NCBI RefSeq assembly: GCF_964213995.1 | Contig: NC_135812.1 | Location: 62,496,001 to 62,560,000, forward strand | Source of the DNA: Mustelus asterias | Taxonomy: Eukaryota | Direction: 5' to 3' | DNA length: 64,000 nucleotides | Shown: positions 1 through 64,000 of the stretch, piece by piece | Layout: each line of letters starts with the position of its first letter | How positions within the stretch are numbered: position 1 is the stretch's first letter | The notes under the pieces: model-generated | Database searches by the model: none | Told to the model about the DNA's origin: nothing | What the model saw: the letters and a program-made list of their open reading frames with translations, nothing else | Made by a program: the position numbers and the translations under genes

Positions 1-960
1 AAACTCTTACTCAGTCTAAGTTGCCAGAGAGAAGGGTGGAGGAGTTTGTGGCAGGGACTAAAGAAAAGCTTTGGTCTTCCCAATATTTGCAGAACTTTCT
101 GTTTACTGAATAAATGGTCCAACAATTTAGAAATAGTGGAGAATTTGAGAGAAGTGGTAGTGAGGTAGAGCTGGGTATTGTCAGCATATATGGGCAGCAC
201 CGTGGTTAGCACTGCTGTCACAGCGCAAGGGACCCAGGTTCAATTCCGACCTTGGGTTTCTGTCTGTGTGGAATTTGCATATTCTCCCCGTGTCTGCGTG
301 GGTTTCCTCCGGGTCCTCCAGTTTCCTCCCACAGTCCAAAGATGTGCGGGTTAGGTTGATTGGCCATGCTAAATTGACCCTTAGTGTCCCAAGATAAAGT
401 TTAAAGTTTTTTTATTAGTCACAAGTAGGCTTACATTAACACTGCAATGAAGTTACTGTGAAAATCCCCTAGTTTAGGGGGATTAGCAGGGTAAATAAGT
501 GGGGTTATGGGGATGGGGCTGGGTGGGATTGTTGTCGGTGCAGGCATGATGGGCCAAATGGCCTCCTGCACTGTAGGGATTCTATGTGTAAAAACTAACT
601 TTGCTTTTGGATGATGTCATTGAGAGTTAGCATATAAATAAGCAATAGGAGGGAGCCAAGGATAGATCCTTGAGGGACACCAGAGATAAGTCTGGGAAAG
701 AAGCCATTATGGGCGATTCTCTGGCTCTGGATAGATAATGGAACCAGGTGATACAGTCTCATCCAACTGAATGACAGTGGCATGAGGCTCGTAGAAGATT
801 GTATGATTAAAGACTGGAGACAGGTCATGAAGAGGAAGAGGGATAGTTCACCTCTGTCACGCTCACATAGGAATGTCATCTGTGACGGGAGCTGTTTTAG
901 TACTGTGACAAGGTGGGAACCTGATCAGAGCGAGGGATGTGGTATACAAAGGGAGTTCTG
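1..960 (-). mobile_element. Degenerate L2-clade LINE RT fragment, interrupted by a SINE at 192-585
   Basis: Minus ORF 595..879 contains SGVPQGSILGSLLLLIYMLTL, close to the L2-type GVPQGSILGPLLFxIYMLPL RT motif. Many disablements. Confidence 0.65.
192..585 (+). mobile_element. HE1/V-SINE-like tRNA-derived SINE with an antisense SINE-tail fragment inserted at ~394-472
   Basis: Head GGGCAGCAC..GTGGTTAGCACTGCTG..CAGGTTCAATTCC, central GTGTCTGCGTGGGTTTCCTCCGGG, CR1-like tail GATGGGCCAAATGGCCTCC..GGGATTCTATG. Confidence 0.85.
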
Positions 961-972
961 GAAGTCATTGGA

Positions 973-3900
973 GCAGAAGTAGGCCATTCAGCCCATCAGG
1001 TCTGCTCTGCCATTCACTGAGCTCATGACTTATCTAATATGATAATCCTCAAATCCACTTTCCCACCTTATCCCATAAGCTTTGATTCCTTTACTGATCA
1101 GAAATCTATCTCAGCCTTGAATATACTTAACAACCCAGTCTCTACAGCCCTCTGTGATGAAGAATTCTACAGATTCACTCCCTTCTGAGAGAAGTTCCTT
1201 CTCATCTCTGTCTTACATGGGTCATCCTTTACTCTGAGATGATGCCCTCTGGTCTTAGACTCTCCCACAAGGGGAAACATCCTGTCAACACCTGCCCTGT
1301 CAAGCCCCCTGAGAATCTTATATATCTCAATAAGGTTGCCTCTCATTCTTCTAAACTCCATTGAGTACAGGCCTAACCTAATTAACCTCCTCATGAGAAA
1401 ATCCCTCCAAACCCGGAATCAACTTAGTGAACCTTCTCTGGACTGCCCCCAATGTCAGTATATCTTTCCTTAAATGAAGGGACCAAAACTGTCCACAGTA
1501 TTCCAGGTGTGGTCTCACTTGTGCCTTGTATGGTTTTAGCAAAACTTCCCTATTTTTATATTCATTCCCTTTGAAATAAAGGCCAACATTCAATTTGCCT
1601 TCCCTAGTACACGCTGAACTTGCATGCTAGCTTTCTGTGATTTATGCACGAGGACCCCCAGATCCCTCTGTGCTGCAGCTATCTGCAGTTTCTCTCCTTT
1701 TAAATAATATTCAGTTCCTTTATTCTTCCTACCAAAGTGCAAAACTTCACATTTTCCTACATTATATTCCATCTGTCAAATTTTTGCCCACTCACATAAC
1801 CTGTCTATCTCCCTCTGTAGACTCTGTCATCCTCACCACTTGCCTTCCCACCTATTGTTGTGTCATCCACAAACTTGGCAATAGTACATTCACTTCCCTT
1901 GTCCAAGTCATTAATGTATATCGTAAATAATTGTGGCCCAAATACCGATATCTGTGGCACTTCTAGTTACAGGCTGCCATCCTGAAAATGCCCCTCATGC
2001 CAATTCTGTCTTCAATCATTTAACCAATCCTCTATCCATGCTAATATGCTATTCCCAACACTATGTGTTCTTAGCTTAAGTAGCCTTTTGTGTGGTACTT
2101 TATCAAGCACTTTTTGGAAATCCAAGTATATTACATCTACTGGTTCCCATTATTTATCCTGCTCGTTACCACTGCAAAATACTCTAATAAATTTGTCAGG
2201 CATGATTTCCCCTTCATAAAGCCATGCTGACTCTGCCTGATTATATCGTGAATTTCTATATGCTCTGTTGTTACATCCTTTATAATGGACACTGACACAT
2301 GTTAAGCTAACTATAGTTACCTGTTTTTGTCTCTTTTTTTGAATAAGGGCATGATGCTCTGGTTTCCTCCCACAGTCTGAAAGACGTGCTAGTTAGGAGT
2401 ATTGGCCATGCTAAATTCTCCCTCAGTGTACCCGAACAGGCGCCGGAATGTGGCGACTAGGGGATTTTCACAGTAACTTCATTGCAGTGTTAATGTAAGC
2501 CTACTTGTGATATTAATAAATGAACTTAAACTTAAAAACTTACAATTGGCAGTTTTCCAGAAATTAAGGATTCTTGGAAGATTACTACCAGTGCATCTGC
2601 TATCTCTGTAGCTACTTCCTTTAATTTCCTGGGACACAATCCATCAGGCCCAGAGGACTTATCGGCCTTTAGCCCCACTAGTTTCCCTCGTACCTTTTTC
2701 TCTAATAGTTATTGTATTTTCTTCCCCCCACACATCTCCCCTCTTTTGCCCCTTGATTATTTAGTATGTTTAGAGTGCTATTAGTTTCTTCTATTGTGAA
2801 GACTGACGCAAAGTATTTGTTTAACTCTTCTGCCATTTCCTGGCACCCCATTCTTATTTACCCAGGCTCATTCTCTAAGATACCTTTACTTTGGCCTCTC
2901 CCTTTTTATATATTTAAAGAAACTGATTTCAACTTTATCAGTACTTCTTTCATCATCACCCCTCTTTATTTGCGACATCCTCAGTGACAATCAGTCTTTC
3001 GGAGACAAAGGTAACTTTTTTGAAAGGAGTTAATCGGGCAGGACAACTTGGAACTTCCTTCATATTTTGTTCACCAGAAGCAACTGCATTCCTTGTGCTA
3101 GATGAAGGTTCAAGCACCTCTGTTAATGCAGATTTCAGTGACAATTTTTGCAATGTTGCTGGAGCTAAACTATCCGTTTTTAGATTATTTGCAATTGGAC
3201 CACACACCCTGTATCCTTATTCCCTGATTATTTGCAATTATCCTCATAGTTTATCTTCTCCCTCTTTATTATTTTTTGGTCATCTTTTGTTGGTTTTTAA
3301 AACTTTCCCAATCCTCTGGTTTACCACATTGTTTTTTCTTTTCAGTTCAAGATATCTTTAACTTCCTTGGTTAACCATGATTGATTTATCTCCTACCTAG
3401 AATAATTTGTTCTTACTGGGAGATATCTTTGTTGTGCATCATGAACTATTTTCATAAACGTCTGCCATTGCTGATTAACCATCTTTTCTGCTAAACACCT
3501 TTCCCAGTCTGCCCCAGCTAATTCTGCCCTCATTACTTTGCAATTACGCTTACTCAGGTTTAACAGAGTTGCTTCTGATCCAAGTTTCTCACTCTCAAAC
3601 TGAATGCTAAATTCTACCATGTAGTGGTCATTATTTCCTAGGTGATCTTTTACTCTGAGGTTGCTTATTAAACCTGCCTCATGACACATTGCAAGATCCA
3701 AAATAGCCTGATCCACAACATGCTGTTCCAAATATACTTTATGAATTCTTCCTCATGGTTATCTCTGCCAATTTGATTTTGCCAATTGACATGAAGTTTA
3801 AAGTCATGCATAATTAATATACTACCTTTTTTATATGCCCTCATTATCTCTTGATTCATTCTCCATCCTACAGTATAGCTACTGTTACTCCCAACAGTGC
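973..3900 (-). mobile_element. Old CR1-clade LINE (3' tail, RT and endonuclease remnants)
   Basis: Minus ORFs with MEYNVGKCEVLHFGRKN, VRPHLEYC, LGLYSMEFRRMRGNLIE, AILDLAMC and DHLGNNDH. Frameshifted and internally deleted. Confidence 0.9.
2355..2535 (+). mobile_element. 5'-truncated V-SINE variant with alternative tail
   Basis: GGTTTCCTCCCACAGTC..GGCCATGCTAAATTCTCCCTCAGTGTACCCGAACAGGCGCCGG..GTAAGCCTACTTGTG..AATAAA. Matches the 25039 copy. Confidence 0.8.
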
Positions 3901-4819
3901 CGCCTTCCCCTTGTTGGCTCATGAAAGCCTGCCTTTTCAATCTTGCCCCTCGCCTGAGTTTTGGTGATTCTCATTAAACCTGGGGAGGTTACGTGGGGCG
4001 AGGATTTTGGGGAGGATAAGGACAATGAACTCAGAGAGAGAGATGATGATGGGTTGAAATGGAAATTGAAATCACCAAGGATGAAGAGTCACTTTGTTGA
4101 GAGACTGAGGAAGGAAAGCCATGAAACGGTTCAGTGAGAAAATTGGCTTGAACTCAGGTGGGGAGTAAAGAATGAGGATTGAGAGGGGTGAAACAAGGAT
4201 GTGACGCTCAAAATAGGAGAAAGTTCCAGCAGACTGCGGGATAGACTAAGGCCACTATCTTTTGTGTGATGCAGTACTTACTGAATAACCTAGCTCTAAT
4301 TTTAAGGTTTGCCCCCTTATTCAGACTTCCCCACCATCCACTAGCCCAATTATTTAATGGATTCCTCTGTGTCTGCTTCTTTATAACGATTCAACATTTG
4401 GTAAATACAATAATCTCTCACAGATTCAAAGTGGGTGACTTCACACTTCCCTGCATTGAACTGCACAGCCACATTTTTGCCCACTCAATTATCAATGTCC
4501 CTTTGCAATTTTCAGTTCCCATCTACGCTTTTTACTGCATCACCTAAACTTAGTGATCTCATCAAACTTGGATACAGGGCTGCCTAATCCTTCATTCAAG
4601 TCATTTACAGGTACACTGAAAAGCTGACATCCTGTACATATCCTTGGTTAACATAACTAGCCACATCCTGCAATTGGACCACACACCCTGTATCCTTATT
4701 CCCTGTATCCTAGTTCCCAATTCTTGAAAATGATGCACATTTCAGATTTCTGAAAAGACATTAAAAATATGCTCTGTTCTGGTGGTTTAACATCAACAAT
4801 TTCGTGACATTATTCCAAA

Positions 4820-5010
4820 AGTAGTTAGTATCTTGGCTAAAATTTCTATTTTCACCAAAAACCATTTGACTGCTTAATTCTTTGTGCAACTGTTTGTGGG
4901 ATCTTTCTGTGCATAACAGGCAACCTCATTTTCTTGCAAACAGCGTAGTAACAACCTTTGACCCAGAAACAGTAGCAGTAGGAAAAGATTGTAAATGCTT
5001 TAAAATGTTT
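4820..5010 (+). mobile_element. Highly degenerate DeuSINE (SacSINE1-like) fragment
   Basis: CTGTTTGTGGGATCTTTCTGTGCATAA resembles the reverse complement of the 8305-8590 copy. Confidence 0.4.
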
Positions 5011-5122
5011 GTCATTGTGTTTAAAAATGTTTGAAAATGACTTTTAAGAGTTTGCGTAACTTGTCAAGGAGCAATTGGAATTTCTGGATAATATGAAATA
5101 CTGACCTTTGTGATGTGGCAAC

Positions 5123-5396
5123 NNNNNNNNNNNNNNNNNNNNNNNNNNNNNNNNNNNNNNNNNNNNNNNNNNNNNNNNNNNNNNNNNNNNNNNNNNNNNN
5201 NNNNNNNNNNNNNNNNNNNNNNNNNNNNNNNNNNNNNNNNNNNNNNNNNNNNNNNNNNNNNNNNNNNNNNNNNNNNNNNNNNNNNNNNNNNNNNNNNNNN
5301 NNNNNNNNNNNNNNNNNNNNNNNNNNNNNNNNNNNNNNNNNNNNNNNNNNNNNNNNNNNNNNNNNNNNNNNNNNNNNNNNNNNNNNNNNNNNNNNN
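5123..5396. other. Assembly gap (274 N)
   Basis: Run of N, adjacent to a GT/GA microsatellite. Confidence 0.99.
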
Positions 5397-5463
5397 TGAA
5401 TGTGTGAGAGTGTGAGAGAGTATGTATGTGTGGGTGAGTGTGAGAGTGTGTGTGTCTGTGTGT
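5397..5463 (+). repeat. Imperfect (GT/GA)n microsatellite
   Basis: TGTGTGAGAGTGTGAGAGAGTATGTATGTGTG... Confidence 0.85.
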
Positions 5464-5949
5464 TTCAGTTAACACCGACAGAAACAGGGATTGTAAATTG
5501 GACAGTTCCTTTGCTGCTGATTCAGCTTTGGCAGAGCCAAACAAAACACTTAACAGGGGTTATCAAAGGGGTTGGGTAAAGAAGAACCTGGGACATCTGT
5601 GTCATCAAGACTGTCACAAACCTAACTAAGGAGAACTCGGATGGAGTAGAGATGTTGTTGCAAGTGACACAAAGACCAAACCCATCAAGTGAAATCCTTA
5701 TATCCTAGAGACTGAATTGGAAAGACTGAGAGATTGCACATGATGCCACATTTGTGCAAATGCTAGTAATTTTCTGAGGCCTATCTTTGTTGTATTGATG
5801 ATTTGAAGTGAAATGCATCTTTTCAAGTGAATTGTTTAATTTAGAATGATTCTGATTCATGTTCAAATTACAAAAACTGAAATCTTATTTGGTAAATGTC
5901 TTCATTTGGGTGTAGTTTGGTACATTTGGCTATTTCAGTTTACGGATTT

Positions 5950-7407
5950 CCACATTGATCATAACAACATAAACAGGTGCTCCTTGGTTGGTGAGGCAGC
6001 ATGCTCCTTTAAGAGGTGAGCTCTCCATGTGACCCAGTTGACCAATGGAGCCAGAGTGTGCAGTCCAGGGACATAACGTGGGGTAGACTTGGTTGTTTGG
6101 AGTTGTGGAGCATGGTAGCCTTTTCATCTCTCTCTGTAAGTAGTTATTTATCTCAATAAACCAGATATTCATTCATCTACTTTGTGGTCACCCATCTTTG
6201 TAAGATACATTTGGAGATGAGGATTAATCGGAGTGCCTTCCTACTGCCACAGAAATCGAGAGAACAGACCTGATGTGGAAGCCTTTTGAAACAAAGTTGT
6301 TGAGTCTGAGAGTGTCAAAATGCCCCTTTTTGGTAAACTGGAACCATTGAACCCTAACACAGCAGTCGGGATTGTACGTCGAATATTTTCATTATTTCTT
6401 TAAGGCCAATGAAATTGGGGTGGGGGTGGGGGTTAAGAAAAGCAGTGGGTTATCCTATTAACAGCCTGTGGGGCTCCAACTTATACTGATAAGGAGTCTG
6501 ACTTTCCCAGATGATGTCCCCAACTCCCAAACTTTCAAAGAGCTTGTAAAATTAGTTAAGGGACATTATCATCCAAAGCCCTCAGTGATAATGCAATGAT
6601 ACAAATGCAATTCAGCAACAAGAGCGGAAGACAATAGCGGCCTTCATAGTGCACCGAAGACAAAGGGGCTGAACAGTGAAAGTTTGGGTCTGCACTTAAT
6701 GGCATGTTGAGAGACAGGCTGGTCTGTGGTGTTAACACATGGCCATACAAAAAAAAATTAACAGAAGTTGAAATTAAAGAAGTCATTACAGATTTCCTAG
6801 GCTATGGACAGTGTTGAGACAGGGGCAATGGAGCTGCAGATTGTGCAGGCAGGTTAGGGTTACCAAATCTGGTGGGAGGCCATCGGGAGTCATGGCTCCA
6901 GGTTTGAAGACATGGAAAGTAATGAGCAAAGAGGCTCAGAAAAAGGAGAATGCAGAAAGATATGGGATATGGTCCGCAGACCAGGAGCTAAGGAGAATGC
7001 CACCGGTGTGGGGGAGATCACCCCCAGGACAGATGTAAATTCAGGGATGATGTGTGCTTTGCCTGCAAAAGGAGGGGGCAGATTAGGAGCAAATGCAAAA
7101 CTAAGCAAAGTCTTTGAGGGGCAAACAAAAAAACTCCAGTACACAATGTGGAGAATAGCCCCAAAAATGAATCTGAAGTATACAGACCAAACAACATTCA
7201 GTGGGTAGGACAGCCTCAAAGCAATTGTGTTGATGGTAAACAGTCAGCCATTGAGGTGGACATGGGGTCCACCGCATCAGTTGTAGGGGAACAAACATGT
7301 CATGGTGTGTGGTAGCTTTTTCATCACTCTCTGTAAATAGTTACTTGACACAATAAACCATTTATTCATTAGTCTACTTGGTGGTCAACTGCCGTTCAAG
7401 ATACTAT
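5950..7407 (+). mobile_element. Internally deleted Gypsy (Mag-like) LTR retrotransposon: LTR, PBS-like site, degenerate gag, partial second LTR
   Basis: 6111-6209 is repeated in diverged form at ~7305-7407 (GGTAGC..CTCTGTAA.TAGTTA..CAATAAACCA..AAGATAC). TGGAGATGAGGA follows the first LTR. Gag start ATGCCCCTTTTTGGTAAACTGGAACCA (MPLFGKLEP) at ~6320. Degenerate zinc knuckle near 7055-7095. Confidence 0.7.
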
Positions 7408-8304
7408 AGTTGGGAAGGAAATTCGGCCAGTATTCCCATTCCAATACCACTTCCTGGAAAATGTCTATGGACGTCAGCTGAAGATAGGATCCAAGATATT
7501 GTCTATGGGATACAAGATTAATCTCTGCTTGGTTGATGTATTGGTGGACAAATAGAACCTGTGGGCAGATAACTCAACAACATCAATACTGGGGAAAAAA
7601 TGGAAGCAAAGGCAAGTGCCGTCACTGCAGTTACCTGGGTGGAAAGGATAACAGTGCATTTAGAGCTCTGTAACTGCACCACTCAATGGTACAGCTCCAT
7701 GAACGAAGTCACGTTCAAATTGCTGTGCCTTGGCTGCCTCCTCCTTGTCTTTTTTTAAAGCTGTTTCTTGTACTTATTGTTTAATATTACATGTAGCCAG
7801 TTTCTAATGTCTCTTGTGCATTCATTAACTTCTCTTTTTTGTGCCTCTTGGGCATTGAGACAATTGTGAAATGGTTTTTCTCTATTGAACCAGAAGAAAT
7901 GAGACTGGCTGCATGTGGAAATTTACAAAAGAACTTGCCTTGTGGCAGTCAGTCAGACGAACCATGTCTGTATCTGAAATGCTACCGGTTCCATTAATTT
8001 GCTGTGTACAAAGTGGAAAGCATTGGTTTCATATTGACAGATCCAACTCCTTGATCTTTGAGTGAAGTTGGAAAGGGAATCCACCATCCACTCTATTATA
8101 AAGCTCATGCCATTACTGGAATCTAAAGATTATTTATAGCTCGCTCCACTCAGAGTATCATTATCATTATAAGTGAATGATTATTGTATCAGGATAATAA
8201 GAGTAACATATATAATAAAAAATCTACGCAGAGGCGGCAGCTCAAAAGGAGCAAGAATTTTGAGGTCGGTAGAAGAGATATATTTTAAAAAAGAATAATA
8301 CTTT

Positions 8305-8590
8305 CATTTATATGGCGACTTCCACATCCAGACATCCCAAAACACTTTGCAGCCTTTGAAGTGCTTTCGGAATGTAGTCACTGTTGCAACGTGAGAAACA
8401 TAGCAGCCAATTTGCACAAAGCAAGCTCCCATAAATAGCGATGTGATAATTACCAGGTGGTCTATTTTGTTGTAATGTTGATTGAGGGTTAAATGTTGGC
8501 CAGGACACTGAGGATAACTGTTCTTCTTTGAAAGAGTGTCGTGGGACTTTTATATCCATCTGAGATGGCAGAACGAAAAGCAGACTGAGT
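8305..8590 (-). mobile_element. SacSINE1-like DeuSINE (Deu domain plus L2-type tail)
   Basis: Reverse complement reads TGTCCTGGCCAACATTTAACCCTCAATC..GGGAGCTTGCTTTGTGCAAATTGGCTGC..AACAGTGACTACATT..GCCATATAAATG. Confidence 0.75.
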
Positions 8591-8597
8591 AATAGAA

Positions 8598-8829
8598 TGG
8601 GCAGGATTTTCCAGCCAGTCCTGCTGGCTGGGGTGGGGTTGTGGCGGTGTTGGGTTGTGGGGTGGCTGGGTTGGGGGGGGTAGGGGGAGGGGGGGAGCGG
8701 TGGGTGGAGTGCGAACAACAGAAACACCGTTGACGGCGACGGGACTGGAAGATTCTGCCAGCGGCCAATAGAGGGCCACTTCCATCAACCCAAAACATGC
8801 TGTGGGGGTGGGTGGGGAAATCCCACCCA
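8598..8829. mobile_element. Short non-autonomous DNA element (MITE-like) with ~15 bp imperfect TIRs and a G-rich core
   Basis: Left end TGGGCAGGATTTTCC. Right end reverse-complements to TGGGTGGGATTTCCC. Confidence 0.5.
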
Positions 8830-9399
8830 GAGATTACTTAATGTTAAATTATAGAACAAATATCCCAGGAAGTTTGAAATTGGCGTAAAAGGAGGTAATT
8901 GATAGATAAAACCCCCAATCTCTCTTTCTTCCTTTCAAACCCCCTTTAAAACCTCCTACCTCTTTGGGCAGGTTTTTGGCCATATGTCCCATTGAGGCTC
9001 AGTCTTTAATTTAAACCCTCCTGTGAAACACCTTGGGCACAAGTAATATTCATTTGTTGTGTGTTGTTAAATCCCTAATCAATACCACGTCTCATGAGTG
9101 TTTCCTGCAATAATCACTGGCAATTTAAGTAATGCAATCGCAATTATGTTTTGGGTTTTTAAACCCATATTTTTTATTCCAGTGGTTAGAAGAAGGGGTT
9201 GGCTCAACAGTTTACTGCTAAACTAGCATTGAAACGCCTTTCCCATCTCCTGTTGTTGCACTGTCATGAGACAGACTGCACAGTTGTTTAGTGGCAAAGA
9301 GGTTACCTATTTCTCCAAATGCTTCCTATTGAACCATTTAAGAAATCCTTTGTAGAAACACTTGGTGGGGCCAAGTGAATTGTAAATGAAAACAAAATA

Positions 9400-9705
9400 A
9401 TAGAATCCCTACAGTGCAGAAGGAGGCCATTCGGCCCATCAAGCCTGCACCGACAATAATCCCACCCTTGCCCTAGTGCTGTAACCCCATGTATTTACCC
9501 TGCTAATCCCCCTGACACTAAGGGACAATTTAGCATGGCCAATCAACCTAACCTGCGCAGCTTTGGAATGTGGGAGGAAACCAAAGCATCCGGAGGAAAC
9601 CCACGCAGACACAGGGAGAATGAAACACCACAAAGTCACCTGAGGCGGGAATTGAAACTGGGTCCCTGGTGTTGTAAGGCAGCAGTGCTAACCACTGTGC
9701 ACCAT
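9400..9705 (-). mobile_element. HE1/V-SINE
   Basis: Reverse-complement match to the 39530 copy from head to GGGATTCTA tail. Confidence 0.9.
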
Positions 9706-10131
9706 GGCAAAGTTCAAAAGAGCTGCCAGTCAAATGTACGTTGAAATTTGTTGAGCGTGTTTGTGCTTGAATTGATAGACCCTTTCCCTTCAATGATTGT
9801 CTCAAAATAAGATTGAACATTGGTTTCTCTGGAAATCCAGCTGTTTATAAACTTCTGCTGTATTGTGACAAAATTAACAAAGTTAATTCACATGAAACAT
9901 TCCAAAGAAGTTAGATTTTACAAATGGGAAGCAGACATGGCATTGAGATAGGTGGAGTCTATAATGGGGGAGGGGAGGTGTTGGGTGGCATATCAAAGGA
10001 ATCAGTGCTTTGATATCTGTAGTTTCTCAGTTCTCTGTCGATAGTCCTTGACAATAATTCATTGAACCACAGGAAAGTGGAGGGATTTTTGTTTACCATG
10101 AGTATGGAGAGGAGGCAGGTCCAGAGTTATA

Positions 10132-11290
10132 TGAACATATGAGTGAGGAGCAGGAGAAGGCCCCTCTAGGCTGCTCCACCATTCAATAAGGTCATGGCTG
10201 ATCTCATAGAATCCCTACAGTGCAAATTGAGGCCATTTGGCCCATCGAGCCTGCACTGACAACAATCCTACCCAGGCTCTATCCCCATAACCCCACGTAT
10301 TTACCTTGCTAGTCACCTTAACAAAATTTAGCATGACCAATCAACCTTCCCCGCACATCTTTGGAGTGAGGGAGGAAACCGGAGCACCTGGAGGAAACCC
10401 ACGCAAACACGAGGAGAACGTGCAGACTCCGCACAGTGACCCAAGGTTGGAATTGAACCCGGGTCCCTGGTGTGAGGCAACAGTGCCACCGTGCTTCTCA
10501 TTTTAACCTCAACTTCACATTCCCGCCTACCCCCAATAACCGTTCACTCCCTTTCTTATCAAGAATCTATCGACTTCTCCCTTAAAGATATTCAAAGACT
10601 GCTTCAACCATTTTTTGAGGAGGAAAATTCTGAAGTCTCACAATCCTCAGAGAATTTTATCTCCTCATCTCTGTCTTAAATGGGCAACACTTATTTTTAA
10701 ACAGTGGCACCTAGTTCTAGATTCTCCCACAAGAGGAAACATCAAGTCCCCTCAGGATTACATATTTCAATCAAGTCACTTCTTACTCTTCAAAACAGTG
10801 GATACAAGTCTAGCCTGTCCAGCCTTTCCTCAGAAGTCAACCCACCCATTTCAGGTATCAGTCTGATAAACCTCTGAATTGCAGCCAACGCATTTACATC
10901 TTTCCTTAAATAAGGAGACCAAAACTGTGCACAGTACTCCAGGTGTGTTGTCACCATGCTCTATATAAATGAACCATACCTCTTGTCTTCAATTCTCTTT
11001 GCAATAAATAATAACATTTAATTACTTGCTTCACCTGCATTCTAACCTTTTGAAATTCATGCACAAGGACACCCAGATCCCTCTGCATTTTAGAGCTCTG
11101 CAATCTCTCATTATTTAGATAATATGCTTTTTTTATTCCTTCTGCCAAACTTCACATTTTCCACATTATACTCCATTTGCCAGATCTTTGCCCACTCACC
11201 TATTATCCCTTTATAGCTTCCTTATGTCCTCTTCAGAACTTACTTTCCTACCCTTGTGTCATCAGCAAATTTAGCATTGGTCTCTTCATC
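10132..11290 (-). mobile_element. Degenerate CR1 3' portion interrupted by an HE1 SINE
   Basis: GAACATATGA..GGAGCAGGAG tail. ORF fragment QRDLGVLVHEFQKVRMQVKQVIK. Confidence 0.85.
10207..10495 (-). mobile_element. HE1/V-SINE nested in the CR1 tail
   Basis: Same consensus as the other copies. TCTCAT occurs at both edges (possible TSD). Confidence 0.85.
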
Positions 11291-11304
11291 AAAATATTTT
11301 TTAA

Positions 11305-11520
11305 AAATTCATTTATGGGTTGTGGGTGTCACTGGTTAGGCTAGCATTTATTGCCCACACCTAGTTGTCCATGATAAATGGCCGCGAGCTGCCTTCTTAC
11401 AACACCTCAGTCCCTGAGGTGTAGGCACACCCACAGTGCTGTTAGGGACAGAGTTCCAGGATTTTGACCCAATGACTGTGAAAGAATGGTGATATTTCCA
11501 AGTCAGAATGGGGAATGATT
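11305..11520 (-). mobile_element. LINE 3' end (second family), continuing at ~12855-12940 after a younger CR1 insertion
   Basis: Reverse complement GGGTCAAAATCCTGGAACTC..AAGAAGGCAGCTC..GGGCAATAAATGCT. The same tail occurs at 34845-34990 (+) and on the SINE at 13125. Confidence 0.6.
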
Positions 11521-11522
11521 TA

Positions 11523-12853
11523 AGAACATAAGAAATAGGAGCAGGAGTAGGCCATCTAGCCCCTCGAGCCTGTCCCGCCATTCAATAAGATCATGGCTGA
11601 TCTGAAGTGGATCAGTTCCACTTACCCGCCTGATCCCCATAACCCCTAATTCCCTTACCGATCAGGAATCCATCTATCCGTGATTTAAACATATTCAACG
11701 AGGTAGCCTCCACCACTTCAGTGGGCAGAGAATTACAGAGATTCACCACCCTCTGAGAGAAGAAGTTCCTCCTCAACTCTGTCCTAAACCGACCCCCCTT
11801 TATTTTGAGGCTGTGCCCTCTAGTTCTAGTTTCCTTTCTAAGTGGAAAGAATCTCTCCACTTCTACCCTATCCAGCCCCTTCATTATCTTATAGGTCTCT
11901 ATAAGATCCCCCCTCAGCGTTCTAAATTCCAATGAGTACAAACCCAATCTGCTCAGTCTCTCCTCATAATCAACACCCCTCATCTCTGGTATCAATCTGG
12001 TGAACCTTCTCTGCACTCCCTCCAAGGCCAATATATCCTTCCACAAATAAGGGGACCAATACTGCACACAGTATTCCAGCTGCGGCCTCACCAATGCCCT
12101 GTACAGATGCAGCAAGACATCTCTGCTTTTATATTCTATCCCCCTTGCAATATAGGCCAAGATCCCATTTGCCTTCTTGATCACCTGTTGCACCTGCAGA
12201 CTGGGTTTTTGTGTCTCATGCACAAGGACCCCCAGGTCCCTCTGCACAGTAGCATGTTGTAATTTTTTTCCATTTAGATAATAATCCAATTTGCTATTAT
12301 TTACTCCAAAGTGAATAACCTCACATTTGTTAACGTTATACTCCATCTGCCAGATCCTCGCCCACTCACTCAGCCTGTCCAAATCTCTCTGCAGACCTTC
12401 TATGCCCTCCACACGATTCACTTTTCCACTTATCTTTGTGTTGTCTGCAAACTTTGTTACCCTTAACTCAGTCCCCTCCTCCAGATCGTCTATATAAATG
12501 GTAAATAGTTGAGGCCCCAGTACCGATCCCTGCGGCACGCCACTAGTTACCATCCGCCAACCAGAAAAGCACCCATTTATTCCGACTCTCTGCTTCCTGT
12601 CAGATAGCCAATCCCCAATCCACGCTAACACCCTACCCCCAACTCTGTGTGACCCAATCTTCTTCAGCAACCTTTTGTGAGGCACCTTATCAAATGCCTT
12701 TTGGAAATCCAAAAACACCACATCCACCGGTTCCCCTCCATCAACCGCACTAGTCACATCTTCATAAAAATCCAACAAGTTCGTCAAGCACGACTTTCCC
12801 CTCATGAATCCATGCTGCGTCTGCTTAATCGAACCATTCTTATCCAGATGGCT
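11523..12853 (-). mobile_element. Young 5'-truncated CR1 LINE with uninterrupted RT C-terminal ORF
   Basis: ORF 11612..12967: QHGFMRGKSCLTNL, DFQKAFDKVPH, GVPQGSVLGP, FADNTK (normally FADD), LVRPQLEYCVQYW. Tail TTCTTATGTTCT. Confidence 0.95.
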
Positions 12854-13124
12854 GGAGCAGAATCGCCAGGTGATGGTGTTGCTCAGGCATCTACTGCTTT
12901 TTCCCTCCTGGTTGGTAGTGGCTATGGGTTTGGAAGGTTTATATAAATTGTAAAATATTCTGTCCAATCTTTAGAATTTATCTACCAGTCTACCTCAGCC
13001 AGAATAGGATCAAACCCATTACCCTGGGTCTCTGTTAGTGTTAATCTGATCCACACACTGGCTGCCTAACCAACTGAGCTAACCAGAAACACCTCTCCCG
13101 CGCTACCCCTCACCGTCCACCTAT

Positions 13125-13430
13125 TTTTTTTTATTCATTGGATCTGGACATCGCTGGCTGGGCCAGCATTTATTGCTCCATCTCTTACGGCGTTTAAGCG
13201 TCAGCCACATTGCTATGGATCTGGAGTCACATGTAGGCCAGACCAGGTAAGAGCAACAGATTTCCTTTCCTAAAAAACATGAGTGAACCAGATGGGTTTT
13301 TATGACAATTGACAATGGTTTCATGGTCATCACTAGATTTTTAATTCCAAATATTTTTTATTGAATTCAAATTTCACCATTGACCATGGTGGGTCTCTAG
13401 ATTACTAGTCCAATGACAATACTACCACAG
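13125..13430 (-). mobile_element. tRNA-derived SINE (head GTGGTAGTATTGTCATTGGACTAGTAATCTAGAGACC)
   Basis: A second diverged copy lies at ~22165-22395. The tail is shared with the LINE end at 11305 and 34845. Confidence 0.65.
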
Positions 13431-13681
13431 CTTCCCCATGTGAATAATTTGGCTGCAAAATTCAATCCCAAGCTTATTCTGAGAACAACACTAACCAAGG
13501 TGGACCAGCAGATAAAGGGTGTACTTAAAGCATGCTTTGGGGCATCTTGAAATACAGATTGTTTTGATTTTTCATGTGTTTTTGGGTTAGTTACATGACA
13601 GGATAGACAAACAACAAATGAACCATGTAAAGTGTTTTGCACTGTGTAAATAAATGAAAATTCACACAACGAAGGAAGTTA

Positions 13682-16100
13682 AAATCACAGAATTGTTATA
13701 GTGCAGAAAGAGGCCATTTGGCCCATCGTGTCTGAACTGGTTCTCCAAATGACCACTATTACTTAGTGCCATTCTCCTGCCTTTTGTGTACCCCTAAACA
13801 TACCTCCAGCAAGTTAGTTAAACATAATTACCCCTTTATAAATCCTGTGATGCTGGCTGTTCCTTATCAACCCACATTTTTCCATGTGACTACTAATTTA
13901 TCCTGAATAATTATTTCTAGAGCCTTCCCACAATCAAAATTAAACTGACTGGTCTGTAATTGCTGGGCTTATCCCTTTTTTGAACAAGGGTGTAATGTCT
14001 GCAATTCCTCAATCCTCTAGCCCTCAAGCTTAAGGAAGTCTGAAAGATTATGGCCAGCGCCCTGCAATTTCCACTCTCACTCCCTTCGATATCCTTGGAA
14101 GCATCTTATCTGGTCCCAATGCCTTGTCAACTTTAATTATCAACAGTCGATTCAACACTTCCTCCTTATGACAGAGTTCCTTCCTCTTGTCACCATGGCC
14201 TGGACAGCATCTACCCCCTTCATAAAGACAGATGCAAAGTATTCATTTAATACCACAGCCATGCCCCCAGCTTCCATGTGTAAATTTCTAGGTGCCTAAT
14301 CAGCCTTACTCTTCCTGTTACCCTTTTACTATTTATATACCGATAGAAGACTTTAGGATTCCCCTTTCTGACTGCCGGTCTTTTCTCATAATCCCTCTTT
14401 GCTTCTCTAATGTGCTCTCCTCTGAAACTTCTGTATTCCTCTAGGTTCTGAATTCTATTTTCTACCCGATATCTGTCTTAAACACCACTTCTTTTTTCTC
14501 TTAATTTTTATCTCCTTTTTTATCCAGAAGCTCTGGATTAGTTTGCCCTACATTCGCATTTTGAAGGATTATAGTTTGACTGTGCCCAAACCGCTTCTTT
14601 TTTGGATGTGGCCCATTGTTCAAATGCAGTTTTCCTGCCAACCTTCTGTTCCAGTCTATCCGGCCCAGCTCCATTCTTGCCGCTTTGAAGTCAGCTCTCC
14701 CCCTTTACTCTGGATTATCCATTGTACTTTTCTTTCATCATCTTAAACCTCACAACACAATGATCACTGTCTCCTAAATGTTCCCCCACTGACATTTGAT
14801 CTACTTGACCCACCTCATTTCCAAGAACCAGGTTCAACACTACACTTTCTTGTTGGACTGGACACATACTGCTATAGGAAATTCTCCTGAATACAATTTA
14901 AGAACTTTTGCCCCCTCTGCCCTTTGCACTATCACTGTCCCAGTCTACATTCGGGTAATTAAAGTCTCCCATTATAACTGCTCTATGATGTTTGTATCTC
15001 TGTAATTTCCTTGCAGATTTGTTCTTCACTAGTTGACGGTCTATAGATTACTCCGAGCAATGAAATTGCAGCCTTTTTGTTCCTTAGATTTAGCCAAATT
15101 GATTATGTCCTTGAACCCTGTGGGATATCCTTTTTCTCCAATGCTCTCCTTAACCAATACAAAACCCCTCCTCCTTTCTTTCCTTTCCTATCTGAACACC
15201 TTGTGCCCGGGAATATTTAACACCCAGTCCTACTCTTCCTTGAGCCAGGTCACTGTTATCACCTCAATACCATATTTCCACAGCACAATCTGCACCTGTA
15301 ACACCCCAATCTTATTTACTATACTCCATGCATTGACATACATGTAGTAACCCTCATTTAGTATCATTACTTTCTCCTCCCTTACTCTGGTTTCACCTAT
15401 TAACTTCTTATTCTCCATATTAGTGCTATCTGTCCATCCCAGTGTTTTGTGCATACTGGTATTCCTCTCTAATATTCTTAGTTCTCACACCCCTGCCAAG
15501 TTAGTGTAAAGCCCTTCCAACAGCACTAGCAAAACACTCAAAGAACTCAGTCCCAGCTCTGATCAGGTGCAACCTATCCGGCTTGTACAAGTATCATCTC
15601 CCCCCGAGCCAGTCCCAGTATCCCAGGAATCTAAAGCCCTCCCTCCTACACCATCTTTCCAGCCTCTCATTCATCTGCCTTATCCTCCTCTTTCTGTGCT
15701 TGCACGTGGCACTGGGAGTAATCTGGAGATTACTACATTTGAGGTTTACCTAGCCCTTTACATTCTGACTGCAGGACCCCACCCCCCCTTCCTAATTGAG
15801 TGATTGGTACCAATGTGGACCACGACCTCTGGTCAATCACCCTCTCCCAGAAGGATACTCTGCAATCCTGGAGTCATGTCTACAGATACAGAAATGTCTC
15901 TGCCTTCCTATTACTATTGCCCTTCCCTTCATCTTCCTCCCCTCTTGTACACCTCGTGGTGTCACCAGTCTGACTGCACTCCGAGGATCCAAAACCCTCA
16001 CCAGCTTCCAAAATGGAAAACCAATTTCTAAGCGGGACCTCAGGAAGACTCCTGCCCTATTTGCCCGGTTCTCTTGGATTGCCTGGTGGTCACCCATTCC
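13682..16100 (-). mobile_element. Old CR1 LINE with large internal deletion (tail, linker/endonuclease, ORF1 region)
   Basis: ORF fragments YVNAWSIVNKIGVL..ITVTWL (APE start) and KGRAIVIG..RHFC (ORF1 esterase-like region). Confidence 0.8.
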
Positions 16101-16399
16101 CTTTGAAAGAATTAACTATTCTCAATGTTGAAAGGCACAATTTAAAGAGAATATAATTTAAGGATTTAGAAAACAGTTGAGAACATCTAATATAAATTAT
16201 GCTGAAATTTTAGAATAGAATGGTTAGAATTAATTTGGAGTACAAGCTACAACCCTGATCAGGAGCAAAGATTGGAAAACAGGCAGGGGAAAGTACAAAT
16301 AGTCTCAAGAATAATGGAGATGAGCTTTGAGGATATTTTACTGATTTTGTGTCTAGAAAAAAAGGCTATGGTTTGTTATTTTAATTGAGTATTAAATTT

Positions 16400-16820
16400 T
16401 GGGGAGGTCTTGTGTGCAGTAGGTAGTGCCCTTACCTCTGGGCCAGAAGCTCTGGGTACAAGTCCCACTTTGGGACTTGATGGCCACAGAAGGTGCCTTC
16501 ATAATGTGGCCAGATTGAGCTTCTGGCCCAGAGGTAGGGGCACTACCCACAAGACCTCCCCAAAATTTAATACTCAATTAAAATAACAAACAATAGCCTT
16601 TTTTTCTAGACACAAAATCAGATTGATTTTCAGCTAGTAAATCCTCCCAAAATGCCTAATGACAGACAGTAAAGAGTGGGAGAGTTTCCTGGCCAGCCAT
16701 ACTGCAAAAGGCAATGGCAAACCACAGCAGTGCTTTGCCAAGCATAATGATGGACCAATCCAACGAAAGTCCATGGTCACCAACACCCACTTAGGCCGTG
16801 GCAGCTGAAGGAAATGGGGG
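16400..16820 (+). mobile_element. tRNA-headed SINE with RTE-type tail, interrupted by an inverted duplication
   Basis: Head GTAGGTAGTGCCCTTACCTCTGGGCCAGAAGCTCTGGGTACAAGTCCCAC. Tail GGCAATGGCAAACCAC..TTTGCCAAG resembles RTE/BovB-derived SINE tails. Confidence 0.55.
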
Positions 16821-17533
16821 ATTTAACTTAACAGTTGAGGTGAACCTTCATATAACGTGAAGATAAATCAGACAGCCGGACCACAGAACAGCAAAGGGTC
16901 ATAAAATATTTAATATAAATCGACTGAACAAGCTGGCAAAGTAGAATGTATTAGGGTAGTCTAAAACGCAGTTGAACAGAAAGCTGGAGGATCTAAGAGT
17001 ACTTAAAGAAATGTGCTCAATGACCTTTTGTCATCCTGACCTTTTTCTTGTGTTTTTTTAATTAGTCACATCAATGTCATCAATGTGTGCATCTCCACTG
17101 ATAGCCCTGCTTGCAATGTGACGGGCTTCTTTCTCCCATTACAGCAGTATACCAAATGGAGGAAACATTAATTCACTTCAAATTACACAACCAGTTGGGC
17201 AACCTACTCCTACGTGACAGTCTCCCTGATAATCCTGTTTCTCTCACCAACATATTTCTTTTTGTTGCCAACAGCCCTTAGGAATGTGATCTGGATGTTT
17301 AATTGGTGCTCCCAATGCTGTGGAACATGAGCCCTGCTTGGTAACATTAAACCCCATGCTCGCAACTCGAAAACAAGTCAATTTGTTCAAAGGTAAACGA
17401 TCACATCAAATAAAAGCTCACCAGCCAAAAAAATCTAGTCAGATATGGTAAGCAATTTGGTTAAATCCTTTAATATTAATAATCAGCCGAAAAGAAGCAG
17501 ACCCGAGTTAGTTCCTATACCTGTATTAGTCAT

Positions 17534-17693
17534 AGTAAGAAATCTCACAACACCAGGTTAAAGTCCAACAGGTTTCACCTGATGAAGAAGCAGCGCCTCG
17601 AAAGCTCGTGATTCCAAATTAACCTGTTTTAACCTGGTGTTGTGAGGTTTCTTATTGTGCTCACCCCAGTCCAATGCCGACATCTCCACATCA
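17534..17693 (+). mobile_element. Short Penelope-like element end with inverted 5' arm and 12 bp TSD
   Basis: TSD TGTATTAGTCAT at 17522-17533 and 17694-17705. Arm 17534-17574 is the reverse complement of the downstream AACCTG..CTTA segment. Confidence 0.85.
17576..17610 (+). ncRNA. Minimal hammerhead ribozyme motif (PLE-associated, degenerate stem II)
   Basis: CAC-CTGATGA-AGAAGCAGCGCCTC-GAAA-GC-TC-GTG. Confidence 0.65.
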
Positions 17694-17882
17694 TGTATTA
17701 GTCATCCCACCCCAGCAACACATTGGGAATATCCTTTATTAAAAACCCAAAAGGGATAGACAAGGCAATCATTGCCTTACTACAGCATTAGCTAACCAAT
17801 AAGTGCCATATAGTTAATCTCCATTACTTTTCAAATGTACCAGGGTTGCTTTTAATTCAACACCTCAATTTTAGAAATGAGG

Positions 17883-18450
17883 TTTCTTTTTATTTCAAAA
17901 ACATACTTTATTCACAAAAAAAAACTTTCAAATAAGACATTTCAAACGACAGATCCAATAGTTACAAACCGTCCAATAAATGAATCATTTTTACCCTACA
18001 GTACAGTGCTTATTTACAAAAAACATTACATTCATTACATTTCATTCCTTAAAACTATGTACATACATCATCCGAGCTTACTGTGTGCTTTCAGATTGGC
18101 ACACAGTTACGCAGGCCGAGGGTATTCTGCAGTTACCCGGCCCTCAGTCTGCCTCGGTTGAGACGCTTTACACGGTGGCCTTTCCCCATTGTGCCTTTGC
18201 GGCGGCTGCCCCAAGCTTGAGCGCGTCCCTGAGCACGTAGTCCAAGACCTTGGAATGTGCCAGTCTGCAACACTCGGTCGAAGACAATTCTTTCAGCTGG
18301 AAGATCAGCAAGTTTCGGGCGGACCAAAGCGCGTCCTTCACCGAATTGATGACCCTCCAGCAGCAGTTGATATTTGTCTCGGTGTGCGTCCCCGGAAACA
18401 GCCCGTAGAGCACAGAGTCCTGCGTCACCGAGCTGCTCGGGACGAACCGC
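17883..18450 (-). mobile_element. Tx1-clade LINE 3' end (ORF2 C-terminus and 3'UTR)
   Basis: ORF 18168..18527: SVLYGLFPG..CWRVINSVKDALWSARNLLIF..CCRLAHSKVLDYVLRD..QWGK. AATAAA-containing A-rich end near 17890. Confidence 0.8.
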
Positions 18451-19173
18451 AACAAATACCAATGAGGTTTTTTTTGTGGAATCCAATCAAATATCTGCTG
18501 AAAATCCTGATGTAGCACTGCCAACATTTTCAGGTGTTAAGCTACATCAGTCACATCTTTAAGTGGACCTCTTATCCCTTATGATCTGGGGTGCACCTTT
18601 TGCCACCTAGCAGAAAATAAAGTGATAGCATAGCCTGGAATTGTAAAATTGACACTTGCTGTAGGCATCAGCTACTTAAACACTGCACGTGCTGCATGGC
18701 TGTTCTCTTTTCACAGAAGATGAGGCACAACTCAGCAACCGAGCAAGTTTCTGGTTTCTTTTATGTGAAAAGAATTAGGAATTCTCATTGTAATCTTCTT
18801 CATTTGATGCTTGTGTTCTGAAAAAAACAAGAATATGGCCTACCTGATGTCAGATTCACTTTCAATCCAGGTATTGCTGAACTGGCTGCTGGGTTCACTT
18901 TCCCATCTTGTGAATGTTTGTCAGAGTGAAGTGGGTGTATTGAATCTCCATTTTAAAGCAGATTAGCATATTCAAAAATAATCACACTTCATTTTGCAAC
19001 TGGTAAGAATACTGAGCATTGAATACGCTCAGAAAATCCAAAACAAAATCTTTCAGGCATTAGGACCTTGAGTGCCTCAGGTTATTTTTGGTCCTATTTG
19101 CTAATTTTCCCCTTTCATCTTGTTCGGCTGCTGAGAGTTTTTTGGCAGTACAGCATTTTTGGCAGTACAGTAG

Positions 19174-19632
19174 AGTCACGGGCATTCGGCCTCTGATATT
19201 CGGGTAAGCATTCTCCAAGGCAGCCTTCACGACACACGACGGCGCAGAGTAGAAACTGATAGCCAAGTTCCGCACACACGAGGACGGCCTCAACTGGGAT
19301 ATTGGGTTCATGTCACACTATTTGTAACCCCCACAGCCTGCCTGGAACTGCAGAGTTTCACTGGCTGTCTTGTCTGGAGACAATACACATCTTTTTAGCC
19401 TGTCTTGATGCTCTCTCCACTCACGTTGTTTGTATCTTAAAGACTTGATTAGTTGTAAGTATTCGCATTCCAACCATTATTCATGTAAATTGAGTCTGTG
19501 TCTTTATATGCCCTGTTTGTGAACAGAATTCCCACTCACCTGAAGAAGGGGCTTGGAGCTCCGAAAGCTTGTGTGGCTTTTGCTACCAAATAAACCTGTT
19601 GGACTTTAACCTGGTGTTGTTAAACTTCTTAC
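19174..19632 (+). mobile_element. Penelope-like element 3' end (GIY-YIG C-terminus, 3'UTR, hammerhead), lacking the terminal tail
   Basis: Encodes GHSASDIRVSILQG and KLIAKFRTHEDGLNWDIGFMSHYL*. Nearly identical to 45049-45499. Confidence 0.9.
19532..19576 (+). ncRNA. Minimal hammerhead ribozyme motif, intact core
   Basis: CCACTCAC-CTGAAGA-A-GGGGCT-TGG-AGCTCC-GAAA-GC-TT-GTGTGG. Confidence 0.75.
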
Positions 19633-19949
19633 GGAGTTTTTTGTGCCAGTTATTAATTCATTTTTTGATCCCAGTTCCCTTTTCTGGCACCTTTGGATTT
19701 ACTAAAAAGAATCTTCACTGCTGTCACCTTTACAAGAGAATCTGCAAAGCAATGCAGGGAGTTTCAATGCTCATAGACACTTGATGCCTCTCTGTCATCT
19801 CTTGCAGTTTTGCATCTGCTGAAAGGTAGCTTTTTCATGTTTTAGCACAGGGTCTTGCTAGGGACTCGTATCGTCAAAGAAAACTTTCTTTTAAGCTCAA
19901 TCGCCCCTTCAACCACCTGCTACTGAAACAATTCTCCATACTTTTTGTT

Positions 19950-20400
19950 ATATTTCCTCTAGACTCAACCATTCCAAAACTTGTATTTTCCACCATCAAT
20001 AAACATCAGCCCATCTAAAGCTTTGCTGCCCCCATCCGGATTTGCACCAAGTCCCGCTCCCCGCTGTTTGCTGGTCTACACAATGACTCCTGGTCATTTG
20101 AATGCTTCAAATTTAAAATTCTTATTTTTGCATTCAAATCACTCCTATCTCCCATAGCCTTACAACCTAAAAACACAATGCTTCTTAAATTCTGCCCTCT
20201 TGTGAATCCCCTCCACTGGCGATTCTACCTTCAGTTGTATTAGGTTTTTAGCTTCAGAATTCCCTCTCTAAACCTCTCTACATTTCTTCTTTGGAATATT
20301 CTTTAAAACTTAACACCCTGACCGAGCCTTCAGTCACCACCCTAATATCTCAAAAGTAGCTGTGTTGAATTCTAACACCCCTGTGAAATAAATCCCTTGG
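19950..20400 (+). mobile_element. Degenerate L2 3' region
   Basis: ACCAAGTCCCGCTCCC..TTTAAAATTCTTATT..ACCTTCAGTTG..GAATTCCCTCTCTAAACCTCTC, similar to 26400-26770. Confidence 0.55.
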
Positions 20401-21194
20401 GATTCTTAAAATTATTACAATACAGGTGCTAGATTATTCAAAGTATTTGGATGCCCCACTGTTATGTTGGGTTTCTTTTGGAAGCAATCCAATTTACTTG
20501 GTACTGTTTAAAAGGTGCACCAGGGCAATCAACAGCTAATAATAGCAGCAATCATTTCTGCCGGCCCTGGTCGACTTAATGGCTACGAGGAGCTGTAATC
20601 TCAGGGTCTGAGACGACAAGGAAGCAGATGCTGAATAGTGTAATCTACTACAAGACCATGTGAAGCTGCTGTACTGCCAAACACTGGCACAGGTACGAAC
20701 GTAATGGTTAGTGTTGGCCTTAATGACTACTTCTCATAAATACTGTTCCTGCAATGGCATGGAACACTTCATGAATCATATTTTTAGCCAACAGGGCGCT
20801 GAGAGCTGCTCGACTCAGCTACATGCCTGCATTTAATGTTCCATGTCCCTTCAATTTTCACCCCTCACTTCACGTATCAGGACATAGGTCCACAGACCCA
20901 AATTGGTCAATAACAGCATTTCATGTTGTTAGCCACATTGGGGATGTAATCCTTTGCCTGGGCTTCCTTAGTTGAAATGGTCAGATTAAATATAGGGGTT
21001 GGGTTGAAGATCAACTCTTCCTCAACCCTAAGTGCAGCCAAAACTCGAGGCAAATTCTAAAAAGGAAGTTCAGTCCAGCCCCATGCTTTGTCCTTCGGCA
21101 CTGTGCACTGGGCACTGTGCGAAAGAGTCCAGTGGTATTGTGTTCTCTTTTCCATTTCTCTTTTCTGGAGGCAGTAAAGGAAAGTTTCCCTATT

Positions 21195-21500
21195 GATCCC
21201 TGGGCTGACAGGGTTATCCTAGAGGCTGGGTGAATTGGGTCTAGATTCTGTTTTTTTTAGAAGAATTAGAGGTGATTTCATTGAAACATACATGATTCTG
21301 AAGGAGCTTGACAGAGTAGACACAGAGGTTGTTTCCCCTGTTTGAGGAATCTAGTCACTGGAGTACAGTCCTAAGATAAGGTAGTGATCATTTAGGACTG
21401 AGATGGAGAGATTTTGTCACTTAAAGGGTTGCAAATCTTTGGAATTCCCCGGAGGGTTATGAATGCTCCATTATGGAGAACATTTAAGGCTGAGATAGAT
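21195..21500 (+). mobile_element. Degenerate CR1 3' fragment
   Basis: TTTAGAAGAATTAGAGGTGATTTCATTGAAACATAC..TTTAGGACTGAGATG. Confidence 0.7.
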
Positions 21501-21859
21501 GATTGAGCTTGAAAGTGACAATGGCACACATGAGGATTTCAAGAACAGATGGACAGAAGCAGCAGGTGGTCTAGAACTACACCCTGATGTTTAAGTTGCT
21601 ATATACTGGCCAAACACATTCTCCTGAATGCACCATAAGCATTTTATTCCCTTCATTCCTCTCGCACTGAACTATTCTAGTTAACATTGGGGTAGTTAGT
21701 CTCCTATTACTGCCATGTTTTTGCACTTTTCAATAATTTGCCTACATATTTACTCTATCGCCTCTGACTTTTTTTGGGGGCGGGGTGGGGGTGGTGGATC
21801 CACGGTACATTCCCAGTCGTGTGACTGCCCCTTTTCTGTTCTGAAGCTCTAACCATATC

Positions 21860-22040
21860 CAGTTTCCCCTCAGTCCAAAAACATTCAGATTAGGTGAATT
21901 GGCCATAAATAATTGTCCCTTAGTGTCGGCGGATTAGCAGGGTAATTACATGGGGTTACAGGGATAGAGCCTCAGTGGGATTGTTGGCAATTCAGACTTG
22001 ATGGGCCAAATGCCCACCTCCTGCCCTGTAGGGATTCTAT
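21860..22040 (+). mobile_element. 5'-truncated HE1/V-SINE
   Basis: CAGTCCAAA..TTGGCCAT..GATGGGCCAAATG..GTAGGGATTCTAT. Confidence 0.75.
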
Positions 22041-22164
22041 AATGTGACCACAATTGATCCTTCTAACATTTCATCCTTCCACATTGCTTCTTTAACCAAA
22101 ACTGCCAACCACCCCTCCCTTTTCATCCCCCTCGCAATCCTTTGAATCTAGATTCACAATAGGG

Positions 22165-22395
22165 CAGACGAGGTAAGGATGGCAGATTTCCTTCCGCAAA
22201 GGCCATCAGTGAGCCAGATTTTTTTAAAAATGGCAAGCCAATGGTCTTAATGAGACTAGCTTTTTATTCTTGATTTATTGAATGAATTTAATTTAAATTC
22301 CCCAGCTGCTGTAGTGAGATTTAAACCCCATTTGGATCATTTGTCTTGACCTCTGGATTACTAGTCCAGTAACATAACCACTATGCTACTGCATC
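22165..22395 (-). mobile_element. tRNA-derived SINE fragment (same family as 13125)
   Basis: GGTAAGGATGGCAGATTTCCTTCC..CTCTGGATTACTAGTCCAGTAACATAACCAC. Confidence 0.6.
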
Positions 22396-23024
22396 CATTT
22401 GCAGCTTGATCAACAGTAAGATTGAATATCAGAGAAGAGTGGTGGAGGCGGATGCAGCAATGGGAGAAGCACAAGATTGTTCCGGACGGATGCATAAGGA
22501 TACATCCACCTCTGTCAAACAGCATAATGAGTAGCAGTCAACTCAAGAAATGCCCAAGAGATCATAGAAGTAACTCCATTAGGATTATGTCAGCAACCCT
22601 ATGCTTTCAGTGACCACTTCAGCTCAACAGTGATTTTCCAGCGTTGTTCCCATTGAGCCAGGAACCCCATCCGGAAGAGTAGGATTACCAAATTCCTACT
22701 GACATTTTTTTGAACATATTCTAATTCCTGTTTCAGTAATATTTCAAAGCTAACAGATAACAAATCAATGACAAAAGATATGTCACGGGAGGAAAATGAG
22801 GGTTGTAAGATTTATTCTCCCACGCCCTCCAGAGAAATGTGTGCAACAGTGATACATGTATCCCACTTTACATTCAAATTTAGATCCATGGGGTGAAAGA
22901 ACAGTGCATGGTCCCAAAATGACACTAAATTTTGCTAAATGAATAATTAATCCCTTCTAACTTGAGTGTTTTGTTCTGTACACTAGCCATTTTTAATGCA
23001 GATGGATGCTCACAAACAACATTC

Positions 23025-24742
23025 AGACCTGGTGCAAAAATATTTTATTGCTAACATATGCAAAGTTAGGTGGTGTGGTATTTACTGTGTATTTACAATC
23101 ACAGACAGCAGTTTTTATTACTGGGAAGGGGAGCAAATTCAGCACATTTAAATAAATACAGGGGCCTGCCAGTGGCAGAAGCAACAAAGCTACCAATATC
23201 CCCTTCGCACTCTCTCTCACACACAGCAAGATGATACCCTTTCTGCACATACAGGGGGAAAAAAAAAGTACCAATGTCTTTAGATCCTAGAGTTTATTGT
23301 TTTTTATTTTCTGAGAAACAGTATCCCTTTGGTGGGCTAGCGAGACTGAAATATGAAATTATCAATCAAAACGACACAAACACACTCCTTCACATCACTC
23401 CGGCTTGTCGTTTTCAAGGTAGTGTAAGCACATTTACTCAAACAACATGCCATTAGTACCATGTAAATCAGTTACAGTTATTTGCATTTTATCTGCCGTG
23501 GATTCTTCTTTGAAGTGCTGGCAGCTGTCAAAAAGGCTGAACTTGAAGAGGTCCATTTTTTTTTGTTCATGTTTTCCCTACAATATTAAACTGTAACTGC
23601 GCAAATGGTCAAATTACAACCTGCCCACTGTCATCCGGTGGTCGCTCAGTTGTTTTCCAATGCCATTACTTCACTTGAACTTTACAAAAAGTCACTTGAT
23701 TAATACACAAAATGCAATATAGGGTCTTGGTGAAATTATTCTGCACAGGAACGACCAACAGTGCCAGAGTAACAAGGAATAGCAAGTGCTCACCAAAAGA
23801 TAGATTAGTTAGGCTTTTGGTTCAAAATTAGAATATAGGTTAGTGTCAATGAAAGATTAACGGTACGAGTTGCTTGTTTATACTGGTCATATTCTGGCAG
23901 TTCCTTTAAAATTCTCAGTCCACAGAATCACTTTAGTACAGATATATGTTCCTCACTGGCAGCTGTAGAAACGGCATGTATAACAGTATCAAAATGAATA
24001 AAGCTTCAAAACCACTGCCAACCTTATCTAAAATTTGTTTTAAAAGTTCCAAAGTTTAGTTACAGCCCTAGTTAATGGGCTTACAAAAAAAAACGCAAAA
24101 CCGAATCATGGAAGGTTGTGAGAATTTTAATAAGATTTGTTTTGTGTGGGAAGGGATGGGGAGATGGGGGGGCGGAGAGAGAGAGTGTATTTTGCAGACT
24201 GGTAAAATGGGACACTGTCTCTTACTTGTACCTTCTGGTCCAATATTCAACATCCAGATCAAGCTTCAACTTTCAGTCCAATAAACAAAATTGAAAATAC
24301 ACAAGCATCCCCCTCTCTTGTGGTTATATACAAGTAGTGTCTTTCATTTTTTTCCTAAAAAGGATTCCCCATTTGTTTACACAGTAGCTTATACAGCAGT
24401 GTATATAAATCAGCTTTACAGACTTTGTGAGGGACAGCAAGAACCCCAAACATCAAAACAAAGAAGCGAATCCCTATATAGTATTTACAGTCAGAGATTG
24501 CAATCAGACTAATCGCAGCATCTGCAGTGCATGGAGCTCAAAGTAAATGCTAGAACTTTACAATAATAATCTAGGGGAAATTAGGTGCGTGTGGGATGTG
24601 TGAGTGTATGTGTATGTGTGTTTTTAAATACAGCTTGTTTTTCACAGCTGCAGCAACCCCAAAGCTCACATCAAGAGGTCATCTTTGAGCTGTGATTTCC
24701 TGCAGGGGCACGATGCTCGTCTCATACATGCAAAAGGAGCTC
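23025..24742 (-). other. Putative 3'UTR of the MPRIP-like gene
   Basis: Follows the stop at 24743, is free of recognisable repeats, and ends at a polyA signal with a downstream GT-rich element. Confidence 0.65.
23044..23049 (-). terminator. Polyadenylation signal AATAAA
   Basis: Minus-strand AATAAA followed ~25-40 nt later by GAATGTTGTTTGTG. A second AATAAA lies at ~23114-23119. Confidence 0.6.
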
Positions 24743-24814
24743 TTAAAATTCTTTTGTCTCCTTATTTTCAAATAGATGAAACCTCTGTTGAACAGTAAGT
24801 CCTTCTTTGAGACT
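24743..24814 (-). CDS. MPRIP: MPRIP-family protein, terminal coding exon (SLKEGLTVQQRFHLFENKETKEF*)
   Basis: Acceptor ..ctttcacag|AGT, 72 nt ending in TAA. Resembles the human MPRIP C-terminus SLKEGLTVQERLKLFES. Orthologue vs paralogue is unresolved. Confidence 0.9.
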   Translation of the reverse strand, partial: SLKEGLTVQQRFHLFENKETKEF

Positions 24815-25038
24815 CTGTGAAAGGAAGGCAGGAAAAATGACCATCAGTGCAGCACGCAATCAGATCAAGGCATAAAACTGGTAACTTTCTTACCAGTATT
24901 CAATTACACTTGCCTAGTAACAGGATTCGAGGTAGACAAAAATCAAAAATTTAAAGCTTAGTCAATAATTTTCTATAAAATGCTAAAGATTCTTTATAGC
25001 TGTACTTGTTCTTGCCAGTAATCACAGTTAACTAACTA

Positions 25039-25330
25039 GCAGTGGTTAGCACTGCTGCCTCACAGCGCCAGGAACCCGGTTCGATTCCCGGCTTGGGCCA
25101 CTGTCTGTACGGAGTCCGCATGGTCGCCCAGTGTCTGCGTGGGTTTCTTCCGGGTGCTCCGGTTTCCTCCCACTGTCCGAAAGACGTGCTGGTTAGACGC
25201 ATTGGCCATGCTAAATTCTCCCTCAATGTACCCAAACAGGTGCCAGAGTGTGGCAACTAGGGGATTTACACAGTAACTTCATTGCAGTGTTAATGAAACC
25301 CTACTTATGACACTAATAAATAAACTTTAA
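25039..25330 (+). mobile_element. V-SINE variant with alternative tail
   Basis: GCAGTGGTTAGCACTGCTGCCTCACAGCGCCAGG..GGTTCGATTCCCGG head. Tail as at 2355. Confidence 0.85.
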
Positions 25331-25899
25331 AATTAACCAATTCTCTTAACTCCCATTGTTTCTAATTATAGTTTGGAAGCCTGTTCTGACCAATTCAAAG
25401 ATGTGAAATATTTGCATCAATTGTTTCAAAAGAATTCGGTGATAGCTGACTGTACACTACATGAAATAATGTTTGCAGTAACATGTAATGTTAGCAAAAA
25501 TATATGAAGTTCCAGAAGTTAGTTCACCCGAATTGACAAGATGACTAACAATGGGTAACACACAATAGTTGTATTTCACATGTAACAAATATCTATTTGA
25601 CACACTGTAACCATGAATGCTGTAGAAAAGTAGTTTATTAGTGTACATTTTCAGAGAAATTGTTGCATACCATTTAATTCACCTTATACAAACAATGCAA
25701 AAAGATTATTTTGCACATTAAATGATAAACTGAACAATGAACTGTCAGCCATAATATCAGACATGCAGGACAAAGACAACAAAAGCTGTAATTAAAATAG
25801 GCACCACATGACTGCAAAACAAACAACAGGGTTTTAGTTGGTAATGTCCCATTTTGCAGCTAAACTCAAGATCCTGTTACTAAATTACCAGACTGCTTA

Positions 25900-26770
25900 T
25901 CTGATATGCAGTATTGGATGATTAGAAATGTTCTCCAATTAAACAATGATTTAAACGTTCCAAATATTTTTAAGGCCGGCTCCAAACTCCACTCCCTAAC
26001 TCCCGGCTCAGTCTTGTCCCTGGCAAAAGTCCGAATTAAGCAAGTTCATTGCAGCTTTGGTGTCACATTCGACAGAGGTGAGCTTCCGATCTTATTCACG
26101 CCATCATTAACATCTCCCATGTTTCACCTCTGTCATATTGCTTGACTTTACCCCATCTCAGCTAATCTGCTGAAACCCTCATTCCTCTACTTTCATTAGC
26201 AGTCCAAAGATGTGCAGGTTAGGTTGAATGGCCATGCTAAATTGATCCTAGTGTCAGGGGGTTAGCAGCTTAAGTATGTGGGGTTATGGGAATAGGACCT
26301 GGGTGAGATTGTATGATTATTGTCAGGTTCAAGTTTATTAACACACTCTCGGCTGGCTTCCCACATTCTACGCTCCCTCACCCCAAAACTCACATAAACT
26401 TGGTAATCCAAAGCTGTACTATCCATGTCTTAATGCTGAGCAAGTTTGCTCCCCATCACACCTGTGCTCACTGACCTACATGGGCTCCTGGTCAAAGCAA
26501 TGTCTTGATTTTGAAATTTTCATCTCTTTTTTCAAATTCCTCCATGGCCTTGCCCCTCCCTACCACTGTAATCTCCTCCAGCTCCACAGCGCTCAGATAT
26601 CTGAGTTCATCTAATTCTGGTCTTGAGTTTCCTCTATTTTAAATGCTTCATCATTGGTGACCACGTCTTCAGCTGCCCAGGTCCCAGACCCTGGAAAACT
26701 CTCCCTAAATCTCCCCATCACTCTAACTTGCTCTCCTTCTTTAAAATACTCCTCAAAACCTACCTCAATG
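25900..26770 (+). mobile_element. Degenerate L2 3' region with an HE1 fragment at ~26200-26312
   Basis: CCCCATCACACCTGTGCTCACTGACCTACATGGGCTCCTGG..CCATGGCCTTGCCCCTCCCTA, an L2-like C-terminal signature (HITPVLxxLHWL). Confidence 0.65.
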
Positions 26771-26900
26771 ACAAAGATTCTGGTCTGGCGAGCATAGATG
26801 ATGATGGACAGAAAGGACATGCCCCTCATCACAACAGTAACTGCTGTACTCAGGTATGTTTATGAGTGGGTGGGTGTTGGCTGAGATGGTTAGTCAGGTT

Positions 26901-26925
26901 GGGGGGGGGGGGGGGGGGGGGGGGG
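26901..26925 (+). repeat. Poly(G)25 within a G-rich tract (~26865-27045)
   Basis: Direct observation. Confidence 0.9.
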
Positions 26926-27229
26926 AGGTTTAGGGTTGAGGTCATTTGGCTGGGGTTGAGGGGCTTGTGGGAGGGATAGATTGGATCAGGTCAAGAGTGC
27001 AGCCAGATTGGCTTGATGGGCTATTGGGGGAGGGGGGGTAGGTTGTGTTGCTGAGTTCAGTTATGCTGGATAACTGTGGAATAATTTCCAGGATAAATAT
27101 CCGGGTAAGTCCAGTGTGTCTGGCCCAAATCTCAGTGTCGGAGTCTTCCGTGGATCATTCCGGGCAGCACAACTCAGCCTATCAGACGCTTAAACTTCCT
27201 GGGCAATTACAGTGCAGGTCTGTGCATCC

Positions 27230-27574
27230 ATAGAATCCCTACAGTACAGAAAGAGGCCATCATACCCTTCGAGTCTGCACCAACTCGCCGAAAGAGCTTC
27301 CCACCTAGGCCCTCCCCTCCGCCTTATTCCCGTAAACCCGCACATTTTTCACGGCTAATCCACCTAACCTACACATCTTTGGGCACTAAGGGATAAATTT
27401 AGCATGGCCAGTTCACCTAACCTGCACATCTTTGGACTGTCAGAAGAAACTGGAGCACCCGAAGGAAATTCACGCAGACATGGGGAGAATGTGCAAACTC
27501 CACACAGTCACTCCAGGCTAGAACTGAACCGGAGTCCCTGGTGCTGTAAGATAGCAGTGCTAACCACTGTGCCA
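27230..27574 (-). mobile_element. HE1/V-SINE
   Basis: Full head-to-tail reverse-complement match to the other copies. Confidence 0.85.
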
Positions 27575-28929
27575 TCGAAAAGTTCAGGCCAATATCTTTA
27601 TGTGACTTGGTATTATGCTTGATTTTGTAATGTGAAACGCCTTGGGACATTCCATTATGTTAAGGATGGCAAATAAGTACAAGCTCTTTTCCATTTTTTT
27701 CTATTCTGCAAGACACATTATCCAAACCAATGTGATCCACTTTCAAATCACAGGGTTGGGCACAAGCTAGCTGTACTTTCAGATCTGTAATATCATACCT
27801 GAGGATAAAGTTAAATGTTAATCAAATTAAGAAAAAGTCTATGAAGATGATGTGCACTTCAGGTGAGAGAGACCGGCAAATAAATTAAAATATTCCCACT
27901 TTTTGCTAACAATGACAACAGCAGAACACCACTGTCAAAGATCAATAGGGGGATTTGATGCAAGATGAAGCTCATTCATTAATGACCTAATATTTGCATG
28001 CAATGAACTCGTCCTCAGATTCAGAATGCTCAAACAGTACAGGAGGATGAAATCTCATCAGAGCTAAATTCAAACCACCAAAATTTTCAGAATAATATTT
28101 TACCACTTTCATTGCACCACTCAATCTTCTGGCTGATTTGATTAGGTTGTTGATGCATCATGTCACAAATAATGTCTACTAAAACATACGTATGGCAAAC
28201 ACCTATTTGAATTTCAGAATACATACATGGCTTGGGAAAGTCAATTATTACAAGACACTAATCCTCAACCATGTTAACTGTACTTTGTAGCACCCTTGGA
28301 TATGTAGCTATAGCATTCTAATAGCAAGATATCACCAGCACACCTCAGCGTGAAAGGTTCTCTTTCTCACTGAATTTAAAAAAGAACCAAAGGTAGGCCT
28401 AGCTACTGTGCGGATTATAACAATGGTCAGATTGTTACCTTGTTGGAAGCGAGATTATTTTGCTCTCAAGAAACATAGCTGACAACGCTTACCATCTATT
28501 ACACTATCCCACTTTCAGGAAGTTTAGACTACTGATGCATAAAATAGCCAGTCAATAGTCTAACCAAGTTGCAGTTTTGTGGCTCATGCCAATAAATATT
28601 GAGACAACAGGACTGGAAATCCTCCATTAATAAACTAGCTGATGCTCAGCAAAGTGGAACATTCTGCACCAGTCATGGACACAAAGTGCAAGAGGTTTAA
28701 TTTTGCAGCAGTCTTAATAAAGCATGCACAAATCAAACAATAACATTTTAATATTCATACACCCACAGTTTGCAATAATTGTGACAAAGCATTGCATTGA
28801 TTTGCCAAACCAATGGAAATGGACAACATACAAAGTAAACATAAAAGAAACACAGAGGCCAGGCGAATGTACTAAACCTCTAATGCTGTTGTTAGGTCAC
28901 CAGCCAAAGATGTGTGTTGGTCTAACTTA

Positions 28930-29130
28930 GGAACAGGCATAGGCCATTCAGCCGTACAAGCCTGTTGTGCCGTTCAATTAGATCATGGCTGATCTGCATC
29001 CCAACTCTATCCACCCACCTTGGTTCCACATTCTTTAAAACCATGGCTCCAAAAATCTATCACTCTTAGATTTAAAATGAATTGAGCTAGCATCTAATAC
29101 TTGTAGTGGGAGAGAGTTTCGCACTTGCTT
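28930..29130 (-). mobile_element. CR1 3' tail fragment
   Basis: GGAACAGGCATAGGCCATTCAGCC..GATCATGGCTGATCTG. Confidence 0.7.
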
Positions 29131-29975
29131 CCACTGTTTGAAATAGCTTGCAATCAAGGACAAAAATTAAGGAACTCCGACTTAAAGATGCCCACAATTA
29201 TTTCCCACCAGTTGAACCATTGTACAAGCTACCAAACTCAATTTTAGATCATGCTAATTATTAAGGCAGATGTCAGTACACTGCAACATTTTTGCGTCGT
29301 GACACTGTGAAAGGATTGATAAGGTTGTTGTGCAGAAATCAAACAATTTTAAAATAAATTTAGAATCTCTGGCTCATCTGATTCTTTAAAAATATGCCTG
29401 CAGACACAGCAATGAGAGATTTAATTCCACACAGGCCAACGCAGAGTCCAGGAAACAGACCCAGACAAATCCCAGTGCATGACCACACACAAAAAAATTC
29501 CAACTCCCACAGTGACATGCCTTCACTCAGTGACAATAACCAATGGTGGTTTACCTAAAGGGAAGGTGTCAATCATCAAGTAGCTCTAGCTGTCCCATGC
29601 CAGCGCTTTACTCACAGACTAAAGGATAACAAAGGGGAGCAAAATGAAATAAGGTTAGAAAGCAAAGCATCACTATTAACCTATGAACCACAGACTAATA
29701 ATTTTGGCTGGATTCTGCCCAGTATTATCTCAAGGGGTAATCTATGAAAAGTAACAAGATACAGAGTAATCTATGGTGGTTCTTCCATGCAAGCTGATCT
29801 GAGTGACTTTGTTCTTTTCTTTCACCAACAAAAATGGCTGAAAGTTTTTTTTTCATATAGGTTTAAAAAGAATTTTCCGTTGCTCTCTCCCCTTTTCAGT
29901 GATCTTACACTCTACCTCTAAGGATACAGCCAGTGCAGACACACCGTTAACAGTACGGTGCACATGGCATCTAAG

Positions 29976-30107
29976 GTGGAGATGCTGGCATTGGACTGGG
30001 GTGGGCACAGTAAGAAGTCTCACAACACCAGGTTAAAGTCCAACAGGTTTATTTGGAATCACGAGCTTTTGGAGCGCTGCTCCTTCATTGACCATCATTC
30101 CTAAGCT
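29976..30107 (-). mobile_element. Short Penelope-like element end with a degenerate hammerhead truncated in CUGAUGA
   Basis: Minus strand ATGAAGGAGCAGCGCTCCAAAAGCTCGTG..CATCTCCAC. CATCTAAG is repeated at 29968-29975 and 30108-30115 (TSD). Confidence 0.8.
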
Positions 30108-31616
30108 CATCTAAGTTAGGAATGATAGTCTTTGCACTGATCTCAGAATGGGGAATCTATCATTCCCATCTTAGCTTTGATGAATCTTTCGAAGGTGTAT
30201 TATACCTACAAAAAAATTAATGTTAAAAAATTCCTCATTTTCTTCATGAAAAATGATCCCCCAGCAACCCCAAACAAGAGACAGGCAAGCTGCTTCCCTG
30301 ATTCTCCATATGCAGCTCTGTAGCTTACTACTGTTGATTGGTTTAGCTCTCAAGTAACTCTTGTCTGTCTCCCTTTATTTCTCTAATGTTGTTGACTTTC
30401 CAACCAGGGCACTACTTGGTGAATCATACTTATTACTGGCCATTTCAGATAGGGCCTTTTTCAAAAAGGTGCACTTCACTTAACTTTAAAAAAAGAATTA
30501 AGTTATACAAATATCAGAGGGTAACCAGCCCGTATCCCCAGAAAACAATCATCCCTAGGAAGGAACCACCACCTTCAGTGAGGAGGAGGGGAGGAAAACA
30601 TTGCAAAAAAGGATTTCCATTTTTATATAGTAAAACCTCACTTGCAAATAGGGCGTTGGTTGCAATAAAAGAAGAAAGCGAGAACAGTTTTTCACCACAA
30701 CAGGTTTATCAGGCTAATTTTCTCCATATTTGGACTAATACTACAAATTATTTAAAACTAAACACCAAGAATTTAACTAGACAAAAATTACAAGTGGATT
30801 ATTTTAAATGTTGTTATATAAACTCAACATTTCACCTCAAAGATCAGCTTTGCATGGGAACGGTTCAGCACGATAAGTGTATATTTAAAATTAAAACAAA
30901 TAAATGGTACACAACCTGACTTGGTGGCTTACCTGACAATGACGCATCTAAAAATGGGAAGACACAACTCAAAAACCCACAAGACAAATCAGTGATGCAA
31001 AGCTGCCTCATGTACATTTGTTTTCAACTATGTACCAAGTCAAGTCATGCATTTGTTTTATACCACAGGTATGATTTTTTGAAACTGAAAATATTCTTTT
31101 GTACCATCAGAAAGGCTCGAAGCACCAAATCGGAGTCCACACCTGAGGTATAAAACTCAATTATCAGAACACATCAACTGTTTCAGGAACTACACATAGC
31201 AGCTAATTTCCTCCCAATTTACTTGTTCAGCATGTTTATTTCCATCTTGGATTAAATCAAAAATATTATTTTAGATTAGGTAGTAGACAAAGAAGAGTTT
31301 AATTTTCCAGGTCCAGTAAGTTAAAATTAAATTCTGTAAGCATAATGGGTTATTTATTAATGTGTAGAGGTTTCCTGTTTCCTGAAGAGCTTACCTGTAT
31401 CATGAAGATTAAGTGCCTTAGTGTAATCCTCAGTCCATACTAGCTTCCAGCAACTACTACACTACCAGCCTCTGAACTAGTTTATCAAGTAGAATAATAA
31501 AAGGATGCTTGACAGAACACATATGATAATATTAGCAAATATACTGAAGTACTCAACACTACCGCTTAACCTGAAGCAAAGAACAGATACCAGAAATGTT
31601 AAATAATAGAGCTTAC

Positions 31617-31699
31617 CTTTGACCTAAGTGTGCGATCTGCTCGTTTTGCTGCAGCTGCCATCTTTAGGATATCTGGATTGCTTTTTGATTTCATTATAT
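31617..31699 (-). CDS. MPRIP: MPRIP-family exon (DIMKSKSNPDILKMAAAAKRADRTLRSK)
   Basis: ttttttctcag|AT ... AAG|gtaagc, 83 nt, phase 1 to 0. DIMKSKSNPD is the MPRIP motif. Confidence 0.92.
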
Positions 31700-32709
31700 C
31701 TGAGAAAAAATGTTTCATTCTTTTAAAATTTGGCCTCCTGCTTGCTCCAAGACTCAATTTCAAGGCTGTAAGTTCAAAGCCACTTTTATGTATCAAGTTG
31801 TCCCCACTTCCACAAAACGTGCTTACAGCCATTTTTGCTTGAACAGTCATGGTGACGGCAGTAATTTCTCAATGGTTCCGAGCACAGGTATAACACCCCT
31901 ACAACATTTTAGGGATTTTAGGAAACAGGCTTTCTTTTGAATTGTGTAACTCTATGGTGGAGCTATTGTAGCAGGAATATTTTAAGTTGAGTGCTTCCAT
32001 GTCCAGAGTTTCAGGAAGTTAAAATAGTATTTTCTAGCTAGCTGTCATAACAAATTTGTAACCAAACTCCCCATACCAGATGCATTGTCTCCATTTTGCT
32101 CCCTTTTTCCTGAAGACACCGGATATATTGGAATACGGTTTCATGGGGATGAAAGCCCAGCCATTCATCAGGTGCAAGTTTGTCAACAAGTTATTTGATT
32201 AGAAGGTACATCCTGCCCTTGCCAGTAGAAGTCACTGTACAGAAGAGAATAGGATACAGGAAGGCATTTTCACTTTCCTCTCTCTGACTGCTGAGAACAG
32301 CAACAGAGCAGCCAACCTCACCCAACTGAGATTTTCTGAATCAGTATGAATGGCACCAAGTCCGGGGCCCTGCTGGCTTGCACTCTTAGAACAAAAAGGA
32401 AGACTTGAAATAAGTTGATCTCTGAGAAAATTCAATTAAAATAAAATTAAGCTCAATTGCACACTCTAATGTCACATAGTGAGTCCAGATGAAACATTTC
32501 AGCCCATAAGATTTCACAATTTTTCAAACTTGTCAGCGGTCTCTTAAATAAATTCATTGTACTGGCCCCAAGCACCTTTCTTGAAGGTTATTATCTAGAT
32601 ACCCCATTTCAGAAAGAAAAACATAAAGAGCTTGTTCTTCGCCAGAACAAAACATATTCTATTTAAATTAGTACAATTATATTTGCTATTATTTTTAATT
32701 CCGATGTAC

Positions 32710-32872
32710 CGTATCTGCTGTGCTCTGTTTCATCCATGGGCTGTTCCCCCAGTGCTTCTTGTGCCAGCTGAAGCTGCTCTTTTAGTCTGTTTACGTCACG
32801 TTCTGACTTAGCCTTTACGATACTTAGCTCTGTGTAGATGTCCTTATACTTGTCTGTGGCGTACTTTTTATC
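32710..32872 (-). CDS. MPRIP: MPRIP-family exon (DKKYATDKYKDIYTELSIVKAKSERDVNRLKEQLQLAQEALGEQPMDETEHSRY)
   Basis: ttcttcag|GAT ... TACG|gtacat, 163 nt, phase 0 to 1. Confidence 0.92.
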
Positions 32873-34844
32873 CTGAAGAAACAGATGTACTTGTGCAGAA
32901 TTTACAAAGAAATTACATTGTGTTGTCTCAACCCAGCGACGGTAGCTCTAAATCTCAGGCTGCTCATCACTCAGTTCTGCCTTTGGCACACTGGCGATTT
33001 CAATTTGCCAATCACGACAGCTTGCATCTTATACTCTCAAGCACAACACCAGTCCAAACATCCAGCATCACCTTTGACTTGACAAAGGAATATTGCTAAT
33101 CATTCTCCATTGTCAAATCCTCCATCTACTCCAAGATCATTCTTGAAAGTGAGGACAAACCCATACTCCTCAAACATTGAACACATCCTCTGACCTAACA
33201 CACTGTACTTTCCATTCACACTTTCAAGTCCAGCACGCAGCAACATGTGAACTTAATTTAATGGAGCATTTAATTTAGCTGGTCTTATGGTTTTGAAATA
33301 TTTCTGGAGAAATTTTAATCTGTATAGTCAACACTATTTGCATCATCGATAAAGGAAAATGGTGTTTTTTAAACTGATCTCAAACTTAGGATTTGAAACG
33401 GGTGCAAATAAGACACCTGCCTTTCACCACCTGACACTAGTTGCAATGATGGAACCAAATGTATTTTTAAATTATTAAAACCAATACCAATCAGATAATT
33501 GCTTGGAGGTTTCCAAGTATAAATGTAATGTTGGAATGGACACAATAGGCCTGCTATGCTGTAATCATACAAGTTGTATATATTTGAATTAATGCTGTCA
33601 CTTTAATATTTGTAGATGCTGTTTTGGGCAGCGACATCAGATGCACCAAAGAATAAAAATTCTGCCAGGTCTTCAACCACTTTCCATTGCAAATCCAACT
33701 ATATGTAGAAGTGATTTCATACCCAGCTCTATGTAGTTTGCGTTGTACACTACTAATTGTGACCACACCTATTTCTAGGTTTAAAAACAGATACCATTAT
33801 AATGAGACAAGTAATACTACAAAGTTGACATACAGAGTTCTAGCTAAAACAAAGAGCAACTGCAGAATAAGGGACAGAGACCTGGGGCAGATAACTAGCT
33901 AGCAATGGTGTCGGTTTGCAGGGACATGAGGGAGAAATGAAAATTAACAGAGTCAGGATTCCCATGTAAACCAAGCTGCTGACTTTACTAGTGCCAAAGC
34001 CGCTGTCACTCTCTATCCTGGCACAAAATCCGTAATTTAATTTTTAAAATGCAGGAGAAATACTGCAGCAATTTCTGTAGCCTGTTATAGCGATGTAAAA
34101 CTCTTAAGCTGTTTAAACTCTTACTCATTAGCTGGAATTCCTTGGTTTGATCTTTTTGTGCTGTTGTACATATTGTATGGAAAGGAGTGCCAAGCAGTGC
34201 AAATTCTGTCTAACTTAATTAGAGCCAGAAGGCACAATGTTCTTCCCACTTCATCTTGTTTTATGATCAATAATAATGCACATTCTGGTTATTGAATACA
34301 GTATGGAAAAATTAGTACTATATTCTTTACATCATACAAGTTATCATCCAGCTCTCCAAACTTGGAAAAGACAAATCTTGGGTTTTGGAGGGAGTTCTCA
34401 GAATAGCAACTAGACACATCAGTGTAATAAAAACACTTCATAGCTGGTAATAAATCTGTGCCCTTTTGTTACTCCTTCAAAGATTAATATCTAATGCAAA
34501 TGCACAAAAATGCACAAATCGTTTAGTGAAGAATAGCAATAGCTTTCCTCATGGCTTATTCGATAAAGGTATTGCCTGGTTTGATAATGATCTGTTCAAA
34601 CCAGAAGATTGCAGATTTTGATCCTGATCTGAGCTATGGTGGCCAATCTTGGTCACGGTAGCAGCTAGATACTACAATTAGTGTCAGTTCTCCTCGGCTG
34701 GGGAGCGGGTGAGTATGGGGACGGGCAGCAGTTGGTATAAAATAAATCAGGGTTCTAATTTCTGACTGCTATCCATTAAGTTCTGCTAGAAATGCTGGTG
34801 CATGGATATCAGGTGAATTCAGCAATGTCTCCCATGGATGTATG

Positions 34845-34990
34845 AGCACTGTGGGTGTTCCGTCAACACTTGGACTACAGTGGTTCAAGAAGGCAGCTCA
34901 CCGCCACCTTCTCAAGGGCAAGTAGGGATGGGCAATAAATGGTGGTCTAGCTAGTGATAGCAGCATCCTACGAATGAATAAATAATAAAA
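34845..34990 (+). mobile_element. LINE 3' tail fragment
   Basis: GGTTCAAGAAGGCAGCTCACCGCCACCTTCTCAAGGGCAA..GGGCAATAAATG, then an A-rich end. Confidence 0.7.
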
Positions 34991-35191
34991 AACATAATCG
35001 GCTTCCGTTCAGCTTGAAAGCTCTCACCCAAAGATACAGCGAGAAGGTTGTTGGCAGCTAAATGGATTTGTTGCCCTCAGAAGAGAAGGAAAATAAAAGG
35101 AAGGCAGAATAACTTAAAAACTAGCTCTTAGTTGAAACAGAAAATGGTAAATCTACCATCAGGCATTCAGTATAGTGAGAAGAGTACTTAC

Positions 35192-35278
35192 ACGTTGAGC
35201 TGTCTGCAGTTCGTCTTTCAGAGAATTAATTTCCTGCTTTAAGTACTGTATTTCCGATTCTTTAACCCGCAGCAACAC
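35192..35278 (-). CDS. MPRIP: MPRIP-family exon (VLLRVKESEIQYLKQEINSLKDELQTAQR)
   Basis: gtctag|GTG ... CGT|gtaagt, 87 nt, phase 0-0. Confidence 0.93.
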
Positions 35279-36018
35279 CTAGACAGGACACAAATAATTT
35301 GTATTAAATATTGGAATATTTCAATGAGACTCATACATCAAACTGCAGTGAATCTTTTACCTATTGGGAAGGCATGGCTTTAAGATAGTGTTCAGGTTTA
35401 ATGTTCATGGCAGACTACCATGGTAAAGTGAAATACTAAGTCCCTTCTTTAATTTATTGAGGAATCTACACCAATCGTTGTAAGATCTGATTGAAATTCT
35501 TTCTGATGTCATTTTTTACAAAACTTGTTTTCGTCAGGCTGAATAGAACATTTATGAATGTTTTGTATTATATTGCTCCAGTGCTTTTTGTTGTATAATC
35601 AATTACATTTTTAAAATTGGTTCGGATTTTTATTTTCTGTATTCAAATTTTTTGGGAGGATTTTTCGTAAGTATAAACAGTCCAATGAGTCTTCCCCCAA
35701 CTCAGCAAAACTAAGATTTCATTGCTCAGCTGAGCTTTTCCCAACCAAATCTTGACATTTTCCCTACTTTTCCTGCATTCCCAGTTACGATTCACCGCAC
35801 CATCTTATGATCTGATCCATCCTCAAGAAAAATAGCACCAATAATTCTGAAGACCAAAGCTAATCTGACAACCACAGGGCTCAGATCCTCATAAAGCAGC
35901 TGTTAGTCAGTGTCAGTTTTGTACAATCAAATTCCTAATCAGGATCAAACCTGCTTGTAGGATATTTAACACCTTGACAATTTTGCTCAGAGATTTGTTC
36001 GACATAAGTATAGCTTAC

Positions 36019-36132
36019 CTCCAATTCATATACTTCTTTGCCTTGCGACAGGCCAGTGACATCTCCTCCATTGTCACTAGTCATCATTGTTCTCAGCCGG
36101 GTTATTTCTGTAGCCAAACGATTATTCAGTTC
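36019..36132 (-). CDS. MPRIP: MPRIP-family exon (ELNNRLATEITRLRTMMTSDNGGDVTGLSQGKEVYELE)
   Basis: ccaatag|GAA ... GAG|gtaagc, 114 nt, phase 0-0. Confidence 0.93.
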
Positions 36133-36507
36133 CTATTGGAAATATTAAACCCAGTAAACACACTCTCCCCATAGATTTTCTGATGGTACTAATTCTTGGG
36201 AGGCAAACTGTTACATGAGCATTAACAAACCGAGTGCTTTTAGGCAATTGACTATTCTTTACTCATAAACCTGAATAGGGCACTGATTAGTGAAATACCC
36301 CAATCAAGATTGGTGCAGTTTTCAATATTCACAAGTATATATTTTTGAGCCAGAGTAGGAATGCTCTCAATTTTCTCTTGCCAACAGAAATCAGATGAAG
36401 TTGGAAACTCTCTTTACACTATCTTCATTTAAACATTGCAAGTCTTGGAGTTATGATGTTATGATTTGGTGGGATTTCAACTGAGAGTGACGGAAGATAC
36501 ATCATAC

Positions 36508-36667
36508 CTGGTTATGTGCATTTAGCTCCTGGTTTTCACGCTGACATTGTCTTAATGCCTGTCGCTCTGCTTCCAACGCCTGAGCCAAATGTGCATTTTC
36601 TAGACACTTCTGGGAGTACTGCTCTGACAAGACCTCAATTTCTCGCTGCAATGATGCCAACTCCTCA
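36508..36667 (-). CDS. MPRIP: MPRIP-family exon (EELASLQREIEVLSEQYSQKCLENAHLAQALEAERQALRQCQRENQELNAHNQ)
   Basis: tttgacag|T ... CAG|gtatga, 160 nt, phase 2 to 0. Coiled-coil region. Confidence 0.94.
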
Positions 36668-38404
36668 CTGTCAAACAATGTGGAAAAAATGCACTTCTTG
36701 AATACTGCTCATTTAAACACGTTCAGTTTTTAAACCGTTATTCAGCCACAATATTTCAAGCATGCGTTATGAACCACATTGACAATCATTTCAGATCAGA
36801 CAGGACATTATTCCCTAGCCAAATGAAAAAAAATTAACAGCCTCAGGAAAGTTATCTAGGGTAGTTGGAAATGTTGTTAGGGTGGGATGGAGAGACTTGA
36901 AAGATGACGCATATTTACACCTGGTTCGGGAGCATTTAGCTTATATCGCATATGAAAATTTCTAACAGTAACTCAGATTGTGCTGTTATAATCTGATTTG
37001 CTATCTCTTCTTCAAAGGTTTTTTTTTCTCTACATTATGTGAAGCCTGTTTCAGAAAAGGTACTTAGCCCCTGGTTATTGGCATCTTCTGGTTGGATCAA
37101 AAGAGGTATAAAAGAGAATTTTATGTTCCAATTGCTTCTCAATGCTCTTCAGGGATTTTGAGTATGGCAATCTGTTTCTGTCTTTCCAAGTACCTGATAT
37201 CTCAGGTACGGTACTTGAGATCCAGCTATCCAAAAATCATCAATGTCCATAAAATCAGAATTCTTTTTTAAGTAGGCCATGCAAGAACACCCCATGGAGC
37301 TAAGTGCATAGATGAAACTTTAATAATTTAAGCTTTTGGCCACCAAAATATTTATATTATTCTGCTGGTTTTAGTTAATTAGCCACAATCCACAGAAGGC
37401 AGCAGAATTCCAATGCGCTCTCTGGCCAGTATTAGAATGAAGAATAAAATGGACACTTCGATGCAATATCATGCACCTGTCATTCTCTGCACTCCGAGTT
37501 GCCAGACTGACCGTTGACACCACCTGACCTGGCCTGATCCAAAGCCACAACACGGTGCCATTTTCACCACTGGTGCCCCACTGCAGATATTGCAGGTCAG
37601 TGTACAGTACAGCAGTTTCCTCTGTTGCTGACAGGTAAGCAACAACTATCACTGCACATGGTAATTATATCTTCTATGACCTTTAAAATTAAAAGTAGCA
37701 ACATAGCAAAGGGGAATTTGCCATTTTCTTATGGCCAAACAGAACTCAAAGGATAAACACATTGCAACATGCCTTCTCCAATGTGCATGAGACTGAAACT
37801 AACAGTCACCTTTTCTCCTAAAACTGGCAAGATCAGAAATCCAATACAGATCCCAAGGTTTCTGGTTTTGAGACACTCTACCCGAACAAAGTTTCAATTC
37901 ATATCTGCAGACATGGTACATTTCTCTCCCATGCTCCTCACTTACTGCTTACTTTAATTGATACGATGGCATAAGCAAACTAAGAGGTAAATTGTCACAA
38001 TGACAACAGACAAAATTCATCTTGTACAAACATTTCTGGATTGGTTGTACATAGTGAAAATGTATTTCCCCTGGTCACTGAATTGGTGACATTGGAGGGG
38101 AAACACAAAGATAATATTTCTATCCACACACAAAGGCCACTAGAAGAAGGAATATTTTATCATTAGAATTGGTAACATGCAAAGATACCAGTGGGGGCAA
38201 CAGATCAAGAAAGGGGCCAAGGATAATTGTTGAATTTTATTTTGTTTATAATCAAATGATTGATTAAAAAGGGCAGAATAGGATAGCAACTTGGACCCAA
38301 AATATTTGCAACAGTTCCTTGTTACCTGGTTTGAAGTATTTTTTTTCCTGTTATTCATATTTCAAGTCCCCTCCAATGATGTAGTTTATGCTGAGGCAGT
38401 TTGC

Positions 38405-38536
38405 ATGCAACCTGAAGTGGCCTATATATGGTCCAAGTGCAGGTCAGTGGGACTAGGCAAAAAATGGTTCGGCACAGACAAGAAGGGCCAAAAGGCCTGT
38501 TTCTGAGCTGTAATTTTCTATGGTTCTATGGCTCTA
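38405..38536 (+). mobile_element. CR1 3' tail fragment
   Basis: GGCACAGACAAGAAGGGCCAAAAGGCCTGTTTCTGAGCTG..(TTCTATGG)n. Confidence 0.7.
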
Positions 38537-39179
38537 TAAAGTGATGTGGGTTGATCCAGAAACACGAAAAGCAAGTCCTGTACCAGCTGAGCATGCAGGA
38601 ATAGTCAGCTGTAATGCTTTTTTTAGGTTCTACTGGCAGCATCAGATCAACTCCCAAGATCATCCAAACCAACGACTCTGCTCAAAACCACGTGGAGGAT
38701 CAGGTTTTTTTTTTGCAGAGTGGGTGCGATTCTTTCTTTGGCAACCTTCCATCTCGCGAGATAATGGTTGGGACCTTGGTGGTCAACTTTATGTTAAGTA
38801 TTGCCTGGTGTGGAGGAGCTCACTCTGGCATGGCAGTCTCTGTCACATTTGCCCCAGAAGACGACAGTGGGTGAAGAGGGTGCAGCATTCTCTGGCCTGT
38901 TTTCTTTGGGCCTTCTTTAACATGCAGCTGAGCTTTTGTTTTCTCTTTACCTCCTCCAACACCCCGCCACACAGTCAGCCTCCAGGGGTGAGGGCCATCA
39001 GCCACTGTGTCTCAGTTGTCCCAATGCCTGCCAACCTCATAACTTGTTTGCAAGTGTCTTTGTAGCAGAGGTACAAATGCCCAGCAGGTCATGTTACAGT
39101 AGTCAGCTCGCTGTACAGGTGGTACACTGCACAGCATCGTTTTGTGAAAGGGAAAACACGCTTAACCAATTTACTGCAG

Positions 39180-40860
39180 TTCTCTGAAAGAATAACATGT
39201 GCTGTGGATAAAGGGGAGCCTGTAGACATGCTGTACTCATTTCCAGAAAGCATTCAGTAAGGTATCACATCAAAGGTTATTGTGAAAAATAAAAGCTCAT
39301 GGTGTGTGTGCGTGCGCACGTGCATGTATGTATGTACGTGGGGGTGGGGGAAGGGGTAACATATTAGCCTGGATGGTAGCAAGGAAACAGGTAATGCATA
39401 AATTGCTTTTTTCTGATTGGCAGGACGTGACGACTGGAGTCCTGCAGGGGTTTGTGTTGGACCTCAACTTTTTACAATTTACGTCAATGACTTATATGAA
39501 ATATTATCTTCATAGTCCATAAGTGTACAGGGCAGCACGGTAGCACAGTGGTTAGCACTGCTGCTTCACAGCTCCAGGGTCCCGAGTTCGATTCCCGGCT
39601 CGGGTCACTGTCTGTGTGGAGTTTGCACATTCTCCTCGTGTCTGCGTGGGTTTCCTCCGGGTGCTCCGGTTTCCTCCCACAGTCCAAAGATGTGCGGGTT
39701 AGGTTGATTGGCAAGGTTAAAAAAAAAATGCCCCTTAGAGTCCAGGGATGTGTAGGTTAGAGGGATTAGCGGGTAAAATATGTGGGGGTAGGGCCTGGGT
39801 GGGATTGTGGTCGGTGCAGACTCGATGGGCCGAATGGCCTCCTTCTGCACTGTAGGGTTTCTATGATTCTATGATTTCTATGAAGGGAGTGAAAGCATGG
39901 TAGCTAAATTTGCAGAATACACATGGATAGGAAGATTGTGAAGATGACATAAGGAGTTTGCAGATGGCTACAGATACGTTAAGTGAGTGGGCAAAAACAT
40001 GGTAGAGTATAATGAGGGAAAATATGAAGTTGTTCACTTTGGTAGGAAGAGTAAAAAAAGCAGAGTATTACTTAAACGGAGAATGACTGCAAAATTTGGA
40101 GATGCAGAGGGATCAAAGTGTTCAAGTGCATGAGTCACAAAAGGTTAGTATGCAAGTACAGCAAGTAATTAAGGAGGCTAATGAAATGCTATCCTTCATT
40201 ATGAAAAGATTTGAATATAAAATTAAATGTTATGCCTCAGTTATAAAAGGCATTGGTGAGCCCACATCTTTAATATCGTGTGCAATTTTGATCTCCTTAT
40301 TTAAGGAAGGATATAAATCGGTTGGAGATGGTTCAGAAGTTTACTAGGTTGATACCTGGAATGAGTGGGTTGTCTTGAGTATAGGTTAGACAAATGCAGC
40401 TTGTTCCCACTGGAGTTTAGAAGAGCGATGGGTGACTTGATTGAAGTGTTTTAGATTTTGACAAGGTGGATGTGGAAAGGATGCTCCCCTTGCAGGGGAG
40501 TCCAGAACTAGGGGGTACCCACCCTTGACCTTGATACCTTCCCCAATACCTCACCACCCTCAACACTGACTTCTGGACTACAACTCCTTTTCCCACTCCC
40601 CTGACAAATTAGACAGGAAGGTGGGTTGAAGTGTGTCTACTTCAAAATTAAAGGTAATCCTTTAAGGACAGATGAGAAATCTTTTCTCAGTGGATTGTGT
40701 GAATTTGGAACTCTTGCCTCAGAAGGTGGTGGAGGCAGGGTGATTGAATATTTTTAAGGCAGTGGTAGATAGATTTTTGTTAGGCAAGCAGGTCAAAAGG
40801 TTATCGGGGTTAGACAGAAATGTGGAATTTGAAACAGATCAGCCATGATCTTAATGAATG
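39180..40860 (+). mobile_element. Old CR1 RT/3' region, interrupted by a SINE and a younger CR1; tail resumes at 43913-43980
   Basis: GATAAAGGGGAGCCTGTAGAC (DKGEPVD) and QVQQVIKEANEML. AGCCATGATCTTAATGAATG continues as AATGGTGAAGCAGACTCGAGGGGCCAAATGGCCTAC at 43913. Confidence 0.85.
39530..39880 (+). mobile_element. Full-length, well-preserved HE1/V-SINE
   Basis: GGGCAGCACGGTAGCACAGTGGTTAGCAC (A box), GAGTTCGATTCC (B box), tail (TTCTATGA)n. Confidence 0.93.
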
Positions 40861-43800
40861 AGAGGGGCACCAATATTCTGGGAGGGAACCAGAGGGGCAC
40901 GAATATCCTGGGAGGGAAATTTGATACGGCTCTTCAGGGGGGTTTAAACTAATTTGTCAGGGGAGTGGGAAAAGGAGTTGTAGTCCAGAAGTCAGTGTTG
41001 AGGGTGGTGAGGTATTGGGGAAGGTATCAAGGTCAAGGGTGGGTACCAGTAGACAGGAAGGTGGGTTGAAGTGTGTCTACTTCAATGCAAGGAGCATCCG
41101 GAACAAAGTAGATGAACTTGGGGCGTGGATTGGTACTTGGGACTACGATGTTGTGGCCATTACAGAGACGTGGGTAGAACAAGGACAGGAATGGTTGTTG
41201 GACGTTCCGGGGTATAGATGTTTCAGTAAGTGTAGGGAAGCTGGTAAAAGAGGTGGAGGAGTGGCATTGTTAATCAAGGATAGTCTAACGGCTGCGGAAA
41301 GGCACTTCGAGGGGGATCTGCACACTGAGGTAATATGGGCTGAAGTTAGAAATAGGAAAGGAGCGGTCACATTGTTAGGAGTTTACTATAGGCCCCCAAA
41401 TAGTAATAGAGATGTGGAGGAAGAAATTGCTAAGAAGATTATGGATATGTGTGGGGGTCTCAGGGTAGTTGTCATGGGGGACTTGAACTTTCCAAATATT
41501 GATTGGAACCTTTGTAGGTCAAATAGTTCGGATGGGGCAGTTTTTGTGCAGTGTGTGCAGGAGGGTTTCCTGACACAATATGTGGATAGGCCGACAAGAG
41601 GTGAGGCCACATTGGATTTGGTACTGGGAAATGAACCGGGGCAAGTGTTAGATTTGGTTGTGGGAGAGCACTTTGGAGATAGTGACCACAATTCGGTGTC
41701 TTTTGTTATTGCAATGGAGAGGGATAGGGCCGTACGGCAGGGCAAGGTTTACAATTGGGGGAGAGGTAATTATGATGCGATTAAGCAAGAATTAGGGGGC
41801 ATAAGATGGGAACAGAAACTGTCAGGGAAAGGCACTAATGAAAAGTGGAACTTTTTCAAGGAACAAATACTGGGTGTCCTTGATAGGTATGTCCCTGTCA
41901 GGCAGGGAGGAAATGGCCGAGTGAGGGAACCATGGTTCACCAAAGAGGTGGAATGTCTTGTGAAAAAGGAAAAGGGAAGCTTATGTAGGGATGAGGAAAC
42001 AAGGTTCAGATGGCTCGATTGAGGGTTACAAGTTAGCAAGGAATGAGCTGAAAAAGGGGCTTAGGAGAGCTAGGAGGGGACCTGAGAAGTCCTTGGCGGG
42101 TCGGATCAAGGAAAACCCCAAGGCTTTTTAATCTTGTGTGAGGAATAAAAGAATGACCAGGGTGAGGTTAGGGCCGGTCAAGGACAGTAGTGGGAACTTG
42201 TGTATGGAGTCAGTAGAGATAGGCGAGGTGATGAATGAATACTTTTCTTCAGTGTTCACCAAGGAGAGGGGCCATGTTTTTGAGGAAGAGAAGGTGTTAC
42301 AGGCTAAGAGGCTGGAGGAAATAGTTGTTCGGAGGGAGGATGTCCTGGCAGTTTTGAATAAACTGAAGGTCGATAAGTCCCCTGGGCCTGATGAAATATA
42401 TCCTAGGATTCTTTGGGAGGCAAGGGATGAGATTGCAGAGCCTTTGGCTTTGATCTTTGGGTCCTCACTGTCCACGGGGATGGTGCCAGAGGACTGGAGA
42501 GTGGCGAATGTTGTTCCTCTATTTAAGAAAGGGAACAGAAATGACCCTGGTAATTATAGGCCGGTTAGTCTTACTTCGGTGGTTGGTAAATTGATGGAAA
42601 AGGTCCTTAGGGATGGGATTTACGACCATTTAGAAAGATGCGGATTAATCCGGGATAGTCAGCACGGATTCGTGAAGAGCAAGTCGTGCTTCACAAATTT
42701 GATAGAATTTTTTGAGGAGGTAACTAAGTGTGTTGATGAAGGTAGGGCAGTTGATGTCATATACATGGATTTTAGTAAGGTGTTTGATAAGGTCCCCCAT
42801 GGTCGGCTTATGATGAAAGTAAGGAGGTGTGGGATAGAGGGAAAGTTGGCAGATTGGATAGGTAACTGGCTATCTGATCGAAGACAGAGGGTGGTGTTGG
42901 ATGGAAAATTTTCGGACTGGAGGCAGGTTGCTAGCAGAGTGCCACAGGGATCAGTGCTTGGTCCTCTGCTCTTTGTGATTTTTATTAATGACTTAGAGGA
43001 GGGGGCTGAAGGGTGGATCAGTAAATTTGCTGATGACACCAAGATTGGTGGAGTAGAGGATGAGGTGGAGGGCTGTTGTAGGCTGCAAAGAGACATAGAT
43101 AGGATGCAAAGCTGGGCTGAAAAATGGCAAATGGAGTTTAACCCTGATAAATGTGAGGTGATTCATTTTGGTAGGACTAATTTAAATGTGGATTACAGGG
43201 TCAAAGGTAGGGATCTGAAGACTGTAGAGGAACAGAGAGATCTTGGGGTCCATATCCACAGATCTCTAAAGGTTGCCACTCAGCTGTGAAGAAGGCCTAT
43301 AGTGTGTTAGCTTTTATTAACAGGGGGTTGGAGTTTAAGAGCCGTGGGATTATGCTGCAACTGTACAGGACCTTGGTGAGACCACATTTGGAATATTGTG
43401 TGCAGTTCTGGTCACCTCATTGTAAGAAGGATGTGGAAGCACTGGAAAGAGTGCAAAGGAGATTTACCAGGATGCTGCCTGGTTTGGAGGGTAGGTCTTA
43501 TGAGGAAAGGTTGAGGGAACTAGGGCTGTTCTCTCTGGAGCGGAGGAGGCTGAGGGGAGACTTAATAGAGGTTTATAAAATGATGAAGGGGATAGATAGA
43601 GTGAACGTTCAAAGACTATTTCCTCGGGTGGATGGAGCTATTGCAGTTATAGCTATAGAGCATGAACCCTATAACTACAACGATAGGGTTCATGGTGGGA
43701 GATATAGGAAGGATATCAGAGGTAGGTTCTTTACGCAGAAAGTGGTTGGGGTGTGGAATGGACTGCCTGCAGTGATAGTGGAGTCAGACACTTTAGGAAC

Positions 43801-43912
43801 ATTTAAGCGGTTATTGGATAGGCACATGGAGCACACCAGGATGATCTTGGTTTCAGATAAAGCTCGGCACAACATCGTGGGCCGAAGGGCCTGTTCTGTG
43901 CTGTACTGTTCT
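40861..43912 (+). mobile_element. Young CR1 LINE with nearly complete ORF2 (APE endonuclease + RT) split by a few frameshifts
   Basis: ORFs 41015..42022 (YFNARSIRNK, ITETW, MGDLNFP, SDHN), 42138..43289 (NYRPVSLTS, DFSKVFDKVPH, PQGSVLGP, FADDTK) and 43286..44020. Confidence 0.97.
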
Positions 43913-44581
43913 AATGGTGAAGCAGACTCGAGGGGCCAAATGGCCTACTTCGGCTCCTATTTCATATCTTCGTATGTATGTTCAAATGTAATGTCAATGA
44001 ATGGCTGCTGTTACACTTGATCGTTTCTTGCAAGATGGACAAAGATGGTATTTGTCCCCTTGGTGCTGCTTTTTCTTTTCTATGTGGGCAATCTGAAAGC
44101 CCTCCGAGGCAGAGGAGGGCCATTCCTGTTGCAAGATGATGTTTGAGCGGTTTGCTCATCTCTGCTTTATGTTGTTGATGGTTGATAGACTGCTGCCAGG
44201 TTCAGCATTCCTTGTGCTTGTGGCATGTTGACAGGAAGTCGCAGCGTGTGCACAGTGGTTGACGCGTCTACCAGCTGTACCATCATCGTAGTTATAGGTA
44301 ACGGCTTCTCAGACTGATTGTTCTCCAGTGTCACTTCCACCAGAGGTGTCATGGTAATCTTGTGGGGAGTAGGTCGGTCTGACCATTGGGGATATCTTTT
44401 GTGTTAATCTAACCATTGGGGAATGATAATAAATGTGATCCATAAAGAGAGATCAAAGGCAAAAATCAGGGTCTAAGTACTCTTCAGTGTTTGAGCACTG
44501 TTTGTTCTGGCTGACTTTCGACACAGTGAGAGGTTTAACAACACCAGGTTAAAGTCCAACAGGTTTATTTGGTAGCAAAAG

Positions 44582-44626
44582 CCACACAAGCTTTCGGAGC
44601 TCTAAGCCCCTTCTTCAGGTGAGTGG
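44582..44626 (-). ncRNA. Minimal hammerhead ribozyme motif, intact core, sense to the host pre-mRNA
   Basis: Minus strand CCACTCAC-CTGAAGA-A-GGGGCT-TAG-AGCTCC-GAAA-GC-TT-GTGTGG. Confidence 0.75.
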
Positions 44627-45396
44627 GAATTCTGTTCACAAACAGGGCATATAAAGACACAGACTCAATTTACATGAATAATGGTTGGAATGCGAATACT
44701 TACAGCTGATCAAGTCTTTAAGATACAAACAACGTGAGTAGACAGAGCATCAAGACAGGCTAAAAAGATGTGTATTGTCTCCAGACAAGACAGCCAGTGA
44801 AACTCTGCAGGTCCCCAGACAGGCTGTGGGGGTTACAAATAGTGTGACATGAACCCAATATCCCGGTTGAGGCCGTCCTCGTGTGTGCGGAACTTGGCTA
44901 TCAGTTTCTGCTCAGCGACTCTGCGCCGTCGTGTGTTGTGAAGGCCGCCTTGGAGAACGCTTACCCGAATATCAGAAGCCGAATGCCCGTGACCACTGAA
45001 GTGCTCCCCAACAGGAAGAGAACAGTCTTGCCTGGTGATTGTCGAGCAGCATTCGGCCTCTGATATTTGGGTAAGCGTTCTCCAAGGCGTCCTTCACGGC
45101 ACAGAGTCGCTGAGCAGAAACTGATTGCCAAGTTCCGCACACACGAGGACAGCCTCAACCAGGATATTGGGTTCATGTCACACTATTTGTAACCCCCACA
45201 GCCTGCCTGGACCTGCAGAGTTTCACTGGCTGTCTTGTCTGGAGACAATACACATCTTTTTAGCCTGTCTTGATGCTCTCTCCACTCACGTTGTTTGTAT
45301 CTTAAAGACTTGATTAGTTGTAAGTATTCGCATTCCAACCATTATTCATGTAAATTGAGTCTGTGTCTTTACATGCCCTGTTTGTGAACAGAATTC

Positions 45397-45441
45397 CCAC
45401 TCACCTGAAAGAGGGGCTTGGAGCTCCGAAAGCTTGTGTGG
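45397..45441 (+). ncRNA. Hammerhead motif with mutated core (CTGAAAG), probably inactive
   Basis: CCACTCAC-CTGAAAG-AGGGGCTTGGAGCTCC-GAAA-GCTT-GTGTGG. Confidence 0.55.
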
Positions 45442-46700
45442 CTTTTGCTACCAAATAAACCTGTTGGACTTTAACCTGGTGTTGTTAAACTTCTTACTGT
45501 GTTTACCCCAGTCCAACGCCGGCATCTCCACATCATCACTTTCGACAGCCATCTGAAGGAGATCCAGCGCTCGACAGGCATTCCTGCTTAGGAGAGAGAA
45601 AGACTGGTTACAGATGACGTACATCAGCTCTCTTGCTGTCATACCTCAGTGGTTTGAGGGTCATGTCAATGACTGGGAGTCAGACTCCCCCTGCCCTGTA
45701 AAGTGGAGTGTCTGATGTTTGAATCCAGGGGCCTTGGAACAGCGGCTCCTTCTCTGACAGGAATGTAACACTGGCACCTGAATCTAATTTAAAATTTGTT
45801 AGAAGACCATTTACTAGAGTGTGTCAGCTCTCCAAAAGGAAGTACTGCACTCTTTGATCTCACCCAAGAAGCATGACTGTCTCTCTTCTGGGTTTTCAGT
45901 CTCATCCTCGTGGATGACATTTGGGGGATCTATATGGTGCTGGGGTTTGACTTGCAGTTTACCAAAGTGTTTCTGTTTGTTGCAATGGGAGCATTGGGCT
46001 GTCCTCACAGGACATTGCTTTTCTGTGAGAGTGTTTTGTATCATGATACTGGCAAGGTTGCTCTGCTGGTTAGTTCAGGAATTGTTTCGCCCTGACTTGA
46101 ATTGTCCCTGCATTTCTGTGACATGATAAGATGGACTGAGGTTTGGTTTCTGCCCCATGTTGTATTTTCTCCCCTTAGGGTGGTCCTGTGTTGTTTACGT
46201 AGCTCAGACAGTCTAACTAGCCCTTACGACTTGCCTTGGCCAAGGTGATCTTTAGCTTGTAGGAGGTCAGAGAGGGAATCGTTTGCAATACCCATCAAGA
46301 TTCTGTCGAGGATAAGCTTAGACTTTAAAATCTCCGTATTCACACTCCTCTGCCACCCTGAGATCATATGATAGAATCAACAAGCTCTCCAGGCAGTTGG
46401 ACTCTTACTAAATTTAGCTTTTTCCAATAATTTGTTTAAACATTGATGTTGAAGGACTTCAAAACTTTCTCAGATTTGGCAGATTACTCATTAATATCTT
46501 GTCGTGTGATGATTTTGCCTGTAAATGGCCCAAATGAATAACTAGTGTGTTTACTTGCTGTTTCAGATTTTTTATTTAGACTGAAGCAATGCTGTGTTCT
46601 TCCAAAGACTCGAACTCTGTGACTGGTTCAGGCCTTGGGTAAGTTCCAACAGAGCCGAAAGTGTGGAATTGTGATCCATGTTGAAAATTTTAATATTGTG

Positions 46701-47689
46701 TGTGACGCTACTTTGCCTTTAAGAAAGGTATTTTAAGCATGTTCTCAGCAGTTATACAGTAAGAAGTTTAACAACACCAGGTTAAAGTCCAACAGGTTTA
46801 TTTGGTAGCAAAAGCCACACTTTTGCTACCAAATAAACCTGTTGGACTTTAACCTGGTGTTGTTAAACTTCTTACTGTGTTTACCCCAGTCCAAAGCCGG
46901 CATCTCCACATCATGCTCAGCAGTTATAAGCAGCCCTGTTTTTCTTTATTGGGGTACTGAGTTGTCTGAGCCAGTGACCTCTTATTGTTGAAAAGCCATA
47001 TAATGGGCCTTTTGTTTATTTTTAATCTGGGCCTAATGCAATGTCCTGGAGTTCTATGACCCTTTTGAATTGTCTGGTTTGCAACTGATTGACAGGTCAT
47101 GGTCAGGTGGCTCCTACCTAAGGAAATCCAAGAGTTACTTTCAGAAGCTGTTAGGACTTCAGACTTAAAGTAGTGTGTTTGTCTCTCCCCCGGTATTGGA
47201 AATTTAGCTCTTGGTGACTCCCTAGCTAGTAGAGGAAAGGAGTGCCTCTGTCTCTCGAAGAGTGCTGAAATTCCAGGGTCAGAAGGCCTCAGTATTTCAA
47301 CTGAACATCCAAAGTGGGAAATCACAGCTGGGGTTGCAAAGCTGCCAAATCCAGCATCACATAAGCATACTGATTTTCTGCGCTAAACCTAGAATGGCGG
47401 TGTGTTGTAAGGGTTTGTTTGGTTGGAACAGTACATTTAGCTTTAAGGTATATACAATATCATGATTGTTTCTTTTCTTGTTTGTAATCGGTATAAGTTA
47501 TTGATGATTTTTCTTATATGTTAACTGTACTCTTAAATAAACCTTGTTTGATGAAAGCTCCCTAGTGGGTCACTTGAGTCATACCTGGAGTGAAACATCT
47601 TATGCTTACCTGTGCCAAATTTCAAAGTGCAAAACTTATGGTCTAGGCTGACTTCATAAAAAACCTTGGAATTTCTCACCTATATAACA
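46701..47689 (+). mobile_element. Solo LTR with 4 bp TSD
   Basis: TGTGAC...ATAACA termini. TGTG at 46697-46700 and 47690-47693. AATAAA at ~47536. Confidence 0.7.
46757..46915 (+). mobile_element. Miniature foldback Penelope-like insertion (59 bp perfect hairpin plus tail) with 13 bp TSD
   Basis: TSD CTCAGCAGTTATA at 46744-46756 and 46916-46928. Stem 46756-46814 pairs with 46820-46878. Confidence 0.92.
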
Positions 47690-47982
47690 TGTGGTACAGC
47701 TGTCAAGAGTTTACAAGCTTCCAAGATGGTATCATCGTGTAGTGCAGAACAATGGATTTCCTGCGCTTGCCCGTTTTTGGTGGGCTGTGCAAAATTCAGG
47801 AAGAAGCATTTTCAAAAATGGCTGTGTGGGTCGGCTGGCTACTGACTTGTTTTAATCAGCGATGTAGTGTTGCAAGTAATGAAGCATTTGTAAGAACCAC
47901 AGGGTTAATGTTTAAGGAATCGGATGGTTGTGAAGTTCCTGAGAATTGAGTAAATTGATTATTAATTCAGTCTGGAAATTGA

Positions 47983-49220
47983 AAGAATGAACAAAGAACA
48001 GTGGAGCACAGGAACAGGCCCTTCGGCCCATCAAGTCTGTGCCGACACAGATGCCTCTCCAATCTACTATTTTCCTGCCTCTATGTGGTCCATATCTCTA
48101 TATTCCCTGCCTATTCATGTATACATCCAGATGCCCCTTGAACATTGTTATAGAATCTGCTTCCACCACCGTATCTGGCAGTGCATTCCAGGAATTCACC
48201 ACCCTCTGAGAAAAACTTGTCTCTTACATTTCTTAAACTTTCCCCTCTCACTTTCAACCTATGCCCACGAATAATTGACCCTTCGACCCTGGGAAAAAGA
48301 CTCTGACTATCCACTCTATCCAAGCCTGTCATAATCTTGCTAACCTCTATCAGGACCCCCTCATCCTCCGATGCTCCAGTGAAAACAATCCAAGTTTGTT
48401 CAACCTTTCTTCATAGTCCATATCCTCCAAACCAGACAACATTCTGGTAAAACTCTTCTGCACCCTTTCCATTGCATCAACATCCTTCCAGTAGTGTGGG
48501 GACCAGAATTGTACACAATATTCCAAATGCAGTCTAACCAAAGTCTTATACAGCTGCCACATGATTTTCCAGTTCCTATACTCAACGATCTGACTGATGA
48601 AGACCAGCATACCATACGCCTTCTTTACCACCTTGTCCACCTGAGTCGTCCCCTTCAGGGAATTGTGGATCTGCACGCCTAGATCCCTCTGTATGCTATT
48701 ATTTCTAAGGGCTCTACCATTTACTCTATACTTTCCTTCTGCAGTAGACCTTCCAAATCGCATCACCTCACATTTGTCCGGGTTAAATTCCATCTGCCAT
48801 CTTCTGGCCCAGGTCTCCAGCTGATTTAGATCCTGCTGTATCCTCTGACAATCCTCCTCACTATCCACTACTCCCCCAATTTTTGCATCATCTGCAAATT
48901 TACTAATCAGACTTTCCTCCAAATTATTTATATACAAACGAGTGATTCTTGTGGAACACTACTTGTCACAGACCTCCAAGTTAGAAAAGTACCCTTCCAC
49001 TGCTACTCTCTGCTTTCTATGTCTAACTTTCTGTATCAGCCTGCCAAGAAGAACCTTATCGAAAGCTTTACTAAAGTCCGTGTATACAACATAGAGTGCC
49101 CTGCCCTGGTCAATTTTTCTTGTCACTTCCTCAAAGAACTCAATCAAGTTTGAGAGACACGATCTCCCCTTCACAAAACCATGCTGTCTTTCGCTAATAA
49201 GCCTATTCTCTTCCAGGATG
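47983..49220 (-). mobile_element. CR1 LINE 3' half
   Basis: ORFs 48350..48937 (SKFADDAK, WQMEFNPDKCEV, LVRLHLEYCVQFW) and 48959..49267 (QHGFVKGRSCLSNL, DFSKAFDKV). Confidence 0.93.
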
Positions 49221-49257
49221 TAAGTACATCCTGTCCCTAGGATGTACTGTCCCTGAA

Positions 49258-50510
49258 TGTAGCTCACCCTTGCAGACTATGAACTTGGCTTGCTGAAGCT
49301 GGACTTCCTTCTGTACTGTAGGGATTCTACCACCATAGGATGATGCTGGTTGCTGTTGTCTGGGGATTTCTGATATCCTGCGGACTCACTCAACCTGCAC
49401 TGTGTATAATGGATTTCACTCAAATACCTCTGCATATATCAGACAAAAGGACTACGCACATGAACCAATAGTAAATAAGTAAATAAGTCACAACTTTATT
49501 CCAAACAGTAAAAGACTTAAGTTTTACAACTTTAACAATTCTCTCTCTCTCTCTAGTTAATTGATCATTTAGAAATTCGCATACTACCCCGGATCCTCGT
49601 GATTCCGTCAGTATGTTGAACTCTCAAGTCTGTCTCTCTCTGGTCTGGAGGTGATCTGCTCTCATCGCTGCCATGTCTGGACGAGCTTCTCGGAAGGCTG
49701 GAGAAGTGATTTCTCTCGAATGTTGCCAGCATAGGTTCTTTATACCTGTCTGGCTAACTTCTGGAATCTTCTGAGGATTTGGCCGAGCAGGTGCTTAGGT
49801 CCGACTAGATTCACATCATTTTTGATGGGTTTCAATGGGTGTTAACGAGTTTCAATGGTGGACTCTGTGTTTGTCTGCTAGAAACTAGATGTCTAGTTTC
49901 AGCTTCTAATATGCACTGAATCCTTTCTTTCACTGATGCATGTCTGGCCATGAACCTAGTGGTGATTTGTTTCTCAGGAAATGTAGAACTGTCCTTTTAC
50001 ACATGTTAATGTGTCCTGGTGTATCATCGGTTTTCAATTGTCTGAGCTCAAATCTTGCAAAGGGCCTGCCTCCAGGCAGATTTGTCTGTGATTTTGGACT
50101 GAGGTAATCCCAGCATACCTTGCTTTTAGGTCAATTTCTATGTCAGTTTTTATGTCACCTTGAGAACTTGTATTTGTGGCCTGATGGTTACTTGTAGTTG
50201 GTTTCCTTTCAATTATTCTATTTTACTCAAGCAGTCACAGGCTGCTACATTGCAGAATGGGTCTGTTAAAGTTTCTGTGGTCTTCAGTGTTAACAGCAAA
50301 TCTTTATTAACTACATGTAACGATATACAACAATCCAAGAAATGGTATAGGTATGGTGCTCTCTCAATCCTAGGTCGTACATGTCTCTGGTCAACCCCCC
50401 ACTGATTTAGGTATTGGTCAGTGCCTTCCTTATATCACTGTATGGGTGGTACTGTGCTCAATCCCACATTAACCACAAATCAAACCCTACTACATTATTC
50501 GTAAACTACA
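49258..50510 (-). mobile_element. Possible long solo LTR
   Basis: TGTAG...CTACA inverted termini. Minus-strand GGTATAAAG at ~49738-49746 and AATAAA at 49495-49500. No TSD found. Confidence 0.35.
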
Positions 50511-50511
50511 T

Positions 50512-50720
50512 CGCCTAGTTCTTGTCCCCCCATAAGAGGAACATCCTCCCACTATTCACCCTATCAAATCTCCCAGGGATCTTGTATGTTTCAATAAGGT
50601 TCCTGCTCATTCTTCTAAACTTTAATGGGTACAGGCCCAAACTTTCTTCATAAAATAAGTTCCTCACCCCAGGAATGAGTCAAGTGAAACATCTCCCAAC
50701 CATTTCTAATACAATTATGT
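50512..50720 (-). mobile_element. CR1 3' fragment
   Basis: GATCTTGTATGTTTCAATAAGGTTCCTGCTCATTCTTCTAAAC. Confidence 0.65.
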
Positions 50721-50739
50721 AAGTAGAAAACTTCTGTAG

Positions 50740-51170
50740 ATACTCTATCCTGACTCCCACTGTAGTCTCAGAACTGCAAGTTCCACAATCTTTTGTAGAT
50801 GACCTGAAGGTAAACGACAGCAACAGAGAAGAATATACCAAAGGGTGCCGGCACCAGAATGTAATGCTGTTTGACCCCACTGTGGATCTCAAAGAGTTCT
50901 GATGTTGTCATGTCATACCTGACCTTATGCATCATGTTGTCATGAAAAGAAGTGATCACACCGAGCAGCTTTACTGGAAGCAATTTTCTTTGGTAGCTTA
51001 AAAAGGCTGCCTCTCCTGATATGGTTAAATGCCCTGGTGAAATCGATGAAGACAATATATTGTAATCTCCTCTGTTTATGGTATTTCTCTTGCAGCTGCT
51101 AAACTAAGATGATCATGTCAATTGTGGAATTTGCAGTTCTGAGACCACAGTGGGAGTTGGGAGAGAGTAT
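50740..51170 (-). mobile_element. RTE-clade RT fragment bounded by 50 bp inverted repeats
   Basis: Minus strand SHCGLRTANSTIDMI..QLQEK and SFHDNM..FEIHSGVKQHYILVPAPFGIFF. Confidence 0.75.
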
Positions 51171-51329
51171 AGAATAATAAGGAAGCTAATGAAGGACAGA
51201 ATCTAAAAATTGAAAGGGTAAAGTATCAATGAGTTGTAAGGTTCATTTGTATATGTAATCAAGTTTCATAGCTAGGCACAGTGTGCCAGGAAATGATGAA
51301 ACAGGCTCGCCTGAAACACTCCATCAAAC

Positions 51330-51960
51330 GAAGCAAGATGGAGTATAAAACATTAGTGGTATAAAGTTTGCAGGAGAGAAAAAGGAGAAAAATTGGAGAC
51401 GTGAATATACTAATTAAAGACAACTTTTGATGGTGGCCAGACAAAGTTTGTCTAGGATCTGTTGTCATATTTGGAGTTCATGATCAGACTTGTGGGTGAC
51501 ACAGAAAGATGACAGTACTTGCAAGGTGGCAATGATGGGAGACTTCAACAGCCCCAAGTAAAATGCAGTACAAGAAAAAAACCTTCCAAAATAGGAAAGG
51601 GTTCTAAAAACACATTCAGGAATGCTTCCATGAATTATGCTGCATGTCCAACAAGGGTGCAGTGCTGGATCTGACTTGAAGAATGATCAGCACACTGAAC
51701 GTAATAGTCATCATAACCTAAATTTGGTTCACATTGAAAACAGAAAAAAAAACAGGAATCAAATACAAAGGTTGGTCTGGAAATTAGCCAGTTTCAGTCG
51801 GATGAAAGGGAACCTAGCCAAGATTAATTGGGTGGAAAAAAAAAGGCAGAAAAACAGTGGGAGATATTCAAAGATGAGTTGGATAAGATTAATTACATGC
51901 TGACTAGGAATAAACTAACTACATCAAAGGCAGGAGCTCCATGGATAGACAGAAGTTAGA
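51330..51960 (+). mobile_element. Very degenerate CR1 endonuclease region
   Basis: ATGATGGGAGACTTCAAC (MGDFN), GTGCTGGATCTG (VLDL). Confidence 0.5.
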
Positions 51961-52342
51961 GCAAATTAAATTTTAAGAGGGTGGGAGTTAGAAGTCTGGA
52001 AGATCACTTGGTTACCCTGTCATAAAAAAGTGTTTGTGAATGATTTTCCTTTGTCTTAGGACATTTTCCTGTATTAAAAAACACCATATAAACAAATTGT
52101 TCTGTAAAGTTTGACAGAGATAAAATTGTTTAAAAAAATTAATGTTTCAAACGCACCTTCTCACTAACCAAAAGGACAAATGAACTATTCCTAGGCCTCT
52201 GGTGGTTCTTTCTGAAATTACTTACATGGAGATATGCCAGACTACTTGCGACAACTCTTTCCCTCCCTCCGTGACTTCCACTTGGTGCCTTCCTATGACA
52301 ATGTAGGTGGGAAACAGAGCCTTCCAATGACAAAGAGAACAA

Positions 52343-52461
52343 GGTGTGGAGATGCCAGCGTTGGACTGGGGTGGGCACAGTAAAAAGTATCACAACACCA
52401 GGTTAAAGTCCAACAGATGTATTTGGTAGCACCAGCTTTCAGAGCGCTGCCCCTTCATCAG
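52343..52461 (-). mobile_element. Short Penelope-like element end beginning at the hammerhead CUGAUGA
   Basis: Minus strand CTGATGA-AGGGGCAGCGCTCT-GAAA-GC-TG-GTG..CATCTCCACA. AGAGAACAA occurs on both sides (52334-52342, 52460-52468). Confidence 0.82.
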
Positions 52462-52778
52462 AGAACAAAGAACAATACAGCACAGGAACAGGTCCTTCAG
52501 CCGACCAAGCCTGTGCTGATACAGTTTCTACCCCTCTGTTCGCCTCCTGTTCACGTGTCTATCAAGATACACCTTGAACGTTGCTAACATGCCTGCTTCC
52601 ACCTCCATTGGCACTGCGCTCCAGGCACCCACCATCCTCTGTGAGAAAAGCTTTCCCTACACGTCTCTCCTAAACTTACCATCTCTCACCTTAAACCTGT
52701 GCCCTCTTGCAGTCAACCCTTCTACCCTGGATAAAAGCCTCTGACTATCCACCCTATCTACGCTCTATCTCTCATAAC
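52462..52778 (-). mobile_element. CR1 3' end
   Basis: GAACAAAGAACAATACAGCACAGGAACAGG tail, similar to 47983 and 63340. Confidence 0.8.
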
Positions 52779-54161
52779 AACAGGGCAAGAGTAAAAGACT
52801 GCAGAGCATGAGCTAATGTCTCATCACCTTCAATGGTTTTACCATCAAACGACAAGAATGCCTTCATAAGATTTCTTAAACAACCAAAAACATATTTGTT
52901 TAAACTGTGGCAAGTGTAATGTGAGAAATTTAGTATTGAAACAATTGAAAAAGTCATCATCGTGATTCATCACACTTAAACATCTCACAGTTAATCTTGG
53001 TTTTAATCATATCATAAATCGCAGCATGCAAGTTGACCTTAAATTCTTCCAAAACCAGGGGTCGACTTATATGTAGAGTATAAAATGTGTTGGTGTAGGT
53101 GCCATTTTGAACTGTGACACGAAAATAATACTGGTAATTCATATTAAATGAATGCATTACTTTTTGAATTAATTCTATAGGGATAATTTTAACTACAATC
53201 GTAATGATTTAAAAACAATTAAATTAATCATCTTCGACATCTGACACAAAAAAGCATATACTGAATCACTTTAGCTACAGCATCTTTATAAGAATCCCAC
53301 TCTGGAACAGATGTGGCGCTTTTGGCTTCATAATCATCCCTCCACAACAAATCATCTTCCTCTCCAGCCATTGGATTAGATATTTCGCATTTTTAAAAAA
53401 TGATCTGATGACAGTTTGTGCATCAATAACATTCCACAATTTGATGACAAACCACTCTTTCAAAATTCAAATTTTGCAGATTGACAACTTTGTAACCAAA
53501 TCAATTGGTGAAACTGCAATGCAACTAACAGAGCTACTAATAAAGCATGTGCACACCAGATGCCTCACAGCTGGACAGCACCTGGATCAGCAGACTCTTC
53601 TGCACCACCTGAATACTTACCAGATTGAGCTTTCCACATCACCCTAAATAAAGCCCTCCATCACTGCCATGTGTTTCTCACCAGTCTAAGAAACAGCCAA
53701 TATAGTTAATAATACACTGATTCAAGTGCATTGCAATCTGCAATACATCAATACAATTGAAAACTGCAGCGTAGGCACTTCAGGAGACTGGGTGAAAGGA
53801 AAACCTCTTTCCTGTCTCGTGCTGCAGGACTGATGTTTGTCTTAATATCAGCCTTTGGACACTTGGGCATCACCCTACACTTCATAATGTAGGAGTAGGA
53901 CATAAGCATGCTGGACCTGGTGCCAGGTAATAAATATTTGAGATATTTTTTCATATTACTTTTGAAGTATAGTATTATTGCTCCCTATAACAGCTGCAAT
54001 TAATGCCAATTACAAAGGAAAATGCTAATTTATTAATCACAGAAGTTTACCATGATACTGTACTTTTGGAAGGAAAATGAACATGTAGGGTTAAACCAAG
54101 AGGGTACAACCAAGATCTGAGCTTGGGGTGACCCAGTCAAACCCATTTATCTTGTACTTAC

Positions 54162-54279
54162 TCGTGCTGTTTGCATATTTCATCAAGATCTGCATTTACG
54201 TTGCTGCTTTGTGATTTTCGTATCCTTTCCAGTTCACGGTCAAGTTCTAGGCGGTGTGCATTCTTCATCGCTTCAATAG
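54162..54279 (-). CDS. MPRIP: MPRIP-family exon (AIEAMKNAHRLELDRELERIRKSQSSNVNADLDEICKQH)
   Basis: tttttgtaaag|CT ... CACGA|gtaagt, 118 nt, phase 1 to 2. Confidence 0.92.
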
Positions 54280-56921
54280 CTTTACAAAAAAAATCAGAAA
54301 CACCAATTTCAAAACTACAGGCAGAAAAATACAAGAGAAAACATCAAGAACACAAAACAGTAAATAATCACTGCCTTTCCCAGCAGGTGGCAGCAGTCCA
54401 CATCAAGAAGCTCAATAATCCCAGAGCGGTAATGCAGATTCCCCGTACTTATGTGGTTTGAACGTCTTATCTGTAGGTAGAAGTTGAAGAAATTGGTTTC
54501 TTCAACCAAGCCACTCATTTTTCAAATGCCAGACTTGCACCAAAGGTGTCCATATCAGCCTTTTTCTTAGGATATTATAAATCTCTACACCAACTTCAGC
54601 TTAATGCCCCAGTGTAGGTAACATCCAAGTAGAAAAGGCAAGTTAAAGCTTAAGTTTGAAAAAGCCGTAGGCTGTAGGGGAAGGCAAGACTACAGAGGCA
54701 AAGAATTTCAGTTTTCAAGTCCTAGTTAGAGAATGTGGCAAGTGACAATGCTTACTTACATTGGTGACATGTGAAAAGGAGACCAGAAATCTCCATGCAT
54801 CTTTTCAGTGTTTAGCAGCATTTTGAATGTTCCTGTTGCAGGGAAAGGGGCACTTACATTGTGTTTCTGGTATTCATGCACAATATCTTTGAAAACCAGG
54901 ATTAATAGTGCCTTTTAAGTTGCAGAAGTTTCCTTATTTATATGTTTTTGTTGGCAAAAGCAGTGAGTACTGATTCTAACAGTACAAGATCAATGTAAAA
55001 TCACCTATACATACACAACAATATGTCCCACTCCCAATGGAAACATCGTAAATACATTCAGTTTTTAAGAAACATCTGCGCTTTACCCATTTCCCACATC
55101 CACAGGACTTTTGCTCATTTCCCTCTTGTGTCCCTAGTGTTTACTGGTAACAGGCCCCATGTGCAGACCAAACAGGACGGACTCACTTGTTTAAACTTCA
55201 AGAGGAGTTGACTGTTTAAAGTTTTACCACAGTAATTACAAAATGCACAGTGAAGACAAATAAATTCAATGAATGAAGACAACTTTCTTTTTTTCCCCTG
55301 AATACCTACACGCCACAGGACAAATCATCATGCCAGCTGTAAAAACAGAGATGTCAAAGATTTCCAAAAACAGAGCCTTTAGTGTAAAGTGCATGCCTGT
55401 TTGATACGATTGATTTCAATCTGATCTTACTCATGCCCCAATGTGAAAAGGTATATTTTTAGTTAAATTAAACACTGATGTAGTACAGTTTCACTTAGGA
55501 ACAAAACCAGCAATTCCCTGAGGTTATCCAAGAAGAAATAGAGCTGAATTTAGTTGAAAATAGCAGCAATAGGTGGTTTTCAATGACATTTAATTTTGTA
55601 AAATCTTACTCAAGAGCAAAGTGTTAACACTTTTTACAAGCTCAATTCTGAAGGACAGAGAAAAAGGCCCATGGGGGTAAACAAAGGCGATCCATTTATG
55701 ATTTCACTGGTGGAATCTTCCCACATTTGTTTATGTCACAGCATATAAAGACTAAAGGAAATCATTTCCATGGAGGTTACAGTGCTGAAAGCTCACCAGG
55801 GAAATGTGGTTACAGAATCTAAGCCAAATGGCTGAACTTTATTGGAACTAAACTCAGCATTACGTTTTCAAAACAAAGGCAGAGTTCCACATCTGCAGCT
55901 ACACCTCATCATTACAATCTTACAGGCTCCAGCAAACTACATCTCATGGAGAAGTGAACTCACCCATTCCCCATGATAAAGTTTCCATCGGGATCCAAGA
56001 TAAGTTCCTTTAAATGAACCAAGACGTTAGCGCCAATGATGATACTTTTTTTTCAATTATCGTTTAGTTTTTTCTCTTTAATTGTACCTGAATTATATAG
56101 TTTATATGTGAATTGTTGTTGTCTCCTGATAGATAAGCTTTTCAACAAAAGCCAAGTTCAGTTTTCCAAAATGCCCAAATCATTTCATCAACAATGATTG
56201 CTTTTGTCTGCATTAAAATACGGTACCAATTTGCATTTGAAGGGTGAAAAGTATAGTTGCTTTTTTGTCTTACAACAGATCAGTACATTTAATTACTGCC
56301 CATAGCAGCATAAACTATTTTTTCTTTAGAAAAATGTTGCTAGTTTACGTCATTACAGCTGTAGTTTGTCAGTCAAAAACATTTTCCTGCCCTTCTAATA
56401 TCAACTCGGCAAAGCACGTACAAGCTATATCAATATGGCCCACAAAGCCTTAGCAATTCTTATTTCTTTGTGCTATATTTCCTATTTTGCTGCTTTATCC
56501 GGTTGGAGTTCTGTGGGCTGGGGATTTGGAAAAAAGTGGTGCAAACTTTGGTAGATAAACCCTACAAATTATCAGCCTGTTGGTGCAAATAACTAAAGAT
56601 GTATGCAAATTAATAAAAACATTTAGTTAAACTTCCTAAGTGATCCCTGTGGTTCATATCCAAAGGACCCATGGGGACAAAAATTTGAACACTCACAATA
56701 AGGCCTTGCTTTCCCCCATTACTGATTAAACACTGGAAAATGATGATGAAATGCTCATGAATTTTCATGGGAGTGAAGAAAATTGCGACACTATATTTAA
56801 TATATTCAAATAATGCTATTTGAGTAGGTGAGTTAAGGTTGCAGTTATGAAGTGTCCGTGTTTGGCATTTCACTTCACGCTTTGTTGGGTACTCAACCAT
56901 TATTGTGCTTCTTCCTGACAT

Positions 56922-57562
56922 TGGGGACAATGTTCCCAAAAACTTTCAAAGTGTTAAAAAATGTCTGAAAACATGAGTGTTCCTCACCGTTTTTTTTGGG
57001 TGAGTTCAGAACTGCAATCTGACACGCTGTCAGTTTTGGTTCAGGGGAGGGGAGAGGAGAGAGAGGAGGAACCTAAGTGAAGCTGTGGAATCGGCTGCAG
57101 AGCACTCGGGCGCCATTGCGCTATGATCTCCCAGTGAATCGGGAGGGCATATGCCCCCTGTCATAACCCCAACCCCACAGGCCCTATCCCCACTCAAGCC
57201 CCACCCCCTTGGCACTGCCCCAGCACACACATGGTTGCCGGGTGGCCACTGACAGGGTGCCACTGCCCAATGGGCACTGTCTGGCCATTCCCCCTGCCTA
57301 CCCGGGGACTTCAATGGCCTCCAACTCCCCCTGGTGTGGTCATGGCGCCTGAGACCACTACTGATTCTAGGGAGGCTGTAAGATGCTGTGCGGAGGAGGA
57401 AAGTTGGCTTTCAGTTATGTTAATCAGCTTCTCACCCTCTCTGGGCGCGAAGCTGATCTCGCTGGCAAAATAGGGTGTGCAAATCGTTTTTTTATCCTCC
57501 CCCACAATCTTCCCAGCTTGCCACACTGATCGACTGGCAGGGCAAGCCGGTAAGATCACCCC
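56922..57562. mobile_element. GC-rich probable non-autonomous DNA element
   Basis: Sharp GC-rich island in an AT-rich intron. Weakly inverted ends GGGGACAATGTTCC / GGTAAGATCACCCC. Internal palindromes. Confidence 0.4.
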
Positions 57563-57960
57563 TAATATGTTCCTTGTTTTTGATTGTCATTGAGACAATT
57601 TTAATAGCACTATACAAAGTGGTGAGGATTGCAATTATTTTGAAAGGTTAGAATAGCATACCATAATTGGGATGAAAATAAGCAGTTTCTCAGCAATAAC
57701 AGTGCAGGCATGTTGGGCATAATCCGTCTAAATCTATCCTTACATTGGAATCTGTATGTATTCATCACTATAATTACTTGTAAATATCCTTGTCATCATT
57801 TTACTGTAGATGATGTCAGAGTTATGCCGACTGATTTGGAGTGACCTGCAGACAAACAAGGATGGCTATTCTCATGGTAGAGCTACCACTGAATGAACTT
57901 TTAATGCCACAGTTTTCTTTTAAACCAAGAGAAATATGCCATATCAGGCATTCTGTTATA

Positions 57961-59028
57961 AGAACATAAGAACTAGGAGCAGGAATAGGCCATCTGGCCC
58001 CTCGAGCCTGCTCAGCCAATCAATAAGATCATGGCTGATCTTTTTGTGGACTCAGCTCCACTCACCCGCCTGCTCACCATAACCCTTAATTCCTTTACTG
58101 CTCAAAAATTTATCTACCCTTGCCTTAAAAACATTCAATGAGGTAGCCTCAACTGCTTCACTGGGCAGGGAATTCCACAGATTCACAACCCTTTGTGTGA
58201 AGAAGTTCCTCCTCAACTCAGTCCTAAATCTGTTTCCCCTTATTTTGAGGCTATGCCCCCAGTTCTAGTTTCACCCGTCAATGGAAACAACTTCCCTGCT
58301 TCTATCTTATCTATTCCCTTCATAATCTTATATGTTTCTATAAGGTCTCCCCTCATTCTTCTGAATTCCAATGTGTATAGCCCCAGTCTACTCAGTCTCT
58401 CCTCATAAGCCAACCCTCTCAACTCCGAAATCAACCTAGTGAATCTCCTCTGCATCCCCTCCAGTGCCAGTATATCCTTTCTCAAGTAAGGAGACCAAAA
58501 CTGTACACAGTACTCCAGGTGTGGCCTCACCAGCACCATATACAGCTGCAACATAACCTTGCTGTTTTTAAACTCCATCCCTCTAACAATAAAGGACAAA
58601 ATTCCATTTGCCTTCTTAATTACCTGCTGCACCTGCAAACCAACTCCTTGAGATTCCTGCACAAGGACACCCAGGTCCCTCTGCACAGCAGCATGCTGCA
58701 ATTTTTTACCATTTAAATTATAGTCCATTTTGCTGTTATTCCAAAATGGATGACCTCATATCTACCAACATTGTACTCCATCTGCCAGACCCTCGACCAC
58801 TCGCTTAGACTATCTATATCCCTTTGCAGACTTTCAGCGTCCTCTACACACTTTGCTCTGCCACTCATTTTAGTGTGAGCTGCGAATTTTGACACACTAC
58901 ACTTGGTCCCCAACTCCAAATCATCTATGTAAATCGTAAACAATTGCGGTCCCAACACTGATCCCTGAGGCACACCACTAGTCACTGATCACCAACCAGA
59001 AAAACACCCATTTACCCCACTCTTTGCT
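57961..59028 (-). mobile_element. Young 5'-truncated CR1 (related to the 11523 copy)
   Basis: ORFs 58240..58728 and 58713..58985 (VTSGVPQGSVLGPQLFTIYIDDL, LVRPHLEYCVQFW). Tail TTCTTATGTTCT. Confidence 0.95.
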
Positions 59029-60117
59029 TATATACTATATATAGTTATATAAATTTATCTTGAGCAAGTCAAATACCTGTTTATCATTTTCCTATGGAGA
59101 GGTGGCATAAACTATCCAGGACTATTCTAAATGACACTAAATGCTAAATTCAAATGGTTTTCATGAACAGAAAGGTCTGCATTTAACTAAGTTCAAGTGG
59201 CATCACATCACAAACATGATGACCCATGTCACTGGCTATCAAAGAAACATCCTTAATAAAATGAAAATGGATGGTGCATTATTTGAAGGAGAAAGATCAT
59301 TGGGTGGATACTGGTTAGCAGCAGAGGATTGTCCTTTGCTTCCATGGTTCTAAATCCATAATGCATCTTAGCCCATCACCTCCACCTATAATTAAATTGC
59401 AGGTGTACCTCTGGCACAATAAAAAGTACATTCAAAGACACAATGGTTGCGCACAGTGCTGCAAAAAACAAATGGTGGCAGATACTTAAATTCATGTCAT
59501 GGTGTTGAGGCTCAAGATAAATGGGAGCAAAATAAAGAGAAACTGTCACCTTTTTCCAAGATCAAACAACATTTTCATTTGAAGTCAGATACAAGAGACC
59601 TGGATGACTGCATCAACTTGGTGATATTGCTCCATGCAGCTGCCACGTGAATCTTTGTCAGATGGTGGCTTTTGGTTCAAAGTAGTGCTACCCTTCGTTG
59701 GTGCATTTATTACAGCAGGGCGTCTAAATTTTCAACTTCAAAAGTAGTAGTGTTGCCCACATGCCTCTGCTGTACCATTGTGAATAATTAACCAACTTTT
59801 AACGTCATTGCAACTTTCCCATTAATGTGGGCTAGAACCAGATTTTATGTTCCCAAACCAGTTCTAAGCTCTCTGGGCAAGCACACCTTGTGCCAGTAGT
59901 TTACTCACACTACAAAGAGGGACTCCAGCCTGAACATTTAGAGCAGCACGAGTTCAGCTCAACTGCAAAAATCAGAGCTTACGTGTTCAATTACATATCA
60001 TCGTTACCACATTCTACAGGTGACTACATTTAATCACAATCTCAAACACTGGCCCAGATCATCTGGTCTCTGGATAGTCGTACTCTGGAAGATGTGCTGG
60101 GGAGCCTTTCGGACATT

Positions 60118-60236
60118 CCCATGAACTGACTACACAGAAATTGGCCGAGATGTTTCAACTTCTGTTAGGCAATTACCCATGAACTGACTGCATGAAAATT
60201 GACTAAAAAGTTGCAACTTTTGTTTTGCAATTACCC
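60118..60236 (+). repeat. Diverged tandem duplication, ~59 bp unit
   Basis: CCCATGAACTGACT..CAACTT.TGTT..GCAATTA occurs twice. Confidence 0.75.
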
Positions 60237-61044
60237 TGCATCTGGAACTCTCAAACTGATTTAATGTTGAAGACTTTGGATGATTCTGATTCACTTGGTA
60301 GAAAGTCACCTATGAAGAATAAAAAGCAGTTCTAATGCCTAGGTGCTGGAATAGTGCTGTAAAAAGGGGTGCGGCTTGACCTCACCCAATGCTCCGACAC
60401 TATGAGGGAAAAATACCAAGAGCAGGTATGCTCCACATTTTTCAAGTGGCTCAGGTAAGAAATGTGGGACTCCACTGTAGGGTAAGTAAAAAGGAGCCGA
60501 GTGGCAATTCAATGATGATTACCATTCCTTGGAAGATTCAGCCCATTAGCTTTATTAAGACCTTTCCTTCAGAGATAATTAGAAAGCATAGACATAGAAA
60601 TCTGAGAGATGCAGATGTTAGGCAATTATACCATTAAATCTATCACAACTACAACTTGCCCCTCTCATTGTCATATGGATGGGCACAATTTATTACATAG
60701 TCTTTAAATGAGTTTAAAAATTCCAGGCTTTATAACCACCTCGAGGGGTTTGCAAGAATTTAGACATCAGGTTTTATACATTGAAAATAGAAATCAGAGT
60801 TTCAGCAAGTTTTTGAAAATCCATGTATTAGGAAATCAGTCAATTAATTTCATAATTTGGGAAAGGATGGTATGTAATGTGGCATCAATTAAGTTAAGTC
60901 ATCGGGTGTGTTAAATATGTAAACGAAAGCAAGCCATTTCAACAGTTGCCATCAAAATGTTTTCTGACTAGAATAACTTCTATCATCAACCTAGTCATTT
61001 TATTGTCTGCGTGCTCCTCCCTCTGAAGGTATTTTTCATGCAAT

Positions 61045-61155
61045 GTGCCTTAGTCAATTTGGCTTGGGTGCTGTCACTTGCTGCTCAAAGTAACAAGGCC
61101 GTGGGCTCAAGTCCCACTCCTAAGACTGGAACACAACCTGAGCTGACACTTCCCA
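61045..61155 (+). mobile_element. Degenerate SacSINE1-like tRNA-derived head
   Basis: GTGGGCTCAAGTCCCACTCC..GAACACAACCTGAGCTGACACTTCC. Confidence 0.45.
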
Positions 61156-61469
61156 CCCCTAATACCATCACATCTATCACTGGCAGCTGCCGATCTGGGG
61201 CAAACACCACTAACCATTTCCACTGATGTCAATTACAAAGACATTGCTTATAACACATTCATCCTTGACATTCTTTAGCACTCTTTGGTGGCTTAAAGAC
61301 AACATCCTCAGACGGTTTGCCTTAGAGTGGTCACTAGACCATTCATGAAAGAAATATTATCAACTTTTGCAACCTCCCTGCTTTTTAAAATATACATTGC
61401 ATTCAGTACATCCCTTCAATTACCAAAGATTTGTTGCTGGAATAACCAATAGCTAAGATGCAGTTTAAC

Positions 61470-61595
61470 CAGTCATATGGACTTAAAATGTGAACTTTGT
61501 TTCTCTCTTCACAGATGCTGCCAGACCAGTTGAGTTTTTCCAGCATTTTCTATTTTATTTCAGATCTCTAGTATCTCTAGTATTTTGCTTTTATT
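61470..61595 (+). mobile_element. Short repeat resembling the end of a second Penelope-like family
   Basis: TGTTTCTCTCTTCACAGATGCTGCCAGACCAGTTGAGTTTTTCCAGCATTTTCTATTTTATTTCAGAT, recalled as a common shark interspersed repeat. Confidence 0.5.
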
Positions 61596-61822
61596 AATAA
61601 CAAGTTGTCCGGTCTAAGTGATGGAGATTGTAATTGGCAGAAAACATTCTGTGCCCACGTTTAGAGAATATGACACATGGCAATGATAGAACAGGCATTC
61701 CCTATTGGCCTACGTGAATGCACCCAGAGGTAGGATTCTGATTATTTTAGTAGGTTCACCAACCAATTTTAATCAATAAATATACCAACCATACATTCTA
61801 CTGTCATCCATTTCTCACATAC

Positions 61823-61970
61823 CAGAGATGGTGGCAGCTGTCTCTTCAGCTAACAGTCGCTCTTTGTCTTCCTGCAGGTTCTCCAGCTCTCGTTGATGCT
61901 GTCGTTGTAGTTCTTCTATTACCTTCTGATGTGATTCTTCCATTGCAGAAAACCCACGTTCACATGTAGC
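61823..61970 (-). CDS. MPRIP: MPRIP-family exon ([49 protein letters not shown]); the gene continues beyond the window
   Basis: gttttag|GCT ... TCTG|gtatgt, 148 nt, phase 0 to 1. ATCERGF and LLAEETAAT are MPRIP/TRIOBP coiled-coil motifs. Confidence 0.94.
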
Positions 61971-63334
61971 CTAAAACATTAAGGGGAGAAGAGAAAAATA
62001 ATCATGAGAATTTTAAAATACTTAAACTGTATTGGTAGTTGTGATTTATTATGTTGACTTTTCCCCTGGCTAAAGTCCATTGGAGTTCCTTCAAAAATTT
62101 CTGAATCAGGTTTATACTGTGTGGAAAACGATTTTATATTTAGTTAACTACAAGTGTTAAATAGGATTCTTACTTTAAAAAGAACACATAATAACAAAGT
62201 GGACTAGATAATAGCAGGGGGAAGAACTGTTCCCGTGGTTACAACATCACAAATACATTCAAAACGAATGTGTTTACGAAGTTGTACACATTGCACCATT
62301 TTTCCCCACTGAATTTAAAATTTGCCCTTTCATTGCTGGGACCTGGGTTCAAATGCGGCTGAGGAGGAGATGGGTCAAACAACAGCTTTCTCTGACAGAC
62401 ACCAAAGGCTTGAGATCAATAATTTTAAATTCAGGTCTCCATTGATACGAGTTCATTCAAGAAAACTGTCACTGACTGGTCCTATAAAAACAAACATAGG
62501 GCTGTGATCTGAGCAGCTTATCACTAGACTATTACACGATGCATACCGGAGAGTCTTCCACTTCAATATCACTGGAGACGAGTCATTCAAGGTCTATTAT
62601 TTGACTACAACAGCAATGATTTAGTATTTATTGTGCAGGTGTAGTACACTTACAGGCTAACTGCAGAATGCATATGTCAGAACTGTAAGTTCCTTCAGCA
62701 GTATGCTGCTAGTCTACCTGTTTGTTTGTTTTTGCCTCTACTTTAAAGCTTTCATCACTGCTTGGTTTTTATTTTCTTCCCCTTTCCTCCACCCTTGTCT
62801 AAAAGGGCAGACTGTAACTATGGTATTATTTTACAAGGGCTGGCCACGTACTAGCAACTTGCTATTCCTGTGGTGAGTGCAGATAATTCACGTTAGCAGA
62901 CTCATCAACTGTGGAGGACATTAAAAAAAGCTTGACCCATGTCTATACATAGAGAAGGAACCTGAAGCATATTAACTCTTTCCAAGCTTAGTGATGTGGG
63001 TATCAATTGGAAAAGCCTTATTGCTGCCCATTTCCAGAGGCTGTGGTTCTGTGCTACAATGAATTAGGTCATAAAGAAACTTTGCCTGCATCTTTAAATT
63101 AAGTTCCCTTGCATTGCACCCCAGTTAAAAGAACAGTTATTTAGCTCCTTACGTTTGACAGTGTTTGCTACTAGAAAGTGCATAAAAGCAGCCATTCCCC
63201 CCTACACATTTCAGATTAAATCAAGTCACAATCTTGTGTTAAATTAAGTAAAAATGGGTGTGCGCACCCAAGTAAAATTTAGGATTCAACAATCCTTACT
63301 ACTCTGCAAACCACAAAATTCAAAGAAAAGAAAC

Positions 63335-63505
63335 AAAAAACAGTACTGCACAGGAACAGGCCCTTAGGCCCACCAAGTCTGTGCCAACACGGATGCCTTT
63401 CTAATCTAATATTTTCTTGCCTCTACGTGGTCCATATCCCTCTTTTCCATGCCTATTCATGTATCTATCCAGATGCCTCTTGAACATCATTATAGAATCT
63501 GCTTT
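63335..63505 (-). mobile_element. CR1 3' tail fragment
   Basis: Close match to 47995-48165. Confidence 0.8.
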
Positions 63506-64000
63506 TCAAAGGATTTCCTCACAGCAACATGAAGATGACCAGAAAGTCAGTGGTGTGAAAGGGATCAAATATGTGCCTTTCCTATGGTAATATACTGCAT
63601 GCAGGTGTTCAGAATATCTGGTTGAAAAACAGTACATTAACTATTGATAAAATCTTACCAATTAACTTTATACTCCATTGGACAGATTTCTATATTAATA
63701 GACAGTTTCATCCCTTCATTCTGGTAAATTATTCCTACTTCAATAACACCAGTCGTTGCAAAGATTGTATTTAGTGAATCTGACCATCGAGCTATGATAA
63801 GATAACTAAAGATGACAGGAAACTACTGTGAGTTATTGAACATGCCACTCTAAGTGAAAACCATCCCAAGTTTCTTTTTTCCCTTTTGGTGACAGCTTTG
63901 CATATACACCTTGCAGAATGTGAGCAGCAACCCTAACCTGTGTAAAAGGTCAGTAGGACATACAGATTGATGCAAATTCATTCTGCAACAAGCTAACACG

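Follow-up and report, generated by a model that had tools for sequence, protein, structure and literature searches.

Minimal hammerhead ribozymes (min-HHRs) have been described in the pseudo-LTRs (pLTRs) of metazoan Penelope-like elements (PLEs), including Xena, Poseidon and Neptune PLEs of fishes, and they show no activity as monomers and little as dimers (Cervera and De la Pena 2014, PMC4209133). PLEs show inverted pLTRs with a tail of 30-40 bp at one end (PMC8557442), and target duplications of 8-10 bp are known for them (PMC3846280). For the PLE of the anole, the tail has been shown to be the distance between two internal reverse transcription (RT) start sites (PMC11167929). A C-X4-C-X2-C linker marks the Neptune and Nematis elements (PMC8557442). 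According to a 2026 preprint, the vertebrates sampled by Li et al. carry Neptune and Poseidon PLEs only, and PLE-related hammerhead repeats occur in one chondrichthyan genome (bioRxiv 10.64898/2026.07.22.740005).

The activity of these motifs has been studied in a few cases. The anole PLE motif cuts only with its protein, and a C3G/G8C double mutant partly rescues cleavage; hammerhead mutants leave insertion in vitro unchanged, and no RNA reads were reported to end at the cut (PMC11167929). Among Xenopus retrozyme dimers, one of nine cleaved and eight did not (bioRxiv 10.64898/2026.07.22.740005). Naiad PLEs are described as spreading without canonical hammerheads (PMC8557442).

Here we describe hammerhead motifs in the window, by which we mean the whole 64-kb stretch of DNA that was analysed. 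We read them as minimal type I hammerheads in 5'-truncated pLTR pieces of a PLE, likely a member of the Neptune clade and likely from a shark; a pair of hammerheads in the parent element likely cuts only with the help of protein, and the copies in the window are probably inert. We assign this reading a probability of about 0.85.

Hammerhead motifs in the window

On the plus strand at 19537-19573, the parts of a hammerhead follow one another in the order CAC, CUGAAGA, an extra A, stem II, GAAA, a G-C pair, U16.1, U17 and GUG. Stem II comprises 6 bp including one G.U pair and is capped by the loop UGG, stem I has 3 bp, and the G-C pair carries no loop III. The predicted cut lies at 19570|19571, after the CUU triplet. 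Core positions are given in hammerhead numbering. This agrees with the usage in PMC4209133. The elements of the published min-HHR consensus are all present, namely CUGANGAH, G10.1-C11.1, GAAAN, the palindrome and NUH.

We searched the window with a descriptor that combined both core boxes, a stem II of at least 4 bp, U-H after the closing pair and a stem I of at least 3 bp. With perfect stems, two sites were found (C3 at 19540 on the plus strand and at 44618 on the minus strand), and permitting one mismatch in stem II gave a third (C3 at 17579, plus strand). The loopless hammerhead was matched in none of 200 dinucleotide shuffles. When any helix III loop was permitted, a single match appeared in 4 of 200 shuffles under the strict setting and in 9 of 200 with one mismatch. 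The bare core pattern without pairing occurred 14 times in the window; shuffles averaged 6.2, and a count of 14 was reached in 1 of 100 of them. Alone, this pattern is weak and uninformative. Rfam returned no match in the window at the gathering score, and on 19150-19700 it returned no hammerhead family even at E<=10, the two matches there being chance ones (E 8-9). Plain folding z-scores for six stretches ranged from -0.97 to +0.77 and carried no signal. Judged by its anatomy, 19537-19573 is a real minimal type I hammerhead motif.

The sequence-only reading of this DNA had named six motif copies with pairing kept, beginning at 17576, 19532, 30060, 44582, 45397 and 52430. According to BLAST and a profile built from the six, these places are copies of a single repeat family, which is present in the window as 9 pieces in 6 insertions (Table 1); a coreless head-to-head pair (46756-46914) and an inverted piece (17531-17575) had gone unlisted. 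Three of the six copies are complete, with the core boxes CUGANGA and GAAA and the NUH triplet intact (19532, 44582 and 17576), as they are in the distant relative L001 discussed below, but those at 45397, 52430 and 30060 are broken. The two core changes of the 45397 copy are private to it, the family core being intact in more than 99% of depth in all four of the public runs whose contigs were mapped to 45040-45560 (X1, X6, X11 and X13). At 45410 and 45411 the family letter accounts for 99.3% of X1, 99.9% of X6 and all of X13 (one contig) and X11; X11 is an RNA run only by guess, and its 322 contigs are no measure of transcription. The 52430 copy starts at the first core box or within it, is without stem I and carries a G at position 17, and in the 30060 copy G12 has become A. 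A stem I kept as CAC/GTG, as had been stated for the family, is found in four of the six copies.

The division into two subfamilies is real, as judged from the window copies and the read consensus: in three of the four runs, the loose-end consensus at 45438 is the short form, with a five-pair stem II and CUA. Stem II has 6 bp in the long subfamily, 5 bp in the short one and 4 bp in L001. The earlier description of stem II as differing between subfamilies with pairing kept is correct as to the difference, but that difference consists of a one-sided change (G.U versus A-U) and one pair more or less, without any compensatory two-sided change, and the 17576 copy has a single A.C mismatch within the stem. 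The proposed triplets CUU and CUC are both present, but the commonest triplet of the short subfamily in three runs is CUA. The palindrome AGCU does replace helix III in all six named copies, as had been noted, and also in L001, and the extra A after position 9 occurs in all copies compared.

Table 1. Features of the hammerhead-bearing repeat family and of a second repeat family in the window
Position	Strand	Feature	Basis
17531..17694		Head-to-head insertion: inverted tail-less 17531-17575 and direct tailed 17576-17694	
17576..17610	+	Short-subfamily minimal hammerhead with complete core and CUC triplet; cut predicted after 17607	
19175..19632	+	5'-truncated PLE copy: GIY-YIG end, 3' UTR/pLTR, hammerhead	
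19505..19536	+	TATA-like box at 19505 and, 29 nt on and directly before stem I, an initiator-like CA whose A is 19534	
19537..19573	+	Complete minimal type I hammerhead, long subfamily	Descriptor, per-copy pairing
19593..19630	+	Downstream motif, about 38 nt, common to both subfamilies and L001	
29976..30088	-	Short-subfamily end piece, cut off inside first core box; no clean target duplication	
44522..45046	-	Inverted 5'-truncated PLE copy, tail-less	
44585..44621	-	Long-subfamily minimal hammerhead, complete; loop II is UAG	Descriptor, pairing
45049..45536	+	Direct 5'-truncated PLE copy with 35-nt tail	
45402..45438	+	Hammerhead with two core changes (45410, 45411, first core box)	Reads, pairing
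46756..46914		Head-to-head insertion, no hammerhead core: inverted 46756-46820 and direct tailed 46820-46914	
52343..52461	-	Short-subfamily end piece, cut off at core start; 9-bp target duplication	
218-388, 2355-2530, 9514-9622, 10325-10436, 25059-25330, 27391-27510, 39566-39729	both	Second short repeat family	

Carrier element, insertion ends and conserved signals

The copy at 19175-19632 contains the end of an endonuclease whose last codons are frameshifted; the stop ends at 19327, and the hammerhead lies 213 nt past it. In the inverted copy at 44522-45046, an open stretch of 69 codons (44836-45042, minus strand) encodes the C-terminal part of the GIY-YIG domain. This stretch is 93% identical to a Mustelus asterias protein, 83% to one of Scyliorhinus torazame and 80% to one of Heptranchias perlo (P0010), and also 69% identical to P0016. 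RVT_1 was found in the homologs P0010 and P0016, and Pfam GIY-YIG scored above cut-off in the 86%-identical P0005; the window's own 75-codon endonuclease fragment had no Pfam match. When two long homologs were used as tblastn queries, the last 70 codons alone were recovered, at three places (two of them frameshifted), and no PLE reverse transcriptase was found in the 64-kb window. The single ORF with a reverse transcriptase and a GIY-YIG domain at its C-terminus is seen through the homologs, the window holding its last 70 codons. A C-X4-C-X2-C linker precedes the endonuclease in 9 of the 10 homologs examined, the tenth (P0027) being without a match, and a linker of the C-X2-5-C-X2-C type is also present in the translations of L001 and L002. 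The linker, seen like the reverse transcriptase in homologs and shared with Nematis, suggests that the carrier is likely a Neptune-clade PLE.

The proposed class, a minimal type I hammerhead in a PLE pLTR, matches the published metazoan PLE consensus and position, and was rightly described as known, hammerheads in PLE pLTRs having been published. The best named protein matches, in Mustelus, Scyliorhinus and Heptranchias, agree with the proposed shark family. A recently active family, which had also been proposed, finds no support here: the three long copies are 93.5-96.0% identical in pairwise comparison and all 5'-truncated, and the window contains no PLE reverse transcriptase or ORF. The family looks very abundant; in one run, 77,939 contigs fell on a 521-base stretch of the element. 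The endonuclease end was also matched by the shark gene models XRCC5, FAM210B, SNAPC5, USP8 and FAM204A (P0013, P0014, P0020, P0023 and P0024), which would be either annotation artefacts or cases of exonised repeat.

All nine pieces are 5'-truncated. Three insertions are head-to-head (17531-17694, 44522-45536 and 46756-46914), and in each of them the inverted arm is tail-less, the direct arm is tailed and the target duplication measures 10-13 bp. The pieces 44522-45046 and 45049-45536 form one such insertion, with a 10-bp duplication (44514-44523, 45538-45547); the duplication is 12 bp for 17531-17694 (17522-17533, 17694-17705) and 13 bp for 46756-46914. Clean target duplications, of 9-13 bp, flank four of the six insertions; the copy at 19175-19632, which ends near the tail-less 3' end, has none. 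The insertion at 46756-46914 can be drawn as a near-perfect fold-back with a 5-base loop.

The family has two 3' ends, 35 nt apart, at 66 and 101 nt past the predicted cut in long-subfamily numbering. The end at 45536 is a fixed one, since 756 contigs of run X1 depart from the element there and continue into flanks that differ from one another (agreement 0.34). Separately, 28 X1 contigs carry a tail-to-tail joint in which the short end meets the tail end on the opposite strand (45500/45501 to 45536); no such joint of short and tailed ends occurs among the window copies. A G follows the CAT end in two of the three window copies that end in CAT, and it also starts the weak loose-end consensus of X1 (0.34). 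One idea that these letters suggest is that the tail would end at the ORF start codon; with the N-terminus of P0016 as query, no shark protein was found.

Protein-led scans returned one locus in metagenomes (L001), one in prokaryote assemblies (L002) and none in viral contigs, and a scan anchored on the downstream motif returned 0 metagenome, 0 viral and 0 prokaryote-genome contigs. L001, a single metagenome contig, is 56-59% identical to P0001/P0010 over the C-terminal part, and 278 nt past its stop it carries a hammerhead with the same core, AGCU and CUU and a different 4-bp stem II. In the alignment with L001, the hammerhead and the next 60 nt scored above all 200 of 200 shuffles, 3 of 200 reached the score of the 40 nt before the hammerhead and 68 of 200 that of the remaining UTR, a result favoured by the choice of segments with the motif known and drawn from one relative. 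The downstream motif at 19593-19630 is 82% identical to L001 1024-1060, about as well kept as the ribozyme, and is likely part of a protein-binding or RT-start signal. Two-sided pair changes were seen at stem II pair 3 (L001 versus the window) and at stem I position 4 (L001 versus 17576), and the three core pairs of stem I never vary among the copies compared; covariation support for the pairing is thin. Among 40 of the 94 variant rows of the read table, 25 fell in the UTR, within the 209 nt that precede the motif, some of these being private changes as well, 3 in the motif and 0 in the next 47 nt. The three rows in the motif are the two private changes of the 45397 copy and the middle base of loop II.

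In the window element and in L001 alike, the 5' strand of stem I includes an initiator-like CA, and a TATA-like box precedes it by 29-31 nt. Rotifer pLTRs have a comparable TATA/initiator layout (PMC3846280), and Drosophila Penelope is described as having a TATA-less internal promoter (PMC2377424). By analogy, we infer a promoter role for 19505-19536. L002, a 1304-base contig from an assembly titled bivalve gill symbiont, ends at the stop codon with no pLTR and contains a Neptune-type ORF 61% identical to P0010. It is probably host DNA, and its closeness to the shark elements could reflect transfer among marine animals.

Other repeats share the window. Non-LTR retrotransposon remains, which we take to be of CR1/L2 type, lie at 11612-12970 (minus), 40925-44020 (plus), 48350-48958 (minus) and 58240-58755 (minus), with Pfam matches to RVT_1 in two frames and to an endonuclease/exonuclease/phosphatase domain in one. 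A perfect inverted repeat of 99 bp was noted at 40514-40612/40949-41047. A second short interspersed repeat family, unrelated to the hammerhead, is abundant on both strands.

Folding, proposed cycle and alternative readings

In the folded long-subfamily monomer, stem II has a probability of 0.01-0.15, because a downstream hairpin captures GAAAGC. About nine extra bases past stem I, present in the long subfamily (19563-19581 and the 44582 and 45397 copies), pair back onto GAAAGC, with a probability of about 0.9 in the narrow fold; the short subfamily is without those bases. In the folding model, these bases would be a built-in off state. For the narrow 17576 stretch, stems I and II form at 0.8-0.9 and no helix III appears. 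The four homodimer trials put the active fold 24.6, 16.0, 20.5 and 9.0 kcal/mol higher than the best dimer fold, and the active 17576/19532 heterodimer fold lay 14.1 kcal/mol above the best. The unfavoured active dimer in these predictions fits the low or protein-dependent activity of published min-HHRs. By analogy with those systems, cleavage in the parent element would likely be assisted by dimer formation and protein, and the isolated copies in the window are probably inert. A cis dimer of 44582 and 45397 was considered and rejected: one core is broken, and the two motifs cannot pair in one transcript because they lie on opposite strands.

Our model of the cycle builds on what is read directly from the DNA (motif anatomy, position after the GIY-YIG stop, two 3' ends, target duplications and selective conservation in L001) and takes the tandem pLTR-ORF-pLTR layout from published PLEs, the window copies all being 5'-truncated and the metagenome, viral and prokaryote collections scanned having yielded no full-length copy. 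In a tandem copy, the promoter of the upstream pLTR would start the RNA just before stem I, and the full transcript would then bear one hammerhead at each end. The two hammerheads could exchange strands through AGCU, giving a helix III of 4 bp together with a pair of stem I helices, and the pair might cut slowly after CUH, aided by the element's own protein. The same protein would nick both target strands, and reverse transcription from either of two internal sites 35 nt apart would produce the tailed and tail-less ends. Early cDNA stops and the joining of two cDNAs would yield the short and inverted copies, with the hammerhead in the window copies being a passenger of retrotransposition.

It is possible, though in our judgement unlikely, that the hammerhead is one by descent only, which does not cut here and is kept for protein binding or because it overlaps a transcription or RT start. 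The 38-nt downstream motif is conserved alongside the hammerhead in L001, and with both kept there, the whole block may be one protein-binding signal. The predicted active fold is unfavourable, and the normal insertion in vitro of the anole PLE hammerhead mutants (PMC11167929), like the eight of nine Xenopus retrozyme dimers without cleavage (bioRxiv 10.64898/2026.07.22.740005), also points this way. Against this reading, every catalytic core base and the NUH persist in both subfamilies and in L001, whereas stem II and loop II vary freely; moreover, the anole motif does cut with protein, and C3G/G8C partly rescues it (PMC11167929). We consider it rather improbable that the short copies (about 120 bp) are a separate non-autonomous family, retrozyme- or SINE-like, with its own cut-and-circularise cycle. 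They share the two 3' ends and the target duplications of the PLE insertions, they occur singly or in inverted pairs with no tandem array in the window, and short cDNAs from the 5' repeat of the full element would yield the same pieces. A separate family would nevertheless account for the summed contig depth of X1, which is 5-10 times as great across the shared 3' part as across the long subfamily UTR (a ratio of depth, not of copy number), for the uniform short form of the loose-end consensus in three of four runs and for the three short-subfamily pieces that start 26-32 nt before the cut. Animal retrozymes are also reported to derive from PLE pLTRs and to be present in the one chondrichthyan sampled (bioRxiv 10.64898/2026.07.22.740005). 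Retrozyme membership was rejected for the window pieces, among all nine of which there are no same-strand adjacent units.

Two further readings carry little weight. The motifs with C3 at 17579 and 19540 might pair in read-through host RNA and cut it as a means of local regulation; both have complete cores on the plus strand, 1961 nt apart, and their shared AGCU and CAC/GUG would permit a mixed dimer, but its active fold lies 14 kcal/mol above the best, and the two belong to independent insertions with no PLE ORF between them. We hold this to be highly improbable. A chance likeness to a hammerhead in an unrelated repeat can be given practically no credence. The bare core pattern does turn up 6.2 times per shuffled window, repeat copies are not independent of one another and Rfam shows no match, but the full loopless motif appeared in 0 of 200 shuffles and, in two distantly related elements, sits where it is expected to, after a PLE endonuclease. 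The shuffles together with the position and alignment of L001 refute this reading. We retain the reading of PLE hammerheads whose parent pair likely cuts with protein.

If such cleavage takes place in the parent element, a trace of it could exist in the 5' truncation points, since reverse transcription begun in the 5' repeat would reach its end at the transcription start, or at the cut if the hammerhead had cleaved. Of the nine pieces, only the inverted one at 46756-46820 ends at the predicted cut: its 5' end falls on the first base past it, or on the second, given that both arms share 46820. The other five short pieces begin at -32, -29, -26, about +7 and about +13 relative to the cut, and the long pieces at -387 to -459; the 17576 piece starts at stem I, near the initiator-like site of the long subfamily. 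Six short pieces are scattered across about 50 nt and the target is two bases wide; a chance match is then expected in about 1 case in 5, so this is no evidence yet. We propose tentatively, and with low odds, that where the element's RNA had its 5' end can be read from the 5' ends of the short copies in the genome. A sharp genome-wide pile-up of 5' ends at the cut, if there is one, would be evidence that cut RNA is reverse-transcribed and that PLE hammerheads cleave in vivo, which could not be demonstrated from RNA reads in the anole study (PMC11167929). The abundance of the family and its distinct subfamilies make shark genomes suited to counting truncation points for in vivo cutting. No pile-up analysis of 5' truncations at a PLE hammerhead cut was found in the literature searched.

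Comparison with known systems

No report of a shark PLE hammerhead family was found in the largely open-access literature searched; the family may already be named in Repbase or Dfam, and it may be among the chondrichthyan retrozyme families of the 2026 preprint. Cartilaginous fish are absent from Table S1 and from the rows of Fig. S3 covered in PMC4209133. Animal non-LTR retrozymes resemble the shark family in carrying a type I hammerhead in a short PLE-related repeat (PMC7229834; bioRxiv 10.64898/2026.07.22.740005). Unlike retrozymes, which form head-to-tail tandem arrays (PMC7229834), the shark family shows no array here, and its long copies are joined to PLE coding sequence.

Among PLEs, the Neptune elements described by Craig et al. 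(2021, PMC8557442) share with it a C-terminal GIY-YIG domain after the reverse transcriptase, a C-X4-C-X2-C linker (here in close homologs), 5' truncation, an inverted truncated copy and a tail of 30-40 bp at one end. PAc, a Poseidon element from Anolis carolinensis (Frangieh et al. 2024, PMC11167929), likewise has a pLTR hammerhead and two 3' ends separated by a tail, and in PAc two internal RT starts were shown, with both target strands cut and extended. PAc belongs to another clade; its ORF starts inside the hammerhead and RT begins 111-118 nt into the ORF. Its protein-dependent cleavage was measured, and that of the shark element is a prediction. Penelope of Adineta vaga (Arkhipova et al. 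2013, PMC3846280) has the inverted pLTR, the optional tail, palindromes at inverted junctions and, within the pLTR, a TATA box with an initiator-like TCACT after it; its target duplications are 8-10 bp and its tail 31 bp, compared with 9-13 bp and 35 bp in the shark element.

The closest likeness in the motif itself is to the min-HHRs of PMC4209133, which are also of type I, with an extra base between 9 and 10.1, G10.1-C11.1, a palindromic 15.2/16.2 without loop III and a stem I of 3-4 bp. They too occur mostly as single copies in 5'-truncated ends, with some opposite-strand pairs 100-700 bp apart; the difference lies in stem II, whose sequences are family-specific. The motif is real, correctly classed and ordinary, all of its anatomy having been published (PMC4209133, PMC3846280, PMC11167929), and the finding adds a shark family to the class described in 2014.

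Follow-up and report, generated by a model that had tools for sequence, protein, structure and literature searches.

The DNA analysed here, called the window, is a 64-kb stretch of the Mustelus asterias genome, and at 46744-46928 it carries a 172-nt insert with a 13-bp target duplication, CTCAGCAGTTATA, on both sides (13 of 13 positions identical). The arms of the insert (46756-46814 and 46820-46878) lie 5 nt apart and are complementary at 59 of 59 positions, and re-measurement returned exactly the perfect 59-bp arms, 5-nt loop, 37-nt tail and 13-bp duplication that a preliminary description had claimed. The insert folds at -72.3 kcal/mol (z -16.9), a value equalled by 0 of 200 shuffles, and the hairpin at 46756-46878 is far beyond chance. 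Aligned in element sense to a sister copy (45436-45536), the inverted arm (46756..46820) corresponds to +1..+65, directly after GAAAGCTT, and is identical to 45436-45500 at 65 of 65 positions, while the forward arm aligns to +7..+101 and differs at one position. The arm thus begins at the predicted scissile bond, as had been proposed, at +1 or +2: base 46820, a C, fits either arm, so that the breakpoints are +1/+8 or +2/+7, and the 1-nt ambiguity that the same proposal attached to this shared C is real. The 172-nt copy itself has neither a hammerhead nor an open reading frame (ORF), and the cut site is taken from sister copies (Table 1).

Table 1 Insertions of the repeat in the window and features discussed in the text; element positions are counted from the predicted hammerhead cut, with +1 the first nucleotide after it.
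Feature	Position	Strand	Remarks
Target-site duplication, left copy	46744..46756	+	last A common to the inverted arm
Inverted arm, including the 5-nt loop (46815-46819)	46756..46820	-	element +65 down to +1 (+2 if the shared C is the forward arm's)
Forward arm, paired part	46820..46878	+	element +7 (or +8) to +65; AATAAA at +19..+24
37-nt tail, forward arm only	46879..46915	+	about +66..+102
Target-site duplication, right copy	46916..46928	+	13-bp match to the left copy
Sister insertion, same subfamily as the 172-nt insert	44514..45547	.	inverted arm ~44523-45048; forward arm 45049-45536 with tail; 10-bp duplication
71-aa C-terminal end of a Penelope-like ORF (second half of the GIY-YIG endonuclease)	44836..45048	-	in the sister's inverted arm
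Predicted minimal type I hammerhead, core intact	44585..44621	-	in the sister's inverted arm; predicted cut between 44588 and 44587
Copy B	19175-19632	+	with hammerhead, without tail; starts at -396
Predicted minimal type I hammerhead, core intact	19537..19573	+	in copy B; predicted cut between 19570 and 19571
Copy A, other subfamily, arm-arm-tail shape	17522..17705	.	inverted arm ends ~+13; forward arm from -32/-31; 12-bp duplication
Copy C, other subfamily	29976..30088	-	starts at -26, within the hammerhead core
Copy D	52345..52461	-	starts at -29, first base of the hammerhead core; 9-bp duplication

By its family protein and its architecture the element is an endonuclease-positive Penelope-like retrotransposon, and the 172-nt insert is a short, target-duplicated Penelope-like insertion of ordinary architecture. 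An inverted, 5'-truncated partner, a tail of 30-40 nt at one end and a target duplication form the typical shape of Penelope-like elements (PLEs) in the accessible parts of PMC8557442, PMC3846280 and PMC2377424; this published shape and the perfect duplication argue against an assembly artefact. The 71-aa frame of the sister copy has 28 relatives among 42 candidate proteins, the named ones from sharks and with identities of up to 93%, and the frame alone gave no Pfam match. In a domain scan of eight relatives, P0009 matched RVT_1 (5e-9) and P0005 matched GIY-YIG (2e-5), both above the curated cut-off, P0026 matched both domains below the cut-off, and two of the eight had no match. P0009 maps back onto three arms in the window. 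The combination of reverse transcriptase (RT) and GIY-YIG endonuclease is found at the level of the family, in the proteins of relatives and not in the 172-nt copy. Read by eye, a C-x4-C-x2-C linker and two cysteines within the GIY-YIG motif occur in P0009, P0001, P0008, P0026 and P0016. A CX2-5CxxC linker between RT and endonuclease, together with two cysteines in the GIY-YIG motif, distinguishes the Neptune/Nematis type in the part of PMC8557442 available to us, and by linker and cysteine motifs alone the family protein appears to bear the mark of this type. Separately, the endonuclease tail also occurs within predicted isoforms of shark host genes such as XRCC5, septin 5a and USP8 (P0013, P0014, P0015, P0019, P0021, P0024, P0027, P0028), which are probably exonised repeats or annotation artefacts.

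The window holds six insertions with nine arms of the Penelope-like repeat, a count that leaves out two weak profile matches (E 2.7 and 8.8). None of the six is a full-length copy. Three of the six have the full shape of inverted arm, tail and duplication; for copy C, a script found no target duplication. The downstream ends of the arms are uniform, at about +65 in all three inverted arms and at about +97..+102 in five of the six forward arms. The nine breakpoints on the other side lie at +1/+2, +7/+8, ~+13, -26, -29, -32/-31, -387, -396 and ~-460; those of the sister 44514-45547 are about -460 and -387, and both of its arms traverse the hammerhead. One arm of nine at the cut has a chance of 0.036 if stops are spread over 495 nt, and of 0.133 if the match is counted among the six arms within 85 nt of the cut. 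Since six of the nine arms stop within -32..+13, the match at +1/+2 carries a chance of 0.04-0.13, and the caution given at the outset, that one copy could be a coincidence, is borne out: within the window alone the match is not beyond chance.

A stronger pattern than the match at the cut (1/9) is the clustering of starts at the upstream edge of the hammerhead (3/9), at 17576, 30088 and 52461 in copies A, C and D, which are all three of the forward arms outside the subfamily of the 172-nt insert. The stop of the forward arm of the 172-nt copy, +7/+8, coincides with the 3' edge of what may be an extended stem I (+1..+6, read by eye). Six of the nine arms carry sequence upstream of the cut, and these would still be compatible with cleavage, because an end-to-end jump or re-ligation would rebuild the hammerhead without a scar.

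Several further observations concern copies and repeats elsewhere in the window. The stops of three long arms (19175, 45049 and 45048) fall within about 75 nt of one another in the endonuclease frame (-387 to -460), which may be a second preferred stop. The sister arms (44523-45536) differ by ~4%, including at a site that is split roughly evenly in the family (19555, G/A), which hints at two template RNA molecules. The 5' junction of copy C (about 30089-30125, - strand) carries 18 nt of flank sequence in inverted orientation, with two mismatches. A CR1-like LINE (ORFs 40925-43289) has copies of its 5' part 400 nt upstream, as a 99-nt perfect inverted and a 36-nt direct copy (40514-40645 and 40949-41085), and 16341-16621 is an imperfect 281-nt palindrome unrelated to the Penelope-like repeat.

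Downstream of the ORF we predict a minimal type I hammerhead of the kind found in PLEs. As described in the accessible part of PMC4209133, this minimal form combines CUGANGA and GAAA boxes with a stem I, a long stem II with an unpaired 5' base, a palindromic stem III and UH before the cut. A descriptor of the core, a stem I of 3 bp, a stem II of 6 bp and a palindromic stem III is satisfied by two of the three arms of the subfamily that span the site (19537 on the + strand and 44621 on the - strand), and in the third the core is broken. The core pattern occurs three times in the window against 0.05 expected. Rfam models gave 0 matches at the gathering threshold over the whole 64-kb window. Unconstrained folding did not return the hammerhead fold, which reaches -9.5 kcal/mol with stems I and II imposed, so the structure call rests on the motif and the stems. 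Position 17 is U in the subfamily of the 172-nt insert, C in copies A and C, G in copy D, and A in a further subfamily present in contigs. Under the NUH rule position 17 may vary among U, C and A. CUU is given as a cleavable triplet in PMC6908138, as far as its accessible text goes. Judged by the core, stems I and II and the palindromic stem III in two of three arms, the putative scissile bond that had been placed after GAAAGCTT is correctly predicted.

Ends and joints at the cut were sought in contigs from four of 23 listed runs, representing four organisms and 17,774-35,165 contigs per run, aligned on copy B (19341-19640) as the reference, in which +1 is 19571. The 3' end at 19632, a control, is present in all four runs with long clips (445, 258, 202 and 208 contigs). 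Among the 24 listed of 729 rows from the four runs there are no loose ends at 19570-19572; the ranking of these rows does not follow count only, which leaves room for a modest peak at the cut, and they lean against a dominant one. Rows at 19573, 19574, 19576, 19579, 19581 and 19586 were rejected as breakpoints, as the clipped consensus is the hammerhead of another subfamily; their clips are short (median 15-32, versus 255 at the 3' end), and this artefact had been predicted at 19581 and 19585-6 before alignment. The 19573 rows are inseparable from possible cut-site junctions of the GCTA subfamily. Depth per bin was dropped as a measure of breakpoints because the subfamilies have only the downstream part in common. 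In pattern scans for host DNA, 0 loci were found in metagenome contigs and 0 in viral contigs, and one match in a prokaryote genome was dismissed as a 21-nt chance match in unrelated bacterial sequence.

Among 15 listed of 19 plain joints, one resumes at +2. Among 12 listed of 30 filler-bearing joints, four resume exactly at 19571 (+1), all from run X1. These four leave the element at +37 or +39, pass through 9-10 filler letters, mostly A, and continue at +1, in contigs with a depth of 19-23, similar to that of other single-contig joints there (16-47). The oligo(A) begins 13-15 nt past AATAAA, whose position at +19..+24 makes +37/+39 the expected place of a poly(A) site. The base before +1 is A or G in the joints, where the natural base is T, and hence there is no positional ambiguity. 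The joints suggest that a poly(A) site lies 13-15 nt beyond AATAAA and that a jump departed from the cut end; most simply, a cDNA would have reached its end at +1 and been extended on a poly(A) tail. As the resumption at +1 follows oligo(A) without microhomology, templates that start at +1 probably exist. With 18 listed joints resuming in +1..+42, the probability of the pattern is P = 0.00075 if the four are independent; the nearly equal T+A length (13-14 nt) means that they may descend from one event, and collapsed to one they give P = 0.30. A fifth joint of run X1 also leaves at +37, from 19607 to 19588.

For the 172-nt insert, the reading that we favour is an insertion by two joined cDNAs in which the stop at the cut arose by chance or through structure, and we regard this as about evenly balanced between right and wrong. 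Two reverse-transcription starts that bound the tail, with extension of both target strands, are described in the accessible part of PMC11167929. On this model two cDNAs would have been primed from two nicked target strands, one starting at the end of the tail (about +101) and the other at an internal start at +65, and the tail at 46879-46915 would lie between the two start sites (compare PMC11167929 and PMC2377424). Both cDNAs would have stopped early and were likely end-joined head-to-head over one shared base. The most likely reason for a stop at +1/+2 is that reverse transcripts of this family often terminate within or next to the folded hammerhead, and 44514-45547 (-460/-387) and 17522-17705 (+13/-32) show the same shape with breakpoints away from the cut. 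Against chance or structure stand the position of the breakpoint, which is the nucleotide pair that the cleavage model names beforehand, and the four X1 joints, which resume exactly at +1. The arm's stop at the cut hints at copying from a self-cut RNA; alone, a stop at +1/+2 is no proof of a self-cut template.

In the preliminary description the hairpin was explained by a cDNA that ran off the 5' end of a ribozyme-cleaved RNA and folded back or re-primed. Its scissile bond and arm start are right, but the fold-back would need one G-C pair (+1.7 kcal/mol) and cannot give the tail. Taken literally, with one cDNA running off the cut end and self-priming the second arm, fold-back is very unlikely to account for the insert. 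Palindromic inverted junctions have been read as self-priming in PMC3846280, where the available text places it on an antisense template. Geometrically, the terminal C could close a 5-nt loop by pairing with G46814, and if arms diverged by 4%, as in the sister copy, identity at 59 of 59 positions would have a chance of 0.09. However, the observed register is that single pair, with a pairing probability of 0.035, and a different junction would result from an alternative register at this end, which is lower in energy (-0.4 kcal/mol). Fold-back copying past +65 would moreover enter target DNA, so that the 37-nt sense tail is not supplied, and copy A has a forward arm extending ~45 nt beyond its inverted arm on the 5' side, an outcome that folding back the inverted arm cannot produce.

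Long inverted repeats tend to lose their centres by deletion. The insert might descend from a longer head-to-head insertion, of the kind at 44514-45547, whose palindrome lost its centre by a later deletion at the DNA level, in which case the breakpoint would be unrelated to RNA. A longer version of the same shape does lie 1.2 kb away, and the junction has one base of microhomology. Yet central deletions would usually widen the spacer, where here there is a near-perfect hairpin with a 5-nt loop, and short inserts are evidently common, as copies A, C and D illustrate; we consider such a deletion highly improbable.

The remaining alternative keeps the two-primer insertion and adds that the RNA had been cut by its hammerhead and that the top-strand cDNA ran off the resulting 5'-OH end, at +1, before it was joined, so that the copy would record self-cleavage in the germ line. 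This is a tentative reading that we think is rather doubtful for the hairpin. In its favour, one reading of the inverted arm puts its start exactly at +1, two of three subfamily arms have an intact hammerhead, position 17 as U, C or A across subfamilies fits NUH, and the four X1 joints run from +37/+39 through oligo(A) to +1 (P = 0.00075 if independent). The R2 element offers precedents: the ribozyme cut is mirrored in its junctions (PMC3774820), and its enzyme switches to a new template on coming to the end of one (PMC4117753), both as given in the accessible parts of these papers. On the other side, the X1 joints are perhaps one event (collapsed P = 0.30) and come from one run, perhaps the source sample of the window, with the strand of the joint absent from the table of joints; the window copy has its one-base ambiguity at 46820, and copy D has G at position 17. 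Minimal PLE hammerheads cut poorly in vitro (PMC4209133; for minimal hammerheads also PMC6765202) and one of nine Xenopus dimers cut (bioRxiv 10.64898/2026.07.22.740005), according to the available text of these sources. In a dimer of the subfamily of the 172-nt insert, AAGCUU could pair over six bases, which would tie up A14 and U17. For Poseidon, the accessible part of PMC11167929 reports that cleavage is dispensable in vitro and that no RNA reads end at the cut.

The wider proposition, that shark PLEs sometimes copy hammerhead-cut germ-line RNA, starting at the tail, running off at +1 and then either jumping to poly(A) (the X1 scars, in tandem) or joining to a second cDNA (the hairpin), is a serious possibility, although we incline slightly against it. 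If true, the ribozyme would be restored scarlessly whenever the enzyme jumped from one cut end to another, and both the partial tandems and the invisibility of the cut would be explained. The in vivo action of PLE hammerheads and the origin of partial tandems are posed as questions in the accessible parts of PMC4209133, PMC8557442, PMC2377424 and PMC11167929. We found no report of PLE junctions at the hammerhead cut in the mostly open-access literature searched, and Fig. S2 of PMC11167929, which sets genomic ends against the hammerhead, bears on novelty. Any shark assembly could be searched for junctions at the cut, which would count as in vivo evidence. The hairpin at 46744-46928 alone does not settle hammerhead action in vivo. 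Of the two signatures, the joint from oligo(A) to +1 is the sharper: its position is unambiguous and it specifies a mechanism, and in a full assembly such joints make the role of the ribozyme directly countable. If neither signature holds, the locus is an ordinary short retroelement copy.

Compared with canonical PLEs, as given in the accessible parts of the literature, the insert shares the tail-less inverted arm set head-to-head, a 37-nt tail (D. virilis has 34-37 nt and PLEs in general 30-40 nt) and the duplication, and the family shares a protein with RT and C-terminal GIY-YIG and a minimal hammerhead downstream of the ORF. It differs in that the 172-nt copy is very short, has no ORF or hammerhead and has a junction loop of 5 nt, and one of its breakpoints lies at the predicted cut, a feature that is not mentioned in the accessible parts of PMC8557442, PMC3846280 and PMC2377424. 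Poseidon of Anolis carolinensis, studied in vitro (PMC11167929, accessible part), is similar in having two tail-bounding starts downstream of the hammerhead and extension of both target strands, but its cut is dispensable with no RNA ending there, and the C-x4-C-x2-C linker in the shark protein is of the Neptune/Nematis rather than the Poseidon type. The HDV-like ribozyme of R2 is alike in junctions that record a ribozyme cut and in run-off, microhomology and template jumps (PMC3774820; PMC4117753); in the accessible text the R2 cut defines every full-length 5' end, whereas in the window one of nine arms is at the cut and six of nine extend upstream. Non-LTR retrozymes (PMC7229834; bioRxiv 10.64898/2026.07.22.740005) are, in the parts available, also non-coding kin of PLE pseudo-LTRs with a type I hammerhead in the family, but theirs are head-to-tail with a hammerhead per unit. 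We rejected a retrozyme identity for 46744-46928, as its arms are head-to-head and the hammerhead is absent from it. The 5' inversion of LINE-1 by twin priming uses two target-strand primers on the RNA, with the products joined by microhomology, and in both respects resembles the insertion proposed here. The LINE-1 pieces cover adjoining parts of the RNA, whereas here both arms cover +7..+65, so that two templates or two passes are needed.
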